38,616 nt of DNA from Candidatus Hodarchaeota archaeon (GCA_016839785.1 JAEOTQ010000020.1:1-38616); one strand, 5' to 3'; shown: positions 1-38,616, counted from the first letter of the stretch. Notes: a model not told the origin generated them from the sequence alone. A program made the numbers and translations.

Positions 1-12
1 ACTAGAAATCAG

Positions 13-1212
13 TTAAAAGTAATCTCGAAGAGTTGCTGGTTGTTTTGGAAAGATCTGAGATAATTTCCGAGCCTCTGTTAGATCCCCATCTATTTTTCCC
101 ACTTCAGCCAATTCGGCTGTTGAATATATTCCAAAAATTATTTGGCTTAAAGTATTAATTGTTAAATGTAGTTTAGCTTCTTTTGGAACCAGGTTTACTT
201 GACATTGCCCGTTTTTTATCTGTAATTCGAAATTTTTGTTATTCCAAGGGCATCCAGTGTCTTTAATCGTGAAACACACATTTTCAACCAGAGAATCTAA
301 GTAGCTCAGCTTGGGGAGAAGTTTTTCGAGATCAATTATCCGGAACATAGAATTACTTAGATGCCGTTTTTCTTTAATATCAGGACTTTTCATATAGAGG
401 AGGTAGTTGGAATCCAGTGGAGCAAATTTAATATATTTTCGTTGTGAATCATGATTTGCCAGAAAATTTAATAACGCCTGCTTAGTTTCAGGATCGAAAG
501 TTATCATTTCTCTTACTTCAATATAAGGAAATTTATTTCGGTGACTTTTTTGTTCAAATCGAATTATTAAATATCCTAAATCATTGCCATTGAGATCTTG
601 ACAGATAAATTGAAATCCTCTTGAGTTCCAGCTCCATCCCATTAGCTCTATCCAAAGTTTCGAAGGACGTTTGACTAATCCATCAATTTTTTCCGTCATT
701 TTTTGATATAATGCTTGACAACGGGCATATTCAGGATGGAAATCTTCTTCTATTCGACGATTGGGCGTGGGATTCTGACGAATATTTGAACAGCGGATGG
801 AATACACTTCTAGGGAGTCAACATGCGCGTAACCGACTTTTTCATAAAATTCATATGAAAAGGGGTAGAGAGAAGACACTAGATACTCTTTTTTGTGAAG
901 ATCCTGAAAAATAAATTCAAACAATTTGGTGATATGCTGTTTCCGTCTATATTCAGGTTTACAAGCAACAGCTGAAATCCCTGCCATTTTCACCCATGTT
1001 CCGCGTATTCGCTGACTAAAATCAATAATACCTATGACTGCACTAATGGTAGCATTTTCTTCCACGACATAATCCGTCATCGGGTAAATAACAAGAGGCA
1101 GCGAATCAGGTGTTTTTGGTGTGTCATATCGATTCTTTCTTCCCTCGAATGCATAGACTCTAATTTTTCTAATTGCTTCCTTGTCATCATCAGTAGCTAG
1201 CCGGCAGATCAT
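13..1212 (-). CDS. Eis-family GNAT acetyltransferase (tandem GNAT plus C-terminal SCP2-like domain)
   Basis: Acetyl-CoA motif GISAVACKPEYRRKQ, 'SSLYPFSYEFYEKVGY', 'MFRIIDLEKLL' and the C-terminal 'DYF' are typical of Eis proteins. The ORF track starts at TTG 1287; ATG 1212 (MICRLA) is the more plausible start. Confidence 0.85.
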   Translation of the reverse strand: MICRLATDDDKEAIRKIRVYAFEGRKNRYDTPKTPDSLPLVIYPMTDYVVEENATISAVIGIIDFSQRIRGTWVKMAGISAVACKPEYRRKQHITKLFEFIFQDLHKKEYLVSSLYPFSYEFYEKVGYAHVDSLEVYSIRCSNIRQNPTPNRRIEEDFHPEYARCQALYQKMTEKIDGLVKRPSKLWIELMGWSWNSRGFQFICQDLNGNDLGYLIIRFEQKSHRNKFPYIEVREMITFDPETKQALLNFLANHDSQRKYIKFAPLDSNYLLYMKSPDIKEKRHLSNSMFRIIDLEKLLPKLSYLDSLVENVCFTIKDTGCPWNNKNFELQIKNGQCQVNLVPKEAKLHLTINTLSQIIFGIYSTAELAEVGKIDGDLTEARKLSQIFPKQPATLRDYF

Positions 1213-1394
1213 AGATATCAACTTACGAATAGAAAGAAAGAGAATTATAATTATCTTCTTCTTTTGGTAAAATCCATAACTCTTCAAATTATATTAACTC
1301 ATATGGTAAGATAGAGACTTTAACAATAAATACTCAAAATCCGTTCATTCTTTTGGCGACTTCCACTCTATAATACTAAAAATGTGAAAGAAAA

Positions 1395-1697
1395 ATGGGT
1401 GACAAAGACAGACGAATTTCTCGGAAACAGGGCCCAGTGTGTGCTAATCACACAGATCGTTTTGATACAAAAGAATGCGAGAGGTGTCATAAATTCTTCT
1501 GTACTGATTGTAGTGTTGAGGATTGGCATGAAAACTTTTTTTCTCAATTTATTGGTAAAAAACGAGATTTTATCAAGAAAATTTACTGTCATCCCTGTCA
1601 GAAACGAGTAGTACGAATTCGTATGGCAGGTTACATTGGATTATTATTAATGTTTGGACTCCCTGTAGTATTATGGGTGTTAATATCCCTCTCATAG
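1395..1697 (+). CDS. B-box-like zinc-finger protein with C-terminal transmembrane helix
   Basis: C-x2-H...C-x2-C-x3-FC-x2-C...YC-x2-C pattern, followed by hydrophobic GYIGLLLMFGLPVVLWVLI at the extreme C-terminus. Confidence 0.65.
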   Translation: MGDKDRRISRKQGPVCANHTDRFDTKECERCHKFFCTDCSVEDWHENFFSQFIGKKRDFIKKIYCHPCQKRVVRIRMAGYIGLLLMFGLPVVLWVLISLS

Positions 1698-1724
1698 AGC
1701 TTTAAATACTGGGCGTTTAAGGAA

Positions 1725-3395
1725 ATGCCACGAAATTCGTTAAAAGATTATCAGGAAGACCGTTTTGAACGGGGGGTTTATGATCGTAGAAATGCCCTCA
1801 ACGATTTAACTGGGAAAGAGTGGTTGTTTTCGACTAAAACCATTATTCCCAAAGAATATTTCTCTCGGTTTCCCCCTCTCTCAAGTGATCACGATTTTCC
1901 CCCCCTTCCCATTGATTTAAGCCAAGAGCTCATTGAAACTTTTACTAAACCCAATGGTACCATACTTGATCCATTTGCAGGACTGTGTAGTACATTGTTA
2001 GCAGGTTATTACCTCAATCAGGATTCTGACTCCTCTAACCGTGAAACAATTGGATTTGATAAAGAAATACTTAATTTAGAAGAATTTAGAAAAATCGCGC
2101 AAAAATTAAAGATTAAAAATTTAGGTAACATTTCTTACAAGCCATTTTCTGAACTTACACATCTTGCTAATAATTCTGTCAGTTTTATTTTATCAGATCT
2201 TTCAAAAAAAAGTATAAGTGACAAACAACAAGAAGAACCTCGGTTCAATACTGTAATAAAAGAATGGGTTCATGATAAAACGGACACACTCAAATTAAGT
2301 ATGTTGAAATTAGTTAATAATGGATACATGGTTCTATCTTTCCCTTTTTACAACAGAAATTACGGTGGTAAATCAAAAAACAATCTAGAATGGAATTTTG
2401 CTCTGATGAAGCTGATTACTACGCAGCTCAACTCATTAGGTGCAGTTTTAAAGGCTGAACGATTTTGGTTTGAACCATCAAATTCTAAAGAAGAAATAAC
2501 GCTCATAACACCTCAGAGACGATTTTTAGTCTTTCGTAAGGAATCATATCACGAAAATAATTCACCCTCCCAGTTTTTATCAAATCAAATTAAGTACCCC
2601 CTTGGGCCAACTTCTATCTTACACCGAAGTTTTCCTCCCTCTTTTGAGCATAAATTGCGAGGACAACATGGTGGAATGAAACCACCTGAATTAACAGAGT
2701 ATTTAATTCGTCGTTATTCACCTAACAAATCTGACCTTATTTTTGATCCATTTGTAGGCGTTGGAGGATCTTTATTGGGAGCTACTCTTGCTCATCGGAA
2801 AGCGGTTGGTATCGATATCAATACACAATGGCAAGAAGTATATTATGAAGTATGTCGTCGTATGCAAGTACCCGAACAAACATATGTGGTCGGAGATTCC
2901 ACTCAAGTCCTTAATGATCTTCTTGAAGACGAAAGTATCGGGATGATAATGACGGATGTTCCTTACTGGGCAATGGACAAGTTGAGAAAAACTCGTGGTC
3001 GATTTTCCAAAGCTGGTGAAGAATCAAAAGACAAACTTCATTCCTCACTGAAACAGTTTGATCAAGGTGCGATCCTTACGATTCAGGAATGGCATGAACT
3101 TCTAGAGAAAACTTTCAGTGCTTGCTATAAAAAACTCGCTAAAGGACACGTTTTAGCGGTATTCATTGGTAATATGTATCGAACTTTGACAGAACAACAA
3201 GCAGGACGCTCTATCAAGGTTGGAAAATTTTTACTTCTTTCATCCTCACTTGCCGAAATCCTAGTGTCTCTAGGATATCGCTATCGTGAGGAAATTATCT
3301 GGTACGCTCCTGATAAAGCCCTCCACATTTTTGGATATCCCTATTCCTATATCCCAAGTGTTGTCCATCAAAGCATCCTTGTTTTTGAAAAATAA
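1725..3395 (+). CDS. Tandem-domain SAM-dependent nucleic-acid methyltransferase (N4/N6 DNA methylase-like)
   Basis: Two SAM-binding motifs (ILDPFAGLCS; IFDPFVGVGG). Catalytic-like TDVPYW is present only in the second half; N-terminal LNDLTGKEWL; both halves end in ...LVF[RE]K. Confidence 0.75.
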   Translation: MPRNSLKDYQEDRFERGVYDRRNALNDLTGKEWLFSTKTIIPKEYFSRFPPLSSDHDFPPLPIDLSQELIETFTKPNGTILDPFAGLCSTLLAGYYLNQDSDSSNRETIGFDKEILNLEEFRKIAQKLKIKNLGNISYKPFSELTHLANNSVSFILSDLSKKSISDKQQEEPRFNTVIKEWVHDKTDTLKLSMLKLVNNGYMVLSFPFYNRNYGGKSKNNLEWNFALMKLITTQLNSLGAVLKAERFWFEPSNSKEEITLITPQRRFLVFRKESYHENNSPSQFLSNQIKYPLGPTSILHRSFPPSFEHKLRGQHGGMKPPELTEYLIRRYSPNKSDLIFDPFVGVGGSLLGATLAHRKAVGIDINTQWQEVYYEVCRRMQVPEQTYVVGDSTQVLNDLLEDESIGMIMTDVPYWAMDKLRKTRGRFSKAGEESKDKLHSSLKQFDQGAILTIQEWHELLEKTFSACYKKLAKGHVLAVFIGNMYRTLTEQQAGRSIKVGKFLLLSSSLAEILVSLGYRYREEIIWYAPDKALHIFGYPYSYIPSVVHQSILVFEK

Positions 3396-3420
3396 ACCTC
3401 TATACTCTGGAAGAAAAGCA

Positions 3421-5313
3421 CTACTTCTGTTTTTTCTTTGAAGCAAAAATCCCCAGAGCGAGGATGAACATTATCAATTGGAACCCAGGGATGATTGAAG
3501 TGTTTGTTGATTGAGAGGATGAACTCGTTGTATCTGAAGATAAAATTGCGAATATCTCAGAATAAACGATTCCATTTGAAGTGGTATTGTAAAACATATA
3601 TTTAACCTTATAATACCCTTCTGGAAGTGAAACCAGATCAACATTCAATGCTTGCCAACTCTGAGTTGTATCATCATAAATAAAATCCCCTGAAATCCCC
3701 ATCGATTCACCTGTAGACGACAGTATTTCGTATATTCCACCATCAGCAATTATCCACATAAAACCATTTGAATCAGATACACTGACATTACTCAAATTGA
3801 GCATTCCATCTGAATAGATGAGAGTACCCATGGTAATATAGATACCTGTCGGATTTACAATGAACCAATAGTCTTGTGCTGGTGCGGTATTCTCATCGTC
3901 ATGGTCAGGAGTACCTGCCTCTGTATAAGCACTCACTACAACGTATATATCATCAGCTGAAATGTTCTCTACTGCTGATGAAAAATTCGCAAATCCATCT
4001 GGCGCGATCATAATTGGAATGACCACTGTATCAAGTGGAACAGTTGTTGTATTTTCCATGATTACGGTGACTAAGAAACCTTCAGAAGATTCACTTTGAA
4101 ACTCAAATGTGAAAGGTAAATCAATAGGATAATTGAATTTTAAGTAATCTGTACCCCAAAACGGAACAGAATTCTCGGTACGTGGTAAAGGAGACGATGC
4201 ATAGGTGTCTTCGGTATTGACAGTCACACTATCATTGTAATACCCATACGCTCCACCTGCAAATGATGTATCATCCAAGAAATTCGCAATTGTCCAATTT
4301 CGGAATACTTCCACAAATGGAACATCATAACCTTGTTGAAAAAGAGAGTCCTCGATGCTTTCAATTCCATTGGCTGATCGTTGAACCAAATCTTTGATCA
4401 CAAGATTGCCCCCATAATGTTCTGCTAAGTATAAGAAGAACGTGTAGGATGCACCATAATTGGCTAGTACTAAATTGCCACTCGAATCCCAATAAGTCAA
4501 AGAAACATCAGGATTGTCTCGAAAATCTGACCCCACTCCACCTGCGAAGGCATCACCGCCAATTAAATATTCTGCAAACATTGAGGCCCCTTCATCGAAC
4601 CATGTTTCTTCATCATCATCATTGCCAAAATGTATCAGGTGTTGAAATTCGTGGGCAACCGTTTCAATGTTATCGGCAGCTAAGATATCAATGTGGAGAA
4701 TTTCTGCCTCATTGCTATAGCGAAGATTCGGCTGAAGTTCGCTGTTTAAAAATTGATTTAGCGAATAAAAAAATCCTGCTACAAATCCATAATCAATCTC
4801 ATCTATATCGTAAACAAGGAGAATAATTTTGTTATTACTATCAATATCTGGGGGTATACCGAAGAAATCTGTGAGAGCTGGGTAGACAAGGGTTTCGAAG
4901 CTATCGTTCATATCTAACAATTCTGGATCAGAAACAGCTGTAGTATTCGAGTAGATTAAATTATGTGGTCCATTAACCTTTAAGGTGGCATTAATCTGAT
5001 AAAATTCATATGGATAAGTTGAAACATCAGGAACCCAAAATAAGCGTGAGCTACCGATTACCTGTTCTGTGGTCTCTATACTGAGAGAAGTTGTAGGAGT
5101 TTCTTTTACCGATTGAGCTGCATTGTCATTGGAAGATTTTAGATGAGAGATTGTTTCTTTGTTAATTACTGGTGGGTGTAACAATGATTCGCTAGTTTCT
5201 GACATTTTTATTATTGGTGGATCAATATCTGAGGATAATACTGATATATATCCGATTCCAGAGCTACACACAAGTAGAAATAAACTGATTGAGACGATTT
5301 TTGACCAGACCAT
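3421..5313 (-). CDS. Secreted/surface zinc metallopeptidase (M30/M6-like) with PGF-type C-terminal sorting signal
   Basis: N-terminal signal peptide; HEFQH zinc motif followed by WFDEG; Ser/Thr linker, PGF, TM helix and KKKQK tail. Confidence 0.8.
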   Translation of the reverse strand: MVWSKIVSISLFLLVCSSGIGYISVLSSDIDPPIIKMSETSESLLHPPVINKETISHLKSSNDNAAQSVKETPTTSLSIETTEQVIGSSRLFWVPDVSTYPYEFYQINATLKVNGPHNLIYSNTTAVSDPELLDMNDSFETLVYPALTDFFGIPPDIDSNNKIILLVYDIDEIDYGFVAGFFYSLNQFLNSELQPNLRYSNEAEILHIDILAADNIETVAHEFQHLIHFGNDDDEETWFDEGASMFAEYLIGGDAFAGGVGSDFRDNPDVSLTYWDSSGNLVLANYGASYTFFLYLAEHYGGNLVIKDLVQRSANGIESIEDSLFQQGYDVPFVEVFRNWTIANFLDDTSFAGGAYGYYNDSVTVNTEDTYASSPLPRTENSVPFWGTDYLKFNYPIDLPFTFEFQSESSEGFLVTVIMENTTTVPLDTVVIPIMIAPDGFANFSSAVENISADDIYVVVSAYTEAGTPDHDDENTAPAQDYWFIVNPTGIYITMGTLIYSDGMLNLSNVSVSDSNGFMWIIADGGIYEILSSTGESMGISGDFIYDDTTQSWQALNVDLVSLPEGYYKVKYMFYNTTSNGIVYSEIFAILSSDTTSSSSQSTNTSIIPGFQLIMFILALGIFASKKKQK

Positions 5314-5540
5314 ATATTTTGCCCCAAGACGCGATTTATCCTTCTACTAGGCCTTCTTTCTTTCATTCTTAAAATGATATTCAAATGGGAAACGCTAATT
5401 TTTTCACAAAGTCTCACATTTCTGTGAAGAAAATAGAAACAAAACTTGGTACCGCAGTTTTCTGTTATTCCTACAAAGTAAATTGATAAAATCTGAAATT
5501 TTGTAACATGAGATTGGATTACAATGCTTGGTTCTTAACT

Positions 5541-6077
5541 TCACCCAAACCAAAGGTATGTAAGCATCCCTAAACCACAAAACACAGAGCCTGAGATTTG
5601 CATCACCCAGAACCAGGCTAGTTCAGAAGTTGGTTTTTCTGTTTGAGCAACGAAATAATTGGATCCCCAGGCTTCGATTCTCTTCCCAATCGAATTACGA
5701 TGATCTTTCGTCACATAGATAAATGCTACCCGCTCACCAAATAACAGACCTCCAAGATAAATAGGTTCAAGCCCAGAAAACAGATCTACTATATAATGAA
5801 CCGCAAGTGCTACTGAAAACATATTTATTTCAGGATAGATCCTCACTGGAAATACAACCCAAATGAAAAGGACAAATAAATAATCGTGAGTGACCCTCCG
5901 AGCCATAATTTCAGAAATATTAAGTTTAACTAAAAATAATTCCAGAAAGTCAGAGATTTGACTACCTAATATGATAAAAATGATCCAAGTGGGATTGGAG
6001 GTGAAATTAATATCAAAGAATGCAAACCAGAAAAAGATGACTCCAAATACCCATTCAGTGTGTTTTAAGGCTTCCAT
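5541..6077 (-). CDS. YdjM-like membrane metal-dependent hydrolase paralog (partly degenerate)
   Basis: Hydrophobic; motifs H..., SQISD, RRVTH, HYIVD; clearly homologous to the upstream gene. Confidence 0.6.
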   Translation of the reverse strand: MEALKHTEWVFGVIFFWFAFFDINFTSNPTWIIFIILGSQISDFLELFLVKLNISEIMARRVTHDYLFVLFIWVVFPVRIYPEINMFSVALAVHYIVDLFSGLEPIYLGGLLFGERVAFIYVTKDHRNSIGKRIEAWGSNYFVAQTEKPTSELAWFWVMQISGSVFCGLGMLTYLWFG

Positions 6078-6093
6078 ACTTCAATCACATAAT

Positions 6094-6606
6094 TTAGCTA
6101 AAGTACATGAATATTCCAACAACTAAAAACCATGATCCAAGAATAGTTAAAAACCACAACCAAGATAGTTCATCACCAATATTTTCTGAACCATGATAAG
6201 AACTTTTTATCAAATTTCTGACCCTTCCACCGATTGCTATTGACTGTTCGATAGATACTATTTGTATAGCTCCTCTATGTGAGATTGGTGAGAATAAGTA
6301 TATTGGATCTCTTCCTGCAAGAATATCTTCCATGATGTGCATAATAGATCCGAGTGTAAGAAATGCTATTACAGGAATAAAGTAACTAATTACTAATAAA
6401 ACGCCAATGAAGAAAACTGTATGGGATATTTCTCGGTGTCCTTCCTGAAAGTGTTTTCCTCTATATAAAATCCAATCGAAAATATCTGGAAAGTCAGAAC
6501 CAATTCCTAGTAATAAAAAACTCAGAGCATCAAGAGGGATTTGGAAAATTGCGCAAAGCATTAACCCAAAGCCCAAGGTCCATTCTAAATGCCCAATTGG
6601 ATCCAC
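6094..6606 (-). CDS. YdjM-like membrane metal-dependent hydrolase
   Basis: MDxxGH, GSDFPD, HREISH, HIMED pattern in a 4-TM protein; GTG start preceded by GGAG. Confidence 0.75.
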   Translation of the reverse strand: MDPIGHLEWTLGFGLMLCAIFQIPLDALSFLLLGIGSDFPDIFDWILYRGKHFQEGHREISHTVFFIGVLLVISYFIPVIAFLTLGSIMHIMEDILAGRDPIYLFSPISHRGAIQIVSIEQSIAIGGRVRNLIKSSYHGSENIGDELSWLWFLTILGSWFLVVGIFMYFS

Positions 6607-6861
6607 TAGTATCTCCTACAGTCAAAGGAATAATAATTCACCGTTCTTTCGGTAAGGATTGACAAGTAGTCTTACCCTCTGAATATTCTTTAAATCATTT
6701 TGTGACGATTTTCTAGGCAAAAATCCTATTATGGCGAAGAATAAGAGTCCATCTGTACTTCAGAAGTGACAAAATCCCATTCCTCATTCACGATGTATGC
6801 TTTTAATCCTTATCTGTAAATGATGTAAGAACTCCTTTCGCTTTCCTTTACATAAAGTTGC

Positions 6862-8649
6862 GTGGTTATTATCCGAATCTTGAGTATTAATTATGATAAA
6901 TGTAAACCTGATTTATGTGGATTTGCCTGCTTCAAATACTGTCCTTTAGTGATTAAAGGTCAGAAGAATGTCATAACATTTCGGAAGGCAATGGGAAAAC
7001 CTATTATCAACAACAATACCTGTTTAATGGCTAAAAAAGGAACTTGTGGTATCTGCATAAACAAATGCTTTCCTCGTGCTCTTAGTGTTACTAATTTACC
7101 TTCAGTTGAAACAGCTGGAATATTAGTCCATAGTTATGATGAGAATGGATTTCGGTTCTTCGGTGTCCCTCAAATTCATCCTGGTAAAGTTATTGGTTTA
7201 TTGGGAGTCAATGGCATAGGTAAATCGACGATGTTAGATATTTTGGCGGGAATGAAGCCTAATGGAGGGAATTATCAAGACCTAGATAGGGGGTACAAAC
7301 ATTTCCTTTCCCAATTGAAAATATCAAGTTTTCGTCAATTTCTTTCGGAAGTTGAAACAAATACACTAAAAGTGACACATAAAACCCAAATCTTTAACCA
7401 TCTTACTGAGCTTTCAGATTCAGTATCTAATATCTTATCAAACAATGATAACAAAGGACATTATTCTATAGATGAAATAATTGAGTTAATGGAGCTCACA
7501 TCGATTTTAAATCGAATTCCCAACGAATTATCTGGAGGGGAGTTACAAAGACTTGCTATTGGAATCGCTCTTTTACAGAATGCAGATATTTATCTTATAG
7601 ATGAACCTTGTACATTTTTGGATTTTCGTCAAAGGATAAAGATGGCGAAGATCTTTCACCAATTGGCGTCTGTGGGAAAAACTGTATTCATTGCTGAACA
7701 TGACATTGCTATTCTTGACTTTCAAAGCGATCTGATCTATCTATTTTATGGGGAACCCCATAAATTTGGAGTTATTTCAAGGCTAGCTTATAGTACTAAG
7801 AAAGGGATAAACAATTTTCTCCTCGGTCGATTAAAAGATGAGAATGTGAGAATCCGTGGAAAACATATTGTGTTTACACGAGTCGTTAAAGAAAGAGATT
7901 GGGAAGGAAGACCAGGGGTAGAATTCCCAGCATTTAAAAAACAAGTTGGGTCATTCAATCTCTCAGTGGATAAGGGGATTAATTATTTTGGAGAAATTCT
8001 TTGCATTCTAGGAGAAAATGGATTAGGAAAAACTACTTTCGCTCGGCATCTCACTCAAACATTGAAATCGGTAAAAGTTTCCTTCAAACCCCAATTTCTG
8101 CACCGTAATTTTACTGGAACTGTACGGGAATTTTTAACTCAGTATACGAATACATTCATTAGTTCTCGTGCCTTTAAGATTCATATATTGAAACCCTTTT
8201 CAATTTCTCATCTTTTAGACAAACCCATAAGTGCTTTGAGTGGAGGAGAACTTCAACGATGTTTTCTGGCGGGTTGTTTAGGAAAAAAAGCAGATTTATA
8301 CATCATAGATGAAGGAAGTGCTTTTCTTGATGTAGAAGAAAGATTGAATGCGACTCGTGTTATTCGACATATTGTGTCCAAAAACAATGCGGCCTGTATT
8401 GCGATTGAACATGATATCCAAATAGCTGATGCGTTAGCAGACAGGGTCATGCTCTTCGAAGGAACACCGGGCCACATTGGTCAAACTGTTGGACCATTGT
8501 CTAAAAAGGATGCACTTAATAGATTTTTACAAGAGATTGATGTTACTTTTCGAAGGGATTCTGAAACCGGACGAGCCCGTCTAAATAAATTGGGAAGCCG
8601 ATTGGATAGGGATCAGCGAAAAAACAATGCTTATTATCATGATTTCTAG
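6862..8649 (+). CDS. rli: ABCE1/RLI ribosome-recycling ATPase (divergent)
   Basis: N-terminal Cys clusters (CKPDLCGFACFKYCP; C...CGICINKC); two NBDs (GVNGIGKST, GENGLGKTT); two LSGGELQ; EHD H-loops; hinge TFRRD..TGR.R.NK. Confidence 0.9.
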   Translation: MVIIRILSINYDKCKPDLCGFACFKYCPLVIKGQKNVITFRKAMGKPIINNNTCLMAKKGTCGICINKCFPRALSVTNLPSVETAGILVHSYDENGFRFFGVPQIHPGKVIGLLGVNGIGKSTMLDILAGMKPNGGNYQDLDRGYKHFLSQLKISSFRQFLSEVETNTLKVTHKTQIFNHLTELSDSVSNILSNNDNKGHYSIDEIIELMELTSILNRIPNELSGGELQRLAIGIALLQNADIYLIDEPCTFLDFRQRIKMAKIFHQLASVGKTVFIAEHDIAILDFQSDLIYLFYGEPHKFGVISRLAYSTKKGINNFLLGRLKDENVRIRGKHIVFTRVVKERDWEGRPGVEFPAFKKQVGSFNLSVDKGINYFGEILCILGENGLGKTTFARHLTQTLKSVKVSFKPQFLHRNFTGTVREFLTQYTNTFISSRAFKIHILKPFSISHLLDKPISALSGGELQRCFLAGCLGKKADLYIIDEGSAFLDVEERLNATRVIRHIVSKNNAACIAIEHDIQIADALADRVMLFEGTPGHIGQTVGPLSKKDALNRFLQEIDVTFRRDSETGRARLNKLGSRLDRDQRKNNAYYHDF

Positions 8650-8686
8650 ATTCTTTCCTAGGAGAAAAGAATTTCTAATTTTATTT

Positions 8687-9895
8687 TCAAAAGATGGGAA
8701 AAATTAGAGAAAACCATTCAGCAGGTAAGGGGAGGCATAGCAATATTAATATCAGCATACCTATCGCAACCATTTTGCGAGAAAGAGATAATTCAGTTAA
8801 ATCATCTAGAGGGCCTGAATGTCCTGTTTGTGAATACATAAATAATAGTAAGATTGCAAAAAACCAGAAACCGATTACTACTAGAACACCCGCACTAATA
8901 TAGGTGACGATGCGATGATTTTTTTCTGAAAACATACTTCTAGCAACATGTCCACCATCACTCTGACCGATAGGGATTAAGTTTAGTCCTGTAAGCAGAA
9001 ATCCAATAAAACCTGCATAAGCAAACGGATGTAGGAAAACTATAACACTATTGCTATATTGTGGAACGAAAAAATATGCGATGAGCTCAAATAATAATAT
9101 TCTCATTCGGTCAGGACTATTTAATCTCAGATCAAATAGTCCCAATGGATTAGAGAAATCCTGGGTTACCTCTGCAGCTGGTACAACGATCGAATTCATT
9201 AATCCTATTACAGAGAAAAAAATCGCGATCGCAAATCCAAAGATAGGTCCAGCTAGGCCAACATCGAATAGGTCATTCCGTGACCGTATAGGGGTTTTTT
9301 GAGAAATAAATGCGCCCATCGTTCCTAGACCTATGGGCATAGGGATAAAATGAGGCCAACTAGCTTTAATTCCATGAAGTCGTGAGGCAACCATATGTCC
9401 AATTTCATGTATTCCTACGATTCCCATTAAACTAATAACGTAAAATACGCCGACAATTATTGGATCAAGAGTTGGTTCAGCAATACGAAGATCGTCCCAC
9501 ATGGTCACACCAACTATAAATACAGAAATTACCGTTAGGATAAATAGGACAATAGGTGTACTCAAATTTTGTTTTGTTACAATCATTTTTTCTGGAATTG
9601 GAAATATATAAAGCATTCCCCTCGATTCGTGAACGGGATGAGATCGGATAAGAGACATGTAACCCATGGTTTTAAGCGTTTGATTAACTTGCTTAATATT
9701 GCCTCCAATATCGCTTCGTTTAAGAATTTCATAAACGGGGAATATCTCCTGTTGAAATGGAGAGCCAGATTCTGACGTTGGTCTATATTGTTTAGATGTA
9801 ACTGTAAAAAATTGGTTGATTAACTCATCTATTTGAGAGTACTTCCAGAATCCTGACATTAGACTTTCATGATGACTTAGGTACTTGGTTATCAA
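8687..9895 (-). CDS. Site-2 protease, M50 family intramembrane metalloprotease
   Basis: HEIGH within a TM segment, GLAGP, NLIPIGQSDGGH; the start position is uncertain. Confidence 0.9.
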   Translation of the reverse strand: MITKYLSHHESLMSGFWKYSQIDELINQFFTVTSKQYRPTSESGSPFQQEIFPVYEILKRSDIGGNIKQVNQTLKTMGYMSLIRSHPVHESRGMLYIFPIPEKMIVTKQNLSTPIVLFILTVISVFIVGVTMWDDLRIAEPTLDPIIVGVFYVISLMGIVGIHEIGHMVASRLHGIKASWPHFIPMPIGLGTMGAFISQKTPIRSRNDLFDVGLAGPIFGFAIAIFFSVIGLMNSIVVPAAEVTQDFSNPLGLFDLRLNSPDRMRILLFELIAYFFVPQYSNSVIVFLHPFAYAGFIGFLLTGLNLIPIGQSDGGHVARSMFSEKNHRIVTYISAGVLVVIGFWFFAILLLFMYSQTGHSGPLDDLTELSLSRKMVAIGMLILILLCLPLPAEWFSLIFPIF

Positions 9896-9974
9896 AAAGT
9901 CTTTGATACTGGAAAATGAGACTAGAAGATAAAGATTATCCTAGTTGACTCTTAGGAAGCATCATTAGATTGAA

Positions 9975-10544
9975 TTAAATCCTAATTTTGAAGTCACGTA
10001 GAGGAATGGTATCTGGAAGGATGATATCAATAAGATCTTCATCGATTTCTTTTGCGAATGACCTATTGACTTGAACATTAACATACTTAGCAAGTTTTTT
10101 CAGGTCAACTGTCGATATATTATGACTTGTGGGAGTAATAAACATTCTTCCTTCTGAGCTCAAAACAAATGCAAATTCGTACAATCTATCCCAACTAGGT
10201 AGACGTATTTCTAGTAGAATAGAAATAAAACGGACAAATGGGATTTTAATTACATTCTTCATTAGAAAGAAGACAATCTCTTTCTTGTTATTTTGAATAC
10301 GAATATCAATTTCAGTACCTAAACATTTCACTCTAAGAATGGGAATTTCTCGCCAATATATTTGGCTAGGTTTTGTCGAATGATTGCAATAATCATCAAG
10401 AAATTCAATTGTTTTCCGTCTTACTTGACCAAGTGATAACAAAGTATCCAAGAAGTGAGTTAGTAAATTTGGAATGTTATCTGTTTCGTTCGTCTCAAAC
10501 ATTGTATGAAGAATATTACAGTCCATATTAGAGTCAATTATCAT
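9975..10544 (-). CDS. Hypothetical protein (distal gene of the GTPase cluster)
   Basis: 189-aa ATG ORF co-oriented with the GTPase operon; no recognisable motif. Confidence 0.55.
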   Translation of the reverse strand: MIIDSNMDCNILHTMFETNETDNIPNLLTHFLDTLLSLGQVRRKTIEFLDDYCNHSTKPSQIYWREIPILRVKCLGTEIDIRIQNNKKEIVFFLMKNVIKIPFVRFISILLEIRLPSWDRLYEFAFVLSSEGRMFITPTSHNISTVDLKKLAKYVNVQVNRSFAKEIDEDLIDIILPDTIPLRDFKIRI

Positions 10545-10607
10545 GGGGATTTACGAATTTAAGTCGGTTTTAGATACAAAAATCCGCAAGTTCAACCGAA
10601 AATCCAG

Positions 10608-11540
10608 TTAACTCTCTGTGATACTTTGCAATTGAGAGCTAAAAGCAAAAACTTTATTATAGAGAGATGCAACAGGCTCATTTCTTTCTCTGAGTCGGCT
10701 TTTCGAAAATCCAAAGAATAATGCTAAACCGTTCTCCATGAAGCGGATAATAAATACACGTTGATCCGATTCGAGAAGCGTAGATGTAGCTGAATTCGTA
10801 TCTGAATCCGCTAGACGTTTAACTACGGCGTCAAAAAACTCTCTAACTTCATAAAGATTGATATGTTCAAATTTTGATACTTTTTCTACTTTGGTCAGTG
10901 GAGCTCCTTCTTTTGTGAATATTTGAGCCATATCTGCCATATTATGTTGGATGAAAGTCTCTAGGAGGGGACGTAATGTTTTTCTCGCACCACTTGCATC
11001 GGCATAAACTTCACCCATGGCTTTGAAGATTGAGTCAGAAAACACAGTGGTTTCATAATATTTAATTTGTTTAGGAATCCCTGATCCTAAGTAATCTTCG
11101 ATTGTTTTCCTGACTTCTTGTTTCATTTTCTTAGGAATTAAATCAGCTTTATGTTGAAAAATAAATAATGTCGCCTCTGGACTAAATTGGGCTAATTTCT
11201 TTACTGCCAAATCCAGATAATATTTTGCCCGTGAAATATTTTTAATTTCTATTGAGTCTACTACAAATACAAATGATTTTACTCCGCTAAAGATGAATTC
11301 TGATAATTCACCAGTGAATCGATCAAGAAATGCGGTTTGTCCCCCTAAATCGAATATGGTTAATTCCGTACCTGCAACAACCTTCTGCTTACGCTCATAG
11401 TCGATTGTAGCGTTATAATCATCATCTTTCTGTGGGATTTTCCCTTCATTGACCACTTTGATTATCGTAGATTTCCCTGATTCTGCTAATCCCAAGATAA
11501 GAACTTTAGAAATTTTCTTTTTTCTTCTTAAATGCGACAT
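10608..11540 (-). CDS. Rag/Gtr-like small GTPase with C-terminal roadblock/longin-like domain
   Basis: G1 GLAESGKST, G2 NATI, G3 DLGGQ, G4 HKAD (His variant typical of Rag), G5 TTVF; ~120-aa alpha/beta tail (AQIFTKEGAPL); GGAG RBS. Confidence 0.85.
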   Translation of the reverse strand: MSHLRRKKKISKVLILGLAESGKSTIIKVVNEGKIPQKDDDYNATIDYERKQKVVAGTELTIFDLGGQTAFLDRFTGELSEFIFSGVKSFVFVVDSIEIKNISRAKYYLDLAVKKLAQFSPEATLFIFQHKADLIPKKMKQEVRKTIEDYLGSGIPKQIKYYETTVFSDSIFKAMGEVYADASGARKTLRPLLETFIQHNMADMAQIFTKEGAPLTKVEKVSKFEHINLYEVREFFDAVVKRLADSDTNSATSTLLESDQRVFIIRFMENGLALFFGFSKSRLRERNEPVASLYNKVFAFSSQLQSITES

Positions 11541-11555
11541 CTTTGATAATAGCTC

Positions 11556-12362
11556 CTATTGGGAACCAATTTCCTGAATTACTCCGATCTTTTCTAAGAT
11601 CATTTCACGTTCCATTGGATCTGATACATTTCGTATGGAAAATCTACTTTTAAAGCGATTTGTATTAATGTTAGAAGCTGATGCTCCAGCATGAAACATC
11701 AAATGTTGAGAAATTGAATCTTTTAATTCTATAAGGAAAATCCGTTTAAGAAGTGTATTCACAAGAATGAGAACTGATAGTGCTCCAAGATCTGTTTGAA
11801 GGTTAATTTCTCTTAAATCTCCTTCAGTATTGACCGTAAAAAACTCAAGGCCCCCTTTCTCGTGAATATAAGATTGATCACTGTCAACTGGCACTGGGAC
11901 ATGTGGATCAGGTGATTCACAAATTTGCTTAATTCGGCTTAGAATTTTTTGCATTTTTTCTGGATCAGAGAGGTCTTTTTCGTCTTTAATATTCTTTGTT
12001 TCTTCCTGTAGTGCCCGTTCTATTGCAGGATGAAACTGAAAAACCGTCTTGCGATTTTCTGATTCAAAGAGAAGCCAAATCGTTGATTCTCGTCCATGTT
12101 GATCAATGCGAATATCTGTTGTCTCTGTTGGCGACACAGTAAAGGACATGGCAAGTGCCTCTATATTCGGGTTGTTTGGAATAGGAAGTGATCCGTGTAG
12201 ACGATAATGTTGTCTTTCGGCAAGTGTTCCTGCTCCCATAAAGAGGATGGTCATACCAATAACACTGAGATTTTCAGCTGTGTCCTCTGGAATGGGAGAT
12301 AGATTTAATAGAGGGTAAGGACCCCTGTCGCCCATAGTCGTAACAATTAGTCCAGAAAACAC
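11556..12362 (-). CDS. uDENN/longin-like N-terminal domain plus probable gelsolin-like C-terminal domain
   Basis: N-terminal hydrophobic strand then DRGPYPLL (longin GP turn). C-terminal L-x3-SVLILVN-x4-RIFL...S...MF.A...AS.I resembles a gelsolin repeat. GTG start with GAGGT RBS. Confidence 0.55.
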   Translation of the reverse strand: MFSGLIVTTMGDRGPYPLLNLSPIPEDTAENLSVIGMTILFMGAGTLAERQHYRLHGSLPIPNNPNIEALAMSFTVSPTETTDIRIDQHGRESTIWLLFESENRKTVFQFHPAIERALQEETKNIKDEKDLSDPEKMQKILSRIKQICESPDPHVPVPVDSDQSYIHEKGGLEFFTVNTEGDLREINLQTDLGALSVLILVNTLLKRIFLIELKDSISQHLMFHAGASASNINTNRFKSRFSIRNVSDPMEREMILEKIGVIQEIGSQ

Positions 12363-12392
12363 GGTTTATACCTCTTATCTGATAACTTTGTT

Positions 12393-13337
12393 TCATTTTA
12401 GTATTTCAAAAATCTCTGTTGTAAGATCGAGACAACTTTCTTCTATTCGAGGATATGGTTCCGCATCATACTTAAAAACTGATTCCCTTCCAACCAAGAT
12501 AATTTTATTCTCAGCATTAATCCTTTTTGTTATCATAACGAAATCTTCGATCCGAATAATGTCTGCTTGATATTTGGGGCCTACATCAAAGACGTTAAAT
12601 TGTGCTAACATCCGAATAATTTGTGGGCCCACTTTTGTTTCCCATCCCTCACTTTTTCCGACTGCAATTAAAATATCTTGGTTGTATCCTATTAGATAAG
12701 CACCGGAGAAGCCCCAATCTTCCATTTTTCCCTTCAAAATTCTTTTGATTTTCTTCAACTGCTTATCATTAACCTTTTTTACGGTTGAATCTTTGTTATT
12801 CTCAAGAGTCTTACTAAAGTCGGCTGCTTTATTTACTATCTGAGTGAAAGCCATATTCGTCATTCGCTGTTCATCTGGACCTTTCAATGAGACAGTATAA
12901 GACGTAATATCTTTAGGAATAAGCTGTTGGAGATGTTTCTCGACATTTTTCCGAATTTTATTTCTTTCTAATTCGTTTGGAATTAGATGGCCTCTATTAA
13001 CTATCAGTATCACTTGAAAATCTTTGTTTACTTCACTTATATCAAAAAAAATTTCTTTAAAATCGTTTGCCAGGTCGTCCATTACTTGATATGAAATATC
13101 ATGGACGTAAATCAGAGTATTGATTTTCAAATATAGTTTTTCTCTCAAAGCGGGTAATATCTTTTCGAAATATGACTCTTCGTTCCCTTTGAGAGATTTA
13201 TTAAGCCAATCATAGTAAATGAGATTCTTACGAATCCTCAGTCCTGACTCCGCACGTCCCAATTTTAGTAGCTGGTTAAACAGAAGATCTTTTCCAGAGT
13301 GCGATAACCCAGCTACTACGATTAGGTTTTGTTGCAA
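12393..13337 (-). CDS. Degenerate (pseudo-)GTPase with C-terminal roadblock-like domain
   Basis: GLSHSGKD (GK[ST] lost), no DxxG, NRGH at the G4 position; C-terminal GFSGAYLIGYNQDILIA roadblock-like strand pattern; TTG start with GAGGT RBS. Confidence 0.6.
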   Translation of the reverse strand: MQQNLIVVAGLSHSGKDLLFNQLLKLGRAESGLRIRKNLIYYDWLNKSLKGNEESYFEKILPALREKLYLKINTLIYVHDISYQVMDDLANDFKEIFFDISEVNKDFQVILIVNRGHLIPNELERNKIRKNVEKHLQQLIPKDITSYTVSLKGPDEQRMTNMAFTQIVNKAADFSKTLENNKDSTVKKVNDKQLKKIKRILKGKMEDWGFSGAYLIGYNQDILIAVGKSEGWETKVGPQIIRMLAQFNVFDVGPKYQADIIRIEDFVMITKRINAENKIILVGRESVFKYDAEPYPRIEESCLDLTTEIFEILK

Positions 13338-13347
13338 AGTGGTACCT

Positions 13348-14352
13348 CTATATAGGTGTTTTTAGCATGTTTTCTAGTTGAGATGTAAGTAAACGAATGG
13401 TTTCTTCAATTTCTATTAATTTCCTTGTTTCCAACATAGATTTTATATCGGAGGAAACTAACAGAATTAGATACTGAGGAGGAACAGAAGCTCTGAATAA
13501 CATAATGTCTCCAATTTTCACTAATTCGGATTTTGAACTGGGAATTAGCCATAAATCACTTGACTTATCAAGAATGGTAATCAATTGTTTGATTTCATTG
13601 ATATCTGTCTCAGAGGCACTAATAATAAAATCTGGTTCCACTGTAGATAATAAAAGGACTTCATCCAGACGATTCATAAATTTTAACGCATGCAGTACTT
13701 GTTGAATAGGGCGCATTCGTAATCGTCTCTGAATGGCCTCCAGGTCTTCTTCTTTTTCGACTACAGTTGCTTCTGGAATGATTTCACTTGCTTCAGCCGT
13801 AATACGCTTAAAAGCTTCGTGAATTGAATTATCATAAATTGAGGTTTGAAGAAATGTTATATTTTTTGTCACAACCGAAGATTGATACATCTCCATTAGA
13901 AATTCCATTCTTTCTGCTCTTTGGGTTAAATCAGGCATTAAATCCGTTTTATGCAATAAAATGTATACCGCTGGTTGAACGTCTGACATCTCTTCCAACC
14001 GATTGGTACCTTCAACGAACGCTTTTAGTGATGCAGGAAATTTATCAGGGGTTGAAATATCACAAATATAAACCAGAACTGCGACATTACTGAAAATGAA
14101 GGAACTCATACTGCTTAGGAATCGTTTCAAAAAAACTTCCTGTCCTCCAAGATCCATAACGGTAATAGGTTCATCAGCCACTTGCTCTACTTGACGTTCA
14201 TAATTCAACGTTGCAGCATAATCAGCAGTTTCTTCCGGTAATTTACCTCCGAAGACAACATCACGGATAGAGGTTTTTCCTGCTTGAGAAAGGCCTAAAA
14301 GTATAATTTTTCGGGTACTTTGGGTCTTTAATTGCTTGAGATAGTGACTCAT
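13348..14352 (-). CDS. Rag/Gtr-like small GTPase with C-terminal roadblock/longin-like domain
   Basis: GLSQAGKTS, YAATLNYE, DLGGQ, HKTD, TSIYD (G4/G5 as in RagC/Gtr2). Confidence 0.88.
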   Translation of the reverse strand: MSHYLKQLKTQSTRKIILLGLSQAGKTSIRDVVFGGKLPEETADYAATLNYERQVEQVADEPITVMDLGGQEVFLKRFLSSMSSFIFSNVAVLVYICDISTPDKFPASLKAFVEGTNRLEEMSDVQPAVYILLHKTDLMPDLTQRAERMEFLMEMYQSSVVTKNITFLQTSIYDNSIHEAFKRITAEASEIIPEATVVEKEEDLEAIQRRLRMRPIQQVLHALKFMNRLDEVLLLSTVEPDFIISASETDINEIKQLITILDKSSDLWLIPSSKSELVKIGDIMLFRASVPPQYLILLVSSDIKSMLETRKLIEIEETIRLLTSQLENMLKTPI

Positions 14353-14423
14353 TTTGTAGACCTTGGAATATTGAAATAAAATGATTCAGTCATGAGTTCT
14401 AAGGCAGGAAATTTAAGTATGAC

Positions 14424-14446
14424 CAAATAAATCTTCCGTTATAACG
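14424..14446 (-). promoter_or_regulatory. Putative BRE/TATA promoter of the GTPase operon, with an adjacent CGTTATAACG palindrome
   Basis: The minus strand reads cgttataacggaagatttattt about 70-95 nt upstream of ATG 14352. Confidence 0.35.
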
Positions 14447-14619
14447 AACGCTTCTTTATTTAGGGAATTCGTATTCCCAACAAATAGATTTTGGAATCAA
14501 GTTCCTAGATTCTCTAATTCCCACTAGTACTCAGCAGATAAATAATTACTGAAACTACCTGTTACAGTTTTTACAGCCCTTTCTTTGTTCAGAAATTTTG
14601 AAAAATATGCGTCTAAGAC

Positions 14620-15753
14620 CTATCCATCAAGACGTTCGAGAACAACCTCTCGTGCTTTAGGAAGAGCATCCTGACGCTTCTTTTCATGAGTTTCCATGAA
14701 TTCTTGAATTATACCCAGAAGATTCTTTTTATCTACTCCACAGAGTAACTCACCTTTCCGACAAGAAGCTTCAATCTCATGTAGTTTTTTGTCATCAGAT
14801 TGAAAGAAATATCGATACAAATCGAAAATTCGACAAATTTCAGGTTGACCTCCTAATTCTCTCTGTTCTTCTACCGTAATTCGTCCACCTGTAAATGCAT
14901 TCATGATTTTTTTCCTCAAAGATATGTTAGTTTCGAATAAGGTGAGTACTGACATAGGACTTCTCTTGGCCATTTTATCAGATCCATCTAATCCCTGAAT
15001 TAGTTTATGAAAGGTGAACCCAGGTAACATAAACTTATAGGTATCTTGAAAGAACTTCTTACGAACAAAATCATGAGATAATCGTGCATGGGGAGCCTGA
15101 TCTGCTCCGATAGGTGTTACAGTAGGGAGTGGCCCATTATGTAGTTGAGGTAGAAGAATATCGGCAACTTGAATGAATGCGGCATTATAAACGCCTAATC
15201 TATGTTCCCCGTAAATAGCCTTCATCATGTTATGTGTCGAGTGAGACGATAAAAGATACCCCAATCGCATTACATCCATCTGATGAGACTGACGATATAC
15301 ATACGCGTTATCAAGATTCAATCCAAGTGCAATCAGATCAGCTACGTTTTCTATGGCATTTTTCTCAGCTTGATTAAGCGGTAATCGTCCATCTGCATAA
15401 CTCTCAATATCTGCAATACAGAAATACACTTTCCCACCGAGTTTCTGAAAATAAATCACTTCAGTGCATGTGATGAGGTTCCCAATATGATATTCTGCTG
15501 AGGTTGGTTTTATACCAGTCATGACAGCGAACGGTTTATTCTTGTTTATAGCTTCTATAACTGGTTCCAAGGAAGTATGACCAAACATTATCTCTCTATT
15601 CATGTAATAATGTCGTTTACTTTTTGGTAAGGAGCTAATCGCCTCTTCAACAGGTCTAATCCCAAATTCATTCATTAATCGTTCATAATCTGTTACTGAA
15701 CCACCGAATGCGTCCACTAAAGAGTCAGCTTGAAAATTATCATCTGAATTCAT
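14620..15753 (-). CDS. trpS: Tryptophanyl-tRNA synthetase (archaeal type)
   Basis: MTGIKPT..YHIGN (HIGH), QVADIL.PQ, PIGADQAPH, KMAKR (KMSKS), AFTGGR.T.EEQR..GG, C..G.LLCG; GGTGA RBS. Confidence 0.95.
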   Translation of the reverse strand: MNSDDNFQADSLVDAFGGSVTDYERLMNEFGIRPVEEAISSLPKSKRHYYMNREIMFGHTSLEPVIEAINKNKPFAVMTGIKPTSAEYHIGNLITCTEVIYFQKLGGKVYFCIADIESYADGRLPLNQAEKNAIENVADLIALGLNLDNAYVYRQSHQMDVMRLGYLLSSHSTHNMMKAIYGEHRLGVYNAAFIQVADILLPQLHNGPLPTVTPIGADQAPHARLSHDFVRKKFFQDTYKFMLPGFTFHKLIQGLDGSDKMAKRSPMSVLTLFETNISLRKKIMNAFTGGRITVEEQRELGGQPEICRIFDLYRYFFQSDDKKLHEIEASCRKGELLCGVDKKNLLGIIQEFMETHEKKRQDALPKAREVVLERLDG

Positions 15754-16033
15754 GATCTGTTCTCACCGTTAACACTTGAAATAAAAGAATAATGAAGTAA
15801 TGGATGTTGGTTCTTTGATCTAGTTACAAAAAAGTACTCTGTACCTAAAATTAATGCTGGTGGAGTTCCACTAGCGACAGCTGCCATTGGTACATCTTTC
15901 TCACATCCAGATATCCCAAAAAACAAGTAGAATAAAAATTCTCTGATAGAGAGAAGATACGTTCTGAAAAGAATCCTATTAATCTATTCATTAGATAAAC
16001 TGGTATCTGAGAGTTCAGGATAGGATCTCATTT

Positions 16034-17494
16034 TTACATGAGTTTATGGGTGAAATGATAAAACCCACTTGTTTCGTATAGAAATTGGACAATAATAACT
16101 ACTGCAATCAGACTCAAACCTAAGCAAAACGTCATAACTCCCAGAGAACCCCAGTACTCGAAAAGGGTACCTCCGACTACAGTCCCTAGGATTGAACCAG
16201 TCGACATTAATGCAGATGTAAATCCCATTTCTCTACCTCGATTCCCTTCTTTAGTGACATCAGTGATTAATGCCAACGAAGACGATCCAAAACCTGATGC
16301 ACATATCAAACAGATAAGGATTAGAAGTATAATAATCACGTGAGGGATCGGTAGAACAATACCCGGAGCAAATTCTAGTGGTTTAGATATTCCGATCGCA
16401 AATGGGTTATTAAGTAGATTGATGAAACTTTCGGGTTCGAGACGAAGAATAGCGGCGAAAATCACCAGAAGTAGGCTTGTTCCTACACACCCGATGATCA
16501 AGAAGGGTTTTCGGCCAAAATTATCAGAAAGTTTTCCCAAAGTTGGCTGTAATATTCCCATGATTCCCACACCCACTAGTGCAACAAATCCGATCGTAGT
16601 GGCATCCACTCCACCAGCAGTAACCTCTTTCAGAATTACTGGAGCATAGGTTCCCCCAGCTCCCACCAATGTAGTATAAGCTAGCCAGGCAAATGCAAAC
16701 TTTCTGAATTGTTTATTTTTTAGGCTCTGAAGCATTGCCTTGAATGGATTCATTCCTGGATCATCAGGTTCAGTCAAATCTTCAAATTTTAACACATCAT
16801 CTTCATCTACATCTTCTAATTCAATTTTCACACTTTTAGGTTCATAAAAGCGGAATAAATATAATGAAGACGCGAGTAAGAGGATAACTGTAAATACAAA
16901 GAACGAAGATTCTTTGAATAAATCCCAAGTAAGACCACCTATTAGAAAACCACTTGCTCCTCCTCCTGAACGAGCCAAATAGAATTTTCCCATTGTTTCT
17001 CCATGACTTCTTTCAGGTGCAAGATCTGCAAACATAGATAGCACAGGACCTGATAGCATCGCTGATGCTAAACCTTTAAATGCACTCGCACCAAGTAAAA
17101 TCAAAAAAGCATTGGAAGATGTCGCATACCCGGCAAATAAGATTGGAAAAGGAATGAAGGTCAAAGCTGCAAGAAATGTACCAGTTACAAGTAAGGGTTT
17201 TCTCCCTATTCGATCACTAACCGAACCGAAAAATGAGGCCGTAGATAATGAAACAAAATAATAGACCGTTAGAATTATGGGTAGTTCTAACTCACTTGGA
17301 AATACCCCTCCAGTTCTCTTTGGAAGTTCAAAGAAATAAAGAGGTAAACAGATCACTGAGGATGAAAAAGCTGATTCAGTAACTGCTACCGCAAGGAGAA
17401 GTAATCTAATCTGTTCTCGTAAGAAATAAGTAATAGGTTGCCCAAAAAAAAGTAATGTCTCTTTGGTATACTTTGATAATGATCGACGTAGCAT
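16034..17494 (-). CDS. MFS transporter
   Basis: Two motif-A copies (GSVSDRIGRK; GKLSDNFGRK), about 12 TM segments, central acidic loop. Confidence 0.92.
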   Translation of the reverse strand: MLRRSLSKYTKETLLFFGQPITYFLREQIRLLLLAVAVTESAFSSSVICLPLYFFELPKRTGGVFPSELELPIILTVYYFVSLSTASFFGSVSDRIGRKPLLVTGTFLAALTFIPFPILFAGYATSSNAFLILLGASAFKGLASAMLSGPVLSMFADLAPERSHGETMGKFYLARSGGGASGFLIGGLTWDLFKESSFFVFTVILLLASSLYLFRFYEPKSVKIELEDVDEDDVLKFEDLTEPDDPGMNPFKAMLQSLKNKQFRKFAFAWLAYTTLVGAGGTYAPVILKEVTAGGVDATTIGFVALVGVGIMGILQPTLGKLSDNFGRKPFLIIGCVGTSLLLVIFAAILRLEPESFINLLNNPFAIGISKPLEFAPGIVLPIPHVIIILLILICLICASGFGSSSLALITDVTKEGNRGREMGFTSALMSTGSILGTVVGGTLFEYWGSLGVMTFCLGLSLIAVVIIVQFLYETSGFYHFTHKLM

Positions 17495-17749
17495 TTTTTG
17501 TGTTCCTTTAATCCTCTAGGGTAATCCAAATGATATCATTGCTGGTTAAATGAAGCTTTCCGTTATAGTTTCCCACAACTTTCCTCTTTAATAACGTTAC
17601 ATTACTTCAAATCTTTGGACTTAGCTTGGGATAGATAAGGAATATTTAAAATTTATCCGATATTGGTTTCTGTTTCGAGTACGAATACGTCTTTTCTACT
17701 CATTATGGAAATAATGAATCAAACTTAGTGTACCCTTCAAATTGAGGTA

Positions 17750-18661
17750 ATGAGAAGTATGAAAATTTCACTAGTCGGTCTTAGCGGTTGTGGAAAAACA
17801 TCAATCTATTCAACAACTTTTGGAGGAATGACTCCTTTAGAAGTCAAAGATCTTGGGCCTACGGTAATGTATGAGGTCAAAAGCCATAATTATCTTGGCA
17901 TTCAAGTTTCATTATGGGATTTTGGGGGCCAAGAAAAATATCGTCAAAGTTATCTGGAAACTCCAAAGTTACTGGCAAATACGTCAATTTTGGTATTTGT
18001 CCTTGATCTTCACCACCCTGAGAATTTTAAATTGGCCAACGAATACTTTGAAAATGTTTATTCAGCAATTAAAGAACAGGGAGGAGATCCAAGAGTAAAA
18101 ATATTTTATCACAAATATGATACAGAGGACTATGCGGAAGTGGCTCTTGAAGAGAGTCTCAATAAGGCTAAACAACTTCCTTTCGTTGTGAAATTTACTC
18201 CACGTGAATTTTTAACTTCGGTTTATAGACAAGAGGAACTTAGCGATTTTATAAAACAAATTTTAATCGCTGATTTTGAGGAATTGAAGAAAAGTGTTGA
18301 AGGTGCTCAGGAATTCTTATCAAACTTAAAATCCAAGATTATAATAACCGATGTTAATGGAAACGTAATTACGCATAATATCGAAGGATTTGCTACTGGA
18401 ATTCAACTGCGTGAGGATTTACGTGAGTATATTTTCGCATGTAATGTTCTACGGGAGAATTTCTTGACATCAGAGTCCGCTTCTTTTATAGCCAGCTCTG
18501 AAGTAAAGCAGTTGAAAGTCCATATCTATAATTATGTGTTAACAGTTCTAATCATGATGGATGAACATGAATCAGCTGATCCACCAGAGAAAATTAATGA
18601 ATTATTGAAAGAGATGGAAATATTCTCAGAATTGCTGGTCGAGATGAGTAGTGAGGAATAA
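17750..18661 (+). CDS. Rag/Gtr-like small GTPase with C-terminal roadblock/longin-like domain
   Basis: GLSGCGKTS, LGPTV, WDFGGQ, HKYD, TSVY; tail IIITDVNGNVI. RBS spacing suggests the start may be ATG 17759. Confidence 0.85.
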   Translation: MRSMKISLVGLSGCGKTSIYSTTFGGMTPLEVKDLGPTVMYEVKSHNYLGIQVSLWDFGGQEKYRQSYLETPKLLANTSILVFVLDLHHPENFKLANEYFENVYSAIKEQGGDPRVKIFYHKYDTEDYAEVALEESLNKAKQLPFVVKFTPREFLTSVYRQEELSDFIKQILIADFEELKKSVEGAQEFLSNLKSKIIITDVNGNVITHNIEGFATGIQLREDLREYIFACNVLRENFLTSESASFIASSEVKQLKVHIYNYVLTVLIMMDEHESADPPEKINELLKEMEIFSELLVEMSSEE

Positions 18662-18876
18662 TCATCTAAAAATGTTGAGAAAATGACAATTTTAAGACTT
18701 CATTAATTTACTATTGTTTTCTTGGTCAGATCAGAATAAATTATTTATACCTCATCCAGAACAATGGTTTCCGTTGTTTCCAGAGACATTTAACACAATT
18801 TATCCTAAAAACTACACATTAATTATATTATCAGTGGTAAATAACATCAGTTAAAGAATATTGGAGATGTTCAGAA

Positions 18877-19374
18877 GTGGTTGCAGCAGAAGCTATGGAT
18901 TCGACAATTCATGAGATATTGAACTCAAGGGAGAAGGAAAGAAAACATCTGATTCCTATTTTACAGGATGTCCAAAAAGAATATGGATATTTATCTAAGG
19001 AAAATATGATACGAATCAGCAAATATCTTGAAATATCACCAAATGAAGTTTATGGAGTCGCATCCTTTTATCAGCAATTTAAATTCATTAAACCTGGAAA
19101 GCATATAATTTCGGTGTGTTTAGGGACGGCTTGTTTTGTCAAAGGTGGAAATGTTCTTGCAGAAACCGTAAGAACAAAATTGGGTATCGAACCAGGTGAA
19201 ACTACTGAAGATGGGTTATTTAGTTTTGAACGTGTTGCGTGTCTTGGATGTTGCGCATTATCTCCTGTTGTTCAGATAGATAACGAAATCTATGGTCAGG
19301 TGAAACCTTCAAAATTACTCCGCCTTATTAGTCGGATAATTAAGGAAGATCAACCAAAGGAGGAACAAAAATGA
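18877..19374 (+). CDS. nuoE: NuoE/HydC-like [2Fe-2S] subunit
   Basis: LIPILQDVQKEYGYL, VYGVASFY, C-x4-C (CLGTAC) and CLGCC motifs. Confidence 0.92.
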   Translation: MVAAEAMDSTIHEILNSREKERKHLIPILQDVQKEYGYLSKENMIRISKYLEISPNEVYGVASFYQQFKFIKPGKHIISVCLGTACFVKGGNVLAETVRTKLGIEPGETTEDGLFSFERVACLGCCALSPVVQIDNEIYGQVKPSKLLRLISRIIKEDQPKEEQK

Positions 19375-21209
19375 CACAAACCAAATCAGTATCTCCTTAT
19401 TCACAAAAGACTGTTCTAATTTGCAAAGGAACTGGTTGTGTTTCAAGTAAATCAGAAGATATCAGTGAAGAATTCAGGGAACAGCTGAAAAATGTAAATT
19501 TGCTAGAAAAAATAAAGGTAGATTTTACAGGCTGCCATGGATTTTGTGCACAGGGTCCCATTGTCATCATTGAACCAGAAGGTATAATGTATGCTCAGGT
19601 AAAAGTACCTCATGTAGAGAAGATTGTCACTTCACATCTCAAAGATGGGATTCCAGTTGAAGAGCTATTTTTTGTTGATCCTAAGTTAAATAAACGTATT
19701 GGAAAGTATAAAGAGATTGATTTTTACAGTAAACAAACAAGGATGATTTTAGGTAATTGTGGACATATTAATCCAGAAAATATTGATGCTTATATTGAAA
19801 CTGGGGGATATTCTGGACTGAAAAAAGCACTAGAAAAGACACCAAAAGAAATAATTCAAATAATTACAGATTCAGGGCTGAGAGGACGAGGTGGGGCAGG
19901 GTTTTCAACAGGGTTAAAATGGAAATTTTGTCATAATGCTCCTGGTAGTGAGAAGTATATCATCTGTAATGCTGATGAGGGAGATCCTGGAGCGTTTATG
20001 GATCGGTCTTTACTTGAAGCTGACCCACATAGTGTATTGGAAGGGATGATTATTGGGGCTTTTGCTATTGGTGCCTCTCATGGAATAATATATGTTCGTG
20101 CTGAATATCCTCTAGCTATCAAACGTTTTAGTCGTGCTCTTGTGACAGCGAAGGAGCAGGGATTTTTAGGTTCAAATATTCTTGGTTCTGGTTTTTTTCT
20201 TGACATTTCAGTTCATGAAGGAGCGGGAGCGTTTGTATGTGGAGAAGAAACAGCATTAATGTCTTCTATAGAGGGTCATCGTGGAAATCCAAGAACTAGA
20301 CCTCCCTTTCCTGCCACATCAGGACTCTGGGGAAAACCTACGAATATAAACAATGTTAAAACATGGGCTTCAGCAGCCTGGATCTTTAAAAACGGGTGGA
20401 AAAAGTTCCATGAGATTGGTGTAGAGAATGCTACAGGAACAGCCATCTTTTCTTTGACTGGAAAAGTAAAAAATCTGGGTTTGATTGAAGTTCCTATGGG
20501 TACTCCCCTAAAAGATATTGTGTACGAAATTGGTGGAGGAATTTTAGACGATAGAGAATTCAAAGCCGTTCAAACTGGAGGACCTTCTGGAGGATGTCTC
20601 CCACCAAGTCACTTAGATTCACCAGTCGATTATGAGACGATGGCTGCATCAGGGAGTATTATGGGATCAGGAGGAATGATTGTCCTTGATGAAACCAATT
20701 GTATGGTCAAACTTGCTCATTATTTTCTTACATTTACACAGGCTGAATCCTGTGGAAAGTGTATTCCATGCAGAATTGGCACTAGGGCGATGTTATTAAT
20801 TTTAGAGCGAATTATTAAAGGAAAAGGAGAAGATAAGGATCTTATGTTACTGGAGGAACTCGCTTATACCGTTAAGATGGGTTCTTTATGTGCCTTAGGT
20901 CAAACTGCCCCGAATCCAGTATTAACAACTCTTAAGTATTTCCGTAATGAGTATCAGTCTCATATTTTTGAAAAACGTTGTTTAGCCAAAGATTGTCAAG
21001 ACCTGATTAATTATGTCATCGATGAGGATCTGTGCAATGGATGTACAATATGTGCTCGCAATTGTCCTGTCAGTGCGATCACAGGGGAAAAAGGAAAAGT
21101 TCATTTCATTGACACAGCAGTATGTGTCACTTGTGGTATCTGTCATTCAAGCTGTCCAAAAACGGCTATCTTTAAACAAGATAGGCCTCATGAGGTGGTG
21201 TTGGAATGA
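19371..21209 (+). CDS. nuoF: NuoF/HydB-like FMN/NADH subunit, bifurcating type
   Basis: N-terminal thioredoxin-like [2Fe-2S] domain, LRGRGGAGF, NADEGDPGAFMDR, CGEETAL, GGPSGG, ESCGKCIPCR, C-terminal 2x[4Fe-4S]; ATGA overlap with the previous gene. Confidence 0.93.
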   Translation: MTQTKSVSPYSQKTVLICKGTGCVSSKSEDISEEFREQLKNVNLLEKIKVDFTGCHGFCAQGPIVIIEPEGIMYAQVKVPHVEKIVTSHLKDGIPVEELFFVDPKLNKRIGKYKEIDFYSKQTRMILGNCGHINPENIDAYIETGGYSGLKKALEKTPKEIIQIITDSGLRGRGGAGFSTGLKWKFCHNAPGSEKYIICNADEGDPGAFMDRSLLEADPHSVLEGMIIGAFAIGASHGIIYVRAEYPLAIKRFSRALVTAKEQGFLGSNILGSGFFLDISVHEGAGAFVCGEETALMSSIEGHRGNPRTRPPFPATSGLWGKPTNINNVKTWASAAWIFKNGWKKFHEIGVENATGTAIFSLTGKVKNLGLIEVPMGTPLKDIVYEIGGGILDDREFKAVQTGGPSGGCLPPSHLDSPVDYETMAASGSIMGSGGMIVLDETNCMVKLAHYFLTFTQAESCGKCIPCRIGTRAMLLILERIIKGKGEDKDLMLLEELAYTVKMGSLCALGQTAPNPVLTTLKYFRNEYQSHIFEKRCLAKDCQDLINYVIDEDLCNGCTICARNCPVSAITGEKGKVHFIDTAVCVTCGICHSSCPKTAIFKQDRPHEVVLE

Positions 21210-22816
21210 GCAAATGGATGAACATAAATGGGAGGCGTGTCGTATTTGAAGAAGGAGAGACTGTACTAGAAGTTGCCACAAAAGCAGGAATTTACATTCC
21301 CACACTCTGTGCAAGGCCCGATTTACCTTCATTTGGAGCATGTAGATTATGCATTATCGATGTCGAGGGAGCTCGAACATATCCAAATTCCTGCACTTTG
21401 CCTGCTAGAGAGGGAATGGTTGTAAGAACTGCGACACCAGATTTGCAAGCTGTCCGTAGAAATGTTTTTCAGCTAATTCTTGCTGAACACCCTAGTTATT
21501 GCATTATCTGTAAAGAACACGACGAATGTGAAAAAGTACGTCATGGGGAATATAAGGCTGGGAGAGTTATTGGATGTTTTACTTGTAGTAATAAAGAAAT
21601 TTGTGAAATTCGTGAGATTTCAGAATATTTAAGAATCAAAGAAATTCGCTATCCGATGCTTTATAAAAATCTACCGTTGGAACGTGATGATCCTTTTCTT
21701 GTAAGAGACTATAATCTTTGTATTTTATGTGCTCGTTGTATCCGAGCATGTCAGGACGTTCTGGGTTACAGTGCCATTGATTTAACAAAGCGTGGTCATG
21801 ATACTAAAGTTGGGACGATTTCAGAGGTGTCTCACCTAGAAAGTGGGTGTGTATTCTGTGGTCATTGTATTGATGTGTGCCCAACAGGAGCCCTCATTGC
21901 CCGTGGTTCAACTTGGTTTGGAAAACCTGATAAATCTGTTACAACTACTTGCAATCTTTGTTCGCACGGATGTCAAATGGTGATTGATGTAAAATGGGAC
22001 AAAGTAGTAAATGTCCATCCCCCATATGAACTGTCTGCTCGGCGTGAATATTGTGTAAAAGGTCGTTTTTGCATTCCTGCCTTAGTGAATGGTCGAGATC
22101 GTCTTAAATACCCAACTATTAAACGGAAATTGATCAAAGAAGAACAACATCCTGTTTCATGGGATGAAGCAATTTCTTACACAGCTGAGAAGTTAAAATC
22201 CTTTAAACCAGAGGAAATTGGGATTATTATTGCTCCATCGTTAACTGATGAATCTGTGTTTATTTTGTCGAAATTTGCTCAGAAAGTCAGTACTAATTCA
22301 ATCGTATATGATGAGGAAGGAATTATGAGTTTACAATCTCAGGGAGTCAAAGCATATGTTACAACTTTCAATTCGAAAATATTTTCTAAACTTGAAGGTT
22401 TAGAATTCCTCGTACTCCAAGATATATATGAATCGATTACTTCTGAATCTGCGGAAGTCGTTCTTCCTACAACAGTATTTACTGAAGAAGATGGAACAAA
22501 ATCAGGGGAGGAATACATGAGATATTCAATAAATAAAGCAGTTGAACCGCCTGGTGAGGCACTTCCCAGCTGGGCTATCTTCTGTCGCATAGCTCAATCG
22601 ATGGAATTAGAAGGGTTCAGTTATAATTCAATTGAGGAATTGAAAGATGAAATTATGAATTCAGAACCTTTAGATATACCCAAAATCTCAAAACAAAACC
22701 TTGAATATATGGGAATTCCTCTAACTGAAAAAGTTGAGGAATTTAGACTTTACATTACTACTAAACGGGCTATCAATCAATCAGAAGGAAAAGGTGAAGT
22801 AGATGTCCAAATTTGA
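21206..22816 (+). CDS. NuoG/FdhA-like polyferredoxin subunit with truncated molybdopterin-binding domain
   Basis: [2Fe-2S] (GACRLC), H-x3-C-x2-C-x5-C, CILCARC..AC, CVFCGHCIDVCP, CNLCSHGC...CVKG, remnant LQDIY..ITSESAEVVLP; no H-cluster motifs. Confidence 0.85.
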   Translation: MSKWMNINGRRVVFEEGETVLEVATKAGIYIPTLCARPDLPSFGACRLCIIDVEGARTYPNSCTLPAREGMVVRTATPDLQAVRRNVFQLILAEHPSYCIICKEHDECEKVRHGEYKAGRVIGCFTCSNKEICEIREISEYLRIKEIRYPMLYKNLPLERDDPFLVRDYNLCILCARCIRACQDVLGYSAIDLTKRGHDTKVGTISEVSHLESGCVFCGHCIDVCPTGALIARGSTWFGKPDKSVTTTCNLCSHGCQMVIDVKWDKVVNVHPPYELSARREYCVKGRFCIPALVNGRDRLKYPTIKRKLIKEEQHPVSWDEAISYTAEKLKSFKPEEIGIIIAPSLTDESVFILSKFAQKVSTNSIVYDEEGIMSLQSQGVKAYVTTFNSKIFSKLEGLEFLVLQDIYESITSESAEVVLPTTVFTEEDGTKSGEEYMRYSINKAVEPPGEALPSWAIFCRIAQSMELEGFSYNSIEELKDEIMNSEPLDIPKISKQNLEYMGIPLTEKVEEFRLYITTKRAINQSEGKGEVDVQI

Positions 22817-23693
22817 GATCCTAAAGAAAGAAGAATTTGTACCCAATTTTTATAAGCTAGATATCGCTGTACCTGGTATAGCTAAGAAAGCTAAAGCAGG
22901 TCAATTTATTTTAGTGATGGTGGATAAGCAATCAGAGAAGATTCCATTAACTATATTAGATTGGGATGAAGAAAAGGGTACAATTTCTTTTATTGTCCAA
23001 GAATTAGGTTTATCTACTTCAAAGATGGCATTTATGGAGGAAGGAGATTCATTCTATAGTATTGTTGGTCCATTGGGAGAACCAGCCTACTTGGAAAACT
23101 TTGGGACCGTTGTATTAGGAGGAGGATGTTACGGTGTTGGAGCAGTCTTTCCAATAGCAAAAGGCCTTAAGGCACTTGGAAACTATGTTATAACGATAAT
23201 TGAGGCCAAAAATGAAAATCTCCTGTATTATGAAGAGGAATATAAGACTGTAAGTGATGAAGTCATTCTCGTGACTACTGATGGATCTAAAGGGGAACGT
23301 GGGCATATTTACGACGTTCTCGACAATATGATTGAAGTGCAGAAGCGTAAAATTGATCATATTAAAGTCATTGGCTGTAATGTCATGATGAGTAAGGTGT
23401 CAAAGCTTACAAAAGAGAAGGGAGCTATCCCAACCTATGCAACTGTTACTACAATTATGGTTGATGGAACAGGTATGTGTGGAAGCTGTCGATTATCCTA
23501 TGACGGGAAAACAAAATTTGCTTGTGTAGATGGACCAGAATTTGATGCTCACAAAATAGATTGGGATGAATTAATACACGTTCGGAATACCTCCTATATT
23601 ACAGAAGAAACATTGGGTTTACAGAATTTTTCTCCTGAATGTCGTTCTCTAGCTAAATATCAGGAAAGAACAAAGGAAGAGGAAGCATCATGA
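22803..23693 (+). CDS. nfnA: NfnA/SudB (NADH-dependent reduced ferredoxin:NADP oxidoreductase small subunit)
   Basis: AGQF..., EKIPLTI.D, GPLGEP, GGGCYG, MVDGTGMCGSCR...FACVDGPEFD. Confidence 0.92.
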   Translation: MSKFEILKKEEFVPNFYKLDIAVPGIAKKAKAGQFILVMVDKQSEKIPLTILDWDEEKGTISFIVQELGLSTSKMAFMEEGDSFYSIVGPLGEPAYLENFGTVVLGGGCYGVGAVFPIAKGLKALGNYVITIIEAKNENLLYYEEEYKTVSDEVILVTTDGSKGERGHIYDVLDNMIEVQKRKIDHIKVIGCNVMMSKVSKLTKEKGAIPTYATVTTIMVDGTGMCGSCRLSYDGKTKFACVDGPEFDAHKIDWDELIHVRNTSYITEETLGLQNFSPECRSLAKYQERTKEEEAS

Positions 23694-25423
23694 AATCTAA
23701 AGAACGAATGCAGATTCCTTTTACAGATATGCCTACCCAACCTCCCCAGGTTCGTGCTAAGAATTTCCGTGAAGTGCCCTATGGTTATTCTGAAGAAATG
23801 GCTATCCAGGAAGCAAATCGATGTCTGAACTGTAAGAAACCTAAATGTGTCGAGGGGTGCCCTGTTCGTGTTCCCATCCCCGAATTCATCTCTTTGGTAC
23901 AAGAAGGTAAGTTTTTAGAAGCAGCATGGAAAATCAAAGAGCGAAACGTTCTTCCTGCTGTTTGTGGGCGCGTGTGTCCTCAGGAGACTCAATGTGAAGC
24001 GCAATGCATAAGAGGTAAAAAAGGGAGATCTGTCGGTATTGGTAATCTCGAGAGGTTTGTTGCAGATTATGAAAGACTTAGTGGGCATATTCCTGAACCA
24101 ATACGAGTAAGCAAAAATGGAAAAAAGGTCGCAATTGTCGGGAGTGGCCCGTCAGGTTTAACGACTGCTGGAGATTTGATTTTACAGGGATATGAAGTTA
24201 CAGTATACGAGGCATTTCACCTTGGAGGAGGGGTTCTTGTTTATGGTATTCCTGAATTCAGGTTACCAAAATCTGTAGTCCAGTTTGAAATTCAGAATTT
24301 AGAGAATGCTGGGGTTAAGTTTGTCTATGATTCAGTCATTGGGAGAATTCGAGGGATAGATGAATTGTTTACAGAAGATGGATATGATGCAGTTTATGTT
24401 GGGGTTGGAGCTGGATTACCTGTCTTTATGAATATTCCTGGTGAAAATTTACAAGGGGTCTATTCAGCGAATGAGTATTTGACGCGTTCAAACTTGATGA
24501 AAGCGTATCTTTATCCCGAATATAATACACCATTACTTACTGGAAAGAATGTAGTTGTAGTAGGTGGAGGAAATGTTGCTATGGATTCAGCCCGTACTGC
24601 CTTACGATTAGATGCTGATAATGTATATATCGTCTACCGTCGATCTAGAGAACAAATGCCTGCTAGGTTAGAAGAAGTTCATCATGCAGAGGAAGAAGGA
24701 ATCCAATTTCGACTACTTTCTAATCCAGTAGAGATCATGGGTGATGAAAAAGGACGAATTGAATCTATCAGATGTCAACGATATGAACTTGGAGAACCTG
24801 ATAAGTCAGGTCGGGCACGCCCCGTCCCGATAGAGGGAGATTATTTTGTGCTCAATTCGGATCTGATTATCATAGCAATAGGCAATAAAGCTAATCCTCT
24901 TATAACGATGACCACACCCGATTTAGAGGTAAATAAATGGGGAAATATTGTAACTGACGAACTAGGAAGAACAAGTAAGCCATTTGTATACGCTGGTGGG
25001 GATATAGTAACTGGAGCTGCAACAGTGATTTCTGCAATGGGCGCTGGACGACGTGCAGCAATGGCCATTCATGAAGATCTTTTTCCAACAACTGAAGTAA
25101 AGACAGAGGGCTTTACTATTCCTAAAGAGACATTAGAAATAAAGCATGCAGCAATTTATCCAAAAACGGTCTATTTAAGACTTAATTTAATTAATTCTTC
25201 AGAGAAAGAGCTTGACCAAGTCAAAATTCGTATTTCTCATGTTCATGATTTCTTTGAAACAACTATGTTTGAAACAACTATCCCTCGCTGGTCGCCTGGC
25301 GAAGAACACGAATTTGATTGTCCTCGTATAGATAAAAACGAGAAAGAATATCTGATTACGATTAATGACCTACATGGTAAAATTATGTCAAAAATTATTG
25401 TTGCTGAGGAAGTAAAAAGATAA
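23690..25423 (+). CDS. nfnB: NfnB/SudA large subunit with an extra ~110-aa C-terminal extension
   Basis: CLNCKKPKCVEGCP, CGRVCPQETQC, GSGPSG, GIPEFRLPK, GGGNVAMD, YRR, GGDIVTGAATV; the core ends near 25085, then a beta-rich extension follows. Confidence 0.92.
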   Translation: MKSKERMQIPFTDMPTQPPQVRAKNFREVPYGYSEEMAIQEANRCLNCKKPKCVEGCPVRVPIPEFISLVQEGKFLEAAWKIKERNVLPAVCGRVCPQETQCEAQCIRGKKGRSVGIGNLERFVADYERLSGHIPEPIRVSKNGKKVAIVGSGPSGLTTAGDLILQGYEVTVYEAFHLGGGVLVYGIPEFRLPKSVVQFEIQNLENAGVKFVYDSVIGRIRGIDELFTEDGYDAVYVGVGAGLPVFMNIPGENLQGVYSANEYLTRSNLMKAYLYPEYNTPLLTGKNVVVVGGGNVAMDSARTALRLDADNVYIVYRRSREQMPARLEEVHHAEEEGIQFRLLSNPVEIMGDEKGRIESIRCQRYELGEPDKSGRARPVPIEGDYFVLNSDLIIIAIGNKANPLITMTTPDLEVNKWGNIVTDELGRTSKPFVYAGGDIVTGAATVISAMGAGRRAAMAIHEDLFPTTEVKTEGFTIPKETLEIKHAAIYPKTVYLRLNLINSSEKELDQVKIRISHVHDFFETTMFETTIPRWSPGEEHEFDCPRIDKNEKEYLITINDLHGKIMSKIIVAEEVKR

Positions 25424-25432
25424 ATACCAAGA

Positions 25433-25831
25433 TTATCCGAGTTCAAGAGTATTAAATGCAGAAATAATGTCATGAGTAGTGATGATTCCTACTAATTCAT
25501 GAGAGTCTGAATCCTTGACTGGGATCCGCTTAATCTTTTTTCGATACATCGTGATTAATGCATGTTCAATGGTATCCTCTGGAGCAATAGTAATGAGATC
25601 TCTTGTTGCAATTTCTTTTGCCTGTACTTCACACAAGTCTCTGCAATCGGTAATTACTTTTCGTACAATATCTCGTTCTGTTATTATTCCAAACACAGTG
25701 GAATCTTCATAAACCAGTATGGAACCAATGTTTTTCTCTATCATCATTTTTGAAGCATATATCACACTCTTATCCCCGCTAATAGTAATTAAATCCCTTG
25801 TCATCAAGTCTTTAACTCTTGTTAAGTTCAA
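25433..25831 (-). CDS. Stand-alone CBS-pair (Bateman module) protein
   Basis: VKDLMTRDLITI, GIITERDI, IKRIPV, VGIITTHDI. Confidence 0.92.
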   Translation of the reverse strand: MNLTRVKDLMTRDLITISGDKSVIYASKMMIEKNIGSILVYEDSTVFGIITERDIVRKVITDCRDLCEVQAKEIATRDLITIAPEDTIEHALITMYRKKIKRIPVKDSDSHELVGIITTHDIISAFNTLELG

Positions 25832-25848
25832 ATTCTATTCCCTTAGCC

Positions 25849-26892
25849 TTAAATTCTCTTAATTTTCAAAGTATCTTCTTCATCTTCTATTTTAAGTAAA
25901 TAACGGATCCCATCTTCAATTTCAGGTTTGAAATCAATTCCTTTAACCTCACCTTGATCCCATTTCTCAAGTTTTTTGAGGGCCTTATCCTTTCCAAAGA
26001 ATCCACGAGATTCATAGATTCGAATTGTCACATTCTTTATAGTGAAGGGAGAGGTATTTTTTAATGAAATTGCTACTAAATCTTCCCCTCTATTTATTGA
26101 TAAGATTTTGATTGTTTTCTGCCTTCCTCGGATATCTTCCGTTTTAGATTGGCCAATAACTTTGCTATCTTTACTTCTTGGAATCGCGAATCTTAATTTC
26201 TTCTTTGGAACAGATTTTGAAAGAAATTTCTTATCAACTTCAACTATCTTTTCTCGTTTTCTGTCTTTTCGAAATAACGGTTCAAGCTTACTAATTGGTA
26301 TGTTAGGAGTTAATGACTGGCAAATTTCCGTTAGCTCTTCTTCAACTAACCTTGCATTTTTTAGGGAAAAATCTTCACTGAGCTTGTTTGCAGATGATTC
26401 AAGCTGGAATCTAACGAGATAGCAGAGATGCTTGCTGAAATCTTCTTTAATTTTAGAATAAAATTCATGGAGTATTTCTTGAGCAACGAAAGAGACTTCT
26501 GAAGGAGCTTTTACTATAAGGATGAACCTTTCCTTCTGCCACTTCATTGCCTTCATACCTGACCGTTTTTTCAAGCGTTGTGTATCGCATTCAAAGAGAG
26601 TGGCTGAATATACTACTCCACTAAGTTCAAGATCCATTGTCGAGAATTTATCAGACTTAAGAAACTGATCTTGATGCCACCATGCCGGATGAATAGTTAA
26701 AATGGCCCTTTCATTTTCATTTTCCATAAGAGCCTTTGGGTAGGTAAAAAGTAACGAATGACCTTGTAATTCATCGTAAAAATAAATGAAAAATCCAAAA
26801 GAACGATCTTCTACTTGAAGATGAATCGAATCAATAGGATTTGATTTCCCATTCGGCAAAGAAATGTACTCCAAATAATCGTGAAGATACAC
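25849..26892 (-). CDS. uDENN/longin-like protein with C-terminal beta domain shared with NfnB
   Basis: GFFIYFYDELQGHSLLFTYP resembles the uDENN/longin hhxxFD-x3-G-x2-h-x3-P start; basic linker; C-terminal FF-x11-W-x3-E domain. Confidence 0.6.
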   Translation of the reverse strand: MYLHDYLEYISLPNGKSNPIDSIHLQVEDRSFGFFIYFYDELQGHSLLFTYPKALMENENERAILTIHPAWWHQDQFLKSDKFSTMDLELSGVVYSATLFECDTQRLKKRSGMKAMKWQKERFILIVKAPSEVSFVAQEILHEFYSKIKEDFSKHLCYLVRFQLESSANKLSEDFSLKNARLVEEELTEICQSLTPNIPISKLEPLFRKDRKREKIVEVDKKFLSKSVPKKKLRFAIPRSKDSKVIGQSKTEDIRGRQKTIKILSINRGEDLVAISLKNTSPFTIKNVTIRIYESRGFFGKDKALKKLEKWDQGEVKGIDFKPEIEDGIRYLLKIEDEEDTLKIKRI

Positions 26893-26966
26893 AAATACAA
26901 AATGATTTACATTTCCTTTAAAAATTTAGGATTTAACATTTTCTTGTGGCTATTTTATAACTATGT

Positions 26967-27917
26967 TTATGCAGGTTCAATATCCAATGATTTAATTGCC
27001 ACAGTTTGATTCTTACTACTGATTTTTAGCATGTAGCTTTCCAATTTTGAAGATCGAGGGAATTCAAGAATTAAATCTTCCTTAGTAGGCCATTCCTCAA
27101 GATTTTGCTCCCACAAATTCTCACTGAAAAACTCCGTCTTCTTGGAAACTTTTATCTTAACTTCTTCTAACGTCTCTGTTTGATTAACTAAAATGACTAA
27201 AACTTCATCGGCACTCTCTTCAGTGCTTAATATCCGCATTGTAACTGATTCTTTAAAAAAACTCTTTTCAGGAGACTTTTTATCTAGAGAGTGCAAAGAG
27301 GATTTTGAGATTGATAGATTTTGAGAAGAAAAGAATATTCTGGTTTCAGTTAATTTGTTTCCAAGATTTTCCCATAGCGTTTGGAGGGATTTACCAATTT
27401 TAGCTGCCTTATCCGAATATTGCAAATACTTCCGTCTTTTAGTAGGATTTAACTTCAATATATGCCGTTTGTACAATACTTCGATATCTTTCCAATGATT
27501 AGTTTGCAGATCGTCTCGGAATTGTTCCAGTGCTTCTGGATGTATGAAATCCCCATCCTTCCATATTTTTAGCACGATCCCAAAAATCGGCTTTTCTACG
27601 GTACCTATAACGTCTTGTGATTGAGATTCTTGTAATTGAAGCGCTGTATAAATAAACTCTGAAATCTTCAGGTCTATACGCATAGGAATGTGTTCAACCT
27701 TCCATATGTAATGGGTTTTCAATACATTATGTTCTTCAGAGTTTTTTCGCAGTTTTGTTGGAATAGAATAAAGGATTTGTAGTCCATAGGTTGTATCGAA
27801 CGAACATAAGTAGAATCCGATCAAGCTCGAAGAAAATGAATGTGGCTTGGTTGATTTTTCCAGCTCCGTAGAATTCGTACTAAAAGGATCTATATTCATT
27901 GTATTTGCTGCCATCAA
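26967..27917 (-). CDS. uDENN/longin-like protein with C-terminal beta domain shared with NfnB (paralog of 25849-26892)
   Basis: GFYLCSFDTTYGLQILYSIP; collinear with its neighbour over both domains. Confidence 0.6.
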   Translation of the reverse strand: MMAANTMNIDPFSTNSTELEKSTKPHSFSSSLIGFYLCSFDTTYGLQILYSIPTKLRKNSEEHNVLKTHYIWKVEHIPMRIDLKISEFIYTALQLQESQSQDVIGTVEKPIFGIVLKIWKDGDFIHPEALEQFRDDLQTNHWKDIEVLYKRHILKLNPTKRRKYLQYSDKAAKIGKSLQTLWENLGNKLTETRIFFSSQNLSISKSSLHSLDKKSPEKSFFKESVTMRILSTEESADEVLVILVNQTETLEEVKIKVSKKTEFFSENLWEQNLEEWPTKEDLILEFPRSSKLESYMLKISSKNQTVAIKSLDIEPA

Positions 27918-28125
27918 GTATTTGCAAATGAATCATTGAATTAGTCAATTTGAATCTCTTTGCGTTCTATTTCTGTTTTAACTTCAAAAATCTTGGTATA
28001 TTCATGATTGTGAACGAGAATATCTATTAAATACCTGATTGTTTATCGCAATAACTGAGCGACAATTACCTTTATTCACCTAGATCATCATATTAAAACA
28101 AAATATTTCATTAGATCAGGCATGA

Positions 28126-29973
28126 TTGGAGCAGAATCTGTTGGAATCAAAGATATGGGATGTCATATGTGTGGGAGGTGGCCCTGCAGGCCTTTCTTGT
28201 GCAATTCGAGCGGCAGAACTAGGACGAAGTGTTCTTGTTCTTGAAGCTAGATCAGGATCAGCCACAGCAGGTAGCATGATGGTAGATGGGTACCCAGGAT
28301 TTTTCAGTATTACTCGCCAAGAATTACTGGATAAAATGGCTCGTCAAGCAAAATATCATGCAACGATCAGATATGCTGAGCGTGTCAGTCGATTAGAGCT
28401 TGAGGGAGAAATCAAACGAGTATATACCACTGTTGAGAGAGGAGAATTTTTCACAGAAGAGATCACATACCAAGGCAAAACAGTACTTATCGCTACAGGG
28501 TTACATCCAAAAAAAATAAATGTTCCTGGGGAACGAAAATTCCATTCTAAAGGAATTTATTATAATAATCCTCCTGAAGGGGAATATGAAGAGAAAAATG
28601 TTGCCATAATCGGTCACAACTCATGGGCTGTACGTAATGCTCTTCATTATGATTCGATTGGGGCACATGTATGCTTGATTACCGCTAGAGATGCTTTTGA
28701 TGCCCATCCTGCATTGTTAAGGCGACTTAATGAAAGCTTTGTCAATATCCGTTTTGGTCATGAAGTTATTTCATTTGAAGGAGATTTAAAAGTTCAAAAA
28801 GTGAATTTAAAGAAACATACAGGTGAGAAAGTTACTATCTCAACTGAGATTATTGTAATCCTCAGTAGTAAAATTAAGAACAGAGAATTATTCATGAATG
28901 CTGGCTTGGCCATTACACCTGAAGGGAAAATTATCATAAATTCAGCAAACCAAGATACAAATTTACAGGGAGTATTTGCCGCTGGCAGTGCCATAAGAGG
29001 AGACTCGATTGTCGGAATTGACGCTGCAGAAGGTCAAACGGCCGCAATGCAAATTTCTCGTTATCTCACCAATCTTGAAAAAGAAGAAACCAAAACGATA
29101 CCTGAAAAATTGGAAGCTTCCTTGGCCCAAAGATTTGTTGAAGGGAGAAGTATCATTCTTGAGAAAGTTGATTTATCCCCAGAAATAATCAAATGGGTGG
29201 TTCATGCACCACGGATAGCTGAAAAATGTCAACCTGGCCAATTTGTTATTTTACGTGTCACCGATCATGGTGAAAGAATTCCTTTGACAATTGCTGATTT
29301 CGATCGAGGAGAAGGAACTATTACACTTATCTTTCAGAAGATAGGAAAAAGTACAAAATTGATGGGAAGACTAAATACTGGAGATCACATACTGAACCTG
29401 CTAGGACCCCTTGGTGAACCTGTGAAGATTGAAAAATGGGGAACAGTAGCAGTATTAGGAGGAGGATGTGGTGTTGCCCCTGTATTACCAAAAACAAAAG
29501 CAATGAGAGATATAGGAAATTATATAGTAAGCATCATCTCAGCTCGAACAGGATCCCTTCTAATCTGTCAAGATGAGATGAATGCAGCAAGTGATGAACT
29601 ACATATTGCTACAGATGACGGCACATTAGGTCATCATGGATTTGGTTTAGATTTATTACAAAAATTCATAAAAGAAGGGAGGAAATTTGATCATGTCGTA
29701 GCTGTTGGCCCGATCCCTATGATGAGAGCAGTCGTAAATTTCACAAAAAAGCACAACATTCCGACCATAGTGTCATTAGCTCCACTTATGGTAGATGGAA
29801 CTGGTATGTGTGGGGCCTGTCGGGTGACGGTGGGTGGAAGAGTGAAGTTTGCCTGCGTAGATGGGCCAAATTTTGATGGCTTAAAGGTTGATTTTGATGA
29901 ATTGACTCTTCGATCACAAGCATACCGCTATGAGGAACGGGTTGCTGTTGAAAAGATGTCTAGAACTAGTTAA
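28126..29973 (+). CDS. Fusion of a thioredoxin-reductase-like FAD domain (no CxxC) and NfnA/SudB
   Basis: N-terminal GGGPAG, DGYPG, LIATG, TNLQGVFAAG (TrxB fold); C-terminal PGQFVILR, ERIPLTIAD, GGGCG, MVDGTGMCGACR, FACVDGP. Confidence 0.85.
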   Translation: MEQNLLESKIWDVICVGGGPAGLSCAIRAAELGRSVLVLEARSGSATAGSMMVDGYPGFFSITRQELLDKMARQAKYHATIRYAERVSRLELEGEIKRVYTTVERGEFFTEEITYQGKTVLIATGLHPKKINVPGERKFHSKGIYYNNPPEGEYEEKNVAIIGHNSWAVRNALHYDSIGAHVCLITARDAFDAHPALLRRLNESFVNIRFGHEVISFEGDLKVQKVNLKKHTGEKVTISTEIIVILSSKIKNRELFMNAGLAITPEGKIIINSANQDTNLQGVFAAGSAIRGDSIVGIDAAEGQTAAMQISRYLTNLEKEETKTIPEKLEASLAQRFVEGRSIILEKVDLSPEIIKWVVHAPRIAEKCQPGQFVILRVTDHGERIPLTIADFDRGEGTITLIFQKIGKSTKLMGRLNTGDHILNLLGPLGEPVKIEKWGTVAVLGGGCGVAPVLPKTKAMRDIGNYIVSIISARTGSLLICQDEMNAASDELHIATDDGTLGHHGFGLDLLQKFIKEGRKFDHVVAVGPIPMMRAVVNFTKKHNIPTIVSLAPLMVDGTGMCGACRVTVGGRVKFACVDGPNFDGLKVDFDELTLRSQAYRYEERVAVEKMSRTS

Positions 29974-29976
29974 GGA

Positions 29977-31410
29977 GTGTTGAGCATCATGAGTGAAGAA
30001 AGGGAACAACGTAAACAAAAGCTCAAGAAAAAACGTACTCATATGAGTGTTCAAGAATCTCGCGAACGGATCCGCAATTTCAGCGAAGTGGCATTGGGAT
30101 ATACGGATGAAGAGGCACTGGAGGAAGCCTCTCGTTGTTTGAAATGCAAAAAGCCCCGATGTGTAAAGGGGTGCCCAGTCAATGTCCAAATCCCAGAGTT
30201 CATTCAGAAAGTACTGGAAAATGACATCAATGGAGCGAAAGACATTATTTTATGCACAAATAGCCTTCCAGCAATAACTGGACGTGTCTGTCCACAAGAA
30301 AATCAATGTCAAGAATTCTGCATTCATCCGAATGCTATTTCTATTGGCAATCTTGAAAGATATGTTGCAGATCAGGGACAGAGTGGCGAACGAAATATTT
30401 CTAGCAGTTTAGGAACTAAAGTGGCAATTGTCGGAGCTGGACCATCAGGATTAACTTGTGCTGCGGAATTAGCAACTCTAGGTCACAAAGTAAACGTCTA
30501 TGAAGCATTACATGAATATGGTGGTGTATTAACATACGGAATTCCAGAGTTCCGTATGCCCAAATCCATTGTAAACGACGAAATCGAATCTGTTAGAGCA
30601 TTAGGTGTGGAATTTGAAAAAGATACTCTTATTGGGAGAACTATAACTGTAAATGAGCTTTTAGAAAAACATAATTTCAACGCCGTTTATGTGGCTTCGG
30701 GTGCTGGTACTCCGAATTTTCTAGGTATTCCTGGTGAAAATTTAAATGGGGTTTTTTCTGCAAATGAATTTCTCACAAGAGTGAATTTATTGAAAGGTTA
30801 CCAATTCCCTGATTATGATACTCCTGTGACTATTGGTGAAAAAGTGGCTGTTATTGGCGCAGGTAATGTTGCCATGGACTGTGCTAGAACTTCATTGAGA
30901 TTAGGAGCACGAGAAGTCGATATCATTTATCGAAGATCCGAAGGTGAAATTCCTGCTCGATTAGAGGAAATTATTCATGCTAAAGAAGAGGGAGTAGTAA
31001 TTGGGGAATTAATTTCACCGTTGGAAATAATTGGCGATAATAAGGGGAATGTAGTCGGCCTTAAATGTATGAAAATGGATCTAGGAGAAAAAGATGCCTC
31101 AGGTCGACGTCGACCTATTCCAATTCCTGAAACAGAATTCATTTTTCCTGTTGATACGGTCATAATTGCTATTGGTCAACGTCCGAATCAATTGATTGCT
31201 CTTACAACTGACGGATTAGAAACTACCAAGTGGGGGACGTTTGTACATAATGAAGAGACGGGTGCTACAACTCGGGAAAGAATTTTTTGTGGTGGTGATG
31301 TAGCAACAGGAGCAGCTACGGTAATACTCGCCATGGAAGCAGGTCGAAAAGCAGCTAAAGCAATTCATGAAATGATCATTGAGAAAGATTTGAATCACAG
31401 TACAAAATAG
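29977..31410 (+). CDS. nfnB: NfnB/SudA large subunit (canonical length)
   Basis: CLKCKKPRCVKGCP, TGRVCPQENQC, GAGPSG, GAGNVAMD, YRR, GGDVATGAATV. Confidence 0.92.
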   Translation: MLSIMSEEREQRKQKLKKKRTHMSVQESRERIRNFSEVALGYTDEEALEEASRCLKCKKPRCVKGCPVNVQIPEFIQKVLENDINGAKDIILCTNSLPAITGRVCPQENQCQEFCIHPNAISIGNLERYVADQGQSGERNISSSLGTKVAIVGAGPSGLTCAAELATLGHKVNVYEALHEYGGVLTYGIPEFRMPKSIVNDEIESVRALGVEFEKDTLIGRTITVNELLEKHNFNAVYVASGAGTPNFLGIPGENLNGVFSANEFLTRVNLLKGYQFPDYDTPVTIGEKVAVIGAGNVAMDCARTSLRLGAREVDIIYRRSEGEIPARLEEIIHAKEEGVVIGELISPLEIIGDNKGNVVGLKCMKMDLGEKDASGRRRPIPIPETEFIFPVDTVIIAIGQRPNQLIALTTDGLETTKWGTFVHNEETGATTRERIFCGGDVATGAATVILAMEAGRKAAKAIHEMIIEKDLNHSTK

Positions 31411-31524
31411 CTTCGATGAGGATGATAAGTCATACCTCAGTTTCTTTTAGAAGAAGAGTTAAGAGGAATTGTTTTAGTTAATTGTTTTCTGTTACATAAA
31501 AATAAGAGATAGGGGAAGTGAAGG

Positions 31525-33222
31525 CTAAATTGTCCTATCTCTGGTTGAAACAAATTTTTTCAGAGCGATAATGTAAAAGATTATTGCTACGAATGTACAG
31601 AGCAAAGCACTGGGTAAAACATCGATTAATGTTTTTTCCTTTAGAAATATACCCATAAAGTCAAAATAGCTGAATGGTGTTAGAGAGAGTAGAATATGAT
31701 TGTCAGCTATAAATCCCCCTAATAATAGGAGAATACTAAGAGTAAATCCTAGTAACAATCCTTTTATAGCATGTTTATAAGGAAAAATCAGTGCAAGGGA
31801 GAAAAATATTATGAAAAATACACAATATGCCCATGTGAATACTAAATAAGTTACAGCTGCATTTACAAGATCACCATTATTTTCCAAGGACAAATCTACG
31901 AGAACGTAACATATGAAACTAGAAAGGAACAGTGCTACAAGCCCTATTAGCGTAGCTATTGTCCTATTGAAAATTATCCCTGTTTCACTTTGAGGTAAAA
32001 CCCATGTAATCTCTGCAATTCTCTCTTTCTTATCTCTGAATATTATGTTATTAATAATTAGTAGAATTAATGGACCAAAGGGTATGAGCCAGGCCCAAGC
32101 AAAGAATTCAAGTGTGAACCATCCTTCAAGGGTTGGTTTAAGTTTATAATTAAACAAAGCTGCATCGATAAATGGAATATCAATACTTCCAAGAGTTAAT
32201 GCTGTCTTTGCTTCTCCTTCGTATGTACTTCCTTGCATAAATGTAAGAAGAATTGTCATAATGAAAAAAACTGTCATTAATCCAGCTGTTGAATGTAATT
32301 GATCACGAAAAGCAGGAAATCTCCACCCAAGACTTCCAATTAGTTTTTCAACTGGTAATCTAATAAAAGAAAATCTTTTTGTCAGAGCTTGTCCCTCTGT
32401 TTCCAGTTCATCGATTTCTGTTTTCTTATGACCTCCTTCTATGAAGTCTCTCCTATTTATTAGTAGAATGGAAATAAATACCAGAAAAATCGATAATACG
32501 AGTGTTGTAACAATAAATTCTATATTCCAAGTTCCAGTAATAGCATTTTGAGTAATTTCGGCTTTAGAAAATAAGTTGAAATCCATTAAGGCCTCAAACT
32601 CTTTGTTATTGCTGAGGGTCATATTTGTAAAGAATCCGAGAACAGTATATCCACCACCAATAATATATCCCATCTTTTTAGAAAACGTGATTGAACATCC
32701 AAAAGCAGTCAGAAACGATATAAAAATTCCGAGCACTCCGCCCATAATGAAGGCAATTGTTAAATTGGGAATTGAATTGGCGCTATTGTTAATAAGCAGG
32801 AAAATCGATGAAAAGATGTAGCTTGGAACACATAACAGGAAAATTAGCGTAATTAGTAGCAGAGAATTCTCGATATAACTCTTTGTAAGCGATTTGGGTG
32901 TCGAAAATAATAGTTCTTTTCCATCCTTTTCCGAGATTGGTAATATATTCACCCCTAGAAGAATTGCTGACAATGGAAGATAGATACTAATTACCATACC
33001 CGCAGAAATAATTGTCCATAAATGAAATCCAGGATTATCATATTCGATTGCTCCAATGAATCTTTCATAATAAACCAGAATATTTTCCATTGAAAGTTCT
33101 CCAGGGTATATGACTGGAAAAAACAATGAAATAGCTGCGAAAAGGATAATAGAGAGGCCAAATTCAGTTTTATGCCTCAAAAAACGAAAATAGAACAGGG
33201 CAATATTTTTGGAAATGTACAT
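31525..33222 (-). CDS. ABC-2 type exporter permease (two fused permease repeats)
   Basis: About 12 TM segments; repeated E-x4-[TL]P-x-S loop (KELLFSTPKS / AEITWVLPQS); directly downstream of an ABC ATPase. Confidence 0.8.
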   Translation of the reverse strand: MYISKNIALFYFRFLRHKTEFGLSIILFAAISLFFPVIYPGELSMENILVYYERFIGAIEYDNPGFHLWTIISAGMVISIYLPLSAILLGVNILPISEKDGKELLFSTPKSLTKSYIENSLLLITLIFLLCVPSYIFSSIFLLINNSANSIPNLTIAFIMGGVLGIFISFLTAFGCSITFSKKMGYIIGGGYTVLGFFTNMTLSNNKEFEALMDFNLFSKAEITQNAITGTWNIEFIVTTLVLSIFLVFISILLINRRDFIEGGHKKTEIDELETEGQALTKRFSFIRLPVEKLIGSLGWRFPAFRDQLHSTAGLMTVFFIMTILLTFMQGSTYEGEAKTALTLGSIDIPFIDAALFNYKLKPTLEGWFTLEFFAWAWLIPFGPLILLIINNIIFRDKKERIAEITWVLPQSETGIIFNRTIATLIGLVALFLSSFICYVLVDLSLENNGDLVNAAVTYLVFTWAYCVFFIIFFSLALIFPYKHAIKGLLLGFTLSILLLLGGFIADNHILLSLTPFSYFDFMGIFLKEKTLIDVLPSALLCTFVAIIFYIIALKKFVSTRDRTI

Positions 33223-33233
33223 TGTAATAACTC

Positions 33234-34124
33234 CTATTCTTCGGTTTTGTAGAATTGCATAAAGTAATCTTCCAGACTCGCAGGAGGGTAAGAAAGCTCT
33301 TCAGGCTCCATAATGATAAGCTTTTCAAGGACTGGCTTAATGGAGTCTGTTTGATGTACTAAGATACGTGCTTTATTCGCATTTATTTCAAGTAAATTGT
33401 CACCAAAAGTCTTAAGTTGTTCTTCATTAGGATTTTTGAGGTAGGCCTCTATGATCCGTGGAATTTTCATATTTAGTGTCTTTACATCTTCCACACTTAT
33501 TAAAGAACCATTTTTGATGATTGCTATACGATCAGAAATTCTTTGAACTTCAGCCAGATTATGACTGCTGAAAAAAACCGTTTTTCTTTGTTCTTTTGCT
33601 TCTAAAAGAAGATCATAAAGCTCTTGTTGCAGGAGCGGGTCTAGTCCAGATGTGGGTTCATCCAAGATCAAAATATTTGGATCGTGCATAAATGCAGCAA
33701 CAATTCCAACTTTTTGCTTATTACCCTTTGAAAGATCTCCTATCTTTTTTTTGGAGGATAATGAGAATCGTCTCATCAATTCCTCTCTCCTTGTACTTGG
33801 TTTTTTTCGCATATTCTGTACATAGGAGAGAAAATCATTGACTGTATAGGTATCTGGAAGGATAAAATCTCCTGGAATATACCCAATGTCTTCACGAATA
33901 CTAGGGTTCGCTCTAGTTACTTTGTTACCATTGATCCAAATCTCTCCTTTTGTGGGGAGAAGAATGTTTATCATACAGCGAATAGTAGTGGTTTTTCCAG
34001 CTCCATTTGGCCCAAGGAAACCAAAAATTTCCCCTTCTTTTATTTCAAGGTTTAAATCTTCAATACCACGAGTTTTCCCGTAGTATTTAGTCAAATTTTT
34101 TATTTTAATTTTCGATTTATTCAT
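33234..34124 (-). CDS. ABC-2 type transporter ATP-binding protein
   Basis: GPNGAGKTT, LSKGNKQK, ILDEPTSGLD, SSH, SLEDYF. Confidence 0.95.
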   Translation of the reverse strand: MNKSKIKIKNLTKYYGKTRGIEDLNLEIKEGEIFGFLGPNGAGKTTTIRCMINILLPTKGEIWINGNKVTRANPSIREDIGYIPGDFILPDTYTVNDFLSYVQNMRKKPSTRREELMRRFSLSSKKKIGDLSKGNKQKVGIVAAFMHDPNILILDEPTSGLDPLLQQELYDLLLEAKEQRKTVFFSSHNLAEVQRISDRIAIIKNGSLISVEDVKTLNMKIPRIIEAYLKNPNEEQLKTFGDNLLEINANKARILVHQTDSIKPVLEKLIIMEPEELSYPPASLEDYFMQFYKTEE

Positions 34125-34205
34125 TTTGAAAACCTAAACAGATATTTTTTGCACGTATGATGCAACTGACAAAACACACGCAAAGTTTAAATATTTTTCG
34201 AATTG

Positions 34206-34245
34206 TCCGAAAATTCAGAATTATCATAAATGATAGAAATTCTGA
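34206..34245. promoter_or_regulatory. Candidate operator inverted repeats in the divergent promoter region
   Basis: tccgaa-aa-ttcaga (34206-34219) and tcagaat-tatcat-aa-atgata-gaa-attctga (34215-34245), next to TTTAAATA at 34186-34193. Confidence 0.4.
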
Positions 34246-34300
34246 TGATTGAATAGACATTTAAAATTATCTGTTTCTCATAAATTTGGATATGAATTAA

Positions 34301-35422
34301 ATGATATCTGATTTAAATCATCTATCTTTGGTAACTATAAAACGTAATTATCTTAATTTCATGGAACAAACATTAACCTGGTTTGATTCTTCTCTTATTC
34401 GTATCTTATTTTCTTTACTTATGGAAAAAAAGCCACTGACTCAGGAAGAGCTAATTGCCTTAACTGATCTTAATAGAGCGACAGTATCAGATACTCTTTC
34501 CAAATTAACTGGATCAAATAGCAAATTTTTAGTATTACAATCTCGGAGAAAAGGAGAACGGAAAAAACGATATCATTGCCCCCAGGATTTATCTGTTTAT
34601 TTTAACAGTTTATTGATAGAAGGTTTAGAGTTAACAAAAATTAGCTCAGAGCATATCCCAGAATATTTAGCTAGATTAAATGCACTAAAAAATCAGAATT
34701 CTGATAAAACAAATTTCAAACGATTCTTACAAGATTATCAGAGAGTTACTACTTATTTTCATGTTGCAGTCACATTTTTTCAAAAAAACCTGAGTAATTA
34801 TGCTGACAATCCCAGTTTAATCCCAGACCATATTGAAAAAACGCTTATCACTGATGTTTCAATAACTAATGAAAGTAATTTAAATTATCTTGATAGACCA
34901 AATGACTCTCTAGATATAATAAAGAGAGATTTTATTACCTCAGAGGCTTCAAATCAATATGCTACTGTTGGAAAGAGAAAGGAGCTAGTCACAATAGGCC
35001 TTTTATTTTTTATAGAGGGAAAACCAATTACACAGAACCATATCAGCAAAATAACTGGTTTTAGTAGATCAACCGTATCAACAACCCTTTCGGATCTAGT
35101 ACAACTTAATATCATCCAAGTACTTAAAAAACCGAAAGATAGAAAAAAATATTATGAATCAAAATATACTTTAGTAGAAAATTTATTGTCAACTATACGA
35201 GTGATGAATCAAATATTCTTAAAATCAAAAACTGTGGTTAACGATCAATTTTTAGCCAATATCGAGGACATTAAAGGCTTGAAGGAGGAAAAAGATAAAC
35301 TTAAGACTTTTATGATCGAAAATATACAATTTTTTGACTTATTTATCGATTATACAAGAGCTTGTAGCGATGTTGTAAATAAACTCCTATCAGAATATGC
35401 AGTATCAGATCCTAGCACTTAA
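34301..35422 (+). CDS. Tandem GbsR/MarR-like winged-helix transcriptional regulator
   Basis: Two repeats: KPLTQEELIALTDLNRATVSDTLSKL...GERKKRY and KPITQNHISKITGFSRSTVSTTLSDL...KDRKKYY. Confidence 0.82.
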   Translation: MISDLNHLSLVTIKRNYLNFMEQTLTWFDSSLIRILFSLLMEKKPLTQEELIALTDLNRATVSDTLSKLTGSNSKFLVLQSRRKGERKKRYHCPQDLSVYFNSLLIEGLELTKISSEHIPEYLARLNALKNQNSDKTNFKRFLQDYQRVTTYFHVAVTFFQKNLSNYADNPSLIPDHIEKTLITDVSITNESNLNYLDRPNDSLDIIKRDFITSEASNQYATVGKRKELVTIGLLFFIEGKPITQNHISKITGFSRSTVSTTLSDLVQLNIIQVLKKPKDRKKYYESKYTLVENLLSTIRVMNQIFLKSKTVVNDQFLANIEDIKGLKEEKDKLKTFMIENIQFFDLFIDYTRACSDVVNKLLSEYAVSDPST

Positions 35423-35509
35423 TATCTTTCTATACTCCTGTAAACGAATAGTTTGTAGGCGTTTGCCTATTATCTGATAGAATTCCAATTATAAAGTAGA
35501 GCTGAGGAA

Positions 35510-35526
35510 CGAAAGATTTCTTAAAT
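35510..35526 (+). promoter_or_regulatory. Putative BRE/TATA promoter
   Basis: cgaaagatttcttaaat about 37 nt upstream of ATG 35563. Confidence 0.4.
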
Positions 35527-35562
35527 GCTGAACTTAATGAATAGAGGAAAAGCTGTGATATC

Positions 35563-36054
35563 ATGAGAGATAAGTGGCAAGTTGTGCCAAAACGTGTAGG
35601 ACGGAGTAGAAAGATTCAAGTCCGACAATTCGAGCCCGAAGAAATTTTCATTGAGTTTGAATTAAATGTCCAAGATCCAGATTCAACTCAAGATGCTATT
35701 GAGGAAGCAACCCAATTAGCAATTTCATATCTGGATACGGAAGAAAAAAAACTGCGTAAGACTCCCTCGACTCAAGCTGCAAAAAAATCAGCTCAACCCA
35801 AAGTGAAAGAAGAATATGCAATACAAATCACGGAGGAGGGAAAAAAGTTAGGTAAGTTCAATATTAAAAAGTCTGAGGATTCTCAATTTGAAAATTTCAT
35901 CCATTTATGGCTTGAAATAGATAATGAAAAAATCTATGTTGGTTATCTTAGAAAAGATAGCGGAGATTTCACGATAAAGGACAAAAATAAGATAATTTTA
36001 GAAAAATATGGTGTGAAAAGAGGGAAGCATTTTAGAATAATGCAGAAATTATAA
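35563..36054 (+). CDS. Hypothetical protein (two small domains with a Lys/Ala/Gln linker)
   Basis: 163-aa ATG ORF; no recognised motif. Confidence 0.65.
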   Translation: MRDKWQVVPKRVGRSRKIQVRQFEPEEIFIEFELNVQDPDSTQDAIEEATQLAISYLDTEEKKLRKTPSTQAAKKSAQPKVKEEYAIQITEEGKKLGKFNIKKSEDSQFENFIHLWLEIDNEKIYVGYLRKDSGDFTIKDKNKIILEKYGVKRGKHFRIMQKL

Positions 36055-36083
36055 TCATATATTGATTAAATGAAGAGATAAAA

Positions 36084-36974
36084 ATGGATAGACAGAGTCG
36101 ACATGCGGGAAGTTGGTATGAGGGTACTGAAAAATCCTTGACACAACAAATTAATAATTTATTTTGTGATAAACAATGGGGATATGGGAAAGATCCATTG
36201 GAAAATATGGATGATAGGATTATTGACTCAAATCTTATAGGAATTGTCTCCCCCCATGCGGGATATGTTTATAGTGGGCCTATCGCCTCCCATGGATTTG
36301 CAGAAGTGTTCAAGCGAATAGAAAAGATAGATACAGTAATTATTTTAGGGCCTAATCATCAAGGATTGGGTGTACCAATTTCATTCTATCCTGGAGGGCA
36401 TTGGAGTAACCCTCTTGGATCTGTGAAAGTTGATACTGAATTTGTAGACTATGCAAGAACATACGACTTTGAACCAATCCAAGAACGGATTGGATTTGAA
36501 CGAATCGCACATGTAAATGAACATTCAATCGATATCCAGTTGCCGTTTTTACAATATCTCTACAAGAATGACTTTGAAATTGCACCTATTTCCCTCGGAG
36601 ATCAGTCCTTTAATCCTGTAGTTTCAACGCTTTCCACTTTCTTAAGTGATTACATAACTTCACATTCTGAAAAACGAATTTTAATAGTTTCCAGTAGTGA
36701 TTTCTCGCATGAACATAATTATGAACTTGTCGTAAAGAATGATAAAACGATGTTGTCCTATTTAGAGTCTATGAACCTTAAAGAAGCAGAACAGTTTAGA
36801 CAGAGAATAAGAATGACAATGTGTGGGTATGCGCCTGTTTTTACTCTCATTCAAACTGCAAAAAATCTTGGCACTCCTTCAGTAGAAATCCTAAAATATG
36901 CCAACAGTACAGATATTCATCCAGGAGGAGGATATACCGTTGGTTACGCTAGTATTCTAGTTAGATCATCGTAA
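36084..36974 (+). CDS. amrB: MEMO1 family protein (AmmeMemoRadiSam protein B)
   Basis: AGSWY, PHAGYVYSG, ILGPNH, EHSIDIQLPFLQ, SSDFSH, MCG, VGYAS. Confidence 0.95.
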   Translation: MDRQSRHAGSWYEGTEKSLTQQINNLFCDKQWGYGKDPLENMDDRIIDSNLIGIVSPHAGYVYSGPIASHGFAEVFKRIEKIDTVIILGPNHQGLGVPISFYPGGHWSNPLGSVKVDTEFVDYARTYDFEPIQERIGFERIAHVNEHSIDIQLPFLQYLYKNDFEIAPISLGDQSFNPVVSTLSTFLSDYITSHSEKRILIVSSSDFSHEHNYELVVKNDKTMLSYLESMNLKEAEQFRQRIRMTMCGYAPVFTLIQTAKNLGTPSVEILKYANSTDIHPGGGYTVGYASILVRSS

Positions 36975-36986
36975 AAGGTTTTTATA
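36971..36986 (+). promoter_or_regulatory. BRE/TATA promoter (probably leaderless or short-leader transcript)
   Basis: gtaaaaggtttttata about 30 nt upstream of ATG 37015. Confidence 0.5.
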
Positions 36987-37014
36987 GTAATCATAAATTG
37001 TTGGGATAGAAAAA

Positions 37015-37977
37015 ATGAGCTCTAATATCCTAGTAATCGGAAAAACCGCGTATAAATTAAATTTTAAAATATTATCTGATTTTTCAACCTTTAATGAATT
37101 AAAAACACATCAAGCTGCCGAAGCTAAAAGAGAATATGATGGGATGGCTTCCAATATTGTCTATGGATTAACTGTACTTGGTAGTTCACCCACACTCACT
37201 TCTATTGTCGGTAAGGATTTTGAATGGAATTTAAAACCCTATTTTGAACAATTGGGAGTAGAATTAAAATTATTTCAAGACTCTGATAGAGAAACTGCCT
37301 GTAACTTCCATCTTATGGATGAAACAGATCATTCTATACTAATAGAACAGAATAATTGTTACAACTATTTTGCGGAACAGTCCCTAATTGTTAAAATACC
37401 TCCCAAACTGCTAGATAGATTTAATGTAATATTTGTTGGGACTGGAAAGGTTGAAGCCGATGTGAAATTCCTAAATTACATATATGAAACGAACAAGGCC
37501 ATTCCAGTGGTATATTCCCCCGATGGGAACATAAGAGAGGTGTCGCAATGGCGCTTTTCCCAAATCTTGGAAAAAGTGTCAATCTTTGTTTGTAATGAAA
37601 TAGAATTGCAATTGCTTGAAGAGAAAGCAAAAGCAACTCGTTCGGATTTCTTACAAAAATATCCCCGCCTAAAATACATTGTATCTATGGAGGATCGCTC
37701 CAAAATAATAATCTATGCAAAAAATCTGAAAATTAAGGTTACTGACGGGCCTGTAACGGATGAAATCTCCAATATTGGTTGGCAAGATGCTTTTCGTGCA
37801 GGACTAATTTTTGGAGTTTCAAAAAAGAAACCGATTGATGAAGCTGCTAAGTTAGCTGCCTCGCTTGCTTCATACTATGTGGAATCACAAGGCCCTCATA
37901 GCTATTCGCCAAGTGTAGAACAAGTTCAATTACGAGCATTTGAAGTAAGAACAGTTAAGAAAGAAACTAAAAATTAG
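37015..37977 (+). CDS. PfkB/ribokinase-family protein (nucleoside-kinase-like, degenerate motifs)
   Basis: GMASNIVYGL, VGKDF, NEIE, IGWQDAFRAG (the anion-hole GAGD is altered). Confidence 0.75.
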   Translation: MSSNILVIGKTAYKLNFKILSDFSTFNELKTHQAAEAKREYDGMASNIVYGLTVLGSSPTLTSIVGKDFEWNLKPYFEQLGVELKLFQDSDRETACNFHLMDETDHSILIEQNNCYNYFAEQSLIVKIPPKLLDRFNVIFVGTGKVEADVKFLNYIYETNKAIPVVYSPDGNIREVSQWRFSQILEKVSIFVCNEIELQLLEEKAKATRSDFLQKYPRLKYIVSMEDRSKIIIYAKNLKIKVTDGPVTDEISNIGWQDAFRAGLIFGVSKKKPIDEAAKLAASLASYYVESQGPHSYSPSVEQVQLRAFEVRTVKKETKN

Positions 37978-37986
37978 AATATGTAT

Positions 37987-38364
37987 CTATGCCGCTATTC
38001 CTCTTGCGGCTGCACCATGGCTCCACAATGAAATCTGCTTGAAATTTACAAATTCAAGACCAATTTCGTCTAATTCCTTTCTTACAATCATCCTAATGCG
38101 ATTAAAGATAATAGGTCTTTGATTAACGATTTCATCTTCATTTATATCTTTTAAGATTAAATCAATATGTCTTTGAATTTGAAAGTATAGAAAAACATTT
38201 ACTGCATCAAGATCTAGATTGCCCTTAGTGACTTGAGCGAATCGCTCCAAATCCTTTGTATGATAACTTAGAATTCCTCTAAAATCAATTTCTACATTAT
38301 TAACAGAAGAAATTCGTGTATATGCGAAATCAAGTGAGTAAATGCAATGTTCTTTTATTTCCAT
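37987..38364 (-). CDS. Small stand-alone SPFH/Band-7-like domain protein (tentative)
   Basis: S.NNVEIDFRGILSYHTKD...EIVNQR..I...V.KELDEIGLEFVNF resembles the SPFH core. Confidence 0.45.
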   Translation of the reverse strand: MEIKEHCIYSLDFAYTRISSVNNVEIDFRGILSYHTKDLERFAQVTKGNLDLDAVNVFLYFQIQRHIDLILKDINEDEIVNQRPIIFNRIRMIVRKELDEIGLEFVNFKQISLWSHGAAARGIAA

Positions 38365-38378
38365 TTAATTTTTCATTC

Positions 38379-38616
38379 CTATTGACTAATATTAGAGATT
38401 AATTCAGTAAAAGCAAATTTGTCGACATCTACAAGTCCTTTATCAGTGATCTTTAAATGTGGAATTACTGGTAATGCCATAAATGATAATGCCATTAGCG
38501 GTTCATCAAAATTTGACACTTCATCCTTAAAAATTTGATTGATCGCTTCTAATTCATCATACAAGGTTTGATATGATTGTGTACTCATTAAACCACCAAA
38601 AGGAAGGGGTACCTTA
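38379..38616 (-). CDS. ade: Adenine deaminase, C-terminal part (truncated by the window edge)
   Basis: VPLPFGGLMS...PLMALSFMALPVIPHLKITDKGLVDV; the frame stays open to the window end. Confidence 0.9.
   Translation of the reverse strand, partial: KVPLPFGGLMSTQSYQTLYDELEAINQIFKDEVSNFDEPLMALSFMALPVIPHLKITDKGLVDVDKFAFTELISNISQ

Follow-up and report, generated by a model that had tools for sequence, protein, structure and literature searches.

This locus raises the question of why a flavin/Fe-S oxidoreductase subunit of a Candidatus Hodarchaeota archaeon ends in a domain that it shares with two adjacent proteins. The window, i.e., the whole stretch of DNA that was analysed, comprises 38,616 nucleotides (GCA_016839785.1 JAEOTQ010000020.1:1-38616) of a genome that is 84.5% complete. 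An earlier note, made from the sequence alone, had described the shared segment as an unnamed ~90-residue domain that ties an NfnB to two proteins of uDENN/longin type. The features concerned are listed below; the shared domain is termed Dom, and its two further carriers LP347 and LP316.

17750-18661, plus strand: Rag/Gtr1-type GTPase RagA_17750, upstream of the enzyme operon (Pfam Gtr1_RagA, 76.9 bits, cut-off 22)
18877-19374, plus strand: NuoE-like [2Fe-2S] subunit, gene 1 of the five-gene operon (Pfam 2Fe-2S_thioredx, E=3.9e-49)
19371-21209, plus strand: NuoF-like FMN/NADH-binding subunit (Pfam Complex1_51K, NADH_4Fe-4S, Fer4)
21206-22816, plus strand: NuoG-like Fe-S subunit with a partial molybdopterin-oxidoreductase domain (Pfam Fer2_4, Fer4_Nqo3, Molybdop_Fe4S4, Molybdopterin)
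22803-23693, plus strand: NfnA-like subunit (Pfam DHODB_Fe-S_bind, E=2.1e-13)
23690-25423, plus strand: NfnB/GltD-type subunit, 577 aa (core residues 1-~469, linker, C-terminal Dom)
25118-25414, plus strand: Dom copy 1, NfnB residues ~477-575 (hmmsearch envelope; genome match 25127-25414; shuffle test; dN/dS)
25433-25831, minus strand: CBS-pair protein that follows LP347 directly and is convergent with NfnB (Pfam CBS, E=2.6e-28)
25849-26892, minus strand: LP347, 347 aa (~200-aa N-terminal domain, low-complexity linker, C-terminal Dom)
25852-26130, minus strand: Dom copy 2, LP347 residues ~255-347 (profile matches, shuffle test)
26967-27917, minus strand: LP316, 316 aa, paralogue of LP347 without R-x-K-x-R, with C-terminal Dom
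26970-27260, minus strand: Dom copy 3, LP316 residues ~220-316 (profile matches, shuffle test)
28126-31410, plus strand: thioredoxin-reductase-like/NfnA fusion (28126-29973) and NfnB2 without Dom (29977-31410), divergent from LP316, in conserved context

The C-terminal domain of NfnB and its homologues

The core of the window NfnB is that of the canonical small subunits of NfnAB, SudAB and GltD, with Pfam Fer4_20 (E=2e-42) and Pyr_redox_2 (E=6.9e-35) domains, a score of 591.7 bits against NCBIfam TIGR01316 (cut-off 471.75), and an upstream NfnA-like gene that overlaps the NfnB start. In contrast to these proteins, it carries an additional linker of ~20 aa followed by the ~95-aa Dom, and its gene closes an operon of five that also encodes NuoE-, NuoF- and NuoG-like subunits; the last of these scores 227.9 bits against the NCBIfam NuoG model, which is under the NuoG cut-off. 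Given these additional subunits, the enzyme may use substrates other than those of an NADH-dependent ferredoxin:NADP+ transhydrogenase (bifurcating) reaction. The operon ending in NfnB-Dom is kept in genomes G014, G012 and G020. NfnB2 (477 aa) stops opposite NfnB residue ~469, and residues ~470-577 of NfnB thus constitute an extension, as had been read from the sequence.

This extension and the C-termini of LP347 and LP316 are copies of one homologous domain. BLASTP aligns the NfnB extension with LP347 (E=6e-4) and LP316 (E=6e-7). Smith-Waterman comparisons, each assessed with 2000 composition-preserving shuffles, gave z=6.2 for the NfnB and LP347 domains, z=10.9 for NfnB and LP316, and z=13.1 for LP347 and LP316; not one shuffle reached the real score in any pair, and controls pairing the NfnB extension with NfnB2 or with the N-terminal parts of the LPs gave z of -0.5 to -1.0. 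The open frames and coordinates agree with those of the earlier note, and the motif spacings reported there (x11, then x15, x15 and x14, preceded by L-x-N-[SQT]) are readable in the translations. A profile built from the three sequences finds exactly three copies in the window's genome, those of NfnB, LP347 and LP316. Across 38 sequences drawn from all the carrier classes used, column N29 never varies, and conservation reaches at least 90% at F49, W61, E65, Y81 and K95. No family in Pfam or NCBIfam matched Dom which, as far as its sequence and distribution indicate, is a previously undescribed domain of ~95 residues confined to some Asgard archaea.

The low pairwise identities (22-32%) and the Lys/Glu/Ile-rich composition of the proteins are what a chance or compositional resemblance would produce, and the extension itself could be an assembly chimera. 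We consider both vanishingly improbable. Besides the outcome of the shuffles, the Dom profile retrieves only 64 proteins at E<=1e-3 from 1.84 billion representative proteins, and BLAST sorts these into the LP (46), FrhB (15) and NfnB (3) classes with none left over. The NfnB fusion is present in ten genomes of the genus, and 577-aa proteins with the extension form five further clusters, which come from three source collections and are 60-89% identical to it. The junction is bridged by a 988-nt contig of run X1 (24562-25549), which is possibly the source sample and hence not independent, and by one of 222 nt from run X4 (25038-25259), which belongs to another study. The NfnB copy of Dom evolves under purifying selection, with dN/dS of about 0.1 (0.076-0.149 in four pairwise comparisons). 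Shuffles, profile specificity, recurrence, bridging contigs and dN/dS together refute an origin by chance or chimerism.

The LP pair and the CBS protein

LP347 and LP316 are full-length paralogues (BLASTP E=4e-9). The N-terminal domain of LP347 contains the motifs FDE-x2-GH and R-x-K-x-R; translation of this protein may in fact start at the TTG at 26859, as the 98% identical P0001 is 336 aa long. R-x-K-x-R is kept in LP347 and in Loki-type LPs and lost in LP316. Tandem paralogue pairs occur in the window's genus and, as an independent case, in genus g52. In each pair FDE-x2-GH (in the first hairpin) and a basic R-x-K-x-R-x-G loop are retained by one copy, the other having degenerated. In this arrangement the LPs resemble FLCN-FNIP, NPRL2-NPRL3 (GATOR1), C9orf72-SMCR8 and the Asgard “FLCN/SMCR8-type” longins, and the intact and degenerate copies recall the catalytic and non-catalytic subunits of longin GAP heterodimers.

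The assignment of the pair as uDENN/longin-like was not borne out beyond this resemblance at the level of motifs. Pfam returned no relevant match at E<=1 for 61 members of the LP family, whether to longin, uDENN or folliculin models, and genome scans with PF11704, PF03456 and PF13774 retrieved other genes or nothing, never the LP genes. Alignment of the LPs by hhalign with the folliculin-like family of the same genome (its own PF11704-positive protein and 27 relatives) is collinear and below significance, with a probability of 2.2-2.6% and a score of 21-22, compared with a score of 17 for a control alignment with the GTPase. GAP longins and their heimdallarchaeial homologues are described as having an arginine finger and, in the loop that joins strands 1 and 2, a GP motif (PMC12290439). 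The candidate counterparts in the LPs are R-x-K-x-R and the first-hairpin motif, whose invariant G has H, L or N after it in place of P. Unlike the longin GAP heterodimers, the LPs are devoid of a DENN domain and have Dom at the C-terminus. A GAP or GEF role for the pair is conjectural, because the N-terminal domain is not assignable to the longins.

The CBS gene adjoins LP347 in all ten genus loci examined (nine sister loci and the window), and an LP gene in G116. Rosetta-stone fusions of LP, Dom and four CBS domains form frames of 632-645 aa, and one such LP-Dom-4xCBS protein, P0080, lies in a Helarchaeota-labelled record. We know of no eukaryotic longin GAP that shares a domain with a redox enzyme.

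Carriers of Dom and exchange of the tagged enzyme

Within the window's genus, exactly three Dom matches per genome were found in 17 of 22 genomes, four to five in two, and one in three; these genomes are kin, so the counts overstate independence, and the gene order kept among them may simply be inherited. Three matches were also found in four of five distant genomes. A longer version of the Dom search gave 25 matches, all NfnB or LP, with no further architecture. The domain tree places each carrier class in a clade of its own (SH-aLRT 97 for NfnB, 98 for LP316, 99 for LP347, 97 for X400 and 82 for FrhB), X400 being an arrestin-like carrier whose N-terminal part matches Arrestin_C weakly (E=0.004, under cut-off).

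The NfnB operon is not the only bearer of the enzyme slot. In eleven sister species it is replaced by a tagged FrhB-like oxidoreductase; by open-frame length, ten genus genomes encode NfnB-Dom, eleven FrhB-Dom and none both, with a twelfth FrhB-Dom candidate (G021), a fragment at a contig end, standing outside the eleven. BLAST confirmed the layout in eleven fetched loci. NfnB-Dom orthologues were absent from the FrhB-type genomes G010, G008 and G003, and no FrhB match at E<=1e-60 was found in G000, G014, G002, G012 or G021. The replacing proteins belong to the FrhB/FdhB family, with E=1e-37 to 1e-44 for FrhB_FdhB_N and 1e-20 to 1e-24 for FrhB_FdhB_C (P0057, P0068, P0089 and the L115 and L120 proteins). 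In the tree of two flanking genes the NfnB-type genome G012 is nested inside the FrhB-type genomes (support 100/100 and 97/96), and the cassette has thus switched at least twice. The link that had been proposed is therefore not specific to Nfn: most lineages tag a FrhB-like protein, for which NfnB is a substitute at the level of the genus.

Dom could instead serve each carrier on its own, in self-oligomerisation, stability or as an autoinhibitory lid, having spread by local duplication or recombination, so that the shared locus would reflect genomic history. Neighbouring carriers would favour capture of a 3'-end through local recombination, and the single clade per carrier class suggests long co-evolution of the tag with its carrier. 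Moreover, in G001, G017 and family f9 Dom was found on a FrhB-like protein and on no other carrier; the locus in G001 and G017 lacks the GTPase, both LPs, the CBS gene and NfnA2B2, and a genome-wide GTPase search, which covered f9 and G001, found no orthologue in either. Dom has, or can have, a role independent of these partners. This explanation nevertheless appears quite unlikely to us, given that two unrelated enzymes which replace each other in one slot are both tagged, and that FrhB-like orthologues outside the LP-bearing families have no tag; in the LP-free families f31, f10 and f11 the homologues stop short of Dom (23 of the 60 genomes with a match). The carrier set and the GTPase also recur across families at 40-45% orthologue identity.

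The alternating hydrophobic pattern of the Dom alignment suggests that the domain is probably beta-rich, which leaves the Ig-like or appendage-like beta-sandwich of the earlier note a candidate fold, and the best match of its profile in the PDB is the C-domain of visual arrestin (6bk9_A, residues 224-278), at a marginal E=0.03. Dom is shorter than an arrestin lobe, and both its own match and that of X400 are below significance. The marginal arrestin match could point to a ligand-, lipid- or membrane-binding beta-sandwich resembling a C2 domain or an arrestin lobe, which would confer shared localisation or allosteric input with no direct protein-protein contacts made through Dom. The conserved polar and aromatic residues (N, W, E, K) resemble a binding site rather than a fold core, CBS domains, which bind adenosyl ligands, are fused to or adjoin the carriers, and the lone FrhB-borne copies would be accommodated as well. 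On the other hand, known ligand-binding families do not match Dom, the N-terminal part of X400 shows no similarity to it (hhalign E=0.22), and a restriction to some three locus-linked carriers per genome suits a dedicated assembly code better than it does a domain for general localisation. We regard such a binding function as rather unlikely.

A candidate docking module around a Rag-type GTPase

Membership of RagA_17750 in the Gtr1_RagA family extends to its orthologue in G116, which scores 65.9 bits. In distant Asgard families a recurring operon consists of FrhB-Dom, a Rag-like GTPase and an arrestin-like protein with Dom: a full-length RagA_17750 orthologue adjoins FrhB-Dom in 26 of 30 loci (families f20, f14, f13, f1 and f32), and 13 loci also contain the X400-Dom gene. 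At E<=1e-40, the orthogroup is present in five of 27 sampled families (f1, f13, f14, f20, f32), each of which has LP-Dom; the remaining 22 lack the orthogroup. The LPs accordingly co-occur with one Rag/Gtr1-type orthogroup, a feature shared with the longin-domain Rag/Arf GAPs. In f20 the LP gene usually lies 8-55 kb from the FrhB-GTPase pair, or at another chromosomal site in G188, and the next gene after it codes for a GNAT protein, not a CBS protein. The suggested tie to GTPase regulation has gained strong indirect support, as this orthogroup has kept its place beside the tagged enzyme from one Asgard family to another.

Taken as a docking module, Dom would bring together, in a complex centred on a Rag GTPase, an interchangeable flavin/Fe-S enzyme, putative regulators of the GTPase, and adaptors of CBS or arrestin-like type, a proposal to which we assign about an even chance. 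The lone FrhB-borne copies of Dom in G001, G017 and f9, the remote LP gene of f20, the possibly inherited gene order within the genus and the unassigned N-terminal domain of the LPs speak against it. The analysis establishes domain homology, which proteins carry Dom, purifying selection, conserved gene order, phyletic co-occurrence and the interchangeability of the enzyme; physical binding, the direction of signalling and any GAP or GEF function of the LP pair are inferred. The purifying selection and the distribution, as a rule three carriers per genome that always lie in or close to a single locus, fit the assembly tag that the earlier note had envisaged. Of its wider interpretation, the unnamed shared domain was confirmed and the GTPase link indirectly supported; the longin label could not be demonstrated, and the link proved not to be specific to Nfn.

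In this organism, the tagged members of the putative complex would be the NfnB of a NuoEFG-like/NfnAB-type oxidoreductase together with LP347 and LP316, regulator-like paralogues that probably work as a pair; the CBS protein would be co-transcribed with the LP genes, and the GTPase encoded at 17750-18661 would be the client. In other lineages the Asgard-specific module would mark the FrhB-like enzyme and the arrestin-like protein. The carriers may be gathered by association of Dom with Dom, or by one common binding partner.

Shared docking or targeting tags on operon-encoded proteins are known from dockerin-cohesin pairs, encapsulin cargo-loading peptides and microcompartment encapsulation peptides. 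Dom is similar to these in being a short terminal module shared by unrelated co-encoded proteins, with swappable cargo enzymes. It differs in that no shell or scaffold gene was identified with it, that it also occurs on regulator-like proteins, and that it is unrelated to them in sequence; compared with the encapsulin and microcompartment peptides, it is a probably folded domain of ~95 aa. Within the proposed complex, the redox enzyme could either feed sensory information into the GTPase switch or be the target that this switch regulates, and the arrangement suggests a signalling module that joins metabolism to a eukaryote-like GTPase switch.

The C-terminal domain and its carriers

The domain considered here, Dom, comprises ~95 C-terminal residues and is carried by three of the following four proteins, the fourth being a paralogue that lacks it.

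23690-25423: NfnB, 577 aa, with Dom
25849-26892, minus strand: LP347, 347 aa, with Dom
26967-27917, minus strand: LP316, 316 aa, with Dom
29977-31410: NfnB2, 477 aa, without Dom

The translations bear out the open reading frames, motifs and spacings given in the earlier note. Pfam coverage of NfnB (Fer4_20 and Pyr_redox_2) stops at residue 453, and the end of NfnB2 aligns with NfnB residue ~469, which leaves ~108 residues in NfnB beyond the end of NfnB2; the extension described as present in NfnB and absent from the second NfnB is thus real. Pfam returns nothing on LP316 and one sub-threshold match on LP347. In BLASTP the NfnB extension matches LP347 with E = 6e-4 and LP316 with E = 6e-7, and LP347 and LP316 are paralogues over their whole length (E = 4e-9). 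The three Dom pairs give z = 6.2, 10.9 and 13.1, the observed score being reached by 0 of 2000 composition-preserving shuffles, as opposed to z below 0 for three control pairs; the proposal of a domain common to NfnB and its two neighbours is borne out. The profile that the note had called for, built from the three segments (A1), recovers exactly these three copies and no others in the window's genome, which is 84.5% complete.

The possibility that the fusion is an assembly chimera was also raised in the note. The extension recurs in five further protein clusters, each of 577 aa and at 60-89% identity, from JGI, ENA and NCBI sources, and in nine other genomes of the genus. Positions 24562-25549 are bridged by a 988-nt contig from run X1, which may be the source sample, and one of 222 nt from run X4, of another study, covers 25038-25259 and with it the junction of core and Dom. 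The fusion is therefore not an artefact. The dN/dS of Dom in NfnB is 0.076-0.149 in four pairwise comparisons; Dom is under selection, and a resemblance due to chance or artefact is extremely improbable. Coverage by RNA run X15 is confined to 24586-24802, inside the NfnB core, a hint that this core is transcribed that is silent on Dom.

An hmmsearch of 1.84 billion representative proteins with Dom returned 64 at E<=1e-3, which were sorted by BLAST to references.

Carriers of Dom among the 64 proteins
LP347-type: 13
LP316-type: 12
Third, more divergent LP clade: 21
FrhB-like: 15
NfnB: 3

Three of these proteins (P0057, P0068 and P0089) carry FrhB_FdhB_N/C and a 2x[4Fe-4S] domain in Pfam, and a fourth, P0080, with the source label Helarchaeota, has four CBS domains C-terminal to LP-Dom. 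Among relatives of LP347 that carry a name, the labels are Hodarchaeales, Heimdallarchaeota or Promethearchaeota, and in one case Thorarchaeota; the window accordingly comes from a Hodarchaeales-like Asgard archaeon. A longer, word-limited search for further architectures gave NfnB and LP proteins only, the absence of others being weak evidence. In a tree of 63 Dom sequences the carrier classes form clades (SH-aLRT: NfnB 97, LP316 98, LP347 99, FrhB 82, and 97 for X400, a carrier of ~390-406 aa in distant Asgard families). Dom was gained once by NfnB, from a donor that the backbone of the tree does not resolve.

In a 38-sequence alignment (A4) N29 is invariant, and F49, W61, E65, Y81 and K95 are at least 90% conserved. 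Hydrophobic positions alternate, as is typical for beta strands. The best solved-structure match of the Dom profile is the C-domain of visual arrestin, at a non-significant E = 0.03, and Dom has no detectable similarity to the N-terminal part of X400 (hhalign E = 0.22). Neither Pfam nor NCBIfam holds a family covering Dom or the LP proteins. At the sequence level Dom belongs to no known family, and the module formed by its carriers and the GTPase has no described counterpart. A structure might assign Dom to an established beta-sandwich superfamily and the LP domain to the longins; both parts would then be familiar and only their combination new.

The locus within the genus

Dom is found in 21/21 other genomes of the genus, and the three-sequence profile matched 0/19 genomes representing four further families within the order and class. 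Counting the window's genome, there are exactly three matches per genome in 17/22, four or five in two and one in three. The three copies are clustered in the genome. Across eleven annotated loci the conserved order is Rag-like GTPases, MFS transporter, RagA_17750 (a Rag/Gtr1-type GTPase gene at 17750-18661), a variable position termed slot X, CBS gene, LP347 and LP316; a fusion of TrxR-like protein and NfnA2, followed by NfnB2, is divergent from LP316. In the window the latter pair occupies 28126-31410, the fusion (615 aa) consisting of a thioredoxin-reductase-like flavoprotein and an NfnA-like module. Every sister locus has this pair divergent from LP316; from the locus in G001 and G017 it is absent, as are the GTPase, CBS and both LPs. 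These two genomes keep FrhB-like-Dom (FrhB-Dom) alone, and a genome-wide search of G001 gave no GTPase orthologue.

We also note three Rag/Gtr1-like GTPase genes on the minus strand at 10608-14352 (10608-11540, 12393-13337 and 13348-14352), a cluster interrupted by a 268-aa ORF at 11556-12362 without Pfam or NCBIfam family. The order of this four-gene block is kept in G010, G008, G003, G001 and G017; the G011 locus has only its last two genes, at the locus edge.

Slot X is occupied in two ways. In the window's genome, G014, G012 and G020 it holds a five-gene operon encoding NuoE-like, NuoF-like and NuoG-like subunits, NfnA and NfnB-Dom, and in G016, G010, G008, G003, G011 and G007 a single FrhB-Dom gene on the LP strand. 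By open-frame length, 10 genomes of the genus are of the NfnB type and 11 of the FrhB type, with both types together in none; G021, a contig-end fragment in FrhB-type orientation, is counted apart. The link drawn in the note is not specific to Nfn, since FrhB-like proteins bear Dom in most lineages and NfnB replaces them at genus level. Searches of the FrhB-type genomes G010, G008 and G003 gave no NfnB-Dom orthologue, only NfnB2 (53-54% identity) and, at a greater distance, an 846-aa protein being present; an FrhB-like match at E<=1e-60 was found in none of G000 (the window's genome), G014, G002, G012 and G021. In a flanking-gene tree (two genes, 9 genomes and 914 columns; not a species tree), NfnB-type G012 is nested among FrhB-type genomes with support of 100/100 and 97/96, which implies that the occupant of slot X changed at least twice.

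The NuoG-like subunit of the window (21206-22816) has partial molybdopterin-oxidoreductase segments only and stays below the equivalog cut-offs for NuoG, Fdh-alpha and hydrogenase, a pattern that assigns the five-gene oxidoreductase no definite catalytic identity. In G007, LP347 is apparently split: a 261-aa N-terminal piece adjoins LP316 at ~294 kb (L043, G007:C1:288000-301000), and a 150-aa C-terminal Dom piece adjoins CBS and FrhB-Dom at ~352 kb (L042, G007:C1:344000-361000), owing to either rearrangement or misassembly.

Candidate FrhB-like, GTPase and arrestin-like partners in other Asgard families

Profile A3, which covers the whole LP protein plus Dom, has matches in 180/400 Asgard genomes, namely in families f1 (21/21), f9 (3/3), f13 (5/5), f14 (6/6), f15 (3/3), f16 (2/2), f17 (2/2), f18 (1/1), f20 (131/135), f21 (4/4) and f32 (one genome). 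None was obtained in the other families of the window's class (f2-f8), nor in f10-f12, f19 and f22-f30. With the Dom-only profile A4, four of five distant genomes gave three matches each, which are an LP protein (343-376-aa frames), an FrhB-like protein (498-532-aa frames) and X400; the fifth, of f9, has FrhB-Dom alone. The N-terminal ~280 residues of X400, with a weak Arrestin_C match under the cut-off (E = 0.004), look arrestin-like in sequence. X400 was unmatched in four genomes of the window's genus and one of f9, which is weak evidence, as the query was a single protein run with no positive-control genome.

In G116, CBS, LP-Dom, a C25 peptidase, FrhB-Dom, the GTPase and X400-Dom are encoded on one strand within ~8 kb. 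Among 30 FrhB-Dom loci taken with 1.5-kb flanks from f20, f14, f13, f1 and f32, a full-length orthologue of RagA_17750 adjoins FrhB-Dom in 26. Of the other four, L153 has the GTPase beyond X400 at the locus edge, L132 a fragment with the full gene ~2 kb away, and L138 and L142 none at the locus, the genome's copy being on another contig in the former and a contig end cutting the locus in the latter. X400 is also visible in 13/30. FrhB-like homologues of f31, f10 and f11 (23/60 matching genomes) stop at query residue 334-386, before Dom, and these families are also without LP. The GTPase orthogroup (profile A6, E<=1e-40) is present in 41/151 genomes and 5/27 sampled families (f1 6/7, f13 5/5, f14 6/6, f20 22/25 and f32 1/1) and in none of the other 22 (f31 0/26, f12 0/19 and f9 0/3 among them). 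LP-Dom occurs in all five families with the orthogroup; related genomes are not independent, so that no statistical test was applied to these counts.

Among the best 30 FrhB-Dom matches, eight, of family f20, have a single in-frame TAA within the matched region (e.g. G260, G219, G221, G178, G239, G265, G237 and G262). In three f20 genomes (L117, L119 and L123) a GNAT acetyltransferase gene (159-164 aa) follows LP-Dom, in the place where the window's genus and G116 have the CBS gene. The LP-Dom gene of a Loki-type genome (L117, G148:C1:62001-74000) is immediately preceded by HdrB-like, HdrA-like (1041 aa) and MvhD genes, and HdrA-like (1039 aa), MvhD and HdrC-like genes adjoin an extra LP347 paralogue in L044 (G008:C6:388000-399000). 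These neighbourhoods are a second, independent association of LP proteins with flavin-based bifurcation-type enzymes.

LP proteins and the proposed role of the domain

The label "uDENN/longin-like", assigned to the LP proteins from pattern alone, was not substantiated by Pfam, genome scans or hhalign. Among 61 LP family members no Pfam family occurs in more than two, and none is relevant; scans of the window's genome with PF03456 and PF13774 gave nothing. PF11704 (Folliculin) matches three other genes of that genome, of which C230 exceeds the cut-off with 29.1 bits and two score lower; its 10 matches in five further genomes include no LP gene. Comparison of the LP N-terminal region with the PF11704-positive family by hhalign gave a probability of 2.2-2.6% and a score of 21-22, against a control score of 17, and the probability stayed at 2% when the folliculin-like alignment grew from 23 to 28 sequences. 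Ribosomal uS15, the best PDB profile match of the whole-LP alignment (E 0.11), was taken as noise.

LP347-type and Loki-type LPs share an invariant G in an FDE-x2-GH hairpin and a conserved basic loop, R-x-K-x-R-x-G, preceding a hydrophobic strand; the genome's folliculin-like protein has FDEEHGP and ARGKNR at positions collinear with these motifs. A GP motif and an arginine finger are described as hallmarks of GAP longins and their heimdallarchaeial homologues in a passage of PMC12290439. Tandem LP pairs have at least two origins, one in the window's genus and one in genus g52, and in each pair the motifs are kept in one copy and lost from the other, a pattern expected of a catalytic and non-catalytic heterodimer, which the LP pair may form. 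The folliculin-like gene of G000:C230 (L046, 351-2520), preceded by a 163-aa ORF, encodes the genome's only Pfam-significant protein of this kind (438 aa, with the FDEEHGP hairpin) and is conserved in 20/21 genus members and both f2 genomes.

Dom is a selected domain confined to about three proteins per genome, on carriers that are unrelated to one another (two different flavin/Fe-S enzymes, a family of regulator-like proteins and an arrestin-like one). These are encoded with one GTPase orthogroup, CBS being fused or adjacent, and the enzyme has been swapped with the tag kept, homologous enzymes outside these lineages being untagged. A docking module is the simplest mechanism for this combination, and we give about even chances to its being one, with the carriers in one complex around the Rag-like GTPase. 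Dom would bring the carriers together through Dom-Dom contacts or a common partner, and the redox enzyme would be the sensor or target of the complex. What speaks most against obligate hetero-association is that FrhB-Dom persists by itself in G001, G017 and f9. A ligand- or membrane-binding domain shared by the carriers is fairly unlikely, and a carrier-intrinsic role, with Dom spread among these clustered genes by local recombination, is quite improbable. Complex prediction for the GTPase with LP347-Dom, LP316-Dom and NfnB-Dom gave ipSAE of 0.01, 0.48 and 0.01 against a mark of 0.32, values obtained without controls, which speak neither for nor against binding.

A more specific version of the docking proposal is tentative: Dom might serve as the assembly code of an Asgard-specific, Rag-GTPase-centred complex for redox or energy sensing. 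The flavin/Fe-S subunit, FrhB-like or, in this genome, NfnB, would report the condition of the pool of NAD(P)H, ferredoxin or F420, the co-encoded GTPase would have the LP pair as its longin-type GAP or GEF, and the CBS and arrestin-like proteins would be adaptors. Such a module would parallel, in prokaryotes, the logic of eukaryotic nutrient sensing by Rag-FLCN/GATOR and might be its forerunner.

The literature searched, supplementary tables lying outside it, held no description of Dom, of a link of Nfn or FrhB to Rag, or of an FrhB-GTPase-arrestin-like operon; the LP family may already be labelled, e.g. as NPRL2-like or FLCN-like longins, in the asCOG tables of Liu et al. or in Data S1 of PMC12290439. 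A passage of Tran et al. 2024 (PMC10933270) places the GTPase genes of MK-D1 generally outside operons with roadblock or longin genes, and passages of Liu et al. (10.1101/2020.10.19.343400) report most eukaryotic-signature genes to be without conserved neighbourhoods and mention a LAMTOR1-Rab-DENN operon as well as longins of the FLCN-like and NPRL2-like kinds.

Taken at its most cautious, the result is a new domain family, Dom, for annotators to name, which accounts for ~100 residues that were unexplained in these NfnB and FrhB-like proteins. Rag-, Arf- and Rab-like GTPases are numerous in Asgard genomes, as are longin or roadblock proteins, and matching GTPases to regulators or effectors has been difficult. 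One Rag-type orthogroup now has a conserved set of partners that lend themselves to testing; a shared domain marks them, and one is a core redox enzyme. If the proteins assemble, an Asgard Rag-like switch would for the first time have a concrete input or output, and energy metabolism would be tied to a relative of the GTPase system behind eukaryotic growth control.
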